This document shows, in pieces, positions 1 through 64,000 of a stretch of 64,000 nt of DNA. Below the pieces are notes generated by a model that was given only the letters and a program-made list of their open reading frames with translations, searched no databases and was not told the DNA's origin. The stretch spans positions 5,246 to 69,245 of the forward strand of contig JAFDZL010000468.1 of the NCBI GenBank assembly GCA_018266935.1, read 5' to 3'. A program made the translations under genes and the position numbers. Source of the stretch: Bacteroidota bacterium (GTDB taxonomy: Bacteria > Bacteroidota > Bacteroidia > Sphingobacteriales > Sphingobacteriaceae). Numbering within the stretch: position 1 is the first letter of the stretch; each line of letters begins with the position of its first letter.

Positions 1-1992
1 AATATTTCGTTCTCTTTCAGAGGGAACAACGTGGTGCGCGAGGCGATGCACTCGGCATTCCTGTATCACGCCATTAAAGCCGGTATGGACATGGGTATCG
101 TGAACGCCGGCATGCTGGAAGTTTACGAAGAAATTCCGAAAGACCTGCTGGAATATGTTGAAGACGTCCTGTTGAACCGCCGCCCGGATGCCACCGAGCG
201 TTTGGTCGAATTCGCCGAAACGGTGAAGGCCAAAGGCAAAGAGACTGTGAAGGACGAAGAATGGCGCAAAGGCACTGTTGAAGAACGCTTGTCGCACGCG
301 CTGGTCAAAGGTATCGTTGACTACCTGGATGAAGACGTGGAAGAAGCCCGTCAAAAGGCAGCCAAACCGCTTGACGTGATCGAGGGACCGCTGATGGATG
401 GCATGAATATCGTGGGCGACCTGTTCGGGTCGGGCAAAATGTTCCTGCCGCAAGTGGTGAAATCGGCCCGCGTGATGAAAAAGGCGGTGGCTTATTTGCT
501 GCCATTCATCGAAGCGGGGAAGGCCGAGGGTGGCGGCAAATCGTCAGCCGGCAAGATATTACTGGCCACGGTTAAAGGCGACGTGCACGACATCGGTAAA
601 AATATCGTGGGCGTGGTTTTAGCTTGCAACAACTTCGAGGTGATAGACCTCGGGGTGATGGTTCCGGCGCAAAAGATCATCGATGAGGCGAGGAAGAATA
701 ACGTGGATATAATTGGTCTCAGCGGACTGATCACGCCGTCACTCGATGAAATGGTGCATTTCGCCAAAGAAATGGAACGGGAGAAATTTACTATTCCGCT
801 GCTGATCGGTGGTGCAACCACTTCGCGCATTCATGCCGCGGTGAAAGTTGCGCCGAATTATTCTAACGGCGTGGTGCATGTGCTGGATGCTTCACGCAGC
901 GTAGGCGTTTGCAGCAGCCTGATGAACAGGGATTCCCGTAATAGTTATATTGCTGGTATTAATGACGAATACGCTAAAGCCCGCGAGGCGCACCTGAACA
1001 AGCGTTCGGACAAGCGTTTCGTGAGCATTGAAGATGCAAGGAACCTGAAACTGCAGATCAACCTGAACGGCTCCATAGCACCAAAACCTGCGTTTACGGG
1101 AACTAAAGTTTTTGAAGCCTTCCCGCTGGAAGAATTAGTTCCTTATATCGACTGGACGCCGTTTTTCCACACCTGGGAACTGCGCGGCAGCTATCCAAAA
1201 ATATTTGACGATAAGACCGTCGGCACCGAAGCAAAGAAGCTTTTTGACGATGCCCAGGCCTTGCTGAAGAAGATAGTCAAAGAAAAACTATTGCAGGCCA
1301 ATGGTGTGATCGGTTTCTGGCCGGCGAACAGCGTTGGCGACGATATCGAACTCTACACCGACGAAAGCAGAAAGCAATTGCTGAGCCGCATCCACACGCT
1401 GCGCCAGCAAACGGAAAAGACCAAGGGTGAGCCGTATTATGCTTTGTCAGATTTCATTGCGCCGAAGGAAAGCGGCATTACCGATTATTTCGGTGGATTC
1501 GCGGTAACCGCGGGCATTGGTTGCGATGAACTGGTAGCCAAATTTGAAAAGGATCACGACGACTACAACAGCATTATGGCCAAAGCTTTGGCTGATCGCC
1601 TTGCTGAAGCTTTCGCTGAAAAAATGCACGAACTGGTTCGCCGCGAACACTGGGGTTATGCCAAAGAAGAGTCGCTGAGCAATGAGGACCTGATCAAGGA
1701 AGAGTACCAGGGCATCCGCCCTGCGCCGGGATACCCGGCCTGCCCGGATCATACCGAAAAGATCACCCTGTTCGAATTGCTGAAAGCCGGCGAGAACACT
1801 AAGATGCACCTCACCGAAAGCCTGGCGATGATGCCGGCTGCATCGGTAAGCGGCTTTTATTTTGCTCACCCGCAGTCGAGGTATTTTGGATTGGGCAAGA
1901 TAAGTAGGGACCAGGTAGAAGACTATGCCAAACGGAAAAATATGGACTTAGAAACCGTAGAACGTTGGTTAGGCCCCAATTTAAATTACTAA
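1..1992 (+). CDS. metH: Cobalamin-dependent methionine synthase MetH, C-terminal part (5' end lies upstream of the window)
   Basis: Frame is open from nt 1 ([18 protein letters not shown]...). B12-binding motif [11 protein letters not shown] and an AdoMet-activation domain follow, typical of MetH. Confidence 0.95.
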
Positions 1993-2148
1993 ATACTGAG
2001 CAAAAAAGAGGTGTCACCCTGAGGCACTCGAAGGGTGGGCGTAACGGCCTTTGCCGGCATGCTTCGAGAACCCCAGCATGACACCTCGCCCACAAAAACT
2101 GTCACGGGCAATGACAAAGTTGACTATATTTGATACGAAACGTACTAA

Positions 2149-3102
2149 ATGAAGATCACAGAACACATTTCCGCCGCCAAAGGCAAAACACTTTTTTCGT
2201 TCGAACTACTGCCGCCCGTGAAGGGGCACAGCATACAAAGTATTTATAATGCCATCGACCCGCTGATGGAGTTCAACCCGCCGTTCATCGACGTGACCTA
2301 CCACCGCGAGGATTTTATCTATAAACAGCACGACAGCGGCCTGCTCGAAAAGGTTTCCTACCGGAAAAGACCGGGAACAGTGGCTATTTGCGCGGCAATC
2401 ATGAACCGGTACAAAGTCGATGCCGTGCCTCACCTGATCTGCGGAGGCTTTACCCGCGAAGAAACTGAGAACGCGCTGATCGACCTGCAGTTTTTAGGTA
2501 TAGATAACGTACTGGCGCTGCGCGGTGACGCGCGCATGGCCGATTCAGGCTTTATACCCACGCCGGGCGGCCATGCTTACGCCACTGAATTGCTGCAGCA
2601 GGTGATCAACATGAATAATGGTAAATACCTGTATGAGGACCACGAGGTGCTCAATACCGACTTCTGCATCGGCGTCGCCGGTTACCCGGAGAAGCACTTT
2701 GAAGCGCCGAACATGAAGACGGATTTTAAATACCTGAAACAAAAGATAGACATGGGCGCCAATTTTATCGTCACCCAGATGTTTTTTGATAACACCAAGT
2801 ATAAAGAGTTTGTAAAAATGTGCCGGGAAAATGGTATCAATGTACCGATCATACCGGGATTGAAACCCATAACCTCGTCAAAACAGCTGATCAGCCTGCC
2901 GAAAGTGTTTCATATCGATATTCCGGAAGAACTAAGCGACCTGGTACATTCCTGCAAAACCGAAAAGGACGTAAAAGACGCCGGCGTAGAATGGATGATC
3001 AACCAATGCAAAGAGTTAATGGACTTCGGCGTACCGGTATTGCATTTTTACACGATGAGCAATCCCGGCCCGACGAGAAAAATTGCGGAAGCGATTTTTT
3101 GA
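2149..3102 (+). CDS. metF: 5,10-methylenetetrahydrofolate reductase
   Basis: 317 aa with FSFELLPP and ICGGFTREE...ALRGD MetF-like motifs. Lies next to metH. Confidence 0.9.
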   Translation: MKITEHISAAKGKTLFSFELLPPVKGHSIQSIYNAIDPLMEFNPPFIDVTYHREDFIYKQHDSGLLEKVSYRKRPGTVAICAAIMNRYKVDAVPHLICGGFTREETENALIDLQFLGIDNVLALRGDARMADSGFIPTPGGHAYATELLQQVINMNNGKYLYEDHEVLNTDFCIGVAGYPEKHFEAPNMKTDFKYLKQKIDMGANFIVTQMFFDNTKYKEFVKMCRENGINVPIIPGLKPITSSKQLISLPKVFHIDIPEELSDLVHSCKTEKDVKDAGVEWMINQCKELMDFGVPVLHFYTMSNPGPTRKIAEAIF

Positions 3103-3140
3103 TATTAGATTTGCCACTTGAACCTATTCATAATTCACCA

Positions 3141-4409
3141 ATGAAGTTTTTCCAAACCTTATTATTTGTGGCCCTGCCATGCGCAGTTTTCGCCCAGTCA
3201 AACTACCACGAAGGCTATGTAGTTAAAAATAACGGCGACACCCTCAAGGGATACATCGACGCTCATGAGTGGTCACAAAATCCCCGGTCGATCAATTTTA
3301 AAAAAAATGAATCTGATCGGCAGGCCGTAAATTTTAGCCCCCAAGCCGTTAAAGCGTTCGGGCTCACCGGAGCTGACACTTACATAGCTTACAATGGCCT
3401 GATCAGCATGGATAAGAACAGGTTCCCGGACTTGCCTTTCGCCGTTGACACCACTAAGAAATCCGACACCATTTTTCTGAAACAACTGGTTACAGGCAAA
3501 TACCTGAAGCTCTTTTATCACCAGGATGCTGTTAAGACAAGGTTTTTCGTCGCTGAAACAGATACACAACCTGTTGAGCTTAAATATTATCAGTACTATG
3601 ACAGTGCAAACCAGCTGGAAATAAAAGCATTTTATAAAGGTCAGCTTACGTTTTATATCAATAAATATATGCCGGGTAATGCTAAACTGGCCCGGGATGC
3701 TGATGAAGCGAAGTTTAACCAGGCCGACCTGGAGAAAATCGTGTTGGCGATAAATGGCGATACCGCTCAGGCAAAAAAGAGCGCTTATATCAGGTTTTTT
3801 ATTGGCGGAGGTATAAACAACATCAAATCCCGTTTACAAGACTACGAACCTATAGGGGTATTCACACAGGTAGGCCCTGTAACTGAGGTGGCTGTATATC
3901 CTGAAACAATCTCAAAATATTCAACTACCATATCCCCGCGGATAGATCTTGGTATCGATTTGTTTAATAATCCTAATGTACAAAAACTCATTTTCCGTGC
4001 GGAAATGTCTTTGTCCTACAACAATCCCAGGTTTGAGTATATCAAGTATGGCGGTGGGACGACCAATATTACCGAAACATATAGTTTCGATCAATATTCC
4101 GCGACCTTAACACCACAGCTTGTTCTCAACCTTTACAATAAGGATAATTTCAAGTTATTTCTTAATGGGGGTGTCGGGGTTAATTTTTCCAGCTACAGCA
4201 ACACCATGCTATCAAAGGGCAGCGCAAGTGACCTGTCGTCGATTTGGATGAATTTCCCGGTAGGAGCGGGAATAGTCATCAACAAAAAGATCGAGCTTTC
4301 ATTTACTTATGCCCTCCCTGAAAGCTTGCTCAACGACGTCTCAAGCACCTTTAACGTTACTAGTCAGTATATGTGCTTCGGCGTGAAATACCTGTTTAGT
4401 GCGCAATAA
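3141..4409 (+). CDS. Hypothetical secreted protein, possibly an outer-membrane beta-barrel
   Basis: ATG at 3141 gives the signal peptide MKFFQTLLFVALPCAVFAQ. The C-terminus ends in aromatic-rich beta-strand-like repeats. The ORF-track start at 2820 overlaps metF and was rejected. Confidence 0.6.
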   Translation: MKFFQTLLFVALPCAVFAQSNYHEGYVVKNNGDTLKGYIDAHEWSQNPRSINFKKNESDRQAVNFSPQAVKAFGLTGADTYIAYNGLISMDKNRFPDLPFAVDTTKKSDTIFLKQLVTGKYLKLFYHQDAVKTRFFVAETDTQPVELKYYQYYDSANQLEIKAFYKGQLTFYINKYMPGNAKLARDADEAKFNQADLEKIVLAINGDTAQAKKSAYIRFFIGGGINNIKSRLQDYEPIGVFTQVGPVTEVAVYPETISKYSTTISPRIDLGIDLFNNPNVQKLIFRAEMSLSYNNPRFEYIKYGGGTTNITETYSFDQYSATLTPQLVLNLYNKDNFKLFLNGGVGVNFSSYSNTMLSKGSASDLSSIWMNFPVGAGIVINKKIELSFTYALPESLLNDVSSTFNVTSQYMCFGVKYLFSAQ

Positions 4410-4418
4410 ACGGTTAAT

Positions 4419-5024
4419 CTATAATAAACGTTCCCGCTTTAACTCTTCGTCAAGGTGTTCGGCCGAGGTAAAATGAATACACTTGATACCGATCTTTTCC
4501 GCGGCGAGAATATTGCGGTGATTGTCGTCGATAAATAAAGCTTCATCGGCTTTCACGCCATAACGGTCGAGTAACAGTTGATAAAACTCCGGTGTGGGCT
4601 TGCGCATTTTCTCCGCGCCGGAAACCACGATGCCATCAAACCAGTTGAGGAAATCAAATCTTTCCAGCGCAACCGGAAAGGTCTCGGCTGACCAATTGGT
4701 AAGCGCGTATATTTTGTATTTACCTATCTCCTTAAGTTGACGAAATACTTCTACCGTATCCTGGAAGGCCTCACCCAGCATTTCATCCCAGCGCCCGTAA
4801 AAGGCGCGTATGTTTTCCTCATGCTCCGGAAATTTAGCAACCAGTATTTCCGTCCCTTCATGCAGCGGACGGCCGGCGTCCTGCTCTTCGTTCCAATCGG
4901 AAGTGACGATCTCAGCCAGGAACCATTCCATTTCGGCTTCATCCGCAAAAATTGTACGATACATGTAGCGCGGGTTCCAGTCGATGAGTACCGCGCCAAG
5001 GTCGAAAATGATGGTGTTTATCAT
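4419..5024 (-). CDS. HAD-superfamily hydrolase
   Basis: N-terminal IIFDLGAVLIDW (DxG/DxD nucleophile motif) and C-terminal FIDDN motif. Confidence 0.8.
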   Translation of the reverse strand: MINTIIFDLGAVLIDWNPRYMYRTIFADEAEMEWFLAEIVTSDWNEEQDAGRPLHEGTEILVAKFPEHEENIRAFYGRWDEMLGEAFQDTVEVFRQLKEIGKYKIYALTNWSAETFPVALERFDFLNWFDGIVVSGAEKMRKPTPEFYQLLLDRYGVKADEALFIDDNHRNILAAEKIGIKCIHFTSAEHLDEELKRERLL

Positions 5025-5055
5025 CGGGAAAGACAGAGCTATTGTCTATAATAAC

Positions 5056-5271
5056 CTACAAACGGTTGTTATCAATGTTCACCAGCGCTTTCTTCAGCGT
5101 GAACACTACATAGGCGCGGTCGCGGTTCACCAGCGTCATTATGCGCTGTATCAGGTTGTCTTCCTGGCCCTCGGTGTATTGCAGCTGCTCATCGGTCAAA
5201 CGGTTGTATTTGCGCTGTAATTTGATCTTTACACGCTCCCAATCCTTGCTGCTGATGCTGATCTCTGCCAT
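5056..5271 (-). CDS. CsbD-like general stress protein (tentative)
   Basis: 71 aa; the pattern W..VK.KL+.KY..LTDEQL.Y.EG.ED.L resembles the CsbD family. Confidence 0.45.
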   Translation of the reverse strand: MAEISISSKDWERVKIKLQRKYNRLTDEQLQYTEGQEDNLIQRIMTLVNRDRAYVVFTLKKALVNIDNNRL

Positions 5272-5398
5272 TTTTCAGAAAAGTTTCAGCAAAAATAGAA
5301 AAAAATCTGCTGTGCTGCTACTTAACAATTGGCTCAGGAATTGTTAAACCTTTACAATGGTTAGTATTCTAATCAATTGATAAACTAAATTAACTACT

Positions 5399-5980
5399 AT
5401 GAAAAAGCTTCTTTTAAGCGCCGCGTTACTTGTAGCGGTTTGCATTAGTGCGAAGGCGCAATTTAATCTTGGCATCAAGGGTGGCGTGAATTTTTCGCAT
5501 ATCGATGCGAACAATTTCCATAACTCCAGTATCACCGGCTACCAGGCAGGGCTTTTCGCCCGCGTTGGCGGTGGGGTTTATTTACAGCCCGAATTGTATA
5601 TCAGCAGCTGCGGCGGCGATTTTGATTCCTATCAAAATAACACGGCTTACAACGGCCATATCCGGTTCACTAACCTGGATGTGCCATTGCTGCTCGGTTT
5701 GCGTTTCGGCCCGAAAAACCTTAATTTACGGGTAATGGCAGGACCGGTTTACAATTATATCCTGAATAAGGATGAAACTTTTTCGGCGAATCTGACCAGC
5801 GCGTTCAACGATTTTGGCCACTACAACAACAGTACACTCGGTTACCAGGCCGGCGCGGGCATAGACCTCGGTAATGTTACCTTTGACGCCCGCTATCAGG
5901 GAGGGTTAAGTCATATCAACTCCGACTTTGGCCAGACACAGCGATTGTGGGCGCTAAGCATTGGATTCAAATTCTTTTAA
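5399..5980 (+). CDS. Outer-membrane beta-barrel (porin-family) protein
   Basis: Signal peptide ...CISAKAQ, alternating beta-strand pattern, C-terminal ...SIGFKFF. Confidence 0.7.
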   Translation: MKKLLLSAALLVAVCISAKAQFNLGIKGGVNFSHIDANNFHNSSITGYQAGLFARVGGGVYLQPELYISSCGGDFDSYQNNTAYNGHIRFTNLDVPLLLGLRFGPKNLNLRVMAGPVYNYILNKDETFSANLTSAFNDFGHYNNSTLGYQAGAGIDLGNVTFDARYQGGLSHINSDFGQTQRLWALSIGFKFF

Positions 5981-6003
5981 CGAATCGCAAAATTAAACTT
6001 ACC

Positions 6004-6037
6004 CCCTGTCCGGTTTATCCGGACAGGGCTTTTTATT
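6004..6037 (+). terminator. Rho-independent terminator
   Basis: 10-bp stem ccctgtccgg/ccggacaggg with loop tttat, followed by ctttttattt. Confidence 0.7.
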
Positions 6038-6079
6038 TGAGGTTTATGATACTACGTGAAGCGCGCTGAAATTGCGTTG

Positions 6080-6223
6080 CTATGCGACAAGAGCGTTGTT
6101 GGCGCGGCAGGCAAAGTGATCGTGCCAAAATAACGTCGTCTTCTCAGGCAGTTGGGTATCGGCGGCGCACACAAATGCTTTACCTGCTTCAAATTGCTCA
6201 TGGCCTTTTTTCGACTGGCCGTG
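6080..6223 (-). pseudogene. Relic of a DUF1800-like gene (47-codon open stretch)
   Basis: The minus-strand frame reads ...LPEKTTLFWHDHFACRANNALVA*. LFWH(N/D)HFA is the signature I associate with DUF1800 proteins. There is no start codon and no remainder of the gene. Confidence 0.35.
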
Positions 6224-6313
6224 CTAAGCATGGTTTAAGAAGCACGCGAACAATTTTCTTAATTGATATTTAAATAACTTATTATTAGATTCGAAAAATC
6301 GAAACCCTGATCA

Positions 6314-6544
6314 GTGAAAAGACTATTGACCTTAATCACGTTACTTTCTATTGTTTCGGCCGCCAAAGCGCAACTGCGGCCATTTGGCAACATCGATACA
6401 GCCGACCTGAAATCCACATCCTGCGATTTTGAAAAAGATGCGCACGCTGAAGTGTTGTTTGGATCTAAATACCTTGACTTTCTTGAATTCTTTAAAAACA
6501 TTGCGCTTATTCGAAATGAGCAAATCGTATTGATGAAGAGCTGA
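6314..6544 (+). pseudogene. Internally deleted remnant of a DUF3857-family paralogue
   Basis: In this 76-aa ORF the N-terminus (signal peptide, then ADLK..CDFEKDAHAEVLF) parallels residues 1-55 of the 6607 gene. The C-terminus (RNEQIVLMKS*) parallels that gene's last 10 aa (MNEQIVLKKA*). Confidence 0.55.
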
Positions 6545-6606
6545 TGCGCTGACTATGAGATGACCAAAACCATTATATTCCAGCTAACCTTAACTTAACA
6601 CAAAAC

Positions 6607-8550
6607 ATGAAAAAGTTATTTACCCTGATTTTATGCTGCGCGGCAGCGATTGGTGCCAAAGCACAGACACCGGCAATTCCCGCCATTGAATCTATCGGAA
6701 AAGTAAACCAGGCCGACCTTGATCTAAAAAAATGTGATTTTGAGCCAGACGCCAATGCCGAAGTACTTTTTGATAAAGGAACCGTTTACTTCAGCATAAA
6801 CCCCAACGACGCCACGGTGGTACTTGAGGAGCGTAAGCGGATCAAAGTGTTTAATGATAACGGTAAAAGTGCGGCAAATGTACGCATAGAGTATTATGGC
6901 AATAACCATGAAGAATGGATTGAAAACATACAGGCTGAAACTATTAATCCCAATAACGGAAGCCTGGAAATAGTTAAAGTAGATAAAAAGCAGATCTATA
7001 CCCAGCGCGTAGATGATGATTATTGGTCGGTTACTTTCACCTTTCCGGATGTCAAAGCCGGGTCGATACTGGATTTTAAATACACACGTGAAAGCAAGAA
7101 TATCGGCGCGCTTCCATTTTGGTATTTTCAGATGGGGATACCGGTCAGATATAGTGAATACGCGGCCACCATATACAACGGCCTTTTTTATAAGAACTTG
7201 CTCCATGCCAGCCAGCCGACCGTGAAACTTGAACGTGACCCTAACAGTAACCAAATCACCGACATTGCATTGGCTAATGTCCCTTCAGTAAACGAGGAGC
7301 CTTATTTTACAGCGATTGACGACAATGTGGAGTATCTTTTTTCACAGCTATCAAGTGTTAATATACCCGGTTATGTCAATACCTGGTCAGAAACCTGGAA
7401 CCGGGTTGGCGAGGATGAGGCGGGATTTGACAACTTCGGAGGGCAATTCAGAAGAAAACTCAACGGTGAAGAAGATATCCTTACCCACGCCAAAGGGCTA
7501 AAAACAAACGATGAGAAAATAGCATACATTTTTAATGCTGTCAAAAACAACATGAAATGGAATGGCATCTATTCGCGTGTTACAGACGATGGCACGTCTA
7601 AAGCCTGGGATAAAAAGATTGGCAACTCGGCTGAATTGAATTTGATGGTATATCACCTGCTTATGCGTGCCGGAATTAACGCTTTGCCGATAATGCTAAG
7701 TACAAAAAAACATGGTAAGGTCAATCCTACATTTTCAAACAGGTACCAGTTTAATACCACAGCAGTTTATGTTCCGGTTGACAGCACAACCAATTATGTA
7801 CTTGATGCTACCAATAAGTACAATTTATACAACGTAATTCCCGAGAACCTGCTTAACTCTTATGGGCTGACAATAGATAAGGAAAATAAAAAATACGACC
7901 TGGTATTTATACAAAATCCCAGCCCGGTAAGGAATATGGTAATGATCACTGCCGATATCAAACCCGATGGCAAGATGGATGGTTCGGCACAAGTCAGCAG
8001 CTTAAGCTATAACAAGATCAAAGAAGAGGAGAATTATAACATCAACGGCGAAAAGAAATATACCGACTCACTGAAGAAGGATAATAATGACCTAACAATC
8101 TCCTCTATTAAGATGGAAAATATGGGGATAGATTCGCTTCCGCTCACCCGGACCATCAATTTCAGTCTCGACCTTACGGGTTCTGATGGCACCTATATCT
8201 ATTTTAAGCCGAATCTTTTCGAGCCGTTCGGAGGCAATCCGTTCCTCGCTGAAAAGCGGACAACGGACATCGACTTCAGGTTCTTGAGAAATGATGTGAT
8301 CATGGGCAGCTACAAGATTCCCGCGGGGTACAAGAGCGATGCTCTGCCCAAAAGCGTTAAAATGGATATGTCCGATCAAAGTATTAGCTTCAAGCGCCTG
8401 GTATCGGAACAAGATGGTGTTATCGTAGTGCGATACACCGTTCTATACAAGCAGGCAATATTCTTCAAGGAAAATTATGACGAACTGCACGAATTTTACA
8501 AAAAGATGTACGAATTGATGAACGAGCAGATAGTACTTAAAAAAGCATGA
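6607..8550 (+). CDS. DUF3857 / transglutaminase-like domain protein (catalytic Cys and His apparently replaced)
   Basis: 647 aa with a signal peptide. The segment KKIGNSAELNLMVYHLLMRAGINALP aligns with the Cys-containing core of the next gene. Confidence 0.75.
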   Translation: MKKLFTLILCCAAAIGAKAQTPAIPAIESIGKVNQADLDLKKCDFEPDANAEVLFDKGTVYFSINPNDATVVLEERKRIKVFNDNGKSAANVRIEYYGNNHEEWIENIQAETINPNNGSLEIVKVDKKQIYTQRVDDDYWSVTFTFPDVKAGSILDFKYTRESKNIGALPFWYFQMGIPVRYSEYAATIYNGLFYKNLLHASQPTVKLERDPNSNQITDIALANVPSVNEEPYFTAIDDNVEYLFSQLSSVNIPGYVNTWSETWNRVGEDEAGFDNFGGQFRRKLNGEEDILTHAKGLKTNDEKIAYIFNAVKNNMKWNGIYSRVTDDGTSKAWDKKIGNSAELNLMVYHLLMRAGINALPIMLSTKKHGKVNPTFSNRYQFNTTAVYVPVDSTTNYVLDATNKYNLYNVIPENLLNSYGLTIDKENKKYDLVFIQNPSPVRNMVMITADIKPDGKMDGSAQVSSLSYNKIKEEENYNINGEKKYTDSLKKDNNDLTISSIKMENMGIDSLPLTRTINFSLDLTGSDGTYIYFKPNLFEPFGGNPFLAEKRTTDIDFRFLRNDVIMGSYKIPAGYKSDALPKSVKMDMSDQSISFKRLVSEQDGVIVVRYTVLYKQAIFFKENYDELHEFYKKMYELMNEQIVLKKA

Positions 8551-8551
8551 G

Positions 8552-10486
8552 ATGACGCCTTATCAAAAAATAACATATACACTCGCTTTTGCAGGGCTTT
8601 GTTTGCTGTCAGTCGGAAAGGTATATGGCCAGGACATTCCTAAGGAGCTTTATTCGGCAGCAGGCATACCTGATTCGTTGAAAGAGAATGCGAATTCAAT
8701 TGTGCGTTACAGTATGGACGATTGTAATGTCGAAGGGCCGGGCAAGATGCAAATCAAACATCACAGTTTGATTACTATTTTAAACGAAAAGGGCGACGAA
8801 GAAGCTATATTCCGGTATAGCTATAATCGAAAATATGATACATACCGGTATATTGACATCCATGTATATGACGAAAATGGCAAGATAATAAAGAAATATC
8901 ACAAAGGTGATATGTACGATGGAGCTGCAACAAGCTACGAAACCTTGATAAGCGATGACCGGATATTGGAGCTTAGACATGCTGTTGCCAAGTACCCGGA
9001 GACCATTGAAGTTGAATATGAAGAAGACATGACCAGCAACGTTGGTATTGGCAGTTGGCTTATACAGCAGAATCAGCAAGCAGTGCAGAATTCTTCCTAT
9101 CAGATCACCATCGACAAAAACGCCGGCTTCAAGTACTTCAACAATAACACTAATATAAAACCCGGAAAAAGCACTGATGGGAATATGGACATTTATACAT
9201 GGGGAGTTTCTAATTTGAGAGCATTTAAGTTGGAGGAAGGTGGTAAAGCATGGCGGGTTCTGCCGAAAATTACGTTTTCGCAAGATAAATTTAATCTATA
9301 TGGCAATCCAGGCGACATTAGTAGCTGGCAGAACTATGGAAAATGGCAGCTAGACCTGAATTCGGATGTTTGCAGCCTTAGTCCGGCGAGGACTGCCGAG
9401 ATTAAAAAAATGACAGATACGATTAGGTCAGATAAAGACAAAGCTCGCTTTTTGTATCATTATCTGCAGGAGAACACAAGGTATGTGAGTATACAGCTTG
9501 GTATTGGTGGATTTAAGCCGTTCCCCGCGACATTTGTAGATGACAAAAAGTACGGTGACTGCAAAGGCCTGGTAAACTACATGTACGCGATGCTTAAGGC
9601 GGCCGGTATAAATTCATATTATGCAATAGTAAATGCGGGTACAAATGCTGAACCGGCAAACCCATCATTTCCGTATGATTACTTTAACCATATCATTTTA
9701 TGTATTCCATTTAAAAATGATACCACCTGGCTTGAATGTACTAATAATCACATGCCTTTTGGCGTTCTCGGTACTTTTACCGAAAACCGCAATGCATTGC
9801 TTGTCACTGAGGACGGTGGCAAATTAGTAAATACACCAAAAAGCACGGCTCAGGAAAATCAATTCAATAGCGAGGCTCATATAGATTTGCAGGCGGACGG
9901 CAGTGCCAAAACACACGTTAAAATTTTGAGCACCGGCGAATATAGATGGCTTTATTTGGAATACACTGCCGCTAAATTAGATGAGCAAAAGCAATTTTGG
10001 ATGGAACAATTAGGTATGAAACAGCCGAATAGCCTGGATATTGAGCAGGGAAAGGATATAAACGGAGTAAAGCAAATCGACCTCAACATGGATTACGATA
10101 AATTTTGCGATGTGATGGCCGCCGACAAACAGTTTTATCAATCTTCAGCGTTTAAATTATGTGCGCTAACTGTACCCTTGATTGAAAAGCGAAAGTTTGA
10201 TTATTATTTCGAACACCCAATGCAGAAGTCATGTGTCACCACTATTGAACTCCCGCAAGGTTACGAAGTCGAATCACTTCCTCCTAACGCGAGCCTCAAA
10301 TTCACTTATGGCACTTACGATGTAAACTACACCTATAACAAGGATAAGAACCAGGTAGTGAGCACGGCAAAATTCGTATTGAACAACCAGGTTATACCTG
10401 CCGCCAAATACAATGAAATGCAGCAGTTCATGGATGCCGTAACCAGGGCAGAGAACAAAAAACTGGTACTGCATAAGAAGGCTTAA
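8552..10486 (+). CDS. DUF3857 / transglutaminase-like cysteine protease-fold protein
   Basis: 644 aa with a signal peptide. Has the transglutaminase-core-like YGDCKGLVNYMYAMLKAAGI and a downstream FNHIIL. Starts 2 nt after the previous stop. Confidence 0.8.
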   Translation: MTPYQKITYTLAFAGLCLLSVGKVYGQDIPKELYSAAGIPDSLKENANSIVRYSMDDCNVEGPGKMQIKHHSLITILNEKGDEEAIFRYSYNRKYDTYRYIDIHVYDENGKIIKKYHKGDMYDGAATSYETLISDDRILELRHAVAKYPETIEVEYEEDMTSNVGIGSWLIQQNQQAVQNSSYQITIDKNAGFKYFNNNTNIKPGKSTDGNMDIYTWGVSNLRAFKLEEGGKAWRVLPKITFSQDKFNLYGNPGDISSWQNYGKWQLDLNSDVCSLSPARTAEIKKMTDTIRSDKDKARFLYHYLQENTRYVSIQLGIGGFKPFPATFVDDKKYGDCKGLVNYMYAMLKAAGINSYYAIVNAGTNAEPANPSFPYDYFNHIILCIPFKNDTTWLECTNNHMPFGVLGTFTENRNALLVTEDGGKLVNTPKSTAQENQFNSEAHIDLQADGSAKTHVKILSTGEYRWLYLEYTAAKLDEQKQFWMEQLGMKQPNSLDIEQGKDINGVKQIDLNMDYDKFCDVMAADKQFYQSSAFKLCALTVPLIEKRKFDYYFEHPMQKSCVTTIELPQGYEVESLPPNASLKFTYGTYDVNYTYNKDKNQVVSTAKFVLNNQVIPAAKYNEMQQFMDAVTRAENKKLVLHKKA

Positions 10487-10495
10487 ATTTGCCTG

Positions 10496-11140
10496 ATGAT
10501 ATTCAGGCTGGACGAACGCTTGCTTTTCCCCGACCCGGCCCTGGCCGAGGAAGACGGTTTATTGGCGATTGGCGGCGACTTGTCGGTCGGCCGCCTTTTG
10601 CTGGCTTACCGGAACGGTATTTTCCCCTGGTATAATGAGGATACGCCCATACTGTGGTATTCGCCGCATGAGCGCTTTGTATTATTTCCCGGCGAATTGA
10701 AAATCTCAAAAAGCATGGGACAGGTATTACGTTCGGGTAAATTCCGGGTGACCTGCAATACTTGTTTTGAAGATGTGATAGAAGCCTGTTCTGCTGCGGA
10801 ACGCAAAGGCCAGGACGGAACATGGATCATAAAAGAGATGAAGGAAGCCTACATACGGTTACATCGTGAAGGTCATGCGCATTCGGTTGAAGTTTGGGAA
10901 GCAGGTAAACTGGTTGGAGGATTGTACGGCGTTGAAATAGGTAAAATATTTTGCGGCGAAAGTATGTTCAGCAAGGTAAGCAATGCATCGAAAGCCGCTT
11001 TGATCGACCTGTGTCAAAGCGGGAAATACAAACTGATCGACTGCCAGGTGCATACGGAGCACCTGGAATCTATGGGCGCGCGAATGATAACCCGGGAAGA
11101 ATATATGCGCATCCTGCAAAATGCGGAAGGGAAAAGTTAG
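10496..11140 (+). CDS. aat: Leucyl/phenylalanyl-tRNA--protein transferase
   Basis: LLAYRNGIFPWY, ...HSVEVW..G.LVGGLYG..IG..FCGESMF motifs. Confidence 0.9.
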   Translation: MIFRLDERLLFPDPALAEEDGLLAIGGDLSVGRLLLAYRNGIFPWYNEDTPILWYSPHERFVLFPGELKISKSMGQVLRSGKFRVTCNTCFEDVIEACSAAERKGQDGTWIIKEMKEAYIRLHREGHAHSVEVWEAGKLVGGLYGVEIGKIFCGESMFSKVSNASKAALIDLCQSGKYKLIDCQVHTEHLESMGARMITREEYMRILQNAEGKS

Positions 11141-11256
11141 TTTTGGAAATTCTTTCTCTATACCCTCTGTGAAAAGCTCCGCGCGCTCTGTGGTTTAAAA
11201 ATTAAACACGGAGTACACAAAGGAGGCACAGAGTTAACAGAGTATTGCCGCGGTTT

Positions 11257-11847
11257 ATGCAGGAAAATTTACAAAAAGAACGCATCATCTTAGGTATCGA
11301 CCCGGGAACGGCGGTAATGGGCTATGGCCTGGTGAAGGAAACCGGCAACAAGATCGAACTGATAAACCTTGGCGTAATCAAAATGGAGAGCCTGGACGAT
11401 CACATGCTGAAGCTGCAGCGTATTTTTGAAAAAACCGTCCACCTGATAAATAATTATCACCCCGATTGCTTAGCCATCGAGGCGCCATTCTATGGCAAAA
11501 ACATACAGGTGATGCTGAAGCTGGGCCGCGCACAGGGCGTTGCTATGGCGGCCGCATTGTCCCGCAACGTTTCGATCACCGAGTATTCGCCCCGAAAGAT
11601 CAAACAGGCCATCACCGGCAATGGCAACGCCACCAAGGAGCAGGTTGCCGCAATGCTGCAAAACCTTTTGAAATTTAAGGAAACGCCAGAGTTTTTGGAC
11701 GCTACCGACGGGCTGGCCGTGGCTGTTTGTCATTCGTTCCAAAAACTGCCGACAGGGAAAAGTGGTTCAAAGAAGTCCTATTCTGGTTGGGAGACTTTTG
11801 TGAAAGATAACCAGAACCGGGTTAGCGGATTAAAGATTAAAAAATAG
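11257..11847 (+). CDS. ruvC: Crossover junction endodeoxyribonuclease RuvC
   Basis: ILGIDPGTAVMGYGLV and IEAPFYGKNIQVMLKLGRAQG motifs. ATG at 11257; the ORF-track start at 11245 is a TTG. Confidence 0.9.
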   Translation: MQENLQKERIILGIDPGTAVMGYGLVKETGNKIELINLGVIKMESLDDHMLKLQRIFEKTVHLINNYHPDCLAIEAPFYGKNIQVMLKLGRAQGVAMAAALSRNVSITEYSPRKIKQAITGNGNATKEQVAAMLQNLLKFKETPEFLDATDGLAVAVCHSFQKLPTGKSGSKKSYSGWETFVKDNQNRVSGLKIKK

Positions 11848-12370
11848 CAGGGTTACCGTCAAAATCCCATTTATATTTTCTGCCTTCCCAATCAGTAGCA
11901 ATTATATAATTGTCGGTCAAACGAAAATTATCTTCCGAACTGTCTTGTGCCACAAAAATATCCGCCCCGCTTTGTTGCCATAATATTTGGCCATTCTGAT
12001 CTAACCGGCTTATCTCCAATTCACCGTGCACGATATAGTTATCCTTATGGGCAAATATCTCAAAACATGTGGCGGTATCGGCCTTTGTTCGCCATAGCAA
12101 TGACAATTCAGGTAACGTCAAACAGAATAAAGAGTCACCACAACAAATAATGATTTTGTTTTGGTTTACAATAAAAGATGTCTTATGTACTGTAGTTCCG
12201 CCACCGTCGGAATTGATCAATGTCGTTTTTAGGACATCTTCCGATAGGTAAGTTCTCAACAATATTGGCGAACTGAAGTATTCGCCCTCCGCGTAGACCT
12301 GGTCATATATTTGCTCTCCCGGCTTTGATATTATTTCAAGTTCAAATTCGCCGACGTCAATTCTATACAT
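11837..12370 (-). CDS. Hypothetical protein
   Basis: 177-aa ORF, AT-richer than its neighbours. Its 3' end overlaps the convergent ruvC by 11 nt. No family recognised. Confidence 0.5.
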   Translation of the reverse strand: MYRIDVGEFELEIISKPGEQIYDQVYAEGEYFSSPILLRTYLSEDVLKTTLINSDGGGTTVHKTSFIVNQNKIIICCGDSLFCLTLPELSLLWRTKADTATCFEIFAHKDNYIVHGELEISRLDQNGQILWQQSGADIFVAQDSSEDNFRLTDNYIIATDWEGRKYKWDFDGNPAIF

Positions 12371-12376
12371 GATTGA

Positions 12377-12778
12377 TTAGTCTTGTTTCAACGCTTCTCT
12401 TATCTTCTCCTCCGTCGCTTTAAGCTGTTCCGGCGTAAAAGTCAGTTTCGGTCGCGCGAAATTCAGGTCGCTCACATGGTTCATAGGTATCAGGTGAATA
12501 TGCGCGTGCGGCACTTCAAGGCCGATAACAGCTACGCCTATCCGCTTACAGGGAATAGCTTTTCGCAATCCCGTAGCCACGATCTTGGCGAATATCTGCA
12601 GGCCCGTATATAGCTCGTCGTCCAAGTCGAACAGATAATCCACCTCCTTTTTGGGGATTACCAGTACATGGCCCTCGGCCAGCGGGTTGATATCCAGGAA
12701 AGCCAGGTAATCGATGGTCTCGGCCACTTTATAGGCGGGGATCTCGCCGGCGACTATTTTTGAGAAGATGGTTGGCAT
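12377..12778 (-). CDS. HIT-family (histidine triad) protein
   Basis: Histidine triad HAHIHLIP and N-terminal IFSKIVAGEIPAYKV. Confidence 0.9.
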   Translation of the reverse strand: MPTIFSKIVAGEIPAYKVAETIDYLAFLDINPLAEGHVLVIPKKEVDYLFDLDDELYTGLQIFAKIVATGLRKAIPCKRIGVAVIGLEVPHAHIHLIPMNHVSDLNFARPKLTFTPEQLKATEEKIREALKQD

Positions 12779-12783
12779 ATTCT

Positions 12784-12863
12784 GAGTTGATTGAGTTGGA
12801 TTAAGTTGGTTAAGTTGATTAAGTTAAAACCATTCAACTTAATCAACCCAATCAACCACTTAA
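12784..12863. repeat. Imperfect palindrome built from GATTGAGTT/GATTAAGTT words (dispersed family)
   Basis: gagttgattgagttggattaagttggttaagttgattaagtt, then aaaacc, then attcaacttaatcaacccaatcaaccacttaac. Lies directly 3' of greA, so it is probably also a terminator. Confidence 0.7.
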
Positions 12864-13337
12864 CTAACGACTGATTTCGAGTATCTCGAACTCCATTTTC
12901 CCTGCGGGAACGGTGATCTCGGTCTTTTCGCCTACCTTTTTGCCCAGCAGGCCTTTGGCTATCGGCGAGGTTACGGATATCTTGCCCGACTTCAGGTCGG
13001 CTTCGCTTTCAGATACCAGCTGGTAACTCATCGTAGCGCCGTTCTTCGTGTTTTTGATCTTTACTTTGGATAAAGCCAGCACCTTGGAAGTATCCAGTTT
13101 GCTCTCATCAAGCAGGCGGGCGCTGGCCAGCAACTCCTCCATTTTGGCGATCTTGGTTTCATGGTGACCCTGCGCTTCTTTGGCAGCATCGTATTCGGCG
13201 TTTTCCGAAAGGTCGCCCTTGTCGCGCGCCTCCGCTATGGCCTTAGCAATGGCAGCTCTGCCGGCAGTTTTCAAGTGTTGTAATTCTTCCTTCAATTTAT
13301 CCAGGCCGTCCCTGGTATAGTATGCTACATCCGCCAT
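12864..13337 (-). CDS. greA: Transcription elongation factor GreA
   Basis: 157 aa with a coiled-coil N-terminus (...DLSENAEYDAAKEAQ...) and the C-terminal ...ISVTSPIAKGLLGKKVGE motif. Confidence 0.95.
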   Translation of the reverse strand: MADVAYYTRDGLDKLKEELQHLKTAGRAAIAKAIAEARDKGDLSENAEYDAAKEAQGHHETKIAKMEELLASARLLDESKLDTSKVLALSKVKIKNTKNGATMSYQLVSESEADLKSGKISVTSPIAKGLLGKKVGEKTEITVPAGKMEFEILEISR

Positions 13338-13414
13338 AATACCTTAGTTCTTTAATTTATAACTTAACATCAAAAAAAATAGTCCCCCTGTGTAAGGAAG
13401 GACGTGTGTGCATT

Positions 13415-13458
13415 AAAAACAAACAAGACTATATCGGCGACGCCTCCATAGTCTTGTT
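13415..13458 (-). terminator. Rho-independent terminator of the dehydrogenase gene
   Basis: 10-bp stem acaagactat/atagtcttgt, followed on the minus strand by ttgttttt. Confidence 0.6.
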
Positions 13459-13515
13459 TTCAGTAAAACGAAGATAAACTATTTAAGTTTTAAATTGCAA
13501 ATTTTTTTGAGCGAT

Positions 13516-14445
13516 TTATGGCTTGATCTGAGCCAGCTTTTCGGCCATCACCTCGCTGATGCGGCGGTAAGAATCAAAGGTCCAGCCGGCTACGTGGGGC
13601 GTCAGCAAAACCTTACCCGACTGCTTCAATTCTTCGAACCACAACTGCTCGCCCAGCGCGGGGAATTTCTCCACTTCCAGCACATCGAGGCCCGCTCCGA
13701 GTACTTTGCCATCCCTTATCGCGTTTAGCACGGCCTGTGTTTTCACCACTTTTCCGCGCGAAGTATTCAGCAAAAAGAAGGGCTTTTTGAAGTGGAACAG
13801 GTATTCGTCGTCCACCAGGCCGTTGGTCTCGCGCGTGAGCGGAACATGCAGGCTAAGCACATCACTGTGCTTTACAATTTCTTCCATGCTCACCTCGCGG
13901 GCATATTGATCACTGAAGCCGGTTTTGTACTTATCATAGGCGATCACGTTCACATCAAAGCCCGCCAGTTTTTTGGCGAAGCTGCTGCCCATAAAACCGT
14001 AGCCAATGATGCCGACGGTCTTACCACGCAGCTCATAGCCCCGGTTGGCTTCGCGTTTCCATATACCATGCCTGATCTCCCGGTCAGCGCGGTTGAAATT
14101 GTTCATCAGGCTCAGCAGCATACCAACAGCATGCTCGCCTACGGCATCCCGGTTGCCCTCAGGCGCGTTGATGAGGATGATGCCTTTTTGCTGAGCATAA
14201 TGCTCGTCGATATTATCCATCCCCGCCCCGGCGCGGCAGATGAAGCGGAGTTTAGTTGCGAGATCAAGTACCTTTTTATCTACCAAAAACTTGGAGCGGA
14301 TCACCAGGCCTTCATATTCACCCAAAATGGCATAAGCCTCATCAGGTTTGATGGCCGGCTGGTAATCGCAATGGTAGCCCAGGGCTTCCGCCTGTTCGAT
14401 AAAAACGGGGTGTATGTCGTCGACTATGAGGATATTCATTTGCAT
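13516..14445 (-). CDS. D-isomer-specific 2-hydroxyacid dehydrogenase (phosphoglycerate dehydrogenase-like)
   Basis: NAD-binding GKTVGIIGYGFMGS, plus ...LNTSRG..V and ...GAGLDV motifs. Confidence 0.85.
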   Translation of the reverse strand: MQMNILIVDDIHPVFIEQAEALGYHCDYQPAIKPDEAYAILGEYEGLVIRSKFLVDKKVLDLATKLRFICRAGAGMDNIDEHYAQQKGIILINAPEGNRDAVGEHAVGMLLSLMNNFNRADREIRHGIWKREANRGYELRGKTVGIIGYGFMGSSFAKKLAGFDVNVIAYDKYKTGFSDQYAREVSMEEIVKHSDVLSLHVPLTRETNGLVDDEYLFHFKKPFFLLNTSRGKVVKTQAVLNAIRDGKVLGAGLDVLEVEKFPALGEQLWFEELKQSGKVLLTPHVAGWTFDSYRRISEVMAEKLAQIKP

Positions 14446-14538
14446 TCAGCCACAAACATATTGATACCAAGCGAATTTTGCATCGGATTAATGTAATGAC
14501 TATGAAATTCAATAAATTTATAGTAGAAAAATTCACCG

Positions 14539-15288
14539 ATGTTGAAGCCTGTAACCTTAGCTGCTTTTACAGTTCTGATGCTATTTAGTAAGTTATCTTC
14601 AGCGCAGGATGAACTAAAAATCTCTCAAGAAAAAGCCAGCAAGAAGGACACGAAAATAGTTGAGATCAAATCCCTGGGTGGCAAAGATGTAAAGGTGCGC
14701 GTGATACCTGACTATGTTAATCATGTTCTGAAAGTTATCTGTTTAAAGGATAGCATCACTGTAAACAATTGGGGAATAGCACCTGATATAGCTATATTGA
14801 ATAATCAATTTATAAAATTAGAATATCCAATGAGAGCCGGTTCCAACGAGGGCCGCACGGATATGCTCATTGTATGCGTTAGTAACGGCAAGCTACACGA
14901 AGCAATCCATATCGTCGAAAGCACGAATTATGAATTTGGGGATAGCCATGAATTGTATGAAATAAAAACAGTCTTAAACGGCAATAACAAAAAGAACTAT
15001 CAATTGAACGTGAGTATTCACGATGATTCCTATTCAAAGGATAAACCTGAGGAGAATTTTGTGTATGACAGTCATTCCGTTTTGCATTTTGATACCATAA
15101 CAAATGCGTTTTATAGCATCAAAACGGGGTTTTGGGACACTCACACCTTCCATACTAACAAAGGCAGATCGTTCAAAAAGCATATGCGGGGATACTTTCC
15201 GGTAATCTTTTTAGGTGATTATACCTATTACCTAATTGACGGAAGATGGTATGAAAAAGAATTTGCTACTGGGTTTGACGAGATTTGA
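14539..15288 (+). CDS. Hypothetical secreted protein
   Basis: Signal peptide ...LFSKLSSAQ. AT-rich; no family recognised. Confidence 0.5.
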   Translation: MLKPVTLAAFTVLMLFSKLSSAQDELKISQEKASKKDTKIVEIKSLGGKDVKVRVIPDYVNHVLKVICLKDSITVNNWGIAPDIAILNNQFIKLEYPMRAGSNEGRTDMLIVCVSNGKLHEAIHIVESTNYEFGDSHELYEIKTVLNGNNKKNYQLNVSIHDDSYSKDKPEENFVYDSHSVLHFDTITNAFYSIKTGFWDTHTFHTNKGRSFKKHMRGYFPVIFLGDYTYYLIDGRWYEKEFATGFDEI

Positions 15289-15466
15289 TTATTAATTTTG
15301 TTTTTACATCGTGCAGGCCATATTTGGTTTTAATCTCCTGAATTACCTGTTCATGATCGTAAATATTGCCCTCTGCTATATCCTTTAGCCCGGCTTCAAT
15401 ACTATCTTTTACGTGGTCGGGCAAATCTTCAAAAAAATCCATATTCAAATTTAAGGAAGAATACAT
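15266..15466 (-). CDS. Small hypothetical protein, antitoxin-like C-terminal pattern
   Basis: Its ATG overlaps the rsmA stop as TAATG (15464-15468). LPDHVKDSIEAGLKDIAEGNIYDHEQVIQEIK resembles small RHH/antitoxin-type proteins. Confidence 0.4.
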   Translation of the reverse strand: MYSSLNLNMDFFEDLPDHVKDSIEAGLKDIAEGNIYDHEQVIQEIKTKYGLHDVKTKLIIKSRQTQ

Positions 15467-16248
15467 TACCTATTTTGAGATATCTTGTTCGTCAGGCCCA
15501 CAAAATCCTGCACACTCAACCGCTCGGCGCGCAGGTCGAGCATGGGCTCATCGGCCAGTTTTTCTTTATTAATGAGCGATGAAAGCGCATTACGCAATGT
15601 TTTCCGTCGTTGGTTGAAACCTGCTTTCACTACCTGCCAGAACAGCTTTTCGTCGCAGTCCAGTTTGGCGGTTTCATTGCGGGTGAGGCGTATCACTGCC
15701 GAAAGCACTTTCGGCGGCGGATTGAAAACGCCGGCCTTCACCGTAAACAAATACTCCACCTGGTAATAGGCTTGCAAAAACACGCTCAGGATTCCGTACT
15801 CTTTGCTTCCGGGTTTGGCGATACAGCGTTCGGCAACTTCCTTTTGGAACATGCCAACCACCTCCACCACGCGGTCGCGGTTGTCCAGCACTTTGAATAA
15901 TATCTGCGAGGAAATATTGTAAGGAAAATTGCCGATGATGCCGAAAGGCTGGCTAAAAACCTTGCTGAAATCCATTTCCAGGAAATCATCATTAATGAGC
16001 CGTTCACCCAATTGCGGGTATTTCTTTTGCAGGAATTCGCACGATTCGGTGTCGATGTCGATGAGGTAAGTTTGCAGGTCTTCCCGCTGCAGCAGGAAGT
16101 CGGACAGGATACCCATACCCGGCCCCACTTCCAAAACCTGGGAATAACCGCCCACTGCCAACTTCAAACTGCCAACTATTTTCGCGGCGATATTTTTATC
16201 CGTCAAAAAGTGCTGACCCAGATGCTTTTTAGCCCTTACCAGTGACAT
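15466..16248 (-). CDS. rsmA: 16S rRNA (adenine1518/1519-N6)-dimethyltransferase
   Basis: KKHLGQHFL and VLEVGPGMGILS (SAM-binding) motifs. Start chosen at MSLVRAKKH (16248); the ORF is open up to 16359. Confidence 0.9.
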   Translation of the reverse strand: MSLVRAKKHLGQHFLTDKNIAAKIVGSLKLAVGGYSQVLEVGPGMGILSDFLLQREDLQTYLIDIDTESCEFLQKKYPQLGERLINDDFLEMDFSKVFSQPFGIIGNFPYNISSQILFKVLDNRDRVVEVVGMFQKEVAERCIAKPGSKEYGILSVFLQAYYQVEYLFTVKAGVFNPPPKVLSAVIRLTRNETAKLDCDEKLFWQVVKAGFNQRRKTLRNALSSLINKEKLADEPMLDLRAERLSVQDFVGLTNKISQNR

Positions 16249-16394
16249 TTCGGCTTGAATTATTTGCCGCAAATTATACATATTTGTGCTTATAAGCCTA
16301 ATTCTTTTATTTGCATCTTTGTGCATGGCGCGAGGCGCATGGTGCATGGCGAAACCCAATGACCCAATGACCTAATGCCCCAATGACTAAAATC

Positions 16395-17450
16395 ATGAGT
16401 GAGAAACTGAAAATAGGCATAAGTATTGGTGACGTGAACGGCATCGGGCTGGAGGTGATCATCAAAACTTTGGCCGACCAAAAGATATATGACTACTGTA
16501 CGCCGATAGTTTATGGGCATACCAAGGTTGCTTCGTTCCACCGCCGTACCGTTGAGGTTCATGAATTGAATTTTAATGTAATCAACAATGCCGCGCAGGC
16601 GCAGCACAAAAAAGCCAATATGATCAATTGCTGGGAAGAGGATGTGAAGATCGACCTGGGCCAGGTTACCGAAGCGGGCGGCAAATACGCTTTTCTATCG
16701 CTGCAGCGAGCGACTGACGATTTGATCAGGGGTGACATCGATGCATTGGTGACCGCTCCAATCAATAAAGACAATATCCAGAGCGAGGAGTTCAAATTCC
16801 CCGGTCATACGGAATATTTGCAGGAAAAAGCAGGCGCACCCGATGTGCTGATGTTCTTAGTGAGCGATACTTTGCGGGTTGGCGTAGTAACCGGCCATAT
16901 ACCGCTGAACAAAGTTGCCGGAAGCATTTCAACCGAAAAGATATTGGCTAAGCTGAAGCTGATGGATGCCAGCCTGCGCCAGGATTTCTGGATACAACGG
17001 CCGAAGATCGCTGTTTTGGGATTGAACCCGCATGCCGGTGATAACGGACTCATCGGTGATGAAGAAGAAAAGGTCATCATCCCTGCGATCAATGAAGCTA
17101 AGGCTAACGATATTCTTGCCTTCGGTCCATACCCTGCCGACGGCTTCTTCGCCAATGGCTCGTACCTGAAATTTGATGCTGTGCTGGCCATGTACCACGA
17201 CCAGGGACTGATCCCTTTCAAACAAATGGCCTTCGACTCCGGTGTAAACTTTACCGCCGGGCTTAACTTCGTGCGCACTTCGCCCGACCATGGTACGGCT
17301 TATGATATTGCCGGTAAAAATGAAGCCTCAGCCGATTCCTTCCGCGAGGCGTTGTTTACGGCTATACATATTGTCCGCCGCCGCCGGGAAATGGAAGTGC
17401 TGACGGAGAATCCGCTGGTGATATCGAAGTTGAGCCGGGATAGGGATTAA
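16395..17450 (+). CDS. pdxA: 4-hydroxythreonine-4-phosphate dehydrogenase
   Basis: IGISIGDVNGIG, TAPINK and GLNPHAGDNG...HDQGLIPFK motifs. An alternative ATG at 16383 lies inside the ccaatgac word repeat. Confidence 0.9.
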   Translation: MSEKLKIGISIGDVNGIGLEVIIKTLADQKIYDYCTPIVYGHTKVASFHRRTVEVHELNFNVINNAAQAQHKKANMINCWEEDVKIDLGQVTEAGGKYAFLSLQRATDDLIRGDIDALVTAPINKDNIQSEEFKFPGHTEYLQEKAGAPDVLMFLVSDTLRVGVVTGHIPLNKVAGSISTEKILAKLKLMDASLRQDFWIQRPKIAVLGLNPHAGDNGLIGDEEEKVIIPAINEAKANDILAFGPYPADGFFANGSYLKFDAVLAMYHDQGLIPFKQMAFDSGVNFTAGLNFVRTSPDHGTAYDIAGKNEASADSFREALFTAIHIVRRRREMEVLTENPLVISKLSRDRD

Positions 17451-17469
17451 TCCGGGCTTATTGAATGCT

Positions 17470-17615
17470 CCATCGGAGCAAAATGTTGGTAGACATATCG
17501 CGAGGACCAAAATTCTGCGCCGTAGGTGCAGAACCCCGCCGCCTTCATCACGTGTTGCACCTACGGCGCAAAAACCATTTTGTTATTTTTTTCTACCGAC
17601 ATTTTACCCCGATGG
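17470..17615. repeat. Nested REP-like palindromic element
   Basis: Outer arms are ccatcggagcaaaatgttggtaga (17470-17493) and tctaccgacattttaccccgatgg (17592-17615). Inner arms are tctgcgccgtaggtgca (17514-17530) and tgcacctacggcgca (17556-17570). Confidence 0.75.
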
Positions 17616-17765
17616 GGTAATCTCTATTATCAATTCTGGTTCGGATGAAAAGGGAGGCCTTGCTAAATCTTTATCCTTTTAACTATTATAACATCTACGA
17701 CACCGCCAAACTTTACAACCCCTACACTAACAATCAACTTTTTTTTCCACATTCACAATTTTTCC

Positions 17766-17773
17766 CTACATTT
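17766..17773 (+). promoter_or_regulatory. Candidate Bacteroidota -7 promoter box (TAnnTTTG)
   Basis: TACATTTG sits immediately upstream of yceD-rpmF-plsX. It overlaps the ORF-track TTG start at 17772. Confidence 0.35.
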
Positions 17774-18314
17774 GCGGGCTAATTATCGCTCATTGAAATC
17801 GCAGAAAACATATTCAATTCCGTTCACCGGGCTAAAGCTTGGCAAGCACGATTTTGACTATGAGATCAGCAACGCTTTTTTTGATGAATATGAATATTCG
17901 CTGGTAAAAAAGGCCGATCTGAAATGCCATATCGAACTGGAAAAACAGGAAACTATGCTGATCCTGGATTTTCACATCACGGGCAGCATCGGGCTTACCT
18001 GCGACAAATGCCTCGGCGAATTTCCACAGCAGGTGGACATACGCGAGCAGCAGATAGCCAAGTTCAGCGAGGAAGCGATTGATGAGGACGAAGAAGTTAT
18101 TACCCTGACGAAGAATGATCACGAGATCAATGTTGCAGGGCTGATATATGAATATGTGAACGTTGCGGTGCCGTTTATTTCGGTTTGCAACGATCCGGGC
18201 AACACTCCTTATTGTGACGGGGGAATGCTGGAAAGGTTGAAAGCGCTGGAGGGCGACGACAGCCGGAATGATAAGTCGGACCCGCGTTGGGACGCCTTAA
18301 AAAACATTAAATGA
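17772..18314 (+). CDS. yceD: YceD/DUF177 family protein (start uncertain)
   Basis: Has the IPF.GLK.GKHDFDYEI and C..CL pattern of DUF177, and the conserved yceD-rpmF-plsX order. A TTG at 17793 is an alternative start. Confidence 0.75.
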   Translation: MRANYRSLKSQKTYSIPFTGLKLGKHDFDYEISNAFFDEYEYSLVKKADLKCHIELEKQETMLILDFHITGSIGLTCDKCLGEFPQQVDIREQQIAKFSEEAIDEDEEVITLTKNDHEINVAGLIYEYVNVAVPFISVCNDPGNTPYCDGGMLERLKALEGDDSRNDKSDPRWDALKNIK

Positions 18315-18330
18315 TTAAATTTTAGGATTT

Positions 18331-18522
18331 ATGCCACATCCAAAACGGAAATTTTCAAAATCGAGAACAGCGAAGCGCAGAACGCATTACAAAGCTGACG
18401 CTCCGACTTTAACCACCTGCAAAACTACCGGCGCGGTACACCTGCCACACAGGGCTTACACTGTTGACGGTAATGTTTATTATAACGGAAAGCTCCTGAT
18501 CGAGAAAGCTGCAACTGCCTAA
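18331..18522 (+). CDS. rpmF: 50S ribosomal protein L32
   Basis: MPHPKRKFSKSRTAKRRTH... is a typical L32 N-terminus. Confidence 0.95.
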   Translation: MPHPKRKFSKSRTAKRRTHYKADAPTLTTCKTTGAVHLPHRAYTVDGNVYYNGKLLIEKAATA

Positions 18523-18537
18523 GTTTAATTTTCCGCG

Positions 18538-19476
18538 ATGAAGATTGGCTTGGATATTATGGGCGGCGATTTCGCCCCGAAGGCAACGGTTTTAGGGGCG
18601 ATAGAGGCCCACAAAGCATTGCCCGAAGGCCAGCAGCTTGTTCTTATCGGCGATAAGGACACAGCTTTATCCATTCTTCGCGAGAATAATTACAGCGCAG
18701 ATCATTTCGAGTTCGTCCACACGACCGAGGTGATCGACATGCACGATCATCCCGCCAAAGCGGTCATCAAAAAAGCCGATTCGAGTATTAGTGTTGGGTT
18801 TCAATTGCTCAGGGAAGGAGCAATCGATGCCTTTTCGTCCGCTGGCAATACCGGTGCAATGCTGGTCGGGTCCGTGCTCAGCGTAAAAACGATAGAAGGG
18901 GTTTTGCGCCCTGCCATGTCAACCAATGTTCCGAAATTAGCCGGTGGCTTCGGCCTCCTGATCGACGTAGGCGCCAATGCCGACTGCAAACCCGAATATC
19001 TTTTTCAATTTGGTATTTTGGGAAGCATCTTTGCCGAAGCGGTTTATGGCATGAGCAATCCGCGCGTATCCCTGCTGAACATCGGCGAAGAGGAAGAGAA
19101 AGGCAACGCGCTTTGCCTGGCGGCCTATCCGCTGATGAAGGAAAGCGACAAATTCAACTTTGTAGGCAATATCGAGGGCCGCGACCTGTTTGGCGACATC
19201 GCCGACGTTTACGTTGCCGATGGTTTTACGGGCAACGTGGCGCTGAAAATGGCAGAATCCTTTTACGTGATATCGCTCAAGAAAAAGATCAATGACGAAT
19301 TTTTTGCGCGCTTCAACTACGAGCAGTACGGGGGCAGCCCCATACTGGGCATAAATGCCCCCGTTGTTGTCGGGCATGGCATTTCGAGCCCCGAGGCTAT
19401 CAAAAATATGGTGCTTTTATCAAGAGATATGGCCAAAAGCGGCCTGATTGAACGGATCAAAAGCGCCTTTCAATAA
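18538..19476 (+). CDS. plsX: Phosphate acyltransferase PlsX
   Basis: KIGLDIMGGDFAP and SAGNTGA motifs; 312 aa. Confidence 0.95.
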   Translation: MKIGLDIMGGDFAPKATVLGAIEAHKALPEGQQLVLIGDKDTALSILRENNYSADHFEFVHTTEVIDMHDHPAKAVIKKADSSISVGFQLLREGAIDAFSSAGNTGAMLVGSVLSVKTIEGVLRPAMSTNVPKLAGGFGLLIDVGANADCKPEYLFQFGILGSIFAEAVYGMSNPRVSLLNIGEEEEKGNALCLAAYPLMKESDKFNFVGNIEGRDLFGDIADVYVADGFTGNVALKMAESFYVISLKKKINDEFFARFNYEQYGGSPILGINAPVVVGHGISSPEAIKNMVLLSRDMAKSGLIERIKSAFQ

Positions 19477-19705
19477 TGTGCAGATTAATAATGTGCAGAT
19501 GTGCGAATATACAGATGTGCAGATTAAAACATCTTGCGATTTATGCGTGTTTAACCTATTAAACTAATAAAAAAATCATTTGCACATCCGCATATTTGCA
19601 CATCAAAAAACATTTGCACATTTGCACATTTGCACATCTGCACATACGCACATTGATATGCACATCAAAAAACATTTGCACATCTGCATATATGCACATA
19701 ATTTA
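19476..19705. repeat. Array of ATGTGCAGA words followed by their inverse TCTGCACAT/TTTGCACAT words
   Basis: 19476-19525 contains about 4 copies of (a)atgtgcaga(t). 19579-19700 contains at least 9 copies of catttgcacat, catctgcacat or atatgcacat. Confidence 0.8.
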
Positions 19706-19744
19706 GATACCACATTCTTCAAAAACTAACCAATTCCAAACTCT

Positions 19745-20233
19745 ATGGACATCAAACAGATTCAGGACCTCATACGATTTGTTTCCAAATCGGGGGTAAA
19801 TGAAGTGTCGATTGAACAGAAAGATTTCAAGATCACCATAAAAACAAGTCAGCCGCCGACGTACGTTACGGCAACGATACCGGTTGAGGCTGCTCCCGTA
19901 GCAGTTGCCCCGGCGCCCGTGGCCGCAGCTCCTTCGGCTCCGGCTGTGCCTGCCGCACAACCTGCTGCTGCAGCCGCTGCCGACACATCGAAATATATCA
20001 CGGTCAAATCGCCGATGATAGGCACCTTCTACCGTTCGTCCTCGCCCGATAAACCAATGTTTGTGAATGTCGGTGATGAAGTGGCCGAGGGCCAGGTGAT
20101 CTGCATCATAGAGGCGATGAAGCTGTTCAACGAGATCGAATCGGAAGTTTCAGGCCGTATCGTCAAGATACTGGTGGATAACGCTTCGCCGGTTGAATAC
20201 GACCAGCCGCTGTTTTTGGTTGAACCCATATAA
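19745..20233 (+). CDS. accB: Acetyl-CoA carboxylase biotin carboxyl carrier protein
   Basis: Ala/Pro-rich linker and the biotinylation motif [10 protein letters not shown]. Confidence 0.95.
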
Positions 20234-20336
20234 TTTGATAATTAGCCAATTTGAAGATTTGAAAATGAATCTTCAGGGCTCTACGCAGTTTGAAATATCT
20301 TCAAATCGGCACATTTTCAAATTTTCAAATTAATAA
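20233..20336. repeat. Word-type imperfect palindrome (TTTGAAGATTTGAAAATG / CATTTTCAAAT...)
   Basis: tttgaagatttgaaaatgaatcttca ... atcttcaaatcggcacattttcaaattttcaaa lies between accB and accC. Confidence 0.6.
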
Positions 20337-20337
20337 C

Positions 20338-21678
20338 ATGTTCAAAAAAATACTCATAGCTAACCGTGGCGAGATCGCCCTTCGCGTGATACGTACCTGC
20401 AAGGAAATGGGCATCAAAACCGTAGCTGTATATTCCACTGTTGACAGGGACAGCCTGCACGTGCGTTTCGCTGATGAGGCGGTTTGCATAGGCCCTCCGG
20501 CAAGCAGAGATTCATATCTGAATATCCCCAATATCATTTCGGCTGCCGAACTGACCAACGCCGATGCGATCCATCCCGGTTATGGCTTCCTATCTGAAAA
20601 TGCGAAGTTTTCGGCTATTTGTGCTGACTACGGCATCAAATTCATCGGAGCGACTGCCGACCAGATCAACGCCATGGGCGACAAGGCTTCGGCCAAAGCG
20701 ACGATGAAAAAGGCCGGCGTACCGACCATACCCGGTTCTGAAGGCTTGCTGAACGACGTAAAGGAAGGCATCGCATTAGCCAATAAGATCGGCTACCCGG
20801 TGATATTAAAGGCTACTGCCGGCGGTGGCGGTCGCGGTATGCGCCAGGTTTGGAAGGATTCGGAGTTTGAGCCGGCATGGGATTCGGCGAGGGCCGAATC
20901 AGCCGCTGCCTTTGGCAACGACGGATTGTACCTTGAAAAATATGTTGTTGACCCGCGTCACATCGAAATACAGGTCGTAGGTGACCAGTTTGGTAAGGTC
21001 TGCCACCTGTCGGAACGCGATTGCTCTATCCAGCGCCGTCACCAGAAATTGGTGGAGGAGTCTCCGTCACCGTTCATGACCGAGAAACTGCGTAAAAAAA
21101 TGGGCGAGGCGGCCATCAAGGGCGCCAAAGCGGTGAAATATGAAGGCGCGGGAACCATAGAGTTTTTGGTTGACAAAGACCGCAATTTCTATTTCATGGA
21201 GATGAACACCCGTATCCAGGTAGAGCACCCGGTTACCGAGGAGGTGATCAACTTCGACCTGATCAAGGAACAGATCAAGGTGGCTGCGGGCATCCCGATC
21301 TCGGGTAAGAACTACGAACCGATGATGCATGCCATCGAGTGCCGTATCAACGCCGAAGACCCGTTCAATAATTTCCGCCCGGCGCCGGGTAAGATCACCA
21401 ATTTCCACTCACCGGGCGGCCATGGCGTTCGCGTGGATACACACGTGTATGCAGGCTATGTGATCCCGCCGAACTACGATTCAATGATCGCCAAAGTGAT
21501 CTGTATGGCGCAAACCCGCGAAGAGGCACTGGCGACGATGGAGCGCGCGCTGAGCGAATTCGTTATTGAAGGTATAAAGACCACCATACCGTTCCATTTG
21601 AAGCTGCTGAAGGACCCCAACTTCCGCGCGGGTAATTTCACCACCAAATTCATGGAAACCTTTGAATATGCGGAATAA
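20338..21678 (+). CDS. accC: Acetyl-CoA carboxylase biotin carboxylase subunit
   Basis: [21 protein letters not shown] start and an ATP-grasp domain. The ORF-track start at 20290 lies inside the repeat. Confidence 0.95.
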
Positions 21679-21749
21679 AGCTGCTGCATTACGAAATTAA
21701 ATCGTAAAATAGCGGGCTGAAAATTCAGCGGCATTGCGGGCGCAAGGAA

Positions 21750-22643
21750 ATGAGCAAACTAACGGACAAATTACTGGGCACAATTAAGAGTAAGGGCAAA
21801 GGTCTTGAAGGCGAAATGTCGTTCTTCGAGCACCTGGAGGCCCTGCGCTGGCATTTGATCCGCTCAGCCCTGGCCATCGTCGTTTTTGCCATTTTTGCCT
21901 TCACGTATTATACCGAGATATTCGACGGCATTGTGATGGCGCCCACGCACAAGGATTTCTTCACCTATCGAATGATGTGCAATTTCGGGCATTGGCTGCA
22001 CGGGCTGATCTCCGCAATAAGCGCTGACGGTTTTTGCGTAACGAAAGACATCAAAGTAAACTTGCTCAATACCGAAGTAGCAGGACAATTTACGCTGCAG
22101 ATCAATTCGGCCATTGTGATCGGCATTACGCTGGGTGTTCCTTATATCCTGTGGGAACTCTGGAAATTCGTTAAACCCGCCCTGCATAATAAGGAAAAGC
22201 GTTCGGCCAGCGGCTTTGTTTTTTATTCATCCATGCTCTTCCTGCTTGGTGTTTCATTCGGTTACTATGTGGTTACGCCGCTTGCGGTTAAATTCCTGGT
22301 AGGTTACACGGTAAGTACCAGCATTGTCAATATGTTCAGCATCGACTCTTATGTATCGATCGTCACCATGCTGACGCTGGCATCGGGCCTCGCCTTCCAG
22401 TTACCTATCGTAGTTTACATCCTGGCGCGCCTGGGCATCCTGACGCCGCAGTTCATGCGCCGTACGCGCCGGTATGCGATTGTCATCATTTTGATCCTCG
22501 CCGCTTTCATCACCCCCACCCCCGACGCGCTTACCATGTGTATCGTCGCGCTGCCGTTACTGCTTCTGTATGAGGTAAGTATATTCGTGGCGGCTGCCGT
22601 TCAGCGCCGTAAGATCAAGGCCGGTGATATAGTCGAGGTCTGA
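21750..22643 (+). CDS. tatC: Twin-arginine translocase subunit TatC
   Basis: MSFFEHLEALRWHLIRS and a polytopic membrane profile typical of TatC. Confidence 0.9.
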   Translation: MSKLTDKLLGTIKSKGKGLEGEMSFFEHLEALRWHLIRSALAIVVFAIFAFTYYTEIFDGIVMAPTHKDFFTYRMMCNFGHWLHGLISAISADGFCVTKDIKVNLLNTEVAGQFTLQINSAIVIGITLGVPYILWELWKFVKPALHNKEKRSASGFVFYSSMLFLLGVSFGYYVVTPLAVKFLVGYTVSTSIVNMFSIDSYVSIVTMLTLASGLAFQLPIVVYILARLGILTPQFMRRTRRYAIVIILILAAFITPTPDALTMCIVALPLLLLYEVSIFVAAAVQRRKIKAGDIVEV

Positions 22644-22707
22644 CCCTTAAAGTCTTTCTAACAAAATCTTTACCTTCGTTGCTTCACATTTATAATAGAT
22701 TTGAGCA

Positions 22708-23139
22708 ATGAATAAACTGCGTATTGCCATAGGCTCAGACCATGCCGGGTTTGAATACAAAGAAGCGCTAAGCAAATGGCTGAACGACGACCAATTGAAG
22801 GATTTTGGCACCTACTCCCCTGATCCTGCCGATTACCCCGATTTCGCGCACCCGGTCGCCTCGGCTGTAGAGCACGGCGATTTTGACTATGGTATCCTGG
22901 TTTGCGGCAGCGCCAATGGCGTGGCCATTACGGCGAATAAGCACCAGGGTATCCGCGCTGCTATCTGCTGGACCGAAGAACTGGCCAGCCTGGCGCGCAG
23001 GCACAACGACGCGAATATCGTATGCATACCGGCCAGGTTTATTTCAATCGAAGAAGCAAGAAAGATCGTTCAAATATTTCTAAATACTGAGTTTGAAGGC
23101 GGGCGGCACGCCAACAGGGTGAATAAGATCGCTTGTTGA
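22708..23139 (+). CDS. rpiB: Ribose-5-phosphate isomerase B
   Basis: IAIGSDHAGFEYK and GILVCGSANGVAITANK motifs. Confidence 0.9.
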   Translation: MNKLRIAIGSDHAGFEYKEALSKWLNDDQLKDFGTYSPDPADYPDFAHPVASAVEHGDFDYGILVCGSANGVAITANKHQGIRAAICWTEELASLARRHNDANIVCIPARFISIEEARKIVQIFLNTEFEGGRHANRVNKIAC

Positions 23140-23230
23140 GCCGAAAGCAGAAAGACCAAAGCAAAAAGCGATAACTAATTAACCAATTACCGGTTAACTG
23201 ATAACCAATTAACTGACTGAACAACCATAA

Positions 23231-24778
23231 ATGAAAAAAAATTACTTACTCATTGCCGCGCTTGCTATAGGGACATGTGCCAGCGCGCAGAAAAACGCCG
23301 ACCCCACTAAATACGGCAAGCTGATCACAGCTAAAGATGCCAAAAGACATTTGAGCATTTTAGCGTCTGATGATTTTGAAGGTCGGGAAACCGGCAAACC
23401 AGGCGCCGAAAAAGCGGCTAATTATATCGCCGGAGAATTTAAAAAACTCGGACTGCAGGCGCCGGTGAACGGTTCATACTTCCTGGATATTCCGCTTGTA
23501 GAGAACTCAACTAAGATCACCGCAAGCGCGAACGGTCAGGAACTGGTCAACGGCCAGGATTTCTTCGCCAACCGCGGCGCTATCGCCGACAGGAATGTCA
23601 ATGCCGGCGAAGTGGTATTCATTGGCTATGGAACGGATGCCGAGGTCGGCAGCACTGACCTGAACGGCAAAGTGCTTTTATGGATCAACGAGGATAAACC
23701 GGAAGCGGGCAAAACCGGCAACACCAACTACCGCATGTCGAACGTACGTATGGCGATAGTGAAAAACCTGCAAAGCAAAAATCCTGCGCTGATACTGGCC
23801 GTTAATGGGCAAGTCGCCGACCTGCTGAAAAGAATGGGTGGCTCGATCATGGCGGCGCGTTTGAGCATTAAGCCTGATGCATCGAAGCCGGCGCCTGCAA
23901 ATACACAGGCTGCGGTTTTGAATATCACGCCCGCTACAGCCGACCAACTAGTTAAATCAAGCGGCAAAACTTACGACGACCTGCGTAAAGGTTCTATTGA
24001 AACTATCAAGGCAGATGTTAAAGCCGGTGTTCAGACCGAACAAAAAGATGTAAAAGCAGTGGATGTGCTTGGCTACATGCCGGGTACCGACCTGAAGGAC
24101 GAAGTGCTGGTTTTCTCGGCGCATTATGATCACCTCGGTTTGAACCCGAAAGGGCCGGATAAGGTTTTCAATGGCGCCGACGATGACGGATCGGGTACGA
24201 CAGGCGTCCTTGAAATTGCCAGGGCGTTTTCAAAGGCTAAAAAGCACGGGCACGGGCCGCGCAGGAGCATCCTGTTCTTAGGCAACGTGGGAGAAGAAAA
24301 GGGCTTACTGGGGTCGGAATATTATACTGATCACCCGGTATTTCCGCTGGCCAATACCATTACCGACCTGAATATCGACATGATAGGCCGCGTAGGATTC
24401 GACTATATCGGCAAACCCGACTCCGGCAACTACGTTTACACTATCGGTTCGGCCATGCTCAGCAAAGAGTTGCACCAGATCAACGAGGATGCTGATAATA
24501 AATACGTCCACATTGAACAGGATTATAAATACGATGATCTAAAGGATCCGAACAGGTTCTACTACCGTTCCGACCATTATAACTTCGCCAAGCACGGCGT
24601 GCCGATCATCTTCTATTTTAACGGCGTGCACGCGGACTATCACCAGGTAAGCGACGAAGTGAGCAAGATCAACTTCCCGCTGCTGGCTAAGCGTGCGCAA
24701 CTGGTATTCTACACTGGTTGGGAATTGGCTAACCGTGATAAACGTCCGGTAGTGGATGGGCAGACTACTGGTAAATAA
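23231..24778 (+). CDS. M28-family aminopeptidase with PA domain
   Basis: Signal peptide, and AHYDHLG...GADDDGSGT...GEEKGLLGS metal-ligand motifs. Confidence 0.85.
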   Translation: MKKNYLLIAALAIGTCASAQKNADPTKYGKLITAKDAKRHLSILASDDFEGRETGKPGAEKAANYIAGEFKKLGLQAPVNGSYFLDIPLVENSTKITASANGQELVNGQDFFANRGAIADRNVNAGEVVFIGYGTDAEVGSTDLNGKVLLWINEDKPEAGKTGNTNYRMSNVRMAIVKNLQSKNPALILAVNGQVADLLKRMGGSIMAARLSIKPDASKPAPANTQAAVLNITPATADQLVKSSGKTYDDLRKGSIETIKADVKAGVQTEQKDVKAVDVLGYMPGTDLKDEVLVFSAHYDHLGLNPKGPDKVFNGADDDGSGTTGVLEIARAFSKAKKHGHGPRRSILFLGNVGEEKGLLGSEYYTDHPVFPLANTITDLNIDMIGRVGFDYIGKPDSGNYVYTIGSAMLSKELHQINEDADNKYVHIEQDYKYDDLKDPNRFYYRSDHYNFAKHGVPIIFYFNGVHADYHQVSDEVSKINFPLLAKRAQLVFYTGWELANRDKRPVVDGQTTGK

Positions 24779-24870
24779 TTGGTTGATTGAGTTAGATTAA
24801 GTTGACTGGTTGATTAAGTTACGCTTACAACCTCTTAACTCAATCAACTTAATCTAACTTATTCAACTCA
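24779..24870. repeat. GATTGAGTT/GATTAAGTT word palindrome (same family as 12784 and 37060)
   Basis: ttgattgagttagattaagttga (24783-24805) is identical to 37060-37082. The right arm is tcttaactcaatcaacttaatctaacttattcaactcaa. Confidence 0.8.
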
Positions 24871-24897
24871 AAAGGCTTACTAATTAGTAAGCCTTTT
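24871..24897 (+). terminator. Rho-independent terminator after the M28 peptidase gene
   Basis: Perfect 12-bp stem aaaggcttacta/tagtaagccttt with a 2-nt loop, then tgctattttt. Confidence 0.65.
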
Positions 24898-24912
24898 GCT
24901 ATTTTTACCGCC

Positions 24913-26298
24913 ATGGGACATCACGCGGAAGAATTCCTGGTTGACTCTGAAGCCAAGGCGTTTGACAAGGATCACCGGCGCATTATCAATTTCAATATGG
25001 GCCGGTACGACGCCGCCGTGGAGCGGGGACTGTCGCGGCTGATCAACCTGGATAATGCCAAGAAAAAGGGGCACGTGATCAAATGGCGGGTGATGGAGAA
25101 TTTAGACAAGTTCCTGCCCGAATTTGAAGCGAATTTCCAGAAGCGCGGCGGCAAAGTGATCTGGGCCAATGACGCCGAAGAGGCCAACCGCGAGATCCTG
25201 AACATCATCCAAAAAGCCGGGGCGAAAACCGTCGTTAAATCCAAATCGATGGTGACGGAGGAGATCCAGTTGAATGAGTTCCTCGAAGAACATCATATCG
25301 AGTCGCTGGAAACCGACCTGGGCGAATACATCGTTCAGTTGCTGGGGCAGCGGCCCTATCATATCGTTACCCCGGCGATGCACCTTTCCAAAGAAGACAT
25401 CGCTAAACTCTTCAACGAAAAATTCGGTACGCCGATAGATTCTACCCCCGAACAACTCACCGCGAAGGCCCGCGAATTGCTGCGCGAAAAATATGTTCAG
25501 GCCGACGTGGGCATTACGGGCGCCAATTTTATCATAGCCGATACAGGGAGCATCGCGGTCAGCGAAAATGAAGGCAATGCAAGATTGAGCGTTAGTTTCC
25601 CCAAAATACATATCGCTGTAGTGGGTATCGAAAAAATGATCCCGTCGATGGCCGATCTCGACCTATTCTGGCCGATGCTGGCCACACACGGAACAGGACA
25701 GAATATTACCGTATATAACACCATCCTGAGCGGGCCGCGCCAGGCCAATGAAACCGACGGCCCTGAGGAAATGTATGTCGTGCTGCTGGACAATGGCCGC
25801 ACAAATTTATTGGCTCAAAAGGAACAACGCCAGGGTTTGTACTGCATCCGCTGCGGCGCCTGCCTCAATGCGTGCCCTGTTTATAAGAACATTGGCGGGC
25901 ATACCTACGAAACTACCTATAGCGGACCTATCGGCTCCATTATCACCCCGCACATGCAGGGTATGGAGGAATTTAAGCACCTAAGCTATGCATCAAGCCT
26001 GTGCGGTAAATGCACCGAGGTTTGCCCGGTGAAGATCGACATCCACAAAATGCTGCTGCTGAACCGCCGCGACGCCGTAAAAAGTCAAATGTATTCTAAA
26101 AAAGAAGAATGGGGCTGGGTGCTTTGGAAGAAAGGCATGCTCGCCCGTAAATGGATGGACTTTTTAAGCGGCAAAAAGAAGAATTTCTTCATGCGCCTTT
26201 TCTTCAAAAAAACCTGGGGTCACCTGCGCGAAATGCCAAAGGTGGCCGAGAAATCTTTTGCCGAATCCTGGAAGGAACGGAATCAATCTGCGTTGTAG
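24913..26298 (+). CDS. LutB-like iron-sulfur protein (LUD domain plus 2x 4Fe-4S)
   Basis: CIRCGACLNACPVY and CGKCTEVCPVKI ferredoxin motifs after a LUD-type domain. No lutA or lutC gene lies adjacent. Confidence 0.75.
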   Translation: MGHHAEEFLVDSEAKAFDKDHRRIINFNMGRYDAAVERGLSRLINLDNAKKKGHVIKWRVMENLDKFLPEFEANFQKRGGKVIWANDAEEANREILNIIQKAGAKTVVKSKSMVTEEIQLNEFLEEHHIESLETDLGEYIVQLLGQRPYHIVTPAMHLSKEDIAKLFNEKFGTPIDSTPEQLTAKARELLREKYVQADVGITGANFIIADTGSIAVSENEGNARLSVSFPKIHIAVVGIEKMIPSMADLDLFWPMLATHGTGQNITVYNTILSGPRQANETDGPEEMYVVLLDNGRTNLLAQKEQRQGLYCIRCGACLNACPVYKNIGGHTYETTYSGPIGSIITPHMQGMEEFKHLSYASSLCGKCTEVCPVKIDIHKMLLLNRRDAVKSQMYSKKEEWGWVLWKKGMLARKWMDFLSGKKKNFFMRLFFKKTWGHLREMPKVAEKSFAESWKERNQSAL

Positions 26299-26321
26299 AG
26301 ACGCAGATTTTGCGTCTCTAC
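26295..26321. terminator. Bidirectional hairpin between convergent genes
   Basis: 11-bp stem gtagagacgca/tgcgtctctac with loop gattt. It overlaps the lutB-like stop codon. Confidence 0.6.
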
Positions 26322-26324
26322 GAA

Positions 26325-27188
26325 TTAATGCTTACCCGCCGGCGGATTGCCAATTCCAAAAGATCTGTAGCTATTCGGAACCTCAGTGGTGTTATTGAAA
26401 GCGAATGTATAAGTCGCCAGCCATGCGTCATAATCTGCACTCTTGTCCTTTGAAGCTTCCATGTGCATGCTGCGCAGCATGTAAGTGCCTTCGCGCGTGA
26501 GCTTGAAATAAACCTGGCCCTGCTTGTCGGCGTTCATTTTTTGAACGAACACATTCCCGTCAGCCGTTTTGATATAGAAAAGCACAACGGCGTTTACGAC
26601 AGGCACCCCCTTAAACATTACCGAAGCAATAATATCGTCGCCATAACCGCCTTTATAAGGATTATCTTTCACGGTGATCTCAAAATCCTGGCCGGTTGGT
26701 TTCTCAAAATCGTTGGCGTTAGTTTTGCCGTCCACCATGAGCAGCGATTTCATGTACCACGTATAACGCTCGCGGAAATTGTCCTTACTGCCGTTCTTCA
26801 CTTTCTCTGACAGATCATTCAGGCCTTCGTCGTCCAGTATTTTGGTGAAATCATCCCGCTCGATATCGTCATTTACCGTCTTCATGGTCATGACCAGCAG
26901 GTTCAGTCCTTCCTTGTCAAAGGTAATACTTGCAGTGGTGTCCGTTGCTTTAAGCGTTGACACCAGGCTCCAGGATTTTTTGCCGATATCGACGCTGAAT
27001 TTTTGAAATTTGTTGGGATCCAGGCTCACCTCATCCTGTTTGATGAACTGGCTGACGTTGATCAGGTGCACCTTCACGGCATCGCCTTTTTTGGGATAAA
27101 AACTCTCGGGAATTAAAATATTATCCTGTGCGCTCGCACCAAAAGCCGTCAGCAGAAAACAGGAAATGAAGAAACAGATATACTTCAT
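26325..27188 (-). CDS. Hypothetical secreted protein
   Basis: The start at MKYICFFISCFLLTAFGASAQ (27188) gives a signal peptide. No family assigned with confidence. Confidence 0.6.
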   Translation of the reverse strand: MKYICFFISCFLLTAFGASAQDNILIPESFYPKKGDAVKVHLINVSQFIKQDEVSLDPNKFQKFSVDIGKKSWSLVSTLKATDTTASITFDKEGLNLLVMTMKTVNDDIERDDFTKILDDEGLNDLSEKVKNGSKDNFRERYTWYMKSLLMVDGKTNANDFEKPTGQDFEITVKDNPYKGGYGDDIIASVMFKGVPVVNAVVLFYIKTADGNVFVQKMNADKQGQVYFKLTREGTYMLRSMHMEASKDKSADYDAWLATYTFAFNNTTEVPNSYRSFGIGNPPAGKH

Positions 27189-27248
27189 AGAGACGAAGAT
27201 TGAATTACCAAACATACAAAGTTTTAAAAACTTCAGTAGTTTCGTTGC

Positions 27249-29231
27249 ATGATTTTCGAACGTAAAAACGCAGATAATGACAAATTAGTCTCGTTTTATA
27301 AAGCTTTACTCTGGCCAAGGATGATCGAGGAGAAAATGCTGATCCTGCTGCGGCAGGGGCGTATCGGCAAATGGTTCTCGGGCATCGGGCAGGAAGCAAT
27401 AGCCGTTGGCAGCACCCTGGCGATGCAGCCTTATGAATATATCCTGCCTATGCACCGCAACCTGGGGGTATTCACTACGCGGGACATCCCACTTTCAAAG
27501 CTCATGGCGCAATGGCAGGGAAAGGCGTCGGGTTTTACCAAAGGGCGCGACCGTTCGTTCCATTTCGGTACGCAGCAATACAAGATCATCGGCATGATAT
27601 CGCACCTGGGACCGCAAATGGCGTTGGCGGATGGCATCGCTCTGGCGGATGTTCTGAGTCAAAAAAAAAGGGCGACGTTGGTTTTTACCGGCGAAGGCGG
27701 CACCAGCGAGGGTGACTTTCACGAGGCGCTGAATGTGGCCTCGGTTTGGAATTTGCCGGTGATCTTTCTGATCGAAAATAACGGTTACGGACTTTCGACC
27801 CCGGTCAATGAACAATATAAATGCGAAAAGCTGAGCGACCGTGCCATAGGGTACGGCATTGAAGGCCGAACTATCGATGGCAACAATGTCCTGGAAGTTT
27901 ATCATACCATGAGCGAACTAGCGGCAGATATCCGCCAAAATCCCAGGCCTGTTTTGCTGGAATGCATGACCTTTCGAATGCGGGGACACGAAGAAGCATC
28001 CGGGACCAAGTATGTGCCGCAAGAGCTCTTCGACGAATGGAAGCAGAAGGATCCTATCGCCAACTTCGAACAGTTTCTATTGAGTGAAGGGGCTATCACG
28101 CAGGAAAAAATCGACGTGATCAAAAAGGGCTACACCACGCTGATAGACGTAGAGATCGAAAAAGTATTCAATGAGCCGGACATTGTACCGGACGAGGCCA
28201 TAGAGTTGGCCGACATGTATAAACCTTGCAACAATCCAACCCCCGATAGCTATCGGGGACAACAATCCAACGCTAAATCATCCAAACGCTACATCGACGC
28301 CATCAGCGACGGCCTGCGCCAGGGCATGCAAAAACATGAAAATCTTGTGCTTATGGGCCAGGACATCGCCGAATATGGCGGCGCGTTCAAGATCACGCAA
28401 GGCTTCGTGGAAGAATTCGGCCGCGCGCGGGTGCGCAATACGCCGATATGCGAGTCGGGGATCGTAGGCGCGGCGATGGGACTTTCGATCAATGGGTATA
28501 AATCGGTTGTCGAAATGCAATTTGCCGATTTTGTCACCTGCGCCTTTAACCAGGTGATCAATAACCTGGCAAAAACGCATTACCGTTGGAGCGAAGGTGT
28601 AGATGTGGTAGTGCGCATGCCTACCGGCGCGGGCACCGGCGCCGGACCCTTCCATTCGCAAAGCAACGAGGCCTGGTTCACCAAAACGCCGGGTTTAAAA
28701 GTGGTTTACCCAGCTTTCCCTTCGGATGCGAAGGGTCTGCTGCTGGCCGCTATTGAAGATCCGAACCCCGTAATGTACTTTGAACATAAATACCTGTACC
28801 GCAGCATCAGCGAAGATATTTCGGATGATGTTTATACCGTCGAAATAGGAAAGGCCCGGGTTGTGCAAACAGGCGCAAAAGCCAGTATCATCACTTACGG
28901 TCTTGGCGTACACTGGGCGCTGGAATACGCCAAAGGGCAAGACATCGAGATCATCGATCTGCGAAGCCTGCAGCCATGGGATAAGGAAACCGTAGAAGCA
29001 TCGGTAAAAAAGACCGGCAAGGCGTTGATCCTGCATGAAGACACGCTGACCAATGGCTTTGGCGGCGAGATAGCCGCCCACCTGGCCGAAAACTGTTTTC
29101 AATGCTTAGATGCACCGGTGATGCGCTGCGCCAGTTTGGATACAGCGATACCGATGAACAAAGCCCTGGAAGATCAATTTTTGGCGAAGGCGAGGCTGGC
29201 GGAGGCAATGGAGAAATTGTTGAAATATTAG
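27249..29231 (+). CDS. Fused alpha/beta E1 component of a 2-oxoacid (branched-chain/pyruvate-type) dehydrogenase
   Basis: The N-terminal half has the TPP motif GEGGTSEGDFHEALNVASVWNLPVIFLIENNGYG. The C-terminal half is E1-beta-like (NTPICESGIVGAAMG). Confidence 0.85.
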   Translation: MIFERKNADNDKLVSFYKALLWPRMIEEKMLILLRQGRIGKWFSGIGQEAIAVGSTLAMQPYEYILPMHRNLGVFTTRDIPLSKLMAQWQGKASGFTKGRDRSFHFGTQQYKIIGMISHLGPQMALADGIALADVLSQKKRATLVFTGEGGTSEGDFHEALNVASVWNLPVIFLIENNGYGLSTPVNEQYKCEKLSDRAIGYGIEGRTIDGNNVLEVYHTMSELAADIRQNPRPVLLECMTFRMRGHEEASGTKYVPQELFDEWKQKDPIANFEQFLLSEGAITQEKIDVIKKGYTTLIDVEIEKVFNEPDIVPDEAIELADMYKPCNNPTPDSYRGQQSNAKSSKRYIDAISDGLRQGMQKHENLVLMGQDIAEYGGAFKITQGFVEEFGRARVRNTPICESGIVGAAMGLSINGYKSVVEMQFADFVTCAFNQVINNLAKTHYRWSEGVDVVVRMPTGAGTGAGPFHSQSNEAWFTKTPGLKVVYPAFPSDAKGLLLAAIEDPNPVMYFEHKYLYRSISEDISDDVYTVEIGKARVVQTGAKASIITYGLGVHWALEYAKGQDIEIIDLRSLQPWDKETVEASVKKTGKALILHEDTLTNGFGGEIAAHLAENCFQCLDAPVMRCASLDTAIPMNKALEDQFLAKARLAEAMEKLLKY

Positions 29232-29246
29232 TCGTAACTTAGTTTT

Positions 29247-29495
29247 ATGATCACGCTTGAAGATATTTATAAGGAAGATCCAACGCAGCGCATTATTGAT
29301 GAAGGTGCGGGATGGGGGGCTGAACAAATGCTGAAAGCCGGCGTTCCGATATTTTACAGAAATGAAAAATATCCTGAAACTCTAAAGGGTGATCTGTTTG
29401 TAAAGGAATATCCAAACGGCGCTAAATTTCTCGTTCGCAAAGAACTTACCACCGATTATCGTTTATTGGAAGAAATAATCAAACCGCTAGACTAA
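29247..29495 (+). CDS. Putative antitoxin partner of the zeta-toxin-like ATPase
   Basis: 82 aa; its stop abuts the next ATG. Shares the P.FY+NE...LF+..YPNG pattern with the 35168 ORF. Confidence 0.5.
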   Translation: MITLEDIYKEDPTQRIIDEGAGWGAEQMLKAGVPIFYRNEKYPETLKGDLFVKEYPNGAKFLVRKELTTDYRLLEEIIKPLD

Positions 29496-30059
29496 ATGCC
29501 CACCTTAGTTGTCATTGGCGGCCCTAATGGTTCTGGAAAAACTACACTCACTTCATATTTGCTTCAAAAAGCGAGAATTAAATCCGCTGTTATAAATCCT
29601 GATGAGATCGCTTTTAAAGAGTTTGGCGATTACGGTTTGCATGTAAAAGCCGCAAGAGTTGCTTTAGATCGAAGGAAACAAGCTCTTGAAGCAGGCGAGG
29701 ACTTTGCTTTCGAAACGACGTTTTCGGGGAATTCAGAGATCAATGAGGTTATAGCAGCAAAATCCAGAGGCTATCGCACAGTATTATACTATGTGGCACT
29801 GGAGTCAGTACTTGATAATGTAACCAGGGTCGAGGAACGCCGGACCAATTTAGGGCACAATGTCGAAATGGAAGACATTGTCAGGAGATATGATAAAAGC
29901 AGGCTCAATCTTATAAAAAACATAGGATTATTCGATAAAGCGTACTTGTTCGATAACTCAGATGCCATGCGTTCCCGGGTAGCCATTTTTGAGAGCGGCA
30001 AGCTGCGGTGGTTAAATGAAAAAAACAGAAATCATCCGTTCTATAAAGGACTTCTCTAA
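29496..30059 (+). CDS. Zeta-toxin-like / AAA-type P-loop kinase
   Basis: Walker A GGPNGSGKTT and the FAFETTFS motif; 187 aa. Confidence 0.7.
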   Translation: MPTLVVIGGPNGSGKTTLTSYLLQKARIKSAVINPDEIAFKEFGDYGLHVKAARVALDRRKQALEAGEDFAFETTFSGNSEINEVIAAKSRGYRTVLYYVALESVLDNVTRVEERRTNLGHNVEMEDIVRRYDKSRLNLIKNIGLFDKAYLFDNSDAMRSRVAIFESGKLRWLNEKNRNHPFYKGLL

Positions 30060-30670
30060 TCCTCCACCAATTCCACTTCAGCGATCGGACTGAATAAATA
30101 CACCCTCCGTGTCGCAATCTCCGTGCATTTAAAGCGTTTGCGCAGTTGCTCATCCTTGCGGAAAACGCGGCCGTTCTTCATTTTGAACAGGGCTTTCATC
30201 GGCACTTTATCCACCGTTACATGTGCGGCATGTTTGGGCGCATCGTAAGCCCGGAGGGCCTTGAACAGCGTAAGGTCTGTGCAACTGGATGCGGCTGGAT
30301 TATCTAAGTAACGAACGATAGCGCGCTTGATATCGAACGGGAAAATATCCTGCTCGAAAAACGGCTGCATCATTCTTCTGAAATTGGCCTTCCATTCGGC
30401 CCCGTGCGGTTTGGCGCGGTGCTTGTGCTGGTTCCAGGTGTACAGGTGTGCGAATTCGTGTACCGTAGTTACCAGGAAGGCATAGGCATTCAGGTCAAAA
30501 TTCACCGAAATGCGGTGGCCTTTCCCGCTATGGGGCGGACGGTAGTCGCCGAATTTGCTGTTACGGTTGCGGGAAATTTTAAACTCACACTGAAAGTGAT
30601 CGATCCACCGGGCTATCAGTGGGGCCGCCGCAGCCGGGAGATACATTTGTAATACTTTTACTTTATCCAA
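30056..30670 (-). CDS. SprT-like zinc metalloprotease-fold protein
   Basis: HEFAHL zinc motif followed by ...HG.EW. Confidence 0.7.
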   Translation of the reverse strand: MDKVKVLQMYLPAAAAPLIARWIDHFQCEFKISRNRNSKFGDYRPPHSGKGHRISVNFDLNAYAFLVTTVHEFAHLYTWNQHKHRAKPHGAEWKANFRRMMQPFFEQDIFPFDIKRAIVRYLDNPAASSCTDLTLFKALRAYDAPKHAAHVTVDKVPMKALFKMKNGRVFRKDEQLRKRFKCTEIATRRVYLFSPIAEVELVED

Positions 30671-30690
30671 GTTTACCTCATTTCAAAGAT

Positions 30691-30846
30691 AGCAGAAAGC
30701 AGAAAGCTAAAAGCAGAAAGCGCTAATTGAATTATGAACATTGTGAAAATTCTTCACGGCGTTATAAGGTGAAAGCCAAAAGGCCAAAGCATAAGGTATC
30801 GATCCTGCACAACAAAAGCTTTGGTCTTTCTGCTTTTAGCTTTGAG
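30691..30846. repeat. Inverted AGCAGAAAG-word arms flanking a ~95-nt spacer
   Basis: The left arm is agcagaaagcagaaagctaaaagcagaaagcg. The reverse complement of the right arm is gctcaaagctaaaagcagaaagaccaaagc. Related words occur at 23141-23170. Confidence 0.7.
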
Positions 30847-30847
30847 C

Positions 30848-32959
30848 TTACCTCAACAGATGAAAGGTGATAAAACTCATTATATACGCCAATCCCGTCA
30901 TATAGGCGAACTGCGCTGCGGGCCAGCGCCAGCTTTTGGTTTCGCGATAAACGACGGCCATGGTGCTGGCGCATTGCATGGCGAAGGCATAGAACATCAT
31001 CAGCGAGAAAGCCACGGCAACGGTGAAGACCGGCGTCCCGTCAGGCTGTTTGGCGGCGGCCATTTTTTGCTGAACGGATTCCATCTTTTCGGCATCACCC
31101 TCGACGCTGTAGATGGTCGCCATAGTACCGACGAATACTTCGCGGGCAGCAAATGAGGTGATGAGCGCAATCCCAATCTTCCAGTCGAAGCCCAGCGGCC
31201 TGATCACCGGTTCGATGGCATGACCCAGTGCACCCGCATACGAGTTTTCGAGCTTTTCCGAAGCCATGGCGCGATGCAGATCGTCGGGTTTCATATGTTG
31301 GGCATACTGCGGCTGTTTGTACTTCTGTTCGATCTTCGCAAGACGGTCGCCCGGTCCATAAGATGCCAGCACCCACAGGATAACCGATATGGCGATAATT
31401 ACCTTTCCGGCCTGCACCACGAAGGTTTTCGCGCGCTGGTACATATCCTGGCCAACATTTTTCCAGCGCGGCATACGGTAAACCGGCAGTTCCATGATAA
31501 AGTAACCGCGCTCGCGCGCTTTCAGGATAAATTTCATCACATAAGCCACAGCCACCGCCGATATCAGGCTGAACACATACATCGCGGTAAGCGCCAGTCC
31601 CTGCATATTGAATATCCACCAAACATTGCGGTTTGGCACCACCAGGGCGATCATCAGGGTGTAAATAGGCAGCCGCGCGGAACAGGTAACAAGCGGCGTC
31701 ACCATAATGGTGATCATGCGGTCCTTCCAGTTTTCGATATTGCGGGTGCTCATGATCGACGGTACCGCGCAGGCAAAGCCGCCGATAAGCGGAACCACCG
31801 ATTTGCCGTTGAGCCCTACCTTACGCATGATGCGGTCCATCATGAAGGTGACGCGTGACATATAACCGGTGTCTTCCAAAATGGAGATAAAGCCGAAGAG
31901 GATAGCGATCTGCGGAATAAAGACCATTACGCCGCTCAAACCGCCCAATACGCCATCAACCGCGAGATTGGTTAAAGGTCCGGCGGGCAACACCTGGTGC
32001 AGCGAAAACTGCAGCCAGGCGAAAAAATCGCCTATCAGTTTCATGGGGTAAGCCGACCAGGCGAATATCGACTGGAATATGAACAGCAGTATCGCGAAGA
32101 AGATGATAAAGCCAAAAGTTTTATGCGTTAAAACCTTATCGATCTTATTACTTATCGTTTCGTCATGGGCCGTCACTTTTTGGGTAACGGCATCATACAG
32201 CAGATCGTTAATAAAATTGTATCGCGCGATGGTTTCCGAGGCCTGCGCCTTTTGCGAATGAAAGCTATGTTCCTGCTCCAATTCCTCCACACGATCGCTT
32301 TGCTGCGGCGTCAGGAATTTTAACGTCTCGTGCTGATGAGCGATCTGCAGCGCCATGTAGGGATTATCCACTTCCAGCTCGTCGCCTATCTGCGCGATCA
32401 GCTGCGGGGCTATCACTTCCACATCAATAGTTTCTTCCTGTAACGCGATCTTATTCGCGAAGGCGACAGCTTCTTTTAGTCCCCCGATACCCTCATTCTT
32501 TCTTGCGGAAATAGGAACCACCGGCACGCCCAGCTTTTCGGAGAGGATATCGACATTGATAGACGTCCCGGATTTTTTGGCCAGATCCATCATGTTCAAT
32601 GCGATGATGACCGGAATTTTCAGGTCGGCCACCTGGGTATAAAGCAGCAGGTTACGCTTCAGGTTGGAAGCGTCCAGAATAACTACGACGAGATCGGGCC
32701 TGAGCGGGTTGGCCTTATCAGCCAGTACGGAAAATACGATCGACTCGTCGCGGCTTTTGGGATACAGGCTATACGTTCCGGGCAGGTCGATGATCTGCGC
32801 ATGACGGCCATCGGGCAGTTCGCAAATGCCTGTTTTCTTGTCAACGGTAACACCCGGAAAATTGCCTATTTTTTGACTTAGCCCGGTGAGAACGTTAAAA
32901 AGCGTCGATTTACCGGTATTCGGGTTTCCTACAAGCGCAACTTTTATATCGGCGTCCAC
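30848..32959 (-). CDS. feoB: Ferrous iron transporter FeoB
   Basis: N-terminal G domain VALVGNPNTGKSTLFN and a large polytopic C-terminal domain; 703 aa. Confidence 0.95.
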   Translation of the reverse strand: MDADIKVALVGNPNTGKSTLFNVLTGLSQKIGNFPGVTVDKKTGICELPDGRHAQIIDLPGTYSLYPKSRDESIVFSVLADKANPLRPDLVVVILDASNLKRNLLLYTQVADLKIPVIIALNMMDLAKKSGTSINVDILSEKLGVPVVPISARKNEGIGGLKEAVAFANKIALQEETIDVEVIAPQLIAQIGDELEVDNPYMALQIAHQHETLKFLTPQQSDRVEELEQEHSFHSQKAQASETIARYNFINDLLYDAVTQKVTAHDETISNKIDKVLTHKTFGFIIFFAILLFIFQSIFAWSAYPMKLIGDFFAWLQFSLHQVLPAGPLTNLAVDGVLGGLSGVMVFIPQIAILFGFISILEDTGYMSRVTFMMDRIMRKVGLNGKSVVPLIGGFACAVPSIMSTRNIENWKDRMITIMVTPLVTCSARLPIYTLMIALVVPNRNVWWIFNMQGLALTAMYVFSLISAVAVAYVMKFILKARERGYFIMELPVYRMPRWKNVGQDMYQRAKTFVVQAGKVIIAISVILWVLASYGPGDRLAKIEQKYKQPQYAQHMKPDDLHRAMASEKLENSYAGALGHAIEPVIRPLGFDWKIGIALITSFAAREVFVGTMATIYSVEGDAEKMESVQQKMAAAKQPDGTPVFTVAVAFSLMMFYAFAMQCASTMAVVYRETKSWRWPAAQFAYMTGLAYIMSFITFHLLR

Positions 32960-32973
32960 TTGTTCTTAAAAAC

Positions 32974-33189
32974 TTACTGCAGGATAATGGTTGAGGCTTC
33001 CTTCTTACGCAAACTTAACTGGTAGCCCGAAACATGTATGGCGATGGGGTCGCCAAGCGGGGCAATGCGTGAAACTCGGATCTCTTCGCCGGGCAAACAT
33101 CCCATTTCCATCAACTTCACCGACATTTCCAGGTCGGTAAATTCCTTTACTATTCCTGTTTCCCCTACTTCGAGTTGCGAAAGTCTCAT
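32974..33189 (-). CDS. feoA: Ferrous iron transport protein FeoA
   Basis: MRLSQLEVGETGIVKEF...LMEMGCLPGEEI; start chosen at 33189. Confidence 0.85.
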   Translation of the reverse strand: MRLSQLEVGETGIVKEFTDLEMSVKLMEMGCLPGEEIRVSRIAPLGDPIAIHVSGYQLSLRKKEASTIILQ

Positions 33190-33250
33190 ATTTTTCGTGT
33201 TATTAACACAACAAATGTATGCCTTATTTAAATTCAATCCAAATAAAAAC

Positions 33251-33298
33251 AAGTGACATTGGTCACTTTTCCGTCGTAAAAACGTGATCTGCGTCACT
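33251..33298. promoter_or_regulatory. Two GTGAC-N4-GTCAC-type palindromes upstream of feoAB (candidate operator)
   Basis: aAGTGACattgGTCACTt (33251-33268) and GTGATctgcGTCAC (33284-33297). Both are followed by GTCACTTTT. Confidence 0.35.
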
Positions 33299-33320
33299 TT
33301 TTTACATTATCCTTATAAGA

Positions 33321-33464
33321 TCAGGCGTAGTATTTCGGCGTGGGGATTTGTTTGGCCGGCACATTTTTGCCGAAATGGGGACAGCCGCAATCTTTTTTGA
33401 AAATTCCGCAGGATGAAAGAATCGTTATGATGATACCTAAAATGATATACTTAAACTTTTTCAT
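33321..33464 (-). CDS. Small (47-aa) putative lipoprotein, below the ORF-track cutoff
   Basis: MKKFKYIILGIIITILSSCGIFKKDCGCPHFGKNVPAKQIPTPKYYA* has a lipobox LSSC. Its ATG overlaps the 3' end of the VanZ-like gene. Confidence 0.4.
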   Translation of the reverse strand: MKKFKYIILGIIITILSSCGIFKKDCGCPHFGKNVPAKQIPTPKYYA

Positions 33465-33846
33465 GCCCCAATGCTCTTTCGATAACTAATATACTAAATG
33501 CTGCCATACCTGCGCCCACCATGTCGGCAAAAAGGTCGCCCCACTCGCCGCTGCGCCAGGTAAAAACCGTCAGCTGTAATATTTCGATGAGGCCGCCATA
33601 CAGCAGGCACCATGTCAAAATCGCCGCTGCAGATTTATACGACAGGAACTTGATATTTTGTTGCCTGATGATGCCGGTAGTCCAGAAAATTACCAACACG
33701 AAAAAGAAGCCGCAGTGCGTGAGTTTGTCGAAACCGGGAAAGAACATGGGCGAACTGCTGACACCGCCCAGATTTACCGAGCACATGATAAAAATAAATA
33801 AAGCCCACAAAATTGTGAGCTTTTGATATTTTATGGTCTTTTTCAT
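33451..33846 (-). CDS. VanZ-like family membrane protein
   Basis: Four TM segments and the DKLTHCGFFFVL motif. Confidence 0.65.
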   Translation of the reverse strand: MKKTIKYQKLTILWALFIFIMCSVNLGGVSSSPMFFPGFDKLTHCGFFFVLVIFWTTGIIRQQNIKFLSYKSAAAILTWCLLYGGLIEILQLTVFTWRSGEWGDLFADMVGAGMAAFSILVIERALGHEKV

Positions 33847-34226
33847 TATGCGCCTATGAGCGACTGGTAAGCTTCGGCTGAAAGCAAGCCGCTTGCTTCT
33901 GAAGCGTCTTTCACGGTTATTTTTACCATCCAGCCATCGCCGTAAGGGTCGGTGTTTACCAGTTCTGGCTGGGCATCGAGTCCTGAATTCACTTCCGTAA
34001 CCGTACCGGTAAGCGGCATAAACAGGTCGGATACGGTTTTAACGGCCTCAACAGTACCGAAAACCTCTTCCTTAGCCACTTCCTTCCCTACTGAGGTGAT
34101 ATCAACATAAACTATGTCGCCCAGTTCGCGCTGTGCGAATTCGGTGATGCCGACTGTAGCCGTATCGCCGTCAATTTTTACCCATTCGTGGTCCTTGGTG
34201 TATTTGAGTTCAGCAGGGAAATTCAT
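33846..34226 (-). CDS. gcvH: Glycine cleavage system protein H
   Basis: YTKDHEWV...[13 protein letters not shown] lipoyl-lysine motif. Confidence 0.95.
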
Positions 34227-34459
34227 ATCGTTTTGATTTTTATAGCGGCAAAAATAAGAAAAAATAGATGTGAGATTTGAGATATGAGATATGAGATTTA
34301 AGATATTTCTTATAATAAAGAAAATAACATACCAAACATGCGATTTTTGTGGCCATGCCTGCTCTTCAATCTCACGCCTGATAGCTCAAATCCGGGTAAG
34401 CGAAAACCATACCCGAAACGCGTTGTTAACCAATATATAAATCCACTAAAATTACTACC

Positions 34460-35041
34460 ATGAAAAAGTTAGAGTCCCTGTTATGGATCGCTGCGGCCGT
34501 TGTTATTTTCCAGGGCTGCAAGGGGAATAAGGGAAGCACAACAGCCGCTGATAGCGCCAATGAAGCCAAAACCACCGACACCACACAATTGAAACAGCAT
34601 ATTGCAGTCGATCAGAATGACGCTAAATTTGTCGTGACTGCGGCGGCCGACGGTATGACCGAAGTTGACGCCGGTAAAATGGCGGTGACCAAAGCGAAAA
34701 GCACACGCATCAAGAATTTCGCGACCATGATGGTGAACGATCACTCTAAAGCCGGGAACGAACTGGCAAAGATCGCCGCAGATAAGGGTATTACGCTACC
34801 AACGGCGCCCGATACCACGCAAAAAAAGAAAGCCGCCGAATTAAGTCAGAAATCAGGCAGGGATTTTGACAAAGCTTATGTTGGCGCCATGGTCGACGGG
34901 CATAAAAAGGCGGTAAGCCTGTTCGAGGATGCATCCAAAAACCTGAAAGACACAACGCTGCGGGCATTCGCTATCAAGACACTTCCTACGCTGAAAATGC
35001 ACCTGGATTCCATCAACGCGATCAAATCAAGCATGAAATAG
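34460..35041 (+). CDS. DUF4142-domain secreted protein/lipoprotein
   Basis: Lipobox-like FQGC, plus the D..F...AA.GGM.EV..G..A and MV.DH pattern of DUF4142. Confidence 0.7.
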   Translation: MKKLESLLWIAAAVVIFQGCKGNKGSTTAADSANEAKTTDTTQLKQHIAVDQNDAKFVVTAAADGMTEVDAGKMAVTKAKSTRIKNFATMMVNDHSKAGNELAKIAADKGITLPTAPDTTQKKKAAELSQKSGRDFDKAYVGAMVDGHKKAVSLFEDASKNLKDTTLRAFAIKTLPTLKMHLDSINAIKSSMK

Positions 35042-35136
35042 TTTTAATGATCCTATTATAAATCCGAAGGGAGCTGCAACGTGGTTCCCTTTCTTTTGTT
35101 TCAGTAACTTACGAGGCGAATCTATATTTAAATATG

Positions 35137-35144
35137 TATCTTTG
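35137..35144 (+). promoter_or_regulatory. Candidate -7 promoter box (TAnnTTTG)
   Basis: TATCTTTG lies 23 nt upstream of the ATG at 35168. Confidence 0.35.
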
Positions 35145-35167
35145 TATCAACCCTGTGGTCAAGCACT

Positions 35168-35410
35168 ATGCCTGCTAAACAAAGAAGGCTCATTTTTGAG
35201 TTGAGCGCGAAAGAAAAAGAAAATAAACTTAGGGCGGTCTTGTATAAGGCCATCAACGAAGCATCTGCGCAAAACCTTCCTTTTATATACAAAAATGAAC
35301 TATGTATAAAGCCCAGCCTTTTTATACATAAATATCCAAACGGCAGGGAAGTATTGATCGAGCAAGATTCAAAAACCTTCTCGGAAAAAACGATCACCGT
35401 GTTACGTTAG
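35168..35410 (+). CDS. Putative antitoxin, paralogue of 29247-29495
   Basis: 80 aa. LPFIYKNE...LFIHKYPNGREVLIE matches VPIFYRNE...LFVKEYPNGAKFLVR. Confidence 0.5.
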   Translation: MPAKQRRLIFELSAKEKENKLRAVLYKAINEASAQNLPFIYKNELCIKPSLFIHKYPNGREVLIEQDSKTFSEKTITVLR

Positions 35411-35413
35411 CCT

Positions 35414-36042
35414 ATGGAACGGCCGAGGCTTTTCATTGTGGCTGGCCCGAATGGTTCCGGTAAAAGCCTTTTTTCAAAAGAGCTTACTCAAGTTGATTTT
35501 GAGGTTTTTGATGGAGACCAATATATGAGCAGGCTGGTCATGCAATATCCCGAAACCGGTAGTGAGGCCTTATGGTCACATATTAATGATCATATTTCAC
35601 AGAGGAAAAACAGAAGGCGATATCTTCGAAGGTCAATTTTGCGTTTGAGACAAACTTCAGTAACGAAACGCCTTTAAAATCACTCTATGAGTTTCGTAGT
35701 AAAGGTTATGAAATACATCTTATCTTCATGGGTCTTAATTCGTTAGAAGAATCTCTGCAACGCGTAGCTTATCGTGTTCGGACAGGCGGGCACAAGGTCT
35801 CAGAGCAATCCATAAGATATAATTATGAACACGGTTTTAAGAATCTATATAAATATTTCAAGGATTTTGATTCGGTAACGCTCTTTGACAATTCGGTAGC
35901 GAAAGTTGATGAACCGGTGGTTCCAAAGGAAATATTACATATTACTAATCGAATTCTTTACTTGCAAACAACCGTCTATCCGGAATGGGTTAAACCTATT
36001 GTTGACAGTTTTGATCGAATAAAAATCCCTGATAAAAAATAA
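35414..36042 (+). pseudogene. Zeta-toxin-like P-loop kinase, disrupted by a frameshift near 35587-35600
   Basis: Frame A reads MERPRLFIVAGPNGSGKS...SHINDHI. Frame B continues FTEEKQKAISSKVNFAFETNFS...GLNSLEESLQRVAYRVRTGGHKV. Together they are collinear with the 29496 protein. Confidence 0.7.
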
Positions 36043-36046
36043 TTTT

Positions 36047-37063
36047 ATGTCATCACCCATCGTAACGGGCCTTATGGCCTACGGCATGTCGGGACGTGTG
36101 TTCCATGCGCCATTTGTTGAACTGCATCCTGGCTTTAAACTGAAAGCCGTTGTCGAGCGCCATGAGAAAAAGGCTAAGGCTGATTTGCCGGGAATCACCA
36201 GTTATAATTCGACGGATGAATTGGTAAACGATAATGAGCTTGAACTTATCATCGTCAACACACCGCCGCACACGCATTTCGACCTGGCTAAAAAAGCGCT
36301 CGAAGCAGGTAAGCACGTACTGATCGAAAAGCCCATTGCGATAAATTCAGCGGAAGTAAAGGAATTGTTTGAGTTAGGGCGCAAGATGAACAAGCACGTG
36401 ATGGTGTACCAGAACCGGCGCTGGGACAGCGATTTCGTATCGATGAAAAAAGTGATCGAAAGCGGCAGGCTTGGCGAACTGATCGAGGTGCATTTCCGGT
36501 TCGATCGTTACAAAACCACGCTCAGTCCGAAAGTTTTCAAAGAAACCAAAGGCCTGCCGGGTAATGGTTTGGTTTATGATCTTGGCCCGCATTTGATCGA
36601 CCAGGCGATCAGTCTTTTTGGCAAGCCGCTGTCATTCAAAAAGACAACGGGGATATACCGCGAGAATTCAGAAGTGCCGGACTATTTTCATTTCCATCTC
36701 AGCTACCCGCACCAATTGAATGTCTTCCTCACTTCCGGGCTCCTGATTGCGGAGCCTACACCATCATTCGTAGCGCACGGCACCCTGGGCAGCTATCTGA
36801 AAAACCGCGTGGACGTGCAGGAAGCGCAATTGGACAATGGAATATGGCCCGATGAACCTTTTTATGGCATCGAACCGGAAGGCGAAGACGGCATACTGGC
36901 CACCTTTGATGAAGGTGGGAACAAGCAAACCGAATATATTCCTTCGGAGAAGGGCGATTATATGCAGTTATTTGAGGCTGTTTATGATACCATCCGCAAC
37001 GGAACCTTATACCCGATAACAGCGGAGCATATTGCGTGGCAGGTGGAATTATTGGAAAGTTGA
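36047..37063 (+). CDS. Gfo/Idh/MocA-family oxidoreductase
   Basis: N-terminal Rossmann fold, EKP motif (VLIEKPIA); 338 aa. Confidence 0.85.
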   Translation: MSSPIVTGLMAYGMSGRVFHAPFVELHPGFKLKAVVERHEKKAKADLPGITSYNSTDELVNDNELELIIVNTPPHTHFDLAKKALEAGKHVLIEKPIAINSAEVKELFELGRKMNKHVMVYQNRRWDSDFVSMKKVIESGRLGELIEVHFRFDRYKTTLSPKVFKETKGLPGNGLVYDLGPHLIDQAISLFGKPLSFKKTTGIYRENSEVPDYFHFHLSYPHQLNVFLTSGLLIAEPTPSFVAHGTLGSYLKNRVDVQEAQLDNGIWPDEPFYGIEPEGEDGILATFDEGGNKQTEYIPSEKGDYMQLFEAVYDTIRNGTLYPITAEHIAWQVELLES

Positions 37064-37145
37064 TTGAGTTAGATTAAGTTGATTGAGTTGAATAGGTTAA
37101 TATCCGAAAAACTGAATCGACCACTTGACTAAATCAAATCAACTA
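37060..37145. repeat. GATTGAGTT/GATTAAGTT word palindrome (third family member)
   Basis: It starts within the stop codon of the oxidoreductase gene. The 23-mer at 37060-37082 is identical to 24783-24805. Confidence 0.75.
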
Positions 37146-37170
37146 AAAATACAGTACATTTACCCTGATC

Positions 37171-37674
37171 ATGAAAAAAATACTGCTCATATTAACCTTT
37201 ATCATAGCCGCCGGCTGCAGCCGCGCGCAGGATACAGTTGACACGAAAAACATTCAGAACATCCCGCCTTTTAAGATTTTAAAGCAGGACAGCACCTGGT
37301 TTTCGGTTAAAAATCTGCAAAAGAACAAGCCGGTAATGATCATCTACTTCGCACCCGACTGCAGCCATTGCCAGCATCTGATGTACGATCTGAGACCGCA
37401 TATGAAGGAGCTGAAGAACGTTCAGATCGTAATGGTGACCTTCACCGAAGCCTCGATGCTGAAACTGCTACAAGATTTTTACAAAACTTTCGACCTGAAA
37501 AAATACCCCAATGTGACCATCGGCACCGAGGGGCATTCTTATGTGGTACAACGCTATTACCAGGTGCGTACGACGCCATATATCGCCATTTACGACCACA
37601 AGGGAAAACTCGTAAAAGCCTATGTCCATGCCCCCTCAGTTAAGGAACTGGTGGCCGAAGCACGGAAGGGCTGA
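37171..37674 (+). CDS. Thioredoxin-fold (TlpA/redoxin-like) protein
   Basis: Signal/lipobox AAGC and the CxxC motif FAPDCSHCQH. Confidence 0.7.
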   Translation: MKKILLILTFIIAAGCSRAQDTVDTKNIQNIPPFKILKQDSTWFSVKNLQKNKPVMIIYFAPDCSHCQHLMYDLRPHMKELKNVQIVMVTFTEASMLKLLQDFYKTFDLKKYPNVTIGTEGHSYVVQRYYQVRTTPYIAIYDHKGKLVKAYVHAPSVKELVAEARKG

Positions 37675-37711
37675 CAAACCGCCGTTCTTACGTTAACGAC
37701 AACCGGTTAGG

Positions 37712-38053
37712 TTACCTGCTGGCAGAATAACCCAGGCCAATGATCGAAATGATGCTCAGGAGGATAAACCCTGCCGTCAAAAGATCAAATCTCGTTTTGA
37801 AAAAAAGTACGTCGAGGCCGATAGTCAATGAAAGCGAGATGGCGCTCCAAACCAGCGAAGCCACACTCAGGGAGACGCTGTCCAGCGATTTTTTGAATAA
37901 AAAAATACCCAGCGACATACAACACAATCCTATTCCGTTTGCCCGCCAGTCGGTAAGACCGGTCGATTTTTTTAAAGCCACATTCCATATAGCTTCCGCT
38001 ATTGCCGCTAAAAGGAGCATCAGCATGCTCAACTTATATCCCATTTTGTTCAA
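37712..38053 (-). CDS. SMR-family small multidrug/quaternary-cation exporter-like protein
   Basis: About 110 aa with 4 TM segments. The E in TM1 (AIAEAIWNVALK) is characteristic of SMR proteins. Confidence 0.65.
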   Translation of the reverse strand: MNKMGYKLSMLMLLLAAIAEAIWNVALKKSTGLTDWRANGIGLCCMSLGIFLFKKSLDSVSLSVASLVWSAISLSLTIGLDVLFFKTRFDLLTAGFILLSIISIIGLGYSASR

Positions 38054-38106
38054 AAAGAAGTCCTTAAAACACCGAAAGCAGAGATTGTACGCTTGCGTAA
38101 GTCACA

Positions 38107-38526
38107 TTATTGAACATCAATCAGCAGGGATCGCCGTTTACACTTCCGGTATAAGACATACGATGCCGTAACAAGCAAAATACCCAATACCGCCGGAAAA
38201 TAAACCGACGGCCCATCGCCATTTAACAAGTGCGAGGATAAAGCCCCGCATACATCAAAGGTCAAGCCGGCGTAAGCCCATTCTCTAACCCTGGGATATT
38301 TTGGGATCACGGTCCCTATCACACCCAATATTTTCAGTGCTCCTATCAGCCGAGCAAAATAGCCGGGGTAGCCGAGGTGTTTAAAAAAAGCCATTACATT
38401 GGGGCCATTCATCAGATCAGTTATGGCCCCAAGCGTTATAAATGCGGCCATCAAACCGGTGACCACCCAATACGCAATTTTTAAAATTTTCATAATTGCT
38501 CGTGTTATTTTGAACATTGGTCGCAA
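38107..38526 (-). CDS. DoxX-like membrane protein
   Basis: Four TM segments with a DoxX-like pattern. The real start may be MKILKIAYW (38493). Confidence 0.5.
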   Translation of the reverse strand: MRPMFKITRAIMKILKIAYWVVTGLMAAFITLGAITDLMNGPNVMAFFKHLGYPGYFARLIGALKILGVIGTVIPKYPRVREWAYAGLTFDVCGALSSHLLNGDGPSVYFPAVLGILLVTASYVLYRKCKRRSLLIDVQ

Positions 38527-38636
38527 CGCGGTCGATTACCTTACAAACTTTTGATTTTTGCTAAAATGCGGCCGCTTTCCGTGAGCTTGCTTTGCCGCCG
38601 ATTATCTCTATCTTAGTTACTTTAACCCTCACAATT

Positions 38637-39947
38637 ATGGCCGATTCAAATAAACTTGGCTTATGGACCAGTACGTCGCTCGTAGTCGGCAACATGATAG
38701 GCGCGGGTATTTTTCTGATGCCTTCGGCCATGGCTTCCTTTGGCGGCATCGGTTTGCTGGGCTGGGTTTTTTCGGCGATAGGCTCCTTCTTCCTGGCTAA
38801 AGTCTTCAGTAACCTGAGCAGGTTGGTGCCGGACGCCAACGGAGGTCCTTATGCCTATACGCGCGCTGGGTTTGGTGATTTTGCGGCCTTCCTGGTAGCA
38901 TGGGGCTATAGTTTATCTATTTGCTGCGCCAACGCGGCTATCGTGGTATCATTTGTTAGTGCTATGAGTGTGTTTTTCCCGGTGCTGGCTACTAATACTA
39001 TTGCTGCGGTGGGAACTGGCTTAATCACAATATGGTTCATTACTTGGGTAAACACCCGAGGCATTATCGTCTCCGGGAAATTTCAATTGGTCACTACCAT
39101 TTTGAAACTTGTTCCGCTTTTACTGGTTGCTATCGGCGGATTGTTCTTTATAAAAACCGCTAATTTTCACCCTTTCAATTTAAGCGGCAAACCAACGTTT
39201 GATGCGATCAGCACCACGGCAGCCATGACCATGTTTGCGTTTGTAGGTATTGAATGCGCGACCATCCCTGCTGGAAGCACGGAAAATTCGGGCAAAACGG
39301 TTTCCCGGGCTACAATGCTCGGTGTCATCGTAGTAGCTCTGATCTATATTCTCGGAAGCTTTAGTGTGATAGGTTTAGTTCCGGCAACGATATTGGAAAA
39401 GTCAGCCACTCCTTACGCGGATGCCGCAGTCCTTATTTATGGCCCATCAGCCAGATACCTCGTAAGCGGTGGCGTCGCCATAGCCGCATTTGGCGCGCTG
39501 AATGGCTGGGTGATGGTACAGGGACAGGTGCCGGCGGCAATAGCGAAAGACAAATTGTTCCCCGAAATTTTCGGGCGCATGAACAAGAAGGGAGTACCAA
39601 CAACCGGCATGATCGTCAGTTGCATAGTGATCTCATGCCTGATGGCCATGAACTACACTAAAGGGCTTGTGGAACAGTTCAAATTCCTGTTATTGACGGC
39701 CACTTTAAGTGTGCTGGTGCCATACTCGCTTTCGGCTGTATCTTACATCGTTATCGGCGCAAAAAAGAGCGCGCTCGTCAAGGGCGGCCTGGCCGGCGCG
39801 GTTTTGCTTGGGCTTGTCGCATTCATTTACACCCTCTGGGAGATCTATGGCACAGGGCCGCAAACCGTTTTCTTCGGGTTTATTTACCTGATGCTGGGTG
39901 TGCCGTTTTATGCATGGGTGAGTTATAAAAGAAAGGTCGACACATAA
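38637..39947 (+). CDS. APC-superfamily amino acid permease
   Basis: SLVVGNMIGAGIFLMPS motif and ~12 TM segments. ATG at 38637. Confidence 0.85.
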   Translation: MADSNKLGLWTSTSLVVGNMIGAGIFLMPSAMASFGGIGLLGWVFSAIGSFFLAKVFSNLSRLVPDANGGPYAYTRAGFGDFAAFLVAWGYSLSICCANAAIVVSFVSAMSVFFPVLATNTIAAVGTGLITIWFITWVNTRGIIVSGKFQLVTTILKLVPLLLVAIGGLFFIKTANFHPFNLSGKPTFDAISTTAAMTMFAFVGIECATIPAGSTENSGKTVSRATMLGVIVVALIYILGSFSVIGLVPATILEKSATPYADAAVLIYGPSARYLVSGGVAIAAFGALNGWVMVQGQVPAAIAKDKLFPEIFGRMNKKGVPTTGMIVSCIVISCLMAMNYTKGLVEQFKFLLLTATLSVLVPYSLSAVSYIVIGAKKSALVKGGLAGAVLLGLVAFIYTLWEIYGTGPQTVFFGFIYLMLGVPFYAWVSYKRKVDT

Positions 39948-39957
39948 CTCCGCGCAT

Positions 39958-41463
39958 TTATTCTGCCAGATCGTCTTCCAACTGTTTATACAAGATATCC
40001 CTTTTTATCGGGTAGGCAGTTTTTGACTGTTCAAATGTGCCATCCTTTTTAATAATGAACATCGTAGGGAACCCGGTGCCTTTCACCTTGTCCATGATAT
40101 CATCTGTCAATTTCCTGTTGGCCATAATGTGCATACCTTCGAGGTTAAAGTAGGCAATCAATTTTTTCCAGTTATCTACACCGCCGCTCTCGTGATTTGC
40201 TACATATAAATAGTAAAGACCTTTATTTTTAAAATGCTCATGGATCGCCATCGTATTTTTTTCGATCTCTTCACGGCAGGGGCCGCACCAGGTTCCCCAC
40301 ATATCGACCAGAACTGTTTTTCCTTTCACAGCAGCAAGTACATCTTCCAGTGTGTTTAGTTTTATTCCATTATCTGCCATGAAAACCATTCTTTCATTTA
40401 TTGGTCTGTTTTGCCTGGATATAATATTTTCTACGTAGGAAGTAAATTCCTTTATGTAAGGGCTGTTGGGGTATTTGCTCTTAAAGTGTCCGAAAATCTC
40501 AGGAACATTGATCGGGTTGCTTTCGAGTTCCGTCTGCTCAAACAACACAGCATAAAGGTATTCCGCCGACCGGCCTGAAAAATATTTATTGATGATCTTT
40601 TCCTGCAATAAGTTGCTTACATCAGCCTTGTACAGCTTTTTACCTGCGCTGGTATCCGCACTATACCACTCACGGTAAAATGCTTGCGGATGGTCATAAG
40701 CTTCGCTCCACAAACGTTCTTTTTCCCGTATCAAAAACATATACAGTAAGCTCATATAATGAGGAGTTGTCAAGGCAGAATCGTTATTCAGTTTTGCCGT
40801 TGAAAACAGGCTATCGGTAGCCTTCTTCCACTGATCATAATTACGTTTGTAGGCGTCTTGTATCCGGAAATGATTTTCTGTTTCAAAATCAAAAAAGCGA
40901 TCAATAGAGAGGTAGTTAATATTCATGCGCCAATCTCTGGCAAAGGACTCCGAGGGGTTATATGTATTAATATAGCTGCTCAATATGTTTTCCTCTGATC
41001 TCTTATAAGCGCCGATCGCATTAAGCACTTTACGCGGTAAGGTATCGCCATAAAACCCGTCAAGCTCTATTCTTTTTATCAGGCCGATCAAGGGTTGATT
41101 GTTATTGCTTCCTTTGCCCGTTACCTTTATCCCAAAGTCTGGTTTGTCAAAATCTCCGGTAAAGGACAGATCATCGCCCGGAGAAAGGTAAAATGTGTAT
41201 CTAAAATTTTTGCTGTTCCGTTCGTTAGTCGCGGAAAAATAAACGGAGATAAATTCAGGACTTGTTGCTGCGAAATTATAGCCAGCGTTCCCGCCCTCCG
41301 TTAATGGAACTTCTATAGCGCCATCTTTGGGATGAGACCGGATATATGCGAAATAGTGCCCGGCGCTGCAATGACCAAGTGATACACGAAGAGTAGCATT
41401 TTGCGCTATGCAATGTGAAGTTATTAATAAAAAAAGGATTGTCGAGGCGGTAAGGTTCTTCAT
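39958..41463 (-). CDS. Secreted protein with a C-terminal TlpA-like thioredoxin domain
   Basis: Signal peptide, a long N-terminal domain, and C-terminal VLVDMWGTWCGPCREE. Confidence 0.75.
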   Translation of the reverse strand: MKNLTASTILFLLITSHCIAQNATLRVSLGHCSAGHYFAYIRSHPKDGAIEVPLTEGGNAGYNFAATSPEFISVYFSATNERNSKNFRYTFYLSPGDDLSFTGDFDKPDFGIKVTGKGSNNNQPLIGLIKRIELDGFYGDTLPRKVLNAIGAYKRSEENILSSYINTYNPSESFARDWRMNINYLSIDRFFDFETENHFRIQDAYKRNYDQWKKATDSLFSTAKLNNDSALTTPHYMSLLYMFLIREKERLWSEAYDHPQAFYREWYSADTSAGKKLYKADVSNLLQEKIINKYFSGRSAEYLYAVLFEQTELESNPINVPEIFGHFKSKYPNSPYIKEFTSYVENIISRQNRPINERMVFMADNGIKLNTLEDVLAAVKGKTVLVDMWGTWCGPCREEIEKNTMAIHEHFKNKGLYYLYVANHESGGVDNWKKLIAYFNLEGMHIMANRKLTDDIMDKVKGTGFPTMFIIKKDGTFEQSKTAYPIKRDILYKQLEDDLAE

Positions 41464-41593
41464 AAGGTTAGCTAATAAGTTGAAATCGGTTTATTAAAAT
41501 AGGTAACGTTACAATCCCAATTCTATTGCCGGATCTCAGAAATCATTTGAACACGATTTGAGAGATGTCATAGAGAGACAAGATTGCTCTTTG

Positions 41594-41926
41594 CTACAAG
41601 GCTAATTCTATTGCCGGGTCCCAGAAGACTTTTTTGAAATCCTGCACTTTATCGTTAATCACGATCACACCTTCCGATGCCAGCATTTGTTCCATCCTGT
41701 TACCGCCGAAGTGGAACTTGCCGGTAAGCAATCCCTGGCTGTTCACCACGCGGTGTGCCGGAACGGGCGGATCAGCCGTCCCGCAGGCCTGCATCGCATA
41801 GCCGACCATCCGCGCCGAGCCTTTGGTGCCGAGGTAATTGGCAACGGCGCCGTATGATGTTACCCGGCCGGGCGGTATGAGACGCACCACCTGGTAAACG
41901 AGGTCGTAGAAATTAGGCTCGGACAT
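41594..41926 (-). CDS. MGMT-family DNA-binding protein lacking the acceptor Cys (alkyltransferase-like)
   Basis: IPPGRVTSYG... has VPAHRVVN where the canonical motif is PCHRV. Confidence 0.8.
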   Translation of the reverse strand: MSEPNFYDLVYQVVRLIPPGRVTSYGAVANYLGTKGSARMVGYAMQACGTADPPVPAHRVVNSQGLLTGKFHFGGNRMEQMLASEGVIVINDKVQDFKKVFWDPAIELAL

Positions 41927-41927
41927 C

Positions 41928-42578
41928 TTATTCGAAAGAAAACTTAAGATAGTTGATATTCTTATTATCCTTCAAATATTTCTTTTCATAATAAGTTTTG
42001 ATGGACAGCACCTCGTCAGTGTGCGCCGAATGATACAGATCTTCGGTTTTGATGTGCAGCTTTAAGCCCAGTTCGCCAATTTTTTCAGCGGTGTAGGCAT
42101 GGAGGCCGTCATTGTCAGTTTTCAGGTTGATATATCCGCCTGGTTTAAGCACATGCCTGTACTTAACCAGGAAGCGGGGCGACGTCAATCGTTTTTTCTC
42201 ACGACTCACCTGCGGCTGCGGATCAGGGAAGGTGATCCATATTTCGTCTATCTCGCTTTCGCCGAAATAATCCATCAGGGTTTCAATCTGTATGCGAAGA
42301 AAACCCACATTCTTCACGCCCTCTTCCAATGCATCCTTGGCGCCGCGCCAGATACGGTTGCCTTTGTAATCGATGCCGATGAAGTTCTTATTTGGAAACA
42401 ATTTGGCCAGGTTCACCGTGTATTCGCCTTTGCCGCAGGCCAGTTCCAGCACAACCGGGTTATCGTTCTTAAAAAAATCCTTCGCCCACTTGCCCTTAAA
42501 GGGCAGCCCGGCATCTAATTGCACCACGTTGGGGAACGTGGCTACTTCGGCAAATCGTTTTAACTTGTCTTTTCCCAC
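41928..42578 (-). CDS. trmB: tRNA (guanine46-N7)-methyltransferase
   Basis: VLELACGKGEYTV and FPDPQP motifs. Confidence 0.9.
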   Translation of the reverse strand: MGKDKLKRFAEVATFPNVVQLDAGLPFKGKWAKDFFKNDNPVVLELACGKGEYTVNLAKLFPNKNFIGIDYKGNRIWRGAKDALEEGVKNVGFLRIQIETLMDYFGESEIDEIWITFPDPQPQVSREKKRLTSPRFLVKYRHVLKPGGYINLKTDNDGLHAYTAEKIGELGLKLHIKTEDLYHSAHTDEVLSIKTYYEKKYLKDNKNINYLKFSFE

Positions 42579-42595
42579 GCGGGCAAAAATAGAAG

Positions 42596-42731
42596 AAAGT
42601 CCGCAAGTCCGAAAGTCCGCGTAAGTCCGGAAGACAGATTAAGGAAACGGTCGTGTTCGTTGCCGGATTTGGCAAACGCAGGGGATAAATCAATCTTTCG
42701 GACTTTCCGACTTATGCGGACTTTCGGACTG
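42596..42731. repeat. Inverted AGTCCGAAAGTCCGC-word arms
   Basis: The left arm is gaaagtccgcaagtccgaaagtccgcgtaagtccggaag. The right arm is ctttcggactttccgacttatgcggactttcggactgc. Confidence 0.7.
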
Positions 42732-42732
42732 C

Positions 42733-43152
42733 TTAAGACGCTTCACTTTCCGGCGGGATGCCGTAATCTTCGTGCTTTTCTTTTTTTTCAAACATGGATT
42801 TAACCTTGTCCCAAAGGCCGGTAACTGATTCCTCGTTGATATATTTTGAGGCTTGTTGCGAAAGCAGGCCCACCAAACCCTTCACCAAAAAGTTCGACTT
42901 CCGAAATACCGTCTGGTTCAGCGCAACGGGCAGTACAATACGGGATAAGAGCCCGAACAGGTCCTGGCTAAAAATACTGGTTTTCGAATCGTCGCCCTGC
43001 GCTTTCGGAAATATGGTAAGCAATGTGGAAAACGTCGCCATAGGCGAATTGAACCGCTTTGCCAGCGCCTCTCCCTGTTCCTGTTTTACTACACGCAGGC
43101 GGGCTATTTCGGCCCTTAACTCTTCTATATTGTTGATCGATGCGCCTGCCAT
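42733..43152 (-). CDS. Hypothetical protein (third gene of the YtxH/holin-like cluster)
   Basis: 139-aa ORF starting 2 nt after the previous stop. No family recognised. Confidence 0.5.
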   Translation of the reverse strand: MAGASINNIEELRAEIARLRVVKQEQGEALAKRFNSPMATFSTLLTIFPKAQGDDSKTSIFSQDLFGLLSRIVLPVALNQTVFRKSNFLVKGLVGLLSQQASKYINEESVTGLWDKVKSMFEKKEKHEDYGIPPESEAS

Positions 43153-43153
43153 G

Positions 43154-43492
43154 TTATTTAAAGAAATTTTTAATAAGCGTATTAGCGAGCGAGGGGCGCA
43201 TTTTGTCTTTGCGTTTCATCAGGACCCATCCTATAATGATATACACCCCTGCCATGGTACCAAAGCCCGCCCAATAGGAATGCATAAAGTTCGACAGCAG
43301 CAGCGCCAGCGCCACGCTGATGAACAGGAATGCCACGATAAAACAAACGGCGATGGCCAGATCGACGATAAGGCCGGACAAAAATTTAGCGCCCTGCTCT
43401 ATAGCCTCAAGCTTCACCAGTTCGACCTGCGTATCGATGTACTCCTTTACCTGCTCGATTATTGGTTGCGGAGCTTCTTTTTCCTCTTCCAT
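43154..43492 (-). CDS. Phage-holin-family (Holin-X/DUF1469-like) membrane protein
   Basis: An amphipathic N-terminus, then two TM segments. This pattern is common beside YtxH genes. Confidence 0.55.
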   Translation of the reverse strand: MEEEKEAPQPIIEQVKEYIDTQVELVKLEAIEQGAKFLSGLIVDLAIAVCFIVAFLFISVALALLLSNFMHSYWAGFGTMAGVYIIIGWVLMKRKDKMRPSLANTLIKNFFK

Positions 43493-43537
43493 TTAGCTTA
43501 TAACTGTGCCGGCCGGAGCCGGAAATATGGTCAATGT

Positions 43538-43849
43538 TCAGGCGTGCTCCAGGTCGTCGCGGTATTCTTCTTCCACGCCGTTCATTTTGGTTTTGATATT
43601 ATCAACCACCTTATCCTTCAGGCCCCTCAGGTTATCGATCTCCGTGGCTGCGGTTTCCCTTATCGAATCACCCAGTTTCTTCAGCGAGTCATTTAGTTTA
43701 TCACGTGTTTCGGTGCCTTTATCCGGTGCGAACAGTATGCCCAAAGCTGCACCGGCCGCCAAACCCGCAAGCAGTGCAACTATTACTTTTGTATTGTCAT
43801 TCATAGCATTATAATTTTTTTTGTAGTATTTTGTTTTTCCTATGGTCAA
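43538..43849 (-). CDS. YtxH-domain protein
   Basis: LLAGLAAGAALGILFAPDKGTETRDKL is the typical YtxH N-terminus. Confidence 0.7.
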   Translation of the reverse strand: MTIGKTKYYKKNYNAMNDNTKVIVALLAGLAAGAALGILFAPDKGTETRDKLNDSLKKLGDSIRETAATEIDNLRGLKDKVVDNIKTKMNGVEEEYRDDLEHA

Positions 43850-43874
43850 TTTTCGTGCCGTTTAAGCAAAAAGA

Positions 43875-44921
43875 CTAATTGTCTGTATTGCTCGTCCTTA
43901 TCCGCTCCAGCCTGTCGGCCGCCCGCCGGTTAGTCTCGTATATCTCTAACAAAAGTAAGAAATAAGACAATAACAGTGGTCCGAAAACCAAACCTAAAAT
44001 GCCGAACAGCGGCAGACCGATGAAAACGCCGATAACCGATATAATGGGATGCGTGTTAGCCAGCCGCTTGTTAATGATCATTCGTAATACGTTATCGATA
44101 TTGCCGATAAATAATAAACCGTAAGCCAGCAAGCCAATGCCTTTTAGTACATGGCCTGTGGCCATTAATATAATTGCGGCAGGGATGGTGAGCGTTGGTG
44201 CGCCGACGACCGGTAAAAACGAAATGAAAGCGCCGATAGCGCCCCAAAAAACCGGGTCGGGCAGGCCGAAAGCGAAAAAGCCAAGAGCCAGCAGTGTTCC
44301 CTGTGTTAAGGCGATGATCCCCTGCCCCAGCACGTTGCTGTAAGTGGCATTGTGCAAGGCCTCCGAAAAGCGAAGCGCGTGCTGCTCGCGGAAGGGCGCA
44401 TATTTTAACAGGCCGGCTTCGAACTGGTCCTTTTGCGTGAACATAAAAAACAGCAGGAAATACATGACCAGCAATGTGAGCAATATGTTTCCGATGCCGG
44501 TGATTATGGAAGGGAAAAGCTGGGTGGCATAAGCACCCAGTTTTTGCAGCGTTTCTTCGGCCAGTTTGGGGTCGCCGAGGTGATGGCCCGAAAATATGTC
44601 GATCTTATATATCCAATCCTGTATAGGAAACGACCGGCTATTGATCCCGGCTATTTTATCGACCACCATGATGCACAAAAAAAGCATGGGTATGACGATG
44701 ACGATAAGCGATATCAGCATAATGATGAGCGCGGAAATGGTTTTATTCCAGTTCCTTTTGTCCACCATATCGATATACATAGGCCTGAAGATGGTGAACA
44801 GGACGATAGCGCCGAGGATCGAACTAAATAAGCCGCTCAACGCATACAGCAGGAAACATCCCAGTATGATAATACAAATGAGGACGATGTTGTTGCGCTG
44901 CTTATAATTGAAGATCGACAT
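43875..44921 (-). CDS. AI-2E family transporter (PerM-like)
   Basis: 348 aa, polytopic, with GLPDPVFWGAIGAFISFLPVVG-type motifs. Confidence 0.85.
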   Translation of the reverse strand: MSIFNYKQRNNIVLICIIILGCFLLYALSGLFSSILGAIVLFTIFRPMYIDMVDKRNWNKTISALIIMLISLIVIVIPMLFLCIMVVDKIAGINSRSFPIQDWIYKIDIFSGHHLGDPKLAEETLQKLGAYATQLFPSIITGIGNILLTLLVMYFLLFFMFTQKDQFEAGLLKYAPFREQHALRFSEALHNATYSNVLGQGIIALTQGTLLALGFFAFGLPDPVFWGAIGAFISFLPVVGAPTLTIPAAIILMATGHVLKGIGLLAYGLLFIGNIDNVLRMIINKRLANTHPIISVIGVFIGLPLFGILGLVFGPLLLSYFLLLLEIYETNRRAADRLERIRTSNTDN

Positions 44922-44951
44922 TGGGATACGGCAATGGTACTACCTATAAAC

Positions 44952-44985
44952 AACAAATGTCTGAAAAGTTTTCAGACACTTTGTT
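44952..44985 (-). terminator. Hairpin terminator after the regulator/DHp-ORF pair
   Basis: 16-bp stem aacaaatgtctgaaaa/tttcagacactttgtt with one mismatch. Confidence 0.5.
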
Positions 44986-45008
44986 AAAATATGTTAATTG
45001 ACAGGCAG

Positions 45009-45218
45009 TTAGCCCAGGTCGTCGAGCAGCATGTTGATCTTGGCGCATGCGCCCGCTATCGTATTGATATAGAATGCGCTATCGGTAGTGACGTCGTCGG
45101 GGATTTCGTATCGGAGCTGTTCGAGGGAAAGGTTGATATTTGAAAGCTGGTTTCTGATATCATGCCGTACGCGGCGAATATTGCTTTCAGCCGGCTTGCC
45201 CTCATTTGGCTCTTCCAT
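45009..45218 (-). CDS. Stand-alone histidine-kinase DHp (HisKA-like) mini-protein
   Basis: 69 aa with the H-box RRVRHDIRNQLSNINLSLEQL and no ATPase domain. It starts 4 nt after the regulator gene's stop. Confidence 0.5.
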   Translation of the reverse strand: MEEPNEGKPAESNIRRVRHDIRNQLSNINLSLEQLRYEIPDDVTTDSAFYINTIAGACAKINMLLDDLG

Positions 45219-45222
45219 ATTA

Positions 45223-46647
45223 CTACTTGCTTAAATTGATCGCCTTCATTTTATTATACAATGTTTTCCGGTCGATGTTCAATATTTCGGCAGCTTTGGT
45301 TTTGTTAAAGTTTACTTCGCGCAACACTTTCAAAATGGTATCGTATTCGGCCTCCTGCGCGGCGTTTTTCAGGTCGTGACGGCTTTCCCTGGCTGCAACC
45401 GGTTCTTCGGCTGCGACAGCCGTGTAGCTTGGTTCCGGTACGGCCGAGGCCCTGTAGTTAGATATCTCGAGCGGCAAAGCCTTCAATTGTATCACATCGC
45501 CTTCAGTGATCAGCGTTGCCCGGCGAACCACGTTTTTCAGTTCGCGGATATTACCTGCCCAGCGGTAGTTCATAAAGCACTCTTCCACTTCCGGCGAGAA
45601 TCCTTGCACGTTGCGGTTCAGTTCGGCATTGGCCATCTGTAAAAAGTGATTGGCCAAAAGCATAATGTCGCTGCCCAGTTCGCGCAGGGCAGGCATATAG
45701 ATAGTAAATTCGTTGAAACGGTGATAAAGGTCCTCGCGGAAACGTCCTTTCGAAATGCCATCCTGCAGGTTCTCGTTGGTGGCGATGATGATGCGCACAT
45801 CCAGGTCTATCTCCTTGGTGCTGCCTATGCGTTTTACCTTTCTTTCCTGTACGGTGCGCAGCAGTGCCGCCTGGATGTCGTAGGACAGGTTACCCACCTC
45901 GTCCAGGAACAGTGTGCCGCCGTTGGCCATTTCAAAGTGACCGATCTTGGTATATAAAGCGCCGGTGAACGAGCCTTTTTCGTGACCGAAAAACTCGCTG
46001 GCCGCCAGTTCCTTCGTCAGCGAACCGCAGTCCATCGCAATGAACGGCATACTCGCGCGCTGGCTATGCAGGTGTATATTTTTAGCGGCCGATTCCTTAC
46101 CGGTGCCGCTTTCGCCCAAAATAATAACACTGTAATTGGTTGGAGCCACCAGTTCTATCTGGCGGGCAAGCTCTTTCGCCGCCCTGCTGCTGCCCACCAC
46201 AAATTCGCTGTTGGGCAGTTGCGGCTTTTTACCGTTGCTTGGTTTCGAAACCATAACCGAGCCTTCCGGTTCGTCAACCAATGCATGGTGCGTTTCGAAA
46301 GCTTTATTGATCGTATTCAGGATCTCATCCGGATAGAGCGGCTTGGTGATGTAATCGTAAGCGCCCATCTTGATCAGTTCCACAGCCATTTTGATATCCG
46401 AATAGCCGGTAATGATGATCACGCCCGTCTTCGGGTATTGGCTCTTGATGGTTTTCAGCATTTCGCGGCCATCGGTATCCTCCAGCCGAAAGTCGCAGAG
46501 CACAAGATCAAATGACCCGTTCTTCAGGAATTCCAAACCGTTTGCGCCGGTGGCGGCAGTGGTAACGTCAAAACCGTTGCGCGTTAAAAATTTCGACAAT
46601 AACAGCGCAACATTCACTTCATCATCAATGATGAGTATTTTCTTCAT
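45223..46647 (-). CDS. Sigma-54-dependent response regulator (NtrC family)
   Basis: Receiver domain (ILIIDDE...DLVLCDFRL), AAA+ domain (GESGTGKE, GSFTGA) and a C-terminal Fis-type HTH. Confidence 0.9.
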   Translation of the reverse strand: MKKILIIDDEVNVALLLSKFLTRNGFDVTTAATGANGLEFLKNGSFDLVLCDFRLEDTDGREMLKTIKSQYPKTGVIIITGYSDIKMAVELIKMGAYDYITKPLYPDEILNTINKAFETHHALVDEPEGSVMVSKPSNGKKPQLPNSEFVVGSSRAAKELARQIELVAPTNYSVIILGESGTGKESAAKNIHLHSQRASMPFIAMDCGSLTKELAASEFFGHEKGSFTGALYTKIGHFEMANGGTLFLDEVGNLSYDIQAALLRTVQERKVKRIGSTKEIDLDVRIIIATNENLQDGISKGRFREDLYHRFNEFTIYMPALRELGSDIMLLANHFLQMANAELNRNVQGFSPEVEECFMNYRWAGNIRELKNVVRRATLITEGDVIQLKALPLEISNYRASAVPEPSYTAVAAEEPVAARESRHDLKNAAQEAEYDTILKVLREVNFNKTKAAEILNIDRKTLYNKMKAINLSK

Positions 46648-46764
46648 AAAGGTGTAAAGCTAATTCTGACAGGTAAACGGATTCCTGCAACGTCAAGTTA
46701 CATACAAAAATGCTAAATTTTCAGGTGATAATTAATTAACAAGCTATTTTTTCAATCCTGGAAG

Positions 46765-46801
46765 CAAAAAAACGGCGAAAGGGCCCTGTTTAGGCCCTTT
46801 C
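46765..46801 (-). terminator. Rho-independent terminator of the OMP gene
   Basis: Stem gaaagggcc/ggccctttc, followed on the minus strand by gccgttttttt. Confidence 0.65.
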
Positions 46802-46825
46802 ACACTTTAATTCGCTGGTAGAAAA

Positions 46826-47425
46826 TTACTTAGTATCAAAAGCATAAGCAACGCGCAGGCCGAAGAAATTCACGGTGCTGTTGTCAACGTTGCTGTTGAA
46901 TTTGGTAGTGCCTTCCCAGCGTACGCCCGCGTCTAAGTAGCTCTTGCCGCCAAGCGCGAACTGGTAACCGATCTGCGGCGCGTACAGGAATGCAGCGCTG
47001 TTGTCAAAGTTAAAATCTGACTTGTTCAGCACGAAAGCCGCACCTGCTTCACCCTGGATGTAAAAGTGGCTAACAGGGAAATATTTCAAACCGGCCTTTA
47101 CAGGAAGCAGCTGCAGGTTGGTTTGATCCACACCGGTTCCGTTGATATTGCTTTTACCAAAGAAGTTGTTGTAGCCGGCATTAACTGTTACGAACAACTG
47201 ATTTTTTACAACCGGGATATCGGCCTGTACGGAGCCGCCCAGGTTCCAGTCATAGCTATCGGAAAATTTGCCGGTAGGGATACCCGCATCAGCGCCGACG
47301 CTTAAAATTACTCCGTTCGATGATGCTGTTTTTGTGGTAGATGCAGGGTTCGATTGTGCATTTGCGCCATAAGCCAAACCGGCGAAGGCGACAACTAATG
47401 CTGTGAATTTGAATGAATTTTTCAT
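46826..47425 (-). CDS. Outer-membrane beta-barrel (porin-family) protein
   Basis: The start at MKNSFKFTALVVAFAGLAYGANAQ gives a signal peptide. The C-terminus reads ...FGLRVAYAFDTK. Confidence 0.7.
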   Translation of the reverse strand: MKNSFKFTALVVAFAGLAYGANAQSNPASTTKTASSNGVILSVGADAGIPTGKFSDSYDWNLGGSVQADIPVVKNQLFVTVNAGYNNFFGKSNINGTGVDQTNLQLLPVKAGLKYFPVSHFYIQGEAGAAFVLNKSDFNFDNSAAFLYAPQIGYQFALGGKSYLDAGVRWEGTTKFNSNVDNSTVNFFGLRVAYAFDTK

Positions 47426-47592
47426 GATGTTATGTTTTTTGTAGATGTGCTTTTTAGAACACGGTGGCAAAGTAAAGCCGAAAACTAACACGGAGTTTCA
47501 TCCCAATGTCACGATTATTCAATCGTTTGATTAACAGCGAATTATTTTTGACTATTTTTCTGAATTAGTCAGTTTATTGTCAAAAAAGTGGC

Positions 47593-48378
47593 TTATTTAC
47601 CCCGAAAAGCGGGTTTTCTTTTTTCAAGGAATGCGGAGACTCCTTCTTTAAAGTCCTGGGTATCGAAGCTTTTGCCGAACAATTCGATCTCTTCTTCGAA
47701 ACCGTTGACATCGGGCTGGGTGGATGCATTGACTGCCGCGATAGCCGAGGCGAGCGCCAGGGGGGCGCGGGAAAGTATGCGGTCCATAATGGCTTCTGCG
47801 GCGGGGATAAGTTCAACCGGCGAGGTTACGTGGTTTACCAGGCCATACGCATGGGCGTCTTCCGCTGATATCATATCGCCGGTCAATATCATTTCCAAAG
47901 CGCGGCCGCGGCCGACCAGGCGGGTGAGCCTTTGCGTGCCGCCGTATCCGGGTATTAATCCCAGGCTTACCTCGGGAAGACCCATTTTGGCATTATTGGA
48001 GGCAATGCGTATATGGCAGGCCAGGGCCAGTTCCAATCCTCCGCCCAAAGCAAAGCCATTAATGGCAGCTATCACAGGTTTTGGTCCATTCTCAATAAAA
48101 TCAAACACAGTTCTATGCCCCCTGCGGGCCATCTCCTCGCCCTGCTTCGAATCATAAGAGGCGAATTCAGCAATGTCCGCGCCTGCCACGAAAGCTTTTT
48201 CTCCGGAGCCGGAAATGATGATGCCGCCGACATTGTCGTTATTAAAAGCATCATATATAGCGGTGTGCAGCTCGGCGAGCGTATTTTTATTCAGCGCATT
48301 AAGCTTTGAAGGGCGGTTGATGATGATATGATGGATGCGATCCTCGGTATGCGTAAGCAGGTTTTCGAACATGGACAT
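47593..48378 (-). CDS. Enoyl-CoA hydratase/isomerase family protein
   Basis: Crotonase-fold motifs FVAGADI and AAINGFALGGGLELALAC. Confidence 0.85.
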   Translation of the reverse strand: MSMFENLLTHTEDRIHHIIINRPSKLNALNKNTLAELHTAIYDAFNNDNVGGIIISGSGEKAFVAGADIAEFASYDSKQGEEMARRGHRTVFDFIENGPKPVIAAINGFALGGGLELALACHIRIASNNAKMGLPEVSLGLIPGYGGTQRLTRLVGRGRALEMILTGDMISAEDAHAYGLVNHVTSPVELIPAAEAIMDRILSRAPLALASAIAAVNASTQPDVNGFEEEIELFGKSFDTQDFKEGVSAFLEKRKPAFRGK

Positions 48379-48410
48379 GGGGCAGCGTTGAAATTGGTGA
48401 CGCAGCAAAG

Positions 48411-48725
48411 TTATTGCTTAATTATCACCGTTCCATCGGTTTTGAATATTTTGATCACGAGCGAGTCGGCTTTTTTGATCATCGAGTCGCCGACGGCTAT
48501 CTGGCGGTCGAAATCCCAGTGGGTGACCGAGAGATCGTACTTTGCCCCGCCAATGGTTACGGTCGGCTTACCTGAATTGTCATAAACAATTGTATCCACC
48601 TTTCCATTAAACTGGTAGGAAAGCGCCTTTCTGTGCGCTGTAAAACGGGTGTAAAAAGTAAAGACCGCAAATGAAATGGCCAAAGCACCCAAAACAATGA
48701 ATGTAATTTTGACGAACGGTTTCAT
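48411..48725 (-). CDS. Hypothetical membrane-anchored protein
   Basis: 104 aa with a single N-terminal TM segment. No family recognised. Confidence 0.45.
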   Translation of the reverse strand: MKPFVKITFIVLGALAISFAVFTFYTRFTAHRKALSYQFNGKVDTIVYDNSGKPTVTIGGAKYDLSVTHWDFDRQIAVGDSMIKKADSLVIKIFKTDGTVIIKQ

Positions 48726-48757
48726 ATCGTTTCGTTAAATCCTTCATCATCCCGTTG

Positions 48758-49177
48758 CTAAAAGTTCCTGTGCTGGTGTACCCAGTCTTTGATGTATTTT
48801 ACAATTTCGGCGGTGCTGGTGCCGGGGGGAAAAAGCTGACCCACGCCGAGCTTTTTCAGTTCCCGCATATCGCTTTCAGGGATGATACCACCACCAGTAA
48901 CCAATACATCGTCCATTTGTTTTTCTTTCATCAAATTGAGGATCTTAGGGAACACGGTCATGTGTGCTCCTGAGAGTATCGAGATGCCTATGGCGTCCAC
49001 GTCTTCCTGCAGTGCGGTGTTCACCACCATTTCGGGCGTCTGCCGCAGACCGGTATAAATAACCTCCATACCGGCATCGCGCAGCGTGGTGGCGATGATG
49101 CGCGCGCCGCGGTCGTGCCCGTCGAGGCCTACTTTGGCTACCAATACGCGGATAGGGCGGTTGAAAGAATCGGCCAT
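48758..49177 (-). CDS. Cobalamin-binding domain protein (small subunit/C-terminal domain of a methylmalonyl-CoA-mutase-type enzyme)
   Basis: [28 protein letters not shown] contains the DxHxxG B12-binding signature. Confidence 0.85.
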
Positions 49178-49180
49178 AAA

Positions 49181-49513
49181 TTATTCGAAGCTAAAGAACT
49201 CTGTCAATAAATCGCAAACCTGGCGGCATGTTTTTTCATCCATGATTCCCAGTCGCTTTATCAATCGCAATTTTGATACTGAACGAATATGATCGAGGGC
49301 AATCTGCCCGGATTTATTTTTGAAGGTACAATTTATGCGGTGAGGGTAAGGTTTATTTGCAGACGTCATCGCAGCAACGGTGACTGTGCCCAACAAGCCA
49401 TTTACTTCATCCGGCGAAATAACCAGGCATGGGCGCGTTTTACTGATTTCGTGACCGATGACAGGGTCGAGATTGATGAGCCAAACTTCAAAACGCTTAA
49501 CTACCATTGCCAT
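49181..49513 (-). CDS. mazF: PemK/MazF-family endoribonuclease toxin
   Basis: RFEVWLINLDPVIGHEISKTRPCLVISPDEVN is typical of MazF/PemK. Confidence 0.85.
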   Translation of the reverse strand: MAMVVKRFEVWLINLDPVIGHEISKTRPCLVISPDEVNGLLGTVTVAAMTSANKPYPHRINCTFKNKSGQIALDHIRSVSKLRLIKRLGIMDEKTCRQVCDLLTEFFSFE

Positions 49514-49755
49514 TCCTTATCGGTAAACTCGTCAGAAAAACCCTCTAATAGCTCATCATCAGGCGAATATCCGTTTTGTATGGCCAACTGCAATTGTTCC
49601 GTCCATCCTGTACGGGCTTTTTTCCTCGACTTTATAAGAATACCTTCTTCTGTTGGGTCGATCTCGATATCCTCGGAAAGATCGTATTGCTGTATTAACG
49701 ACTTCGGCAGCCGGATACCAAATGAATTTCCAATTTTAACCAGCTTAGTTTCCAT
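49501..49755 (-). CDS. mazE: AbrB/MazE-family antitoxin
   Basis: LVKIGNSFGIRLPKSLIQQ is a SpoVT/AbrB-type swapped hairpin. It overlaps mazF by 13 nt. Confidence 0.8.
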   Translation of the reverse strand: METKLVKIGNSFGIRLPKSLIQQYDLSEDIEIDPTEEGILIKSRKKARTGWTEQLQLAIQNGYSPDDELLEGFSDEFTDKEWQW

Positions 49756-49820
49756 AATGTAAAGTTACTACAAAGTAATTACATTTATGAAATAAAATGC
49801 AATAATTTTATATAATTAGC

Positions 49821-49828
49821 TAAATTTG
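49821..49828 (+). promoter_or_regulatory. Candidate -7 promoter box (TAnnTTTG) of glnS
   Basis: TAAATTTG lies 17 nt upstream of the ATG at 49846. Confidence 0.4.
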
Positions 49829-49845
49829 CCTCTTTCCCTACTATC

Positions 49846-51504
<1,659 letters not shown>

Positions 51505-51757
51505 GACCGCTGATTTTTCGCAGGTTGTTTAATTTTTTAGGGGCGCTCAAGAGGGCTTCGCCGTTCGTTTGATTATTTTGATAGCGCTGATTTGATTTCG
51601 GCCTTTCTCTGCCGTGCAATTTCCCTTATGGCTTCCAGGCTACGCGGTTTATGAGCCCAGATACCAAATAAGGATTTCGGATCGATTTCTTTATTGCCTT
51701 TAGTAATCGCGCTTTTCATAATCAATAAAGACCTTAGATCATAGATGCTATATTTCC

Positions 51758-52135
51758 TTACACGTGCTGCAAAATAAACCCGGCATCCACATCAAGCTGA
51801 GTGTGTACAGCTTTTAAGAAATTCACATCGGGCTTTTGCTTGCCGGTCATGATCATGGAAAGTTTGGTATCGCTGATGTTGAGTTTCTTTGCCAGGTCCT
51901 TTTGTTTTAGGTGGAGCTCATACATGCGCATTTCGATCATGCCGGTAAGGGTTTGGGGCAGGGCTATGGTGTATTTGTTCTGCTCGTACTGCTGCGCGGC
52001 CAAAGCCAGTTCCCTGATCTCGGCCAGTTCTTCTTTCGAAACATTTTCGCTCCCTTTGGCCATCAGGCTGTCGATGTGGTTCATTACAGCTTTGTAATCG
52101 TGTTCGTTCTTGACGTTAGTGATTGTTTCCATCAA
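51758..52135 (-). CDS. XRE/HigA-type HTH protein (orphan antitoxin-like)
   Basis: The C-terminal HTH reads LKQKDLAKKLNISDTKLSMIMTGKQKP. No HigB-like partner is seen. Confidence 0.7.
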   Translation of the reverse strand: MMETITNVKNEHDYKAVMNHIDSLMAKGSENVSKEELAEIRELALAAQQYEQNKYTIALPQTLTGMIEMRMYELHLKQKDLAKKLNISDTKLSMIMTGKQKPDVNFLKAVHTQLDVDAGFILQHV

Positions 52136-52210
52136 TGATAAATTTAGATAAATAAAATTAATTTTAGCGTTTCTAAATTTTCGTTTTTGCCGGTAATAAT
52201 TTTATTTCAT

Positions 52211-52218
52211 TAAATTTG
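52211..52218 (+). promoter_or_regulatory. Candidate -7 box (TAAATTTG) 3 nt upstream of the ATG
   Basis: The 14-mer TAAATTTGTGTATG is identical to 62567-62580. Confidence 0.45.
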
Positions 52219-52221
52219 TGT

Positions 52222-52425
52222 ATGGAAACATTGATCATGCATCCGCAGAACGAAGAACAGGCATCAGCGTTGAAGGCGATTGCCAGGGCATGGAAAATTA
52301 GTGTTGAAACCAGCCCTTATAACCCCGACTTCGTAGCCAAAATAAAAGCAAGTAAAAAGGAAGCCGAAGCCGGAAAATTCACGACCCTCGATCCCGCTAA
52401 ATCCGTATGGGACAATTTAAAGTAA
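52222..52425 (+). CDS. Putative antitoxin of the YoeB-type toxin
   Basis: 67 aa (METLIMHPQNEEQ...). Overlaps the toxin gene by 19 nt. Confidence 0.55.
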   Translation: METLIMHPQNEEQASALKAIARAWKISVETSPYNPDFVAKIKASKKEAEAGKFTTLDPAKSVWDNLK

Positions 52426-52688
52426 TCGTATCCGATAAGGCTAAGAAGGACTTATTAGAAATACAAAAATCCGGCGACAAGGCGTCCATCAAAAAGGTAG
52501 AACAGATCATCAGCGAATTATACCTGCATCCCGAAACAGGTACGGGCAAACCCGAAAGGCTAAAATTTGAACTGGCGGGCTACTGGTCAAGGCGGATTAA
52601 TAAAAAAGACAGGCTGATCTATTTCATCGAGCATCATATTGTTACCGTCACAGTGGTTTCGGCCGTAGGGCATTACAGCGACAAATAA
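52407..52688 (+). CDS. yoeB: YoeB/Txe-family mRNA interferase toxin
   Basis: HPETGTGKPERLK...WSRRINKKDRLIY...GHY matches E. coli YoeB (GKGKPEPLK...WSRRITEEHRLVY...RYHY). Confidence 0.85.
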   Translation: MGQFKVIVSDKAKKDLLEIQKSGDKASIKKVEQIISELYLHPETGTGKPERLKFELAGYWSRRINKKDRLIYFIEHHIVTVTVVSAVGHYSDK

Positions 52689-52795
52689 TGTAAGCTATCC
52701 CGACAGCTTGTAGAAGTCCACCGCCAACCAAAACCTGCCCACTGCTACTGCAACTGCCACTCCTCCCTAATTTCTACTTTTAGTAATTTTACAAA

Positions 52796-53233
52796 ATGGA
52801 CGTGCACAGCAAGGAAACCCGCAGCTACAATATGTCGCGGATACGGAGTAAGGATACCAAGCCTGAAATGCTGGTTCGCAGGTTTCTGCACAAAAAAGGT
52901 TTTCGCTACCGGCTGCATGTAAAAGACCTGCCCGGCAAACCGGATATCGTATTGCCCAAATACAAAACTGTGATCTTTATACATGGATGTTTCTGGCATG
53001 GGCATGAGGGATGCAAATATTTTGTTGCTCCCCGTTCAAATAGAGAATACTGGCTACCAAAAATTATTAGGAATATTGAGCGCGATCAAACTGCTGAAAG
53101 GTTATTAAAAATTGAAGGTTGGAAGGTACTTAAGGCTTGGGAATGCCAATTAAAGAATAGTATAAGGAACAAAACCTTAGAATTTTTAATAGGGAGAATT
53201 AATGAAAATCATAATGTCCCTTGCAAGAAATAA
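52796..53233 (+). CDS. vsr: Very-short-patch repair endonuclease
   Basis: SRIRSKDTKPE, LPGKPDIVLPKYKTVIFIHGCFWHGHE.C and W..KI..N..RD motifs. Confidence 0.9.
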   Translation: MDVHSKETRSYNMSRIRSKDTKPEMLVRRFLHKKGFRYRLHVKDLPGKPDIVLPKYKTVIFIHGCFWHGHEGCKYFVAPRSNREYWLPKIIRNIERDQTAERLLKIEGWKVLKAWECQLKNSIRNKTLEFLIGRINENHNVPCKK

Positions 53234-54053
53234 GATGAACATTATTTTTTTCGACTACATAGCTTAATCTGTCCGTTATATTAATTCTTTTAGAAGCCTC
53301 TTTCCCGCGATTTAATAAATTTTCAGTTTGCCCCATCCCACCAGAAAAGGGATGCACTTCTATATCTTTCATGAGTAATAAAAGATATTTTAAGCTATCG
53401 AAATCCTCATCACGCCATTCTTTGAACTGGCCTATAAACCCGTTGTCAAAAGAAACAGAATAGCTCTGATAGTTTAAATATCTGACTATTAATTTTTCGG
53501 TGTCGATATGCTTCGAGTAAAACAAATTTGCCCACTCATTGAGTTCTATACTGCTTATATCGTCTAGTTGACATAAATTATATATTTCAAAAGAGTCGAT
53601 TACTTGATCATTTATTAATTTGTTGACTGTGATCTTTCGCTTTTGCCAGAACAGATGAGTATTTATGCTGATCGACGGAACTTGTTTGATATGAGCCACG
53701 GGGAGACCAATTGGCTCTTCATTAGTTGGAGAATCTGGATCAGCAATTTTATAATTGCTTTCGTAAAAAACTGACAACTCGATGTTATTTAAATCATCGA
53801 TAAAGGGACGCCTACATAATGATAGAACAGCGTTTTTGATCGTTGAATTATTTAGTGAGGTTATCCATTCCGAAAAATTTAAGGTGGTAGTTACTTGAAC
53901 AGACGAGTAATTTTGCGGGAAACAGATATGAGTAAACTCATATCTGTCTTTTGCTTCATTGAAAACTTTTAAAAATACCCTAATTTTTTCTTCTAAGATT
54001 TGACTGCTCTCTGACAACGGGTGGAACGAAAGTTCGTTAATAACAAGATCCAT
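53199..54053 (-). CDS. Unknown ~200-aa N-terminal domain fused to a C-terminal YoeB/RelE-type RNase domain (fourth gene of the cassette)
   Basis: The C-terminal FKEWRDEDFDSLKYLLLLMKDIEVHPFSGGMGQTENL...SKRINITDRLSYV...CKGHYDFH is collinear with YoeB. The ATG at 54053 lies 1 nt after the ATPase stop; an alternative ATG is at 54113. Confidence 0.75.
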   Translation of the reverse strand: MDLVINELSFHPLSESSQILEEKIRVFLKVFNEAKDRYEFTHICFPQNYSSVQVTTTLNFSEWITSLNNSTIKNAVLSLCRRPFIDDLNNIELSVFYESNYKIADPDSPTNEEPIGLPVAHIKQVPSISINTHLFWQKRKITVNKLINDQVIDSFEIYNLCQLDDISSIELNEWANLFYSKHIDTEKLIVRYLNYQSYSVSFDNGFIGQFKEWRDEDFDSLKYLLLLMKDIEVHPFSGGMGQTENLLNRGKEASKRINITDRLSYVVEKNNVHLISCKGHYDFH

Positions 54054-54054
54054 T

Positions 54055-55188
54055 CTAGATAAGTTTAAGCAATTGATTGCTCCATTCGTCAGTGAGGTGC
54101 CTGGGATATTCACTTAGTTCCCCATTCTTATCGACCGAAATATTAGTGATTTTAGAGTATTGTTCGCTTTCCTCAACCTGCTTCTCAAAGTAAAAAACAG
54201 CCGATCTGTCGATTAATTCGTTATTTTGTTTTATTGCCACCCTTATTCCATTCAATATATGATCGCTGTGTGTTTCTACAATGACCTGAACATCATTCAA
54301 CGCTGCCAGAGCTATTAATTTCCCAATTTCAGCTTGGCCCCGAGGATGAACATGAGATTCAGGATTTTCAATTATGATTAATTCACCTGATTTTGCAGCT
54401 AACAAGGACGTAACGACAGGCAATGCATAGGAAATTCCGAATCCAACGTTGTTTGGCTTAAACCTATTTGTGTTGCCAAAATTTGGTTGTTTAAAAACAT
54501 ATTCTAAAAGTACGAAATCAGAATTGGGCACGGACGTGGTTCGAATGTTAATATCTGGAGATATCTCACCCATCCATAGATTTATCTGATTTATCAAGGT
54601 CTTGTTTATCAATTCTTTATTAGTAATTGGATCAATTACTTTGGAAGATGAATGCAACATGTTGTCAAACGCAATATCGTCGTTTCCGTGCACTTCAATA
54701 AAGTGAGTTGTGTACTCTCCGTTATTACCAACGTTATTGTTTGATACAACGCTGGAATATGATTTACTATGAATTGAAGTAGGGTCTATACGACTTGCGT
54801 TTAGATACTGAAAGTTATTACTAAATAAAACCTCATTGAAAATATTCTCCGCAATTTCCTTTTGTTTTAGATTAAAGACATCAGCTTCAATTACATAGTT
54901 TGTCTCAAATAGTTGTTGTACGCCGTCCGTGAATGAAATATCAATAGATAAGCTTTCTTGTTTGCTATATTGATAAAGCGCGTCTTTAGTGTTGCCAATG
55001 CTGATGTAATAGCCATTTAGTTGTATTTCACCCAATCTTAATTTATCCGACTGTTTCAATAGTAATAGGGATTGGATAAATGTCGATTTGCCCATTCCAT
55101 TCAAACCCATGACAAGATTCAAATTTTTTAAAGCAAATTTGTTATTCTTGATGGACTTGAAATTCTTTATATGGATTGTTCTAATCAT
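54055..55188 (-). CDS. SMC/ABC-like AAA ATPase with a DUF3696-like C-terminal motif (third gene of the cassette)
   Basis: IKNFKSI...GLNGMGKST (Walker A), LIIIENPESHVHP (Walker B), VETHSDHILNGIR. Confidence 0.85.
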   Translation of the reverse strand: MIRTIHIKNFKSIKNNKFALKNLNLVMGLNGMGKSTFIQSLLLLKQSDKLRLGEIQLNGYYISIGNTKDALYQYSKQESLSIDISFTDGVQQLFETNYVIEADVFNLKQKEIAENIFNEVLFSNNFQYLNASRIDPTSIHSKSYSSVVSNNNVGNNGEYTTHFIEVHGNDDIAFDNMLHSSSKVIDPITNKELINKTLINQINLWMGEISPDINIRTTSVPNSDFVLLEYVFKQPNFGNTNRFKPNNVGFGISYALPVVTSLLAAKSGELIIIENPESHVHPRGQAEIGKLIALAALNDVQVIVETHSDHILNGIRVAIKQNNELIDRSAVFYFEKQVEESEQYSKITNISVDKNGELSEYPRHLTDEWSNQLLKLI

Positions 55189-56857
55189 TTTGAGTTATAT
55201 TTTCGATCAATTCAGAAATTCTCTCAAATCTATAAAGTACTCGGTTTCTATCGCTCGTTGACGTAGATATTGCGGCCTGGAAAGAGTTATCCTGAGTAAG
55301 TAAGCGAATAAATGCTCTAATAAAATCGTCTCTATTTTCTAAGATTCGTTCTTTTATTTCTGAATTTGCAAGTGCAAATAATACGGAAAAAACATCAAAC
55401 AATGCCTTGTTTATTGGTTTTTTTCTTGATGTATAAAGATCAATTTTTCTAAAAGAATTTACCCCAAACAACTCCGAGTTAAATGCCATCGACTGTGTGA
55501 AAGCATTTTTTATACTATTTTTTTCAGCGGCGGAAAGGTCATAGATTCTAGCCATTGCCTTGCTCATAAATGAATCCAGGTCAGGCGAATAATTCTGAAA
55601 TCCTAAGAGGTAGAATGCCAGAAATCGATTGGCAAAATCTCGGTCTAACATTCTTTGCGTTCTTATGGAATAGCTGGTTGCTTTTTTGAACTCATCGCTA
55701 TCAGCTAACTCTTTAATAAACTTTGCTGGTGCACCTTGATATAACGCATGCCGTATTTCTTGAGACTCTAAAATAAGTCCGCCGGTGTTAATTCTCTTGA
55801 AGATGTTAAACTTTACATCATCCGGAGTGCCGGGGTTAATAATATATGCAACAATTTGAGTTTCCTCAATTAAGCGTTGGAGGTCTCGGTCCAACTCATC
55901 GAAACCATAACCATTCAGTTGTGAGAGAAATTCAAGATTAGTAAGTTTCAATGTTTTATCTAAGGCAAAATTTCGAATACTACTAAGTCTCTGCAAGCCG
56001 TCTACTACAAGCCATTTGTTTTTATTCGAACCATCAAAATAAAATGCCGGGAGAGGAAATCTTATCAAAATTGATTCGATTAATCTGCTCTGTTTCGTCG
56101 CATCCCATAAGTCATCCTTCCTTTGAAATTCTGGGTACAGGTCTATTTCTGGTGGATTTTGTTTAAGTCTTTTTATGATTAAATCAATGTTAATAAGCCT
56201 ATTATCTATATTTATAAGTGATGGATCGAATGGTTTTTGCATCAATGAGGTTGAAATATCATTGATCTCCTCTTCCACATAGTCTAAAGTCGTTTCTCCT
56301 ACGTTATTATCCAAAATGGGTGGATTATAAACAAGCAATCTATCTAATTCAGGATACGTCAAATCTATGAATTCATATAACGCATGATCGACAGCATTTA
56401 AACAGTAAAACAATGCAGCAATGTCTTGCCTTGGCTCCTCCGGTTTTATAACCTGAACGGTTTGATTGCTATTTGTATTCAATCCTATTATCGGGATATT
56501 AGAGCACCAATAGTAGGCGGTACTATCAACGGCTAATACCTCATGCTTTTGTATCGATTTTTTTAAGACAAAGCCTAGTTCGAGATGAACAATCCAATCG
56601 TCATTATAATTCGGGCCTCCTTTTTTATCCCTTATTTTTCCAAAAGCTCGTAATCCTTGATCCCAAGCAGTGGGACTCCCTTTATTGTTATCAGAACCTA
56701 GCCAAATAAAGCAAAAAACACCAGATGTTACTTCCGATGGAACCTGTTTGCACTTTACGAATATTTCTACAGTTGGATTTTGTATACCTTTTCGGCTATC
56801 TATTGCAGTAATATCGTCGACGCTGTCTTTACCAAGTCGAATAATGCAAAACCTCAT
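55181..56857 (-). CDS. DUF262-domain protein with an uncharacterised ~200-aa N-terminal domain and no DUF1524/HNH half (second gene of the cassette)
   Basis: YPEFQRKDDLWDATKQSRLIESILIRFPLPAFYF...WLVVDGLQRLSSI is the DGQQR-type signature. Its stop overlaps the ATPase ATG as ATGATTAG. Confidence 0.85.
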   Translation of the reverse strand: MRFCIIRLGKDSVDDITAIDSRKGIQNPTVEIFVKCKQVPSEVTSGVFCFIWLGSDNNKGSPTAWDQGLRAFGKIRDKKGGPNYNDDWIVHLELGFVLKKSIQKHEVLAVDSTAYYWCSNIPIIGLNTNSNQTVQVIKPEEPRQDIAALFYCLNAVDHALYEFIDLTYPELDRLLVYNPPILDNNVGETTLDYVEEEINDISTSLMQKPFDPSLINIDNRLINIDLIIKRLKQNPPEIDLYPEFQRKDDLWDATKQSRLIESILIRFPLPAFYFDGSNKNKWLVVDGLQRLSSIRNFALDKTLKLTNLEFLSQLNGYGFDELDRDLQRLIEETQIVAYIINPGTPDDVKFNIFKRINTGGLILESQEIRHALYQGAPAKFIKELADSDEFKKATSYSIRTQRMLDRDFANRFLAFYLLGFQNYSPDLDSFMSKAMARIYDLSAAEKNSIKNAFTQSMAFNSELFGVNSFRKIDLYTSRKKPINKALFDVFSVLFALANSEIKERILENRDDFIRAFIRLLTQDNSFQAAISTSTSDRNRVLYRFERISELIENITQND

Positions 56858-56860
56858 TTT

Positions 56861-58114
56861 TTAAATTGCTTTAGCTAATGCCAAGTTTGATAGGCGCTCT
56901 AAGGAATTTTGTAACGGTTGAAATAATTCTCTGTTTTGACTTTCTACCCGCCTAAGAATTCCACGAGCGGCGACCGGACTTAGAAAATATTTCGAGTCTA
57001 TATTTTCAGTACTAATAATTGATATTAGGTTGGTAGTTACTTTATTGGAAGGAGCATCGTAAACTTTACAATCAAAAGCTTGATTTTTAGCAGATATCCC
57101 ACCTGTCCGCCACTTCAAATGTTCGTTGTCTGAATTTGAAATATCCTGACATCGGATGCCTTTTTTCGTAAAATCTTTATAGTTTGCTAACGTTGTATCA
57201 AGGTCATCTTCCATAGTCATTTGGAAGGCTTTTTTTATTCTTGTAGCTATCCACTCTATGACAGGAACAGACACAGCGTTTCCAATGGCATGATACCTTA
57301 AGCTGTCGTAATCCAAAATGTTAGTTTTTGAAAATGTTTCGGGCGACGTCCAGTTTTTAGGAAAGCCTTGCAACGCCTCCGCCTCTGACGGGATCAGTCT
57401 TCTGACGGCTTCATCATAACAAATATATGTTCTGCTCCAATCTGTTCCGGTATGTCTGCCTGAGGTAGCAGCCAAACAATAGGCCAATGAAGGAACAGTG
57501 AAACCGGCTATATCATTTTTGTGTGGGGTTACAAATTCGCTTCTTGGCGAGCCCGTTTTTTCTGAACCATTGAATTCATGTAGGACATATGCCGCTTTAT
57601 TTACATTGTTTTTCCAAGCGCATATATAAACTCTCTGCCTTGATTGAGGCACTCCAAAAAACTTACTATTAAATACTCGCCATGAAACCCCGTAACCTAA
57701 ATTATTAAATGAATCCAGGATGATCCTGAAGTCGTTGCCGTTATGGGAACTAAGGAGGCCTAAGACATTTTCAAGCAAAACAACATCCGGCATCCTCTTT
57801 TCTATTAATTGCAAAAAATCGTAAAATAAACCAGAGTTTTTGCCTTTAAGGCCTTGCCTGCCCATTGAGCCTCTAGCTACTGACACATCTTGGCAGGGAA
57901 ATCCTGCACACCAGATTTTTGCTTCGGGGAGAGAGCCCGGGTCAACACTTAAAATGTCATAATCACATATTGTCCGAGGCCAGTGTTTCTTTAAGACAGA
58001 TTGACAAAATTGATTTATCTCGCATTGATAGGTGATTTTAAAACCTTGTCTTTCAAAGCCTAAGTCAAACCCGCCAATGCCAGTGAAAAACGAATTAACA
58101 GAAAGTTTTGCCAT
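56861..58114 (-). CDS. dcm: DNA (cytosine-5)-methyltransferase (first gene of the cassette)
   Basis: Motif I FTGIGGFDLGF, IV GFPCQDVS, VI LLENV, VIII QSRQRVYI, X GNAVSVPV, then a ~130-aa tail after motif X. Start taken at MAKLSVNSF; the ORF is open up to 58174. Confidence 0.9.
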   Translation of the reverse strand: MAKLSVNSFFTGIGGFDLGFERQGFKITYQCEINQFCQSVLKKHWPRTICDYDILSVDPGSLPEAKIWCAGFPCQDVSVARGSMGRQGLKGKNSGLFYDFLQLIEKRMPDVVLLENVLGLLSSHNGNDFRIILDSFNNLGYGVSWRVFNSKFFGVPQSRQRVYICAWKNNVNKAAYVLHEFNGSEKTGSPRSEFVTPHKNDIAGFTVPSLAYCLAATSGRHTGTDWSRTYICYDEAVRRLIPSEAEALQGFPKNWTSPETFSKTNILDYDSLRYHAIGNAVSVPVIEWIATRIKKAFQMTMEDDLDTTLANYKDFTKKGIRCQDISNSDNEHLKWRTGGISAKNQAFDCKVYDAPSNKVTTNLISIISTENIDSKYFLSPVAARGILRRVESQNRELFQPLQNSLERLSNLALAKAI

Positions 58115-58357
58115 GATATTCTTTGTTTCACAAATTAACATAAAAGGTTTGTATTTGTATGTTTTATTAATCAAGACATGCGACCTTTATTAACATGTGT
58201 TTATGGGTGAATTCGGTGGCCCTAATGTGTTACTAGTCTGCAATCACGTGGAGGATCGAAACAGTTATCCGCTCCGTGCTTAATCCAATGCCTCACAGAC
58301 ATGCATGTTACATCTCATGTGTTCAGCGCGTAATGTCTAACAACCCCATATTCGCCC

Positions 58358-58909
58358 ATGCCCAAATACCTAACCCTCGCCCTCATCCTCCTAAGCCTTT
58401 CCACCCTGAAAACCTACGCGCTCCCGATAGCTATCGGGACCCCGCACGATGATTCGGTAAAAAAGATAGCTATCGCCGATGCGCGGAAATTCAGGCTGGA
58501 CAAGGAACGGCTCAGCATTTTTAGGAAAAGCGCCCGCCAAATGATTCGAGACTATTATTTCCCCGGCGGCCGGCCACGCCCCAGCCTGCGCCCGCCCACC
58601 CCGCCGATCGACTTAGCCACTACCCAACGGGACCTGCGTGCGCGTCGTGATGGCTTCCAGGTCTATCGCCGCCAGCGCGAACTGGCGTCGGACTTTTTTA
58701 AGCCCATACCGTCGGCCGTGAGCGATACGTCGTTGCTGCGCGATTCGGTGTACGTAGCCGCTTACCGCGAAGAAGCCTGGAAACGCACCCGCCGCCGCCG
58801 CACTTTCGGGCACTATGCAATCATTGGCGGTTCAGTGGTTGGCGGCGCTACGGTTATAGCCGGGTTTGTGGCTTTAATGCTTGCGCTGAGCAGGATTAAA
58901 GTGGGATAG
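58358..58909 (+). CDS. Hypothetical secreted/C-terminally TM-anchored protein (paralogue of 59152)
   Basis: Shares IADARKF+LDK...DYFKP...VSDT.LL+DSVYV.AYR...GHY..+GG with the 59152 ORF. Confidence 0.5.
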   Translation: MPKYLTLALILLSLSTLKTYALPIAIGTPHDDSVKKIAIADARKFRLDKERLSIFRKSARQMIRDYYFPGGRPRPSLRPPTPPIDLATTQRDLRARRDGFQVYRRQRELASDFFKPIPSAVSDTSLLRDSVYVAAYREEAWKRTRRRRTFGHYAIIGGSVVGGATVIAGFVALMLALSRIKVG

Positions 58910-59151
58910 GAAGTCCCGCGCGTGCGGGATCGGGGTGAGTCTGCGCGGAGGTGGGCATAGTTCGTAAAAGAAGCATCGCCCTTTGCGAGAACATTGGGGT
59001 CAATTGATTTGCATGTGCAGTCCCGATAGCTATCGGGATCGTTCCTCGCAAGGACGTGGCGGGAACTAATTCGCGCGAGCGATGGCAACGAACAGCGGCC
59101 CATGCCTAAGGCCGCGTTTGGGCGTCTTGAATTTTAACTATATCTTGCCTG

Positions 59152-59541
59152 ATGCGCAAATACTTAATTTTTACCCTGGCCGTTCCGATCCTTTTCTTTT
59201 CAAAAGTGCAGGCACAGACGCTGCCGGCAGATTCGATAAAAAATATGGCCGTTGCCGATGCGCGGAAATTCAAACTGGATAAGGCTGATTTTGAGATCTT
59301 CAGGCATAACCGCCGCAATTCCGGGTCGGATTATTTTAAACCGGGCAAGCCGGCCGTCAGCGATACCGCGCTGTTAAAGGATTCGGTTTATGTAAAGGCC
59401 TACCGCACGGCGGCCTACGCCAAAACACGCCACCGGCATACCGCAGGGCATTACATTTTGCTGGGCGGGGTCGCCGTAACGGTGGTGCTGCTCGTCGCCC
59501 TGGCAGCGGCTTCTAATTCGGTTTTAACGGGTTATCATTAA
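59152..59541 (+). CDS. Hypothetical secreted/C-terminally TM-anchored protein (paralogue of 58358)
   Basis: Signal peptide ...FFSKVQAQ and a C-terminal TM segment. See the paralogue at 58358. Confidence 0.5.
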   Translation: MRKYLIFTLAVPILFFSKVQAQTLPADSIKNMAVADARKFKLDKADFEIFRHNRRNSGSDYFKPGKPAVSDTALLKDSVYVKAYRTAAYAKTRHRHTAGHYILLGGVAVTVVLLVALAAASNSVLTGYH

Positions 59542-59618
59542 ATCCGGAGGCAGGAGGCAGTACAGCTCGAGGGAAAAACCCGCTCGTGGATCGATTTTGA
59601 TTTCGGAACCGATTGTTG

Positions 59619-59626
59619 TAAATTTG
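59619..59626 (+). promoter_or_regulatory. Candidate -7 box (TAAATTTG) 3 nt upstream of the ATG
   Basis: TAAATTTGgttATG has the same geometry as at 52211 and 62567. Confidence 0.45.
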
Positions 59627-59629
59627 GTT

Positions 59630-59863
59630 ATGGTACGCACAATTATAACACCTGAAAATACGAGTGTAAAGCTGTCTATTCCGCCTGATTATGTCGGCAA
59701 AAAGATAGAGGTACTGTATTATCCTGTTGACGAAGTAACCGAAGAGCAACAACCGGCTGCAAAAACCATGTCGGCCTTCAAAGGTATATTATCTGAGGCG
59801 GAAGGGAACGCATTGCAGGAATATGTGAAAAGATCAAGGGAGGAATGGGACAGTCGTTTTTAA
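59630..59863 (+). CDS. Putative VapB-type antitoxin
   Basis: MVRTIITPENTSVKLSIPPDYVGKKIEV..., 77 aa. Its stop overlaps the toxin ATG as TAATG. Confidence 0.6.
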   Translation: MVRTIITPENTSVKLSIPPDYVGKKIEVLYYPVDEVTEEQQPAAKTMSAFKGILSEAEGNALQEYVKRSREEWDSRF

Positions 59864-60222
59864 TGGATACCAATGTCATCATTGGTTATTTAAGTAAACT
59901 CCTTCCCGCTGAAGCGTCAGCATCCATAGATCAGCTTCCTGCTGTCATATCAGTCATTACCCGCATAGAACTACTTGGTTGGTACAATGCAACACCCGCC
60001 CAATTGGAAAAGCTTCAATTGTTCATCGGTAATGCGCAGGTTTACGATCTCAATGAAGAAATTATTGTTCAAACGATCACTTTGAGGCAACAGCACAAAA
60101 TAAAGCTGCCCGACGCTGTTATTGCTGCAACCGCTTTGGTGTACGATCATACTTTACTCACCCGCAATACCGGAGATTTTAAAAATATCATTGGTCTGCG
60201 CATGGAAAGTCCGTGGGCATGA
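59863..60222 (+). CDS. vapC: PIN-domain toxin (VapC family)
   Basis: MDTNVIIGYL, ...ISVITRIELL... and LLTRNTGDF show the PIN acidic-residue pattern. Confidence 0.85.
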   Translation: MDTNVIIGYLSKLLPAEASASIDQLPAVISVITRIELLGWYNATPAQLEKLQLFIGNAQVYDLNEEIIVQTITLRQQHKIKLPDAVIAATALVYDHTLLTRNTGDFKNIIGLRMESPWA

Positions 60223-60245
60223 TCCATTGAGCACTGCTATCCACC

Positions 60246-61160
60246 ATGAAACACTTTTTTAGAACCAGGAATCAAGAACAAGAAATCAAGATAGATACCG
60301 GAAATAGTCTTGACTCCTGGCTCTTGACTCTTGACTCTCATTTAACCCAACTGCTACTGCTACTCACCACTGCCACTATCCTAAGCGCATGCTCCCCCAA
60401 AGGCCCCTACGCTGCTACCGATAAGTTTTATAAACACCACGCCGATTCGCTGGCGAAGGTGATCGAGGTGGCTCAGCCGGCGGTGCTGGCGGATAGTACG
60501 GGTACGGCGGTGCCTTCGGCGTTCGTGGGTACGGTGAACTTCAATATGCGCAAGCCCAATTATGTGATCATCCATTTTACGGCGCAGGACAGCATCGGGC
60601 AAACGCTGCACACCTTTACCGTTCAGCGCACGCAGGTGAGCGCGCATTACGTGGTGGCTAAGGACGGCCGGGTGTTCCACATGCTGAACGATTACCTGCG
60701 GGCCTGGCAGGCGGGCATAAGCAAATGGGGCAGCGTGACGGACATGAACAGCTGCTCGATAGGCATCGAGATCGATAACAACGGCAACGAGCCCTATACC
60801 GATGCGCAGGTGCGCAGCCTGCTGGCGCTGCTGGGCTGGCTGAAACATACCTACAATATTCCGCGGGCCAATTTCATCGGTCACCAGGACATTGCCCCCG
60901 CCCGCAAACCCGACCCGGGCCCCTACTTTCCCTGGAAAACCATGGCCGACCACGGTTTCGGCTACTGGAGCGACGATGTGCTGGACCTGGCCCCCGACAA
61001 CTTCGACTACGCCACGGCCCTCCGCCTCATCGGCTACGATACCTCAAACCTCAATGCGGCTATTGTGGCTTTTAAGCGGCATTTTGTGCAGAAGGATAGC
61101 AATCCGGAACTGAGTCAGCTGGATTTGAATGTGCTGTATAACGTGTATCAGAAGTATTGA
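60246..61160 (+). CDS. N-acetylmuramoyl-L-alanine amidase (amidase_2/AmpD-PGRP fold), probable lipoprotein
   Basis: IIHFTA...AHYVV.KDG...RAWQAG.S.W...NSCSIGIEIDN...IGHQDIAP.RK.DPG. Lipobox ILSAC. The start is uncertain (ATG 60246 or TTG 60324). Confidence 0.85.
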   Translation: MKHFFRTRNQEQEIKIDTGNSLDSWLLTLDSHLTQLLLLLTTATILSACSPKGPYAATDKFYKHHADSLAKVIEVAQPAVLADSTGTAVPSAFVGTVNFNMRKPNYVIIHFTAQDSIGQTLHTFTVQRTQVSAHYVVAKDGRVFHMLNDYLRAWQAGISKWGSVTDMNSCSIGIEIDNNGNEPYTDAQVRSLLALLGWLKHTYNIPRANFIGHQDIAPARKPDPGPYFPWKTMADHGFGYWSDDVLDLAPDNFDYATALRLIGYDTSNLNAAIVAFKRHFVQKDSNPELSQLDLNVLYNVYQKY

Positions 61161-61262
61161 GCCTCACCCCGGCCCTCTCCAAAGGAGAGGGGGCGAAACG
61201 GGGTTTAATGACGTAAGTGTGTTTCAAGTCCCTCTCCTCTGGAGACGGATTTAGGGTGAGGC
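61161..61262. repeat. Nested REP-like palindromic element
   Basis: Outer arms are cctcaccc (61162-61169) and gggtgagg (61254-61261). The inner hairpin is ccctctcc-aaa-ggagaggg (61173-61191). Confidence 0.75.
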
Positions 61263-61269
61263 GAATAAC

Positions 61270-61349
61270 ATTTTGTGCAGAAGGATAGTAACCCGGAGCT
61301 GAGCCAGCTGGATCTGAATGTGTTGTATAATGTTTATCAGAAGTATTAG
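61270..61349 (+). pseudogene. Duplicated 3' tail (26 codons plus stop) of the amidase gene
   Basis: 80 nt aligned with 61081-61160, with ~10 substitutions. Both copies translate to HFVQKDSNPELSQLDLNVLYNVYQKY*. Confidence 0.65.
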
Positions 61350-61560
61350 GGCGTGTCCCCGCTGATAGAAGCGGGGCCGGGCTATTCGCTCATACGGCTT
61401 CAGGCATTAGGCGCGGGGCCGGTATCCGCTGCTATCCCTCACGCATTGTCTGAACCGCAGATTCGTTTGATTTAATGGATTGTTATAATTTCTTTTTGTC
61501 TGAACTATGATTCCCAGGATTAAATAATTGGTATGATTTCCGTTTGCAACCAGGAACATC
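61350..61560. repeat. Cluster of short GC-rich and AT-rich REP-like hairpin elements
   Basis: Examples are ccccgct-gatagaa-gcgggg and gcgcggggccggtatccgctgc, then tgaaccgcagattcgtttgatttaatggattg-type words. Confidence 0.5.
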
Positions 61561-62110
61561 ATTTTACCGACATAGGCAAAATGATCAATTGCGTGATACC
61601 ACGAAAATGATCTGACAGATGATTTGAAAATGGTTAAATGCGGTTTATCGGCCCATACCTGCTCACCCCATCCCGGTAGCTATCAGGACAGGTTTTTGCT
61701 TTCAGATTTTATATGCGATCACGAGTTTATATAATAACTCGCGTGGGGCGGGGATAAAAGAAAGATGAGCAACCATATCAATCCGGCTATGATCAGTATT
61801 GTGAAAAACACAATAGCAGCCTGCCGGCCTTGTGCCTCGCCCGAAGTTATCGCTTTAAATGAATCAGCTACGTCGTGAAATGTTATTACGTGCATAGCGG
61901 CCTCCCCGACTAATTCAGTACATCTAAGAGGATAACAGATAACGGGGCTGGTTGTTCTAAGATTTTTTGTTGAACTGGAAATTTCGGGTCAGACAAAAAG
62001 CAGCGCACACGAAGCCCGCGCTCTCCCGATAGCTATCGGGACACCCTGCCTTTGTGCACGGGCAGCCGCCTGCCCCTGTTGAATTTTTGATCCGTTACCA
62101 TTACAGAAAA

Positions 62111-62401
62111 CTACTTCATACCGAAATAGAGGCCGGCAACCAACAGCACCTGGAAACAAATTGCCGCCAAAAGTCTCCCGGCACCCTTCATTTTGGGCGG
62201 GCCGAACAGGTAGGCCAATAGCGACAGAATATATACAACCAGCGCCAGGCCCGCAACTATTAAAAGATTGGGGCCTTCGGGGTCGCGGAAAAAAAAGAAC
62301 AGCAGCCTGGAACAAATGATGGCCGTCGCCGCCAATATGATCAGCGAGATCTTTTTTGATTTGAAATACAGGCTGGCTGCGTTGTTACCCATGTCCATCA
62401 A
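62111..62401 (-). CDS. Hypothetical small membrane protein
   Basis: 96 aa with three hydrophobic segments. It is embedded in repeat-rich DNA, so the call is weak. Confidence 0.35.
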   Translation of the reverse strand: MMDMGNNAASLYFKSKKISLIILAATAIICSRLLFFFFRDPEGPNLLIVAGLALVVYILSLLAYLFGPPKMKGAGRLLAAICFQVLLVAGLYFGMK

Positions 62402-62566
62402 ATGAGCATTTTCACAAAAATAATGATTTCAATGGCGTGATATGACGAAAATGGTGACGTGGGCAAATGTCAATATTCCTCACTCGAATTTCGTGAATTG
62501 AAGTATCATTTTACCGAGATCGGTAAAATGATCGGACAACCTTCAATTACTGATATACATTTTTAG

Positions 62567-62574
62567 TAAATTTG
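62567..62574 (+). promoter_or_regulatory. Candidate -7 box (TAAATTTG) 3 nt upstream of the ATG
   Basis: TAAATTTGTGTATG is identical to 52211-52224. Confidence 0.45.
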
Positions 62575-62577
62575 TGT

Positions 62578-62805
62578 ATGCCACAAATTGATTATAAGAA
62601 ATATATTGAAGTCAGTCTGGATATCAGATTTGGAAAACCGGTTATCAAAGGTACCCGAATCACGGTATATGATGTTTTACAGTGGCTTGCTTCTGGTATG
62701 ACTCACAAGCAGATCATAACAGATTTCCCGCAATTAAGTGAGGAGCAAATATTAGCTTGCCTGGCCTATGCGGCCAATAAAGAGCGAGTGATCAAGGTAG
62801 CATGA
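62578..62805 (+). CDS. DUF433-domain (antitoxin-like) protein
   Basis: RFGKPVIKGTRITVYDVLQWLASGMTHKQII.DFPQLSEEQI is typical of DUF433. ATG at 62578. Confidence 0.75.
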   Translation: MPQIDYKKYIEVSLDIRFGKPVIKGTRITVYDVLQWLASGMTHKQIITDFPQLSEEQILACLAYAANKERVIKVA

Positions 62806-63140
62806 AAATCCGTGTTGTTGCTGATGAGAATATTTCGTGGAGAATAAAGAAGCTAATCCCTGCCTGGGACATACTACCATCTAACGAAATCAATCCGGGG
62901 AAAAGGCTTACCGATTCTTTTATCTGGAAATTTGCAAAGCAAAACAATTACAGTATTCTAACTTTCGATGAGGATTTTTTTGAGATCCAAAACATCCACT
63001 CGTTCCCTCCGAAAATTATTTGGTTGCGCACTGGTAACGTTTCTACACAACTTATAGCTGAACGGCTTAAAGCGCTGGAAAGTGAGATCGGTAACTTTCT
63101 TGATAATAGTGAGATAGGCATCTACGAGATATATTTGTAG
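62802..63140 (+). CDS. DUF5615/Mut7-C-like PIN-fold (toxin-like) protein
   Basis: It overlaps the DUF433 gene by ATGA. VVADENISWRI...ILTFDEDF is the pattern seen in partners of DUF433. Confidence 0.65.
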   Translation: MKIRVVADENISWRIKKLIPAWDILPSNEINPGKRLTDSFIWKFAKQNNYSILTFDEDFFEIQNIHSFPPKIIWLRTGNVSTQLIAERLKALESEIGNFLDNSEIGIYEIYL

Positions 63141-63634
63141 AAACTGCGTTCATAGCAGCCTCCGATGTCGTACTGATGTTTTCTAAAACGTTAATTTTAA
63201 TTGTTCGCCGTCTTCCCCTAAACCTTTTAAACTAAATCTTTCTGCTTTCCTTATATGCATCTGTACCGGGATATGGTCATTTGATCATTACAACTTCGGG
63301 TTTGAGCTTTTCAAGATTGTATGTACACTAAGCCTGTTTTTGGGGCCTGAAAATCATGACCCGGCACGAAAGGTTGTAAAAAGTGGTCCAGAAATGGTTA
63401 ATAGTGGTTTTTTGGCAATTTTCGGCCCCTTTTTCTGCAGGAACGCTAAACCGACAAGCAATTGTAATTCAGCATATTGCTTTTTTAGCGTTCACGAAAA
63501 TGACTTAGTTTCTCAAAATTTGACCCTTAGTGTAAATCATAAAAATCTAACTTTCAGCGCAATAAATGGTTGAAAATGGTCGAAAGGCGCATGAATGTGA
63601 ACAATGTCTGTCCGGAGAAGCAAAATCTTGTGTT

Positions 63635-64000
63635 TTACGAGGCGAATTCGGTCAGCGCCTTTTCAATCCGCACAATGGTCTCCTGCTTGCCCAGCAGCAC
63701 GGCGATATCGAACACATGCGGCCCGAACTTGCCGCCTACCAGCATGATGCGGAAGGGCAGCATCAGCTCGCCGGGTTTGATGGCATGCTCGTCGGCCAGT
63801 GCCTTGAAGCGGGTTTCCAGGTCGTGGGGTTCGGGCAGGCCGTCTTCGTTGCCCAGCATAGTAATAAATCCGCGGAAGAAATCGGCCTTGGCGTCGTTCC
63901 ATTTGGGTTTTACGGCGGGCAGGTCGTACTCAGCCGGCTGCCGGAAGAAATAGGATGACTGCTGGTAAAAATCGGGAAGTAAAGTGCAGCGCTCTTTGAC
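63635..64000 (-). CDS. gltX: Glutamyl-tRNA synthetase, C-terminal part (5' end lies beyond the window)
   Basis: The frame is open to nt 64000. ...VKERCTLLPDFYQQSSYFF...LPFRIMLVGGKFGPHVFDIAVLLGKQETIVRI matches the GltX C-terminus. Confidence 0.85.
   Translation of the reverse strand, partial: VKERCTLLPDFYQQSSYFFRQPAEYDLPAVKPKWNDAKADFFRGFITMLGNEDGLPEPHDLETRFKALADEHAIKPGELMLPFRIMLVGGKFGPHVFDIAVLLGKQETIVRIEKALTEFAS

Follow-up and report, generated by a model that had tools for sequence, protein, structure and literature searches.

The window analysed here, a 64,000-nucleotide stretch of Bacteroidota DNA, carries a C5-cytosine DNA methyltransferase (MTase) gene packed against genes for a DUF262 protein, an ABC-type ATPase and a YoeB-fusion protein. 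The locus raises the question of whether this cassette is a new defense system and what the MTase does within it.

Gene content and identity of the cassette

Five tightly packed ORFs (Table 1) were found at the positions given in a preliminary description made from the DNA letters, and an ORF check confirmed its junctions: a 3-nt gap separates the MTase and DUF262 genes, the DUF262 and ATPase genes overlap by 8 nt, a 1-nt gap precedes the last gene, and the last gene and vsr share a 35-nt convergent overlap. The G+C content is 0.34-0.40 over the four cassette genes (0.36 for the cassette) and 0.54 in the glnS flank, as estimated earlier; the 53-58% given for the 5' part of vsr was too high, its 5' half measuring 0.48. 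Toxin-antitoxin pairs flank the cassette; at a distance of 500 bp, a DUF2683/YoeB-like pair stands on its own, separate from the YoeB domain of the last cassette gene.

Table 1. Features of the cassette (positions in the window)
Feature	Position	Strand	Details
C5-cytosine DNA methyltransferase	56861..58114	-	417 aa from ATG; ORF reaches upstream TTG at 58174
NsnA, DUF262 protein	55181-56857	-	558 aa; Pfam GmrSD_N 7.6e-21
NsnA extra N-terminal domain (N-domain), residues 1-172	56342..56857	-	weak PUA-like (YTH/SRA-like) predicted fold
NsnA core: ParB-like DUF262 NTPase and helical C-terminal DNA-binding (ParBDB) domain	55181..56221	-	
NsnB, ABC-type ATPase (AAA_15/AAA_21) with DUF3696 tail	54055..55188	-	377 aa; start overlaps nsnA stop
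NsnC effector	53199..54053	-	284 aa from ATG at 54053; PADLOC NsnC match, residues 21-196
NsnC N-terminal NsnC-type domain	53499-54053	-	PADLOC NsnC profile
NsnC C-terminal YoeB/RelE-type RNase domain	53211-53447	-	Pfam YoeB_toxin 7.8e-10
vsr, Vsr very-short-patch repair endonuclease	52796..53233	+	converges on nsnC

In PADLOC, the three middle genes match the profiles of NsnA (2e-133, covering residues 193-556), NsnB (1.1e-103, over its full length) and NsnC (2.7e-30), and the domain content and motifs agree with the published description. By these matches the three genes are the named anti-phage system Menshen (NsnA-NsnB-NsnC), for which activity was shown by experiment in a homologue in 2022 and to which a comparative study has been dedicated (Li et al. 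2025, PMC12065111). The preliminary description had claimed an unrecognised four-gene architecture; this is ruled out, because three of the genes map cleanly onto NsnABC. Its domain calls (C5-MTase, DUF262, ATPase, YoeB, Vsr) hold in Pfam, PADLOC and TIGR searches, and its proposed logic stands as well (see below). Menshen, the N-terminal sensor domains of NsnA, the YoeB-family effector domains of NsnC and the adjoining methylases were thus already known from Li et al., who left the role of the methylases open (PMC12065111). The window cassette is probably a 'Type II' Menshen in their sense, i.e., one whose NsnA carries an extra N-terminal sensor domain.

The MTase matches Pfam DNA_methylase (1e-60), TIGR00675 (213 bits) and PADLOC MTase_II (2.9e-72), and its motifs I, IV, VI, VIII and X align with those of M.HhaI. 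These matches place it as a generic C5-MTase; it had been called Dcm, but a Dcm orthologue is ruled out by its 72 bits against PRK10458 (cut-off 710). Its C-terminal extension of ~115 aa is kept across 56 family members and contains a highly conserved block, KYFLSPxAxRGILRR. Vsr matches Pfam Vsr (8e-36) and TIGR00632 (156 bits, cut-off 97.85); enzymes of this family repair T:G mismatches after deamination of 5-methylcytosine.

The core motifs of NsnA, QRxxxW (FQRKDDLW), DGxQR (DGLQR) and FxxxN, are invariant in 27 homologues, and the full-length model resembles BrxU, ParB and SspE, with BrxU the best structural match. As described before, a Pfam search gave no DUF1524/HNH match in this protein; what had been overlooked is its extra N-terminal domain, the part that ties the methylase to the rest. 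NsnB carries Walker A (GLNGMGKST), Walker B (IIIEN) and H-loop (ETHSDH) motifs, and matches Pfam AAA_15 (9e-22), AAA_21 (6e-19) and DUF3696 (1.7e-10). Its E-N Walker B variant agrees with the description in PMC12065111. In the literature, the NsnC-type N-terminal domain is called PIN-like. The C-terminus of NsnC aligns with the solved YoeB chains 8yxv, 6l8e and 2a6q, and the residues at the catalytic positions (E264, R282, H300 and Y301) are kept in 13 NsnC homologues. The 304 aa first given for this protein count from an upstream GTG; the ATG listed in Table 1 is most likely the start, because it yields the 1-nt gap, the NsnC profile begins there, and the gene calls agree in two relatives (L158 and L159) whose cassettes are 95% identical.

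Linkage of the methylase to the N-terminal domain of NsnA

The N-domain family is rare, with 146 representatives in 1.84 billion proteins. At all 73 testable N-domain loci (54 clusters at 90% identity; two more, ending at a contig edge, were left out), an orthologous same-strand C5-MTase (42-69% identity) ends at most 600 bp upstream, with a median gap of 39 bp. The controls were 80 genome loci encoding close relatives of NsnA, of which 70 lack an N-terminal extension. No upstream C5-MTase was found at any of these 70; among the 42 with a called upstream gene, PF00145 occurred in none and hsdS in 11, and the control for N6-type methylases beside extension-less NsnA covers the 25 commonest Pfam families only. 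The only control loci with a C5-MTase match, L024 and L069, both carry other N-terminal extensions.

Ten NsnA loci have N-terminal extensions of 100 aa or more, and in five of them a DNA MTase abuts upstream (one C5; Vsr with C5; two C5; one D12-class N6-adenine MTase). Because the other five lack an adjoining methylase, not every Type II Menshen is coupled to one. An NsnA variant fused to a 5mC-binding McrB_N domain (P0036) has no methylase beside it. Locus L157, in addition, combines an HTH controller-like gene and two C5-MTases with NsnABC. The methylase linkage follows the N-domain, obligatorily, and not Menshen as such.

The preliminary description had allowed for a chance juxtaposition of the four genes. 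The MTase-NsnA-NsnB-NsnC unit, however, recurs in further genomes and metagenomes amid different flanks, so its adjacency is not chance; the 95%-identical cassette of L158, for example, lies in another genomic context. A convergent vsr accompanies both 95%-identical cassettes; the M. galii cassette (L001) lacks vsr, which was detected in 11 of the 54 N-domain locus clusters. We consider it likely that the cassette is one mobile, low-G+C unit in which NsnABC travels with its own C5-MTase and Vsr repair gene. That the MTase and Vsr instead represent an orphan methylase or decayed Type II remnant caught in a defense island, with Menshen acting independently on an unrelated trigger, is very improbable. 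Defense genes do cluster, as the flanking toxin-antitoxin pairs illustrate, and 27.9% of Menshen operons lie near BREX, restriction-modification systems or methylases, where functional coupling was not demonstrated (Li et al. 2025, PMC12065111). Chance clustering is nonetheless already disfavoured by the co-occurrence statistics, which track the N-domain, by the transfer of all four genes as a unit and by the spacing of MTase and nsnA, with a gap of 3 nt here and a 4-nt overlap in M. galii; ORF and Pfam searches also found no restriction endonuclease remnant within the cassette.

The N-domain and its MTase head AAA_5/McrB-like GTPases in 34 of 48 proteins, more often than NsnA, and the downstream partners of these versions are RE_LlaJI (8), McrBC (8) or DUF2357 with PD-(D/E)xK (9). 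By gene content, the McrB-like versions are LlaJI-type restriction-modification systems, and in the N-domain tree NsnA-fused forms appear at no fewer than three places among the McrB-fused ones. The McrBC-like systems LlaJI, LlaI and BsuMI have been characterised: their cleavage is directed at unmodified sites, and they need companion methylases; in LlaJI and LlaI, reading is done by the restriction subunit rather than the methylase (PMC12707154, PMC1459862, bioRxiv 10.64898/2026.08.31.748284).

Proposed mode of action

This sequence evidence suggests that the MTase and the extra NsnA domain let the cassette tell host from foreign DNA in the manner of restriction-modification. The logic put forward earlier, with the MTase marking self, DUF262 and the ATPase sensing foreign or unmodified DNA and a YoeB RNase as output, is broadly supported by the 73/73 linkage and the LlaJI/McrBC-type pairs. 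Our favoured explanation, which we consider likely, is that the MTase marks self, that unmethylated sites are sensed by the N-domain module, and that NsnB thereupon sets free the YoeB-type RNase. The MTase, as the proposed marker of self DNA, would methylate a short site across the host chromosome, as its motifs imply, and Vsr, going by its family, would mend the resulting T:G mismatches. The 172-residue N-domain, the proposed methylation-sensitive specificity module, would recognise the same sites in their unmethylated state on phage or plasmid DNA entering the cell. In line with the literature model, contact of the ParB-like DUF262 NTPase and the DNA-binding domain with DNA would be relayed to the NsnB ABC ATPase, which would release or activate NsnC; its intact YoeB-type domain, judging from the catalytic residues, would cleave mRNA on the ribosome and halt translation. 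The expected outcome would be abortive infection or growth arrest. If so, loss of the methylase with NsnABC kept should be toxic, and the cassette would therefore also act as an addiction module.

The predicted fold of the N-domain bears on what it may read. It has no Pfam family and no PDB sequence match. Its model reaches a pLDDT of 87.7 and a pTM of 0.86. The Foldseek matches are weak and below significance; they comprise UHRF1 SRA, Lon-N, TagI and, as the best, the YTH domain of McrB from T. gammatolerans (E 0.07, TM 0.43). Since YTH and SRA domains read modified bases, this predicted resemblance on its face suggests binding of methylated DNA, against our explanation. A Type IV-like system, in which the PUA-like domain binds modified phage bases (5mC, 5hmC or similar) while methylase and Vsr serve a separate function, would fit the modified-base readers TgMcrB YTH, UHRF1 SRA and TagI as nearest neighbours, the methylase-free McrB_N fusion, the sensing of modified DNA by the DUF262 proteins GmrSD and SspE, and the suggestion of Li et al. 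that PUA-type NsnA domains read modified phage bases (PMC12065111). We regard it as improbable: a 5mC reader permanently joined to a 5mC writer of the host chromosome would be self-targeting, above all in the 34 McrB-nuclease versions, and such strict adjacency and co-divergence are not expected of unrelated neighbours. Sensing of unmethylated sites is preferred because the N-domain is tied strictly to one MTase family.

Co-inheritance of N-domain and MTase (pairwise distances, r = 0.96) fits a DNA reader and a methylase-docking domain alike. In the latter case, the N-domain would tie the NsnA or McrB-like motors to the MTase, which would itself supply sequence and methylation-state recognition, by analogy with Mod serving Res in Type III systems; the logic would still be that of restriction-modification. 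The tightness of the correlation, the invariable adjacency, the conserved C-terminal extension of the MTase as a potential docking surface and the lack of a significant match between the N-domain and any solved DNA-binding domain speak for docking. We nevertheless judge it unlikely, given that the restriction subunit is the reader in LlaJI and LlaI, that every one of the weak fold matches reads nucleic acids, and that the conserved, flexible loops of the N-domain (invariant GSDNNKGxPTxW and SNQT) may correspond to base-contacting loops.

Comparison with known systems

The prototype Menshen system of Solibacillus silvestris StLB046 (Millman et al. 2022, cited in PMC12065111) shares with the window the gene order A-B-C, an NsnA of DUF262/ParB NTPase and ParBDB, an NsnB of ABC ATPase and DUF3696, and an NsnC with an N-terminal PIN-like domain and a C-terminal BECR-type RNase. 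It is a 'Type I' system: its NsnA lacks an extra N-terminal domain, its effector is of the PB-BECR1 (YafQ-like) kind and a dedicated methylase is missing, whereas the window has the 172-aa N-domain, a YoeB-family NsnC end and an attached C5-MTase with vsr. Type II systems with PS-PUA1/PS-PUA2 likewise have an extra PUA-like N-terminal sensor (compared with the window domain by description only), YoeB among the NsnC C-terminal families and 'solitary methylases' beside some operons (PMC12065111). Their PUA domains are suggested to read modified phage bases, while the strict MTase tie of the window domain points to unmethylated sites.

LlaJI, LlaI and BsuMI likewise begin with cytosine methylase(s), followed by a protein with a site-recognising N-terminal domain, and the window's N-domain and MTase pair mostly sits on such McrB-like GTPases with RE_LlaJI, McrC or DUF2357 partners. 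The window itself lacks a McrB GTPase, McrC or LlaJI nuclease; its reader is fused to NsnA and its output would be an RNase. The reader of LlaJI.R1 is a B3 domain, whereas the N-domain gave PUA-like Foldseek matches and no B3 match. The DUF262-DUF1524 Type IV enzymes GmrSD, BrxU and SspE share the DUF262 NTPase with QRxxxW and DGxQR and a helical middle domain, but each of them is a DNase in a single polypeptide and responds to modified DNA, and NsnA is without their DUF1524/HNH nuclease half.

Along its entire length, the C-terminus of NsnC aligns with solved toxins of the YoeB-YefM type and retains Glu, Arg, His and Tyr at the catalytic positions; unlike them, it is fused behind the ~200-aa NsnC N-terminal domain, has no paired YefM-type antitoxin gene and is presumably controlled by NsnB. 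PrrC-EcoprrI and RloC are anticodon nucleases held by Type I restriction-modification systems. Their proteins are unrelated to those of the window, and the trigger of PrrC is not unmethylated DNA but an inhibitor that the phage directs against the restriction enzyme; even so, they resemble the window cassette in coupling a restriction-modification-type self/non-self apparatus to a translation-stopping RNase.

Assignment of the cassette to Menshen

The five open reading frames (ORFs) of the cassette lie where the preliminary description had placed them, with the junctions it reported: a 3-nt gap between the stop of the methyltransferase (MTase) gene and the start of nsnA, an 8-nt nsnA/nsnB overlap, a 1-nt nsnB/nsnC gap and a 35-nt convergent overlap with vsr. 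The nsnABC genes are co-directional, and the same A-B-C order is found in 80 related genome loci recovered by the genome scan. The last gene had been given as 304 aa; its likeliest start is the ATG at 54053, which yields 284 aa. The low G+C content noted for the four genes (0.34-0.40, versus 0.54 in glnS) is confirmed, but the 5' half of vsr is at 48% rather than 53-58%, and the whole window is at 0.46.

The three middle genes are matched by the PADLOC profiles for NsnA (2e-133), NsnB (1.1e-103) and NsnC (2.7e-30), and by these profile matches they are Menshen genes. The architecture had been proposed as unnamed, a claim that was to fall if the cassette mapped onto a named system; because the genes map onto Menshen, it is refuted on its own terms. 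The appropriate annotation is therefore Menshen plus MTase/Vsr, and a new-system label is not warranted. The Menshen family was analyzed in depth by Li et al. (NAR 2025, PMC12065111). In their account, NsnA is the sensor, made up of ParB-DUF262 and ParBDB; NsnB is an ABC-ATPase that acts as the transducer and carries an E-N variant of the Walker B motif; and NsnC joins a PIN-like domain to an effector domain, for which nine BECR families are named, YoeB among them. The S. silvestris homologue is the only Menshen system for which protection against phage has been demonstrated (PMC12065111).

In NsnA (558 aa), GmrSD_N (DUF262) is the sole Pfam match, and the protein has a ParB-like DUF262 domain followed by a helical ParBDB, with the nuclease half absent. 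Its motifs FQRKDDLW, DGLQR and FKRIN (of the QRxxxW, DGxQR and FxxxN classes) are invariant in 27 homologues, and Foldseek matches its structural model to BrxU, ParB and SspE. Neither Pfam nor PADLOC found a DUF1524 (HNH-type) nuclease in NsnA, whose C-terminal half matches the NsnA profile; the absence of DUF1524 (Pfam) rules out a GmrSD-type Type IV enzyme. NsnB (377 aa; Pfam AAA_15, AAA_21 and DUF3696) is an OLD-type ABC ATPase with a C-terminal DUF3696 domain, and the E-N Walker B variant described in PMC12065111 can be read directly in its sequence as LIIIENPE. Membership of NsnB in MADS was rejected: its weak score with NCBIfam MAD3 (45 bits; cut-off 420) reflects no more than a shared P-loop N-terminus.

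The PADLOC NsnC profile covers residues 21-196 of NsnC, and YoeB_toxin covers residues 223-301 (Pfam 7.8e-10). The N-terminal half would be the PIN-like domain, whose activity status is disputed in the literature. The YoeB domain can be aligned with 8yxv, 6l8e and 2a6q up to and including the terminal His-Tyr, and 13 NsnC homologues conserve its catalytic positions E264, R282, H300 and Y301; with TIGR02116 it scores 34 bits, under the equivalog cut-off of 51.8. Directly upstream of nsnC, a cognate YefM/Axe antitoxin gene is absent and nsnB is found instead. YoeB-type NsnC also occurs in several genome loci without a methylase, indicating that the effector type is independent of the methylase.

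The cassette, at 36% G+C, sits downstream of glnS among toxin-antitoxin (TA) pairs (see table). In L158, another Mucilaginibacter assembly, it is 95% identical, convergent vsr included, and lies in a different chromosomal context. Neither a tRNA gene nor convincing flanking direct repeats were found at the cassette borders in the window. The public gene calls of L158 miss vsr and have instead an ORF of 91 aa on the other strand. The free-standing YoeB/ParE-like toxin in the window is 34% identical to the NsnC YoeB domain over 68 aa, and a 21-nt inverted repeat (52140-52160 / 52197-52217) between the HTH_3 gene and this TA pair looks like an operator. The VapBC-like pair flanks the cassette at its opposite end. 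The paralogous 183- and 129-aa proteins belong to no Pfam family; their N-termini are signal-like, and each has a hydrophobic stretch towards the C-terminus. Two copies of a perfect 18-nt palindrome, TCCCGATAGCTATCGGGA, lie at 58422 and 59021, spaced by 599 bp.

Features of the window and of other loci
Sequence	Feature	Position	Strand	Details
Window	HTH_3 protein, 125 aa	51758-52217	-	Divergent from the DUF2683/YoeB-like pair
Window	Free-standing TA-like pair beside vsr	52216-52688	+	DUF2683, 69 aa (3.4e-22), overlapping YoeB/ParE-like toxin, 93 aa (YoeB_toxin 5.7e-18)
Window	C5-MTase, from ATG	56861-58114	-	Pfam DNA_methylase 1e-60
Window	MTase C-terminal extension	56861-57210		~115 aa past motif X
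Window	Two paralogous high-G+C small proteins, 183 and 129 aa	58358-59541	+	35% identical, E 2e-25
Window	VapBC-like pair	59597-60222	+	88-aa ORF overlapping PIN protein, 125 aa (PIN 1.9e-11)
L022	Vsr and C5-MTase abutting NsnA	from 5507		NsnA with a different N-terminal extension
L024	Vsr and C5-MTase abutting NsnA	from 5882		NsnA with a different N-terminal extension
L060	D12-class N6-adenine MTase abutting NsnA	from 5635		NsnA with a different N-terminal extension
L069	Two C5-MTases and 700-aa NsnA	4872-11087		NsnA with a different N-terminal extension
L155	NsnA variant P0036	763-2379		Fused to E. coli-type McrB_N (PF12102)
L157	HTH controller-like gene, two C5-MTases and NsnABC	2207-8617		NsnA with a different N-terminal extension
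L158 (GCA_035547095.1, contig DASZVE010000091.1)	vsr, uncalled	13203-13592	-	84% identical to the window's vsr (tblastn)

Linkage of the NsnA N-terminal domain to the methyltransferase

The MTase and Vsr both score above their NCBIfam cut-offs (TIGR00675, 213 bits, and TIGR00632, 156 bits), and motifs I, IV, VI, VIII and X of the MTase can be aligned to M.HhaI. The locus thus holds the elements of a Dcm-Vsr pair, a C5-MTase with canonical motifs and a Vsr endonuclease. The naming of the methylase as Dcm in the preliminary description is not borne out as orthology: PRK10458 scores 72 bits, far under its cut-off of 710, which rules out a true Dcm orthologue. The extension that follows motif X is conserved in 56/56 aligned family members and contains the highly conserved block KYFLSPVAARGILRR; it could offer a docking surface for the N-terminal domain of NsnA.

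This domain (residues 1-172, hereafter the N-domain) falls outside the PADLOC NsnA profile, which spans only residues 193-556. It is conserved in 26 full-length homologues, with the invariant loop motifs GSDNNKGxPTxW and SNQT. Type II Menshen, 23% of systems, are those in which NsnA carries an extra N-terminal sensor domain (PMC12065111), and the window NsnA has such an extra globular domain ahead of its DUF262 core. The locus is a Type II Menshen with a YoeB effector, an attached methylase and Vsr. In the same survey, 27.9% of Menshen operons lie near BREX, restriction-modification systems or methylases, and the question of whether solitary methylases cooperate with Menshen was raised and left unanswered; how NsnA detects infection was likewise left open by this only in-depth study (PMC12065111).

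Two scans were made, one of genomes with NsnA (80 loci) and one of metagenomes with the N-domain alone (74 loci). Among the 80 genome loci, only that of Mucilaginibacter galii carries the N-domain, and it alone has an orthologous MTase (63% identity, overlapping nsnA by 4 nt). A same-strand C5-MTase ends within 600 bp upstream of the N-domain gene (median 39 bp) in all 73 testable loci, a set that includes the M. galii locus and leaves out two metagenome loci cut at a contig end. These MTases are 42-69% identical to that of the window, and the N-domain loci form 54 clusters at 90% identity. Furthermore, pairwise distances of N-domain and MTase are correlated with r = 0.96. What the N-domain follows is the methylase rather than Menshen.

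NsnA proteins without such an addition served as controls. At these extension-less loci (70 of the 80), tblastn and Pfam found no upstream C5-MTase (0/70); the two tblastn hits in the control set, L024 and L069, belong to NsnA proteins with other N-terminal extensions. Where the gene upstream of extension-less nsnA could be called, PF00145 was present in 0/42, a control that is solid for C5-MTases and, for N6 types, covers the 25 commonest Pfam families listed only. Methylase_S, the Type I S subunit, lies directly upstream in 11 of these 42 loci (L003-L079), indicating that many 'Type I' Menshen form part of operons for Type I restriction-modification. At 10/80 loci NsnA is extended N-terminally by 100 aa or more, and a DNA methylase abuts upstream in five of these ten: a single C5-MTase, Vsr plus C5-MTase (twice), two C5-MTases, and a D12-class N6-adenine MTase. 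L157, with two C5-MTases and a controller-like HTH gene, comes in addition to these five.

Fold of the N-domain and its McrB-fused relatives

Because a Foldseek search with full-length NsnA was dominated by ParB/DUF262 and silent on the N-domain, a domain-only AlphaFold model was generated. It folds as a separate domain (pLDDT 87.7, pTM 0.86). Neither Pfam at E up to 1 nor a PDB profile search gave a real match to the N-domain, the antibody heavy-chain hits in the latter being noise. Foldseek returned weak neighbours only: the top one is the YTH-type N-domain of T. gammatolerans McrB (6p0g; E 0.07, TM 0.43), and the others include UHRF1 SRA, Lon-N and TagI (E at least 0.07, TM at most 0.43). 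These neighbours tentatively suggest a PUA-like barrel. A B3 domain like that of LlaJI.R1 had been expected and was rejected, Foldseek giving weak PUA-like matches and none to B3. The family is small, with 146 representatives among 1.84 billion proteins, and almost always lies at the N-terminus; we tentatively regard it as a small, undescribed reader domain.

The proteins that carry this domain are mostly not Menshen proteins. Among 48 complete ones, 34 have an AAA_5 domain matching solved McrB GTPases and only 9 are NsnA. The genes downstream encode RE_LlaJI (8), McrBC (8), DUF2357 plus PD-(D/E)xK (9) or an NsnB-type ATPase (8). In the N-domain tree, NsnA-fused copies occupy at least three positions among McrB-fused ones, which argues that the reader and methylase pair moved repeatedly between effector types. 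LlaJI, LlaI and BsuMI are the known McrBC-like systems in which specific sites are cut when unmodified and which depend on companion methylases (PMC12707154, PMC1459862, PMC7680126, bioRxiv 10.64898/2026.08.31.748284). Bell et al. (PMC11090510) describe methylases as widely associated with McrB GTPases, probably as an ancestral trait. An NsnA variant, P0036, is fused to the 5mC-binding McrB_N domain and has no adjacent methylase; it is a second, independent reader-domain exchange between McrB and NsnA.

The main tension lies in what the N-domain would read. The domains that it weakly resembles in fold read modified bases, as would be expected if it sensed 5mC itself. However, a 5mC reader permanently linked to a 5mC writer that modifies the host would be self-destructive in the many versions with an McrB nuclease, and this reading is therefore considered improbable.

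Proposed mechanism and comparison with known systems

The most economical reading of the cassette is one of restriction-modification logic. The methylase would modify host sites, and Vsr would repair the deamination damage arising from that methylation. The N-domain, directly or docked on the methylase, would report unmethylated sites in incoming DNA; the NsnA NTPase would relay the signal to NsnB, which would release or activate NsnC, with ribosome-dependent mRNA cleavage and growth arrest as the predicted output. The mechanism of the preliminary description, which had proposed restriction-modification-like sensing coupled to an abortive-infection-type effector, perhaps an mRNA interferase, is broadly supported. 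Family membership, motifs, co-occurrence and a domain common to McrB/LlaJI-type systems are observed; the direction of methylation sensitivity, the signalling and the RNase activity are inferred.

In its full form, the proposal is that Type II Menshen coupled to a methylase works as a true restriction-modification-like system in which a ribosome-dependent RNase, not a DNase, serves as the 'restriction' arm. Unmethylated sites would be sensed by a PUA-like domain that acts together with its cognate C5-methylase or upon it. The two would make up a portable cartridge for specificity, exchanged on at least three occasions between nucleases of the McrBC/LlaJI type and Menshen. We consider this proposal evenly balanced between right and wrong. 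If true, it identifies what one Menshen subtype senses and provides a testable trigger, copies of the attached methylase's own site that lack methylation; a member of a modified-base-reading fold would then report the absence of methylation. Such a self/non-self cartridge of methylase and reader could be plugged into effectors as different as DNA cutters of the McrBC type and an mRNA interferase gated by an ATPase, and would account for a share of the 'orphan' methylases adjoining defence genes. The analysis adds a specific, testable hypothesis on the trigger of a Menshen subtype and a putative reader domain that, together with its methylase, moves between effectors of the McrBC type and those of Menshen.

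In GmrSD, SspE and BrxU, DUF262 is fused to a DUF1524 nuclease, whereas the window NsnA has GmrSD_N only. The NsnC C-terminus has the fold and the Glu, Arg, His and Tyr catalytic positions of YoeB/Txe type II TA toxins; those systems possess a YefM/Axe antitoxin, whereas the YoeB domain in the window is fused to the NsnC N-terminal domain. LlaJI-type systems combine a McrB-like AAA+ GTPase with a McrC/LlaJI-type PD-(D/E)xK nuclease, both absent from the window cassette, in which Pfam matched AAA_5, McrBC and RE_LlaJI to none of the five proteins. As in the window cassette, their companion cytosine methylase or methylases lie upstream in the operon, and the overlap between the two is confined to the reader domain and the MTase.

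Follow-up and report, generated by a model that had tools for sequence, protein, structure and literature searches.

A candidate YoeB-type effector gene, nsnC, in a Menshen anti-phage operon flanked by a cytosine methylase and Vsr

A YoeB-like RNase domain at the end of a longer protein, with no antitoxin gene beside it, raises the question of what the protein does and what keeps it in check. Such a gene lies on the reverse strand of the 64,000-nucleotide stretch of DNA analysed here (the window). The first-pass annotation had taken it for a modified toxin of a toxin-antitoxin system. Judged from its sequence the gene is nsnC (= ptuZ), the third gene of the Menshen anti-phage operon NsnABC/ptuXYZ, and matches to the PADLOC NsnA, NsnB and NsnC models replace the earlier reading with that of a Menshen component. 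We think it likely that NsnC is the Menshen effector, held by NsnB, with a YoeB RNase as its output and a methylase-linked trigger. The features are collected in Table 1.

The nsnC reading frame runs from an ATG at 54053 to a stop codon at 53199-53201, giving 284 residues. All homologues start at this ATG (M-D/E-L-I/V-x-N-E-L-S), as does the identical NCBI protein, P0001, which is named 'type II toxin-antitoxin system YoeB family toxin'. Initially 304 residues had been counted, from an upstream GTG at 54113 which lies inside the preceding gene, and the YoeB-like stretch had been placed at residues 218-304; since the homologues start at the ATG, it corresponds to residues 198-284, and the nucleotide range given for it (approximately 53202-53462) was right. 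About 197 full-length homologues of 284-290 residues cover the whole query, so the proposed fusion behind an N-terminal domain of about 200 residues, in a single reading frame, is borne out. The AF2 model of the full-length protein has a pLDDT of 91.9 and a pTM of 0.85 and is confident through the linker. Residue conservation was followed in 42 homologues which are 43-81% identical to the window protein.

Table 1. Positions of the nsnC domains, its putative catalytic codons and the other cassette genes in the window.
Feature	Position	Strand	Basis
nsnC (= ptuZ), 284 aa, two-domain candidate effector	53199..54053	-	ORF, PADLOC NsnC, Pfam YoeB_toxin
NsnC N-terminal alpha/beta domain (inPIN/PIN'), aa 1-196, presumed NsnB docking site	53466..54053	-	PADLOC NsnC
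NsnC C-terminal YoeB/RelE-fold domain, aa 197-284	53202..53465	-	PF06769, Foldseek
Putative catalytic codons E244, R256, R262	53322-53324, 53286-53288, 53268-53270	-	
Putative catalytic codons H280, Y281	53214-53216, 53211-53213	-	
nsnB (= ptuY), ABC-type ATPase, presumed transducer holding NsnC	54055..55188	-	PADLOC, Pfam
NsnB DUF3696, aa 328-376	54061-54207	-	Pfam
nsnA (= ptuX), 558 aa, ParB-like DUF262 sensor	55181..56857	-	PADLOC match from aa 193, GmrSD_N
NsnA N-terminal reader domain, aa 1-~185	~56300-56857	-	'type II' Menshen
C5 cytosine DNA methyltransferase, first cassette gene	56861..58174	-	Pfam DNA_methylase 1e-60, NCBIfam dcm 5.5e-63
Vsr very-short-patch repair endonuclease, last cassette gene	52796..53233	+	Pfam 8.1e-36, NCBIfam vsr 4.5e-46

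The assignment of the C-terminus to the YoeB family was confirmed both by profile and by structure. Pfam YoeB_toxin (PF06769) matches residues 203-281 over positions 2-80 of its 80, with an E-value of 6.6e-10 and 39.3 bits against a gathering threshold of 27, and phmmer against the PDB gives the YoeB chains 8yxv (1e-05), 6l8e (3.8e-05) and 2a6q (0.047). Foldseek aligns the AF2 model with 3oei, 8yxv, 2a6r and 2a6q at target TM-scores of 0.83-0.86, with rmsd values of 2.4-2.7 Å and E-values down to 6e-07, which gives it the YoeB/RelE fold, an antiparallel sheet carrying two N-terminal helices. By BLASTP, NsnC is 33% identical to E. coli YoeB over 70 residues (E = 2e-07), and its reported likeness to the free-standing YoeB at 52407-52688 is of the same order, 34% over 68 residues (E = 6e-07). 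The residues E244, R256, R262, H280 and Y281 are equivalent to Glu46, Arg59, Arg65, His83 and Tyr84 of YoeB, respectively. The first, third, fourth and fifth of these, which had been read as an intact catalytic set, indeed show no variation among the 42 homologues, at least 90% of which also have R256. On the residue roles given for YoeB by Feng et al. 2013 (PMC3814384), E244 would be the general base of the domain and H280 its general acid, and R256, R262 and Y281 would be its transition-state/orienting residues. By analogy with YoeB, NsnC of this type would be expected to be a toxic, ribosome-dependent RNase.

The likeness to YoeB is not complete. The equivalent of Glu63, which in YoeB stacks on the third A-site base (PMC3814384), is T260, a variable position; the YoeB motif 'xGxWSRR' is replaced by a family-specific 'RGKEASKR', and a three-residue extension (x-F-H) is conserved at the C-terminus of NsnC. 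The NCBIfam Txe/YoeB equivalog TIGR02116 scores NsnC at 34.5 bits, below its cut-off of 51.8, while the free-standing neighbour reaches 72.1; given that shortfall, the substrate specificity of NsnC may differ from that of YoeB. Compared to E. coli YefM-YoeB and Axe-Txe, therefore, the fold (TM 0.84-0.86 to 2a6q/2a6r) and the five residues listed above are held in common, whereas NsnC is a two-domain protein of 284 residues and not a stand-alone toxin of about 85, has no Phd/YefM antitoxin, is presumably controlled by an ATPase, and carries the changes at Glu63, in the WSRR motif and at the C-terminus together with the low equivalog score.

A large N-terminal regulatory domain need not take such a protein off the ribosome. 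Cami1 (CARF-RelE), an immune effector of type III CRISPR systems, is a ribosome-dependent RelE-fold RNase with a domain of that kind, and RelE fusions to a regulatory domain can thus still work on ribosomes. The sensor domain of Cami1 (PDB 8phb, 8phj) binds cyclic oligoadenylate, whereas the N-terminal domain of NsnC is presumed to dock to the ATPase, and beyond the RelE fold Foldseek found no meaningful structural match between the two.

The genes in front of nsnC identify the operon. Best PADLOC E-values are 2e-133 for NsnA, 1.1e-103 for NsnB and 2.2e-30 for NsnC. In NsnA, Pfam finds GmrSD_N only, without the DUF1524 HNH domain, as is characteristic of a Menshen NsnA; NsnB, directly 3' of it, has AAA_15/AAA_21 and a C-terminal DUF3696; and NsnC, directly 3' of nsnB, ends in YoeB and begins with a domain that is matched over residues 1-176 by seven PADLOC NsnC models, and so does not belong to an unrecognised family as was first supposed. 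The genes lie close together: nsnA overlaps nsnB by 8 nt, and the TAG stop of nsnB lies 1 nt ahead of the nsnC ATG. A scan for promoters and terminators from 51.5 to 58.6 kb gave counts no different from those of shuffled sequence. Homologues of NsnC (47-81% identity) directly follow NsnA-NsnB in all five of the other contexts examined: a Mucilaginibacter MAG, M. galii, Elizabethkingia anophelis, and a Bacteroidales type I R-M operon in a MAG and in a Logan contig.

This architecture is not novel, as two papers of 2025 already describe the operon. Li et al. (NAR 2025, PMC12065111) define NsnC as an inPIN domain with a polymorphic effector and list YoeB among the effector domains, and Gerdes (mBio 2025, PMC11980606) named the equivalent operon ptuXYZ, with PtuZ proteins of the form PIN'-YoeB from Flavobacterium and Bacteroides, the same phylum as the window copy. 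Since YoeB-type NsnC has been published, the window gene is one more ordinary case within a known family. It shares with the published examples the gene order DUF262, ABC ATPase-DUF3696, two-domain alpha/beta plus YoeB-fold BECR RNase, and nothing essential differs: the window copy is of the 'type II' class, in which NsnA has an extra N-terminal domain, an m5C methylase and Vsr lie on either side of its operon, and the PIN-like assignment of its N-terminal domain was not reproduced by Foldseek. The Menshen system of S. silvestris, which has a different effector, protects against T2, T4, T6 and Fado, and an association of Menshen with methylases and type I R-M systems was reported in a published survey.

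YoeB-type NsnC as such therefore adds little to a published defence system, all three genes of which are recognised by standard defence-finder profiles. The practical value lies in correcting annotation. NCBI and JGI call approximately 200 proteins 'type II TA system YoeB family toxin', which is misleading because these proteins lack an antitoxin and are putative immune effectors.

NsnB also matches the AriA, PtuA and GajA models in the PADLOC search. In PARIS (AriA-AriB), Septu (PtuA-PtuB) and Gabija (GajA) a nuclease effector is likewise held or regulated by an ABC/OLD-type ATPase oligomer; in the window, by contrast, the effector combines a presumed docking domain with a RelE-superfamily RNase in place of a Toprim or HNH nuclease, and there is an additional, separate DUF262 sensor protein.

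The observation that no antitoxin gene adjoins nsnC holds, the upstream neighbour being the ABC ATPase NsnB and the downstream one the convergent vsr, and none was found near the nsnC homologues in the five related contexts examined. From published modelling, an antitoxin would not be expected. AF3 models of NsnB4-NsnC2 place the N-terminal domain of NsnC in a clamp formed by a pair of DUF3696 domains in 23 of 24 systems (PMC12065111). Among the three roles that had been guessed for this domain, it is docking to the upstream ATPase/DUF262 pair that these models support.

Comparison with the closest relative, the locus L007, is consistent with such a contact. The methylase, NsnA and NsnB are 95% identical between the two loci, and NsnC 81%. 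Within NsnB, residues 1-327 are 95-97% identical while the DUF3696 segment falls to 86%, and values along NsnC are 72-89%. The divergence of DUF3696 alongside NsnC may be taken as local support for NsnB-NsnC contact. Positive selection on NsnC was considered as the cause and rejected: dN/dS comes to 0.04-0.05 (near 0.05 for both domains) at a saturated dS (>2), indicating purifying selection. Saturated dS together with such a low ratio points to replacement of the allele under purifying selection rather than to a recognition surface under positive selection, so that on these alignments the divergence is due to mosaic ancestry by recombination rather than to diversifying selection.

The following scheme, drawn from the literature and by analogy, would account for the operon. 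In the uninfected cell NsnC would be harmless without an antitoxin, its N-terminal domain being clamped by two DUF3696 tails of the NsnB tetramer. Incoming DNA would be sensed by NsnA and signalled to NsnB, whose binding or hydrolysis of ATP would release NsnC or activate it allosterically. The YoeB domain would then cut mRNA, most likely, like YoeB itself, in the A site of the ribosome; translation would stop and the infection would be aborted. At the window locus the trigger is probably a site that the co-encoded methylase recognises and that is unmethylated, which would amount to an R-M-like sensor coupled to an RNase output.

A different account of the output dispenses with the ribosome: the N-terminal domain would bind a specific phage or host RNA and present it to the YoeB domain. 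This is target recognition as modelled by Li et al. (PMC12065111), who proposed inPIN as an RNA-binding target recogniser. We regard this as unlikely, though it deserves to be kept in view. In its favour, YoeB acts weakly on naked RNA (PMC3814384), and NsnC has lost Glu63 and altered the loop motif. All the YoeB residues which contact A-site mRNA or G530 (E46, R59, R65, H83 and Y84; PMC3814384) are, however, kept. When the window is compared with L007, the greatest divergence in the cassette falls on NsnC and the DUF3696 end of NsnB, which would fit this account, but the saturated dS and a dN/dS of 0.04 point to allele replacement under purifying selection.

The same domain bears on a second alternative. 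It is called inactive PIN-like (inPIN or PIN') in both papers (PMC12065111, PMC11980606), a Menshen NsnC being expected to begin with a PIN-like (Rossmann-like) fold devoid of the D-E-D-D tetrad, and the AF2 model of residues 1-196 alone, with a pLDDT of 90.2, is alpha/beta. The PIN fold itself was not recovered: the best Foldseek E-value for the model was 1.3 against the PDB and 0.1 against BFVD (viral), no Pfam family matched at E ≤ 10, and a profile search of the PDB gave nothing. Three acidic residues, E7, D86 and E92, are nevertheless invariant in the 42 homologues and D165 is present in 95%, as might be seen if the domain were an active PIN-like or other metal-dependent nuclease and both domains cut. 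E7 directly follows strand beta1, the position of the first PIN aspartate, and a 2026 preprint (10.64898/2026.08.28.747851) argues that the active-site constellation is retained in the PIN domain of BECR-Tox2-type NsnC. In the model, however, D86 and E92 precede strand beta3, whereas the PIN acids follow beta3 and beta4, and the conserved acids could equally form the NsnB interface. With no match to PIN families or structures, and the domain judged inactive in the two papers, a dual nuclease appears improbable.

Quite improbable, too, is a self-contained toxin in which, as one of the first guesses had it, the N-terminal domain inhibits in cis, here by lying over the YoeB cleft like an antitoxin, and the neighbouring genes are irrelevant. 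[quoted passage not shown] The N-terminal domain, though, resembles neither Phd/YefM nor RHH antitoxins by Pfam or by the PDB profile search; it is homologous to the N-terminal domains of NsnC proteins carrying unrelated effectors, and the gene follows NsnA-NsnB at near-zero spacing in each of the five other contexts. Autoinhibition of NsnC and its docking to NsnB can coexist.

The DUF2683-YoeB pair at 52216-52688 was considered as a cross-neutralising partner and set aside. It is absent from every related locus examined and lies outside the cassette homology shared with L007, which ends at about 52790. Finally, an ordinary type II toxin mis-fused to the upstream frame by an annotation or sequencing error, as the NCBI label might suggest, is already refuted by the homologues of full length, by the conservation of both domains in one frame (dN/dS ~0.05) and by a model that is confident through the linker.

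The preferred reading, an NsnB-held effector with a methylase-linked trigger, leads to the surroundings of the operon. The cassette (m5C methylase - NsnA - NsnB - NsnC - convergent Vsr) is 5.4 kb long, low in GC and horizontally acquired. Its methylase gene ends 3 nt ahead of nsnA, and each related locus examined that spans the region has an orthologue directly upstream of its reader-domain gene. A further methylase-reader-NsnA-NsnB operon, L013, has an unrelated NsnC. Searches for fold relatives of the reader domain, by Pfam, by phmmer and with a 24-sequence profile against the PDB, gave noise only. Among 82 full-length representatives carrying this domain, 58 are McrB-like (AAA_5) and 12 NsnA-like (GmrSD_N). 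Five McrB-type loci were examined, and each has directly upstream a methylase with 46-51% identity to that of the window; three have Vsr and one has the RE_LlaJI partner gene.

LlaJI-type R-M systems consist of m5C methylases, McrB-like R1 and McrC-like R2, and LlaJI restricts unmethylated DNA (PMC1459862). The likeness of the window to them covers the cassette context only, ie the reader domain, which forms the N-terminus of the McrB-like proteins, and the orthologous methylase upstream. In the window the methylase is present but AAA_5 and McrC-like genes are both missing; NsnA(DUF262)-NsnB-NsnC take the place of the GTPase motor and the PD-(D/E)XK nuclease, and the predicted output is cleavage of RNA and not of DNA. 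A specificity cassette of m5C methylase, DNA reader (~185 residues) and Vsr thus appears exchangeable between McrB/McrC and NsnABC. The occurrence of the reader on LlaJI-like McrB, coupled with the orthologous upstream methylase, suggests R-M logic driving an RNase. We put forward tentatively, as a real possibility, that this Menshen variant is a methylation-protected, R-M-like system with an RNase output, whose specificity cassette is exchangeable with that of LlaJI-type McrB/McrC. If so, incoming DNA carrying unmethylated sites would set off arrest of translation by YoeB. Li et al. (PMC12065111) go no further than to suggest in general terms that methylases linked to Menshen might serve it, and the methylase-NsnABC-Vsr context with a LlaJI-like reader was not found in the Menshen papers examined.

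This context is the more useful result. A compact methylase-NsnABC-Vsr cassette, having its reader and methylase in common with LlaJI-type enzymes, allows two questions of the Menshen literature to be tested cleanly, what NsnA senses and whether linked methylases protect the host's own DNA, and would also test the coupling of R-M logic to an abortive-infection RNase. At the distal end of the cassette the convergent Vsr reading frame overlaps the 3' end of nsnC by 35 nt, in the window and in L007 alike.

The operon containing nsnC is a Menshen system. Seven PADLOC models for NsnC match the N-terminal 176 residues of the protein (best 2.2e-30), and the two upstream genes are matched as NsnB (1.1e-103; Pfam AAA_15/AAA_21 and DUF3696) and NsnA (2e-133; Pfam GmrSD_N, DUF262). 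The N-terminal domain, which the first-pass annotation could assign to no family, thus has one. In a survey of 1997 Menshen loci, Li et al. (NAR 2025, PMC12065111) divided NsnC into an 'inactive PIN-like' domain at the N-terminus, with 35 families, and a polymorphic effector at the C-terminus; BECR RNases make up nine of the effector families, YoeB being named as one. The operon was described independently as ptuXYZ by Gerdes (mBio 2025, PMC11980606), whose PtuZ from Flavobacterium and Bacteroides is a 'PIN'-YoeB' protein. Both the 'unknown domain' and the 'missing antitoxin' thus belong to a published family, of which this gene is a straightforward member. The earlier reading of a fused RNase domain, an absent antitoxin and docking to the upstream pair is sound, but its novelty is lost to these two papers. 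The database annotation of NsnC as a TA toxin is misleading.

The ORF had been located correctly, but its residues were numbered on a 304-aa count from GTG 54113, as in a mechanical ORF list. That extension falls within nsnB, whose TAG stop is 1 nt ahead of the nsnC ATG, and the ATG is the start in the identical NCBI protein and in all ~197 homologues. The genes of the operon are tightly packed, and nsnC is under purifying selection (dN/dS 0.04-0.05). G+C is 33-42% across ~52.8-58.2 kb and 55-60% on either flank.

Coordinates of the features discussed, in the window unless a locus is named
Feature	Position	Strand	Remarks
nsnC ORF	stop codon 53199-53201, ATG 54053	-	284 aa
NsnC tail, aa 282-284	53202-53210	-	F283 invariant, H284 in at least 90% of family
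Methylase C-terminal extension, aa ~320-437	56861-57220	-	YFLSP-AA-GILRRV-SQNR-LF-PLQ
Shadow ORF opposite vsr	52745-53005	-
DUF2683 protein	52216-52425	+	3.4e-22; overlaps YoeB
Free-standing YoeB toxin	52407-52688	+	93 aa; Pfam 5.7e-18; NCBIfam Txe/YoeB 72 bits, above cut-off
PemK/MazF toxin and MazE/AbrB antitoxin	49181-49755	-	8.6e-27 (toxin)
PIN (VapC-like) toxin and small upstream partner	59597-60222	+	1.9e-11 (toxin)
HTH_3 (HigA-like) protein	51758-52135	-	125 aa; no obvious toxin partner
Region homologous to L007	~52790-58200		L007 2861-8276
L007, ORF called opposite vsr	8058-8333	+	91 aa
L007, uncalled vsr	7821-8264		147 aa, 84% identical to window Vsr
L005, nested operon	1186-10923		Bacteroidales MAG

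The C-terminal ~85 residues of NsnC are a YoeB domain, and the catalytic set is intact, as first proposed. Pfam YoeB_toxin scored 39.3 bits (E 6.6e-10; gathering score 27 bits) and was matched from position 2 to position 80 of its 80, and phmmer against PDB sequences matched the YoeB chains 8yxv, 6l8e, 7bwf and 2a6q. BLASTP gave 34% identity to the free-standing YoeB (E 6e-07) and 33% (E 2e-07) to E. coli YoeB; the phmmer match to 2a6q covers the residues of that alignment, 13-84. By alignment, E244, R256, R262, H280 and Y281 correspond to YoeB Glu46, Arg59, Arg65, His83 and Tyr84, which supply the general base, general acid, transition-state and orienting residues in the YoeB-70S structure (PMC3814384). 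In 42 homologues (43-81% identical to NsnC) four of the five are invariant and R256 is present in at least 90%. An AlphaFold2 model from the 42-sequence alignment (pLDDT 91.9, pTM 0.85) superimposes its C-domain on YoeB/RelK crystal structures with a target TM of 0.83-0.86. There are differences from canonical YoeB: Glu63 is replaced (T260), the loop 'xGxWSRR' is 'RGKEASKR' and invariant across the family, and a conserved x-F-H tail follows the residue equivalent to the terminal, catalytic Tyr84. On the ribosome YoeB moves its C-terminal tail in forming the active site, and the added residues could change that movement.

An immune effector that joins a RelE fold to a large regulatory domain has a precedent in Cami1, a ribosome-bound CARF-RelE protein (PDB 8phj). 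For Menshen, AF3 models of 24 systems predict an NsnB tetramer; in 23 of them the NsnC N-domain is gripped by pairs of DUF3696 tails. The arrangement resembles PARIS, Septu and Gabija, in which a nuclease is released or allosterically activated by the ATPase (PMC12065111). On those models the NsnB tails would hold the NsnC N-domain here and, by the same analogy, the ATPase would release or allosterically activate NsnC. The freed domain, which has the full YoeB active site, should then cleave mRNA at the A site of the ribosome and stop translation. It is improbable that the N-domain has a second catalytic activity. Within its family E7, D86 and E92 are invariant and D165 is found in 95%, and a 2026 preprint contests the 'inactive' label for a different NsnC family (10.64898/2026.08.28.747851), but the positions of these acidic residues do not match the PIN tetrad. 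The model in which NsnB holds the NsnC N-domain is consistent with divergence from L007, a Mucilaginibacter MAG locus and the closest relative of the cassette: identity is 95-97% over NsnB residues 1-327 but falls to 86% in the DUF3696 segment and 72-89% in NsnC, as would be expected if tail and NsnC were exchanged or co-evolving as a unit.

Homology to L007 is limited to the methylase, NsnA, NsnB, NsnC and the convergent Vsr, in different genomic surroundings, and nsnC and vsr overlap by 35 nt in both. Nucleotide identity is 94-96% for methylase and nsnA, 88-91% for nsnB, and 71-83% for the DUF3696 end, nsnC and the 3' half of vsr; dS is 0.21, 0.24 and 0.71 for methylase, nsnA and nsnB, and >2 (saturated) for nsnC. 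The cassette is a mosaic, and the pattern indicates that its effector end was replaced by recombination. The public L007 record leaves vsr uncalled; the ORF called opposite it is probably a mis-annotation, and the same shadow ORF occurs in the window.

NsnA, NsnB and NsnC adjoin and are co-directional in all five other contexts examined that encode NsnC homologues: L007 (81% identity in NsnC), M. galii (L001/L002, 52%), Elizabethkingia anophelis (L003/L004, 47%) and, from both a MAG and a Logan contig, a Bacteroidales type I R-M operon (L005/L006, 52%). None of the five contains a small antitoxin-like gene. In L005/L006 the three genes sit between hsdS and hsdR; in L005 hsdM-hsdS, NsnABC and hsdR all point the same way and lie a few bases apart, one defence system nested inside another.

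NsnA carries ~190 additional N-terminal residues, and the system is therefore 'type II' Menshen. Exhaustive searching with HMMER found this reader domain in 131 representative clusters; of 82 full-length members, 58 have an McrB-like AAA_5 domain and 12 have GmrSD_N. Among the reader loci compared (L008-L013), an orthologous m5C methylase, with 46-51% identity to that of the window, lies directly upstream of the reader gene in 5/5 McrB-type loci examined, Vsr is present in three, and an McrC-like gene follows downstream (DUF2357/PDDEXK_7 in one, RE_LlaJI in another). Restriction by LlaJI-type enzymes is directed at unmethylated DNA, and their m5C methylases give protection (PMC1459862). L013 has a methylase-reader-NsnA-NsnB operon with an unrelated NsnC. 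These loci suggest a methylase and reader module common to LlaJI-type R-M systems and Menshen. On the simplest reading, which we offer tentatively, methylase and reader, with or without Vsr, would make up a specificity module that recognises the unmethylated site and to which differing effector machines couple; Li et al. went no further than asking in general terms if methylases linked to Menshen serve the system (PMC12065111). This methylase-reader-Vsr wiring is the only aspect that deserves further work. The C5 methylase also has a ~110-aa extension past its Pfam DNA_methylase match, conserved in the L009 methylase, which adjoins a reader-domain gene; tblastn matches to the L010-L012 methylases likewise reach aa 422-437.

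The DUF2683-YoeB pair, 0.5 kb from nsnC, falls outside the cassette conserved in L007. It is a free-standing type II TA pair whose antitoxin is DUF2683, in contrast to Phd/YefM-type YoeB modules. Further TA-like modules (PemK/MazF, VapC-like, HigA-like) lie around the low-GC island.
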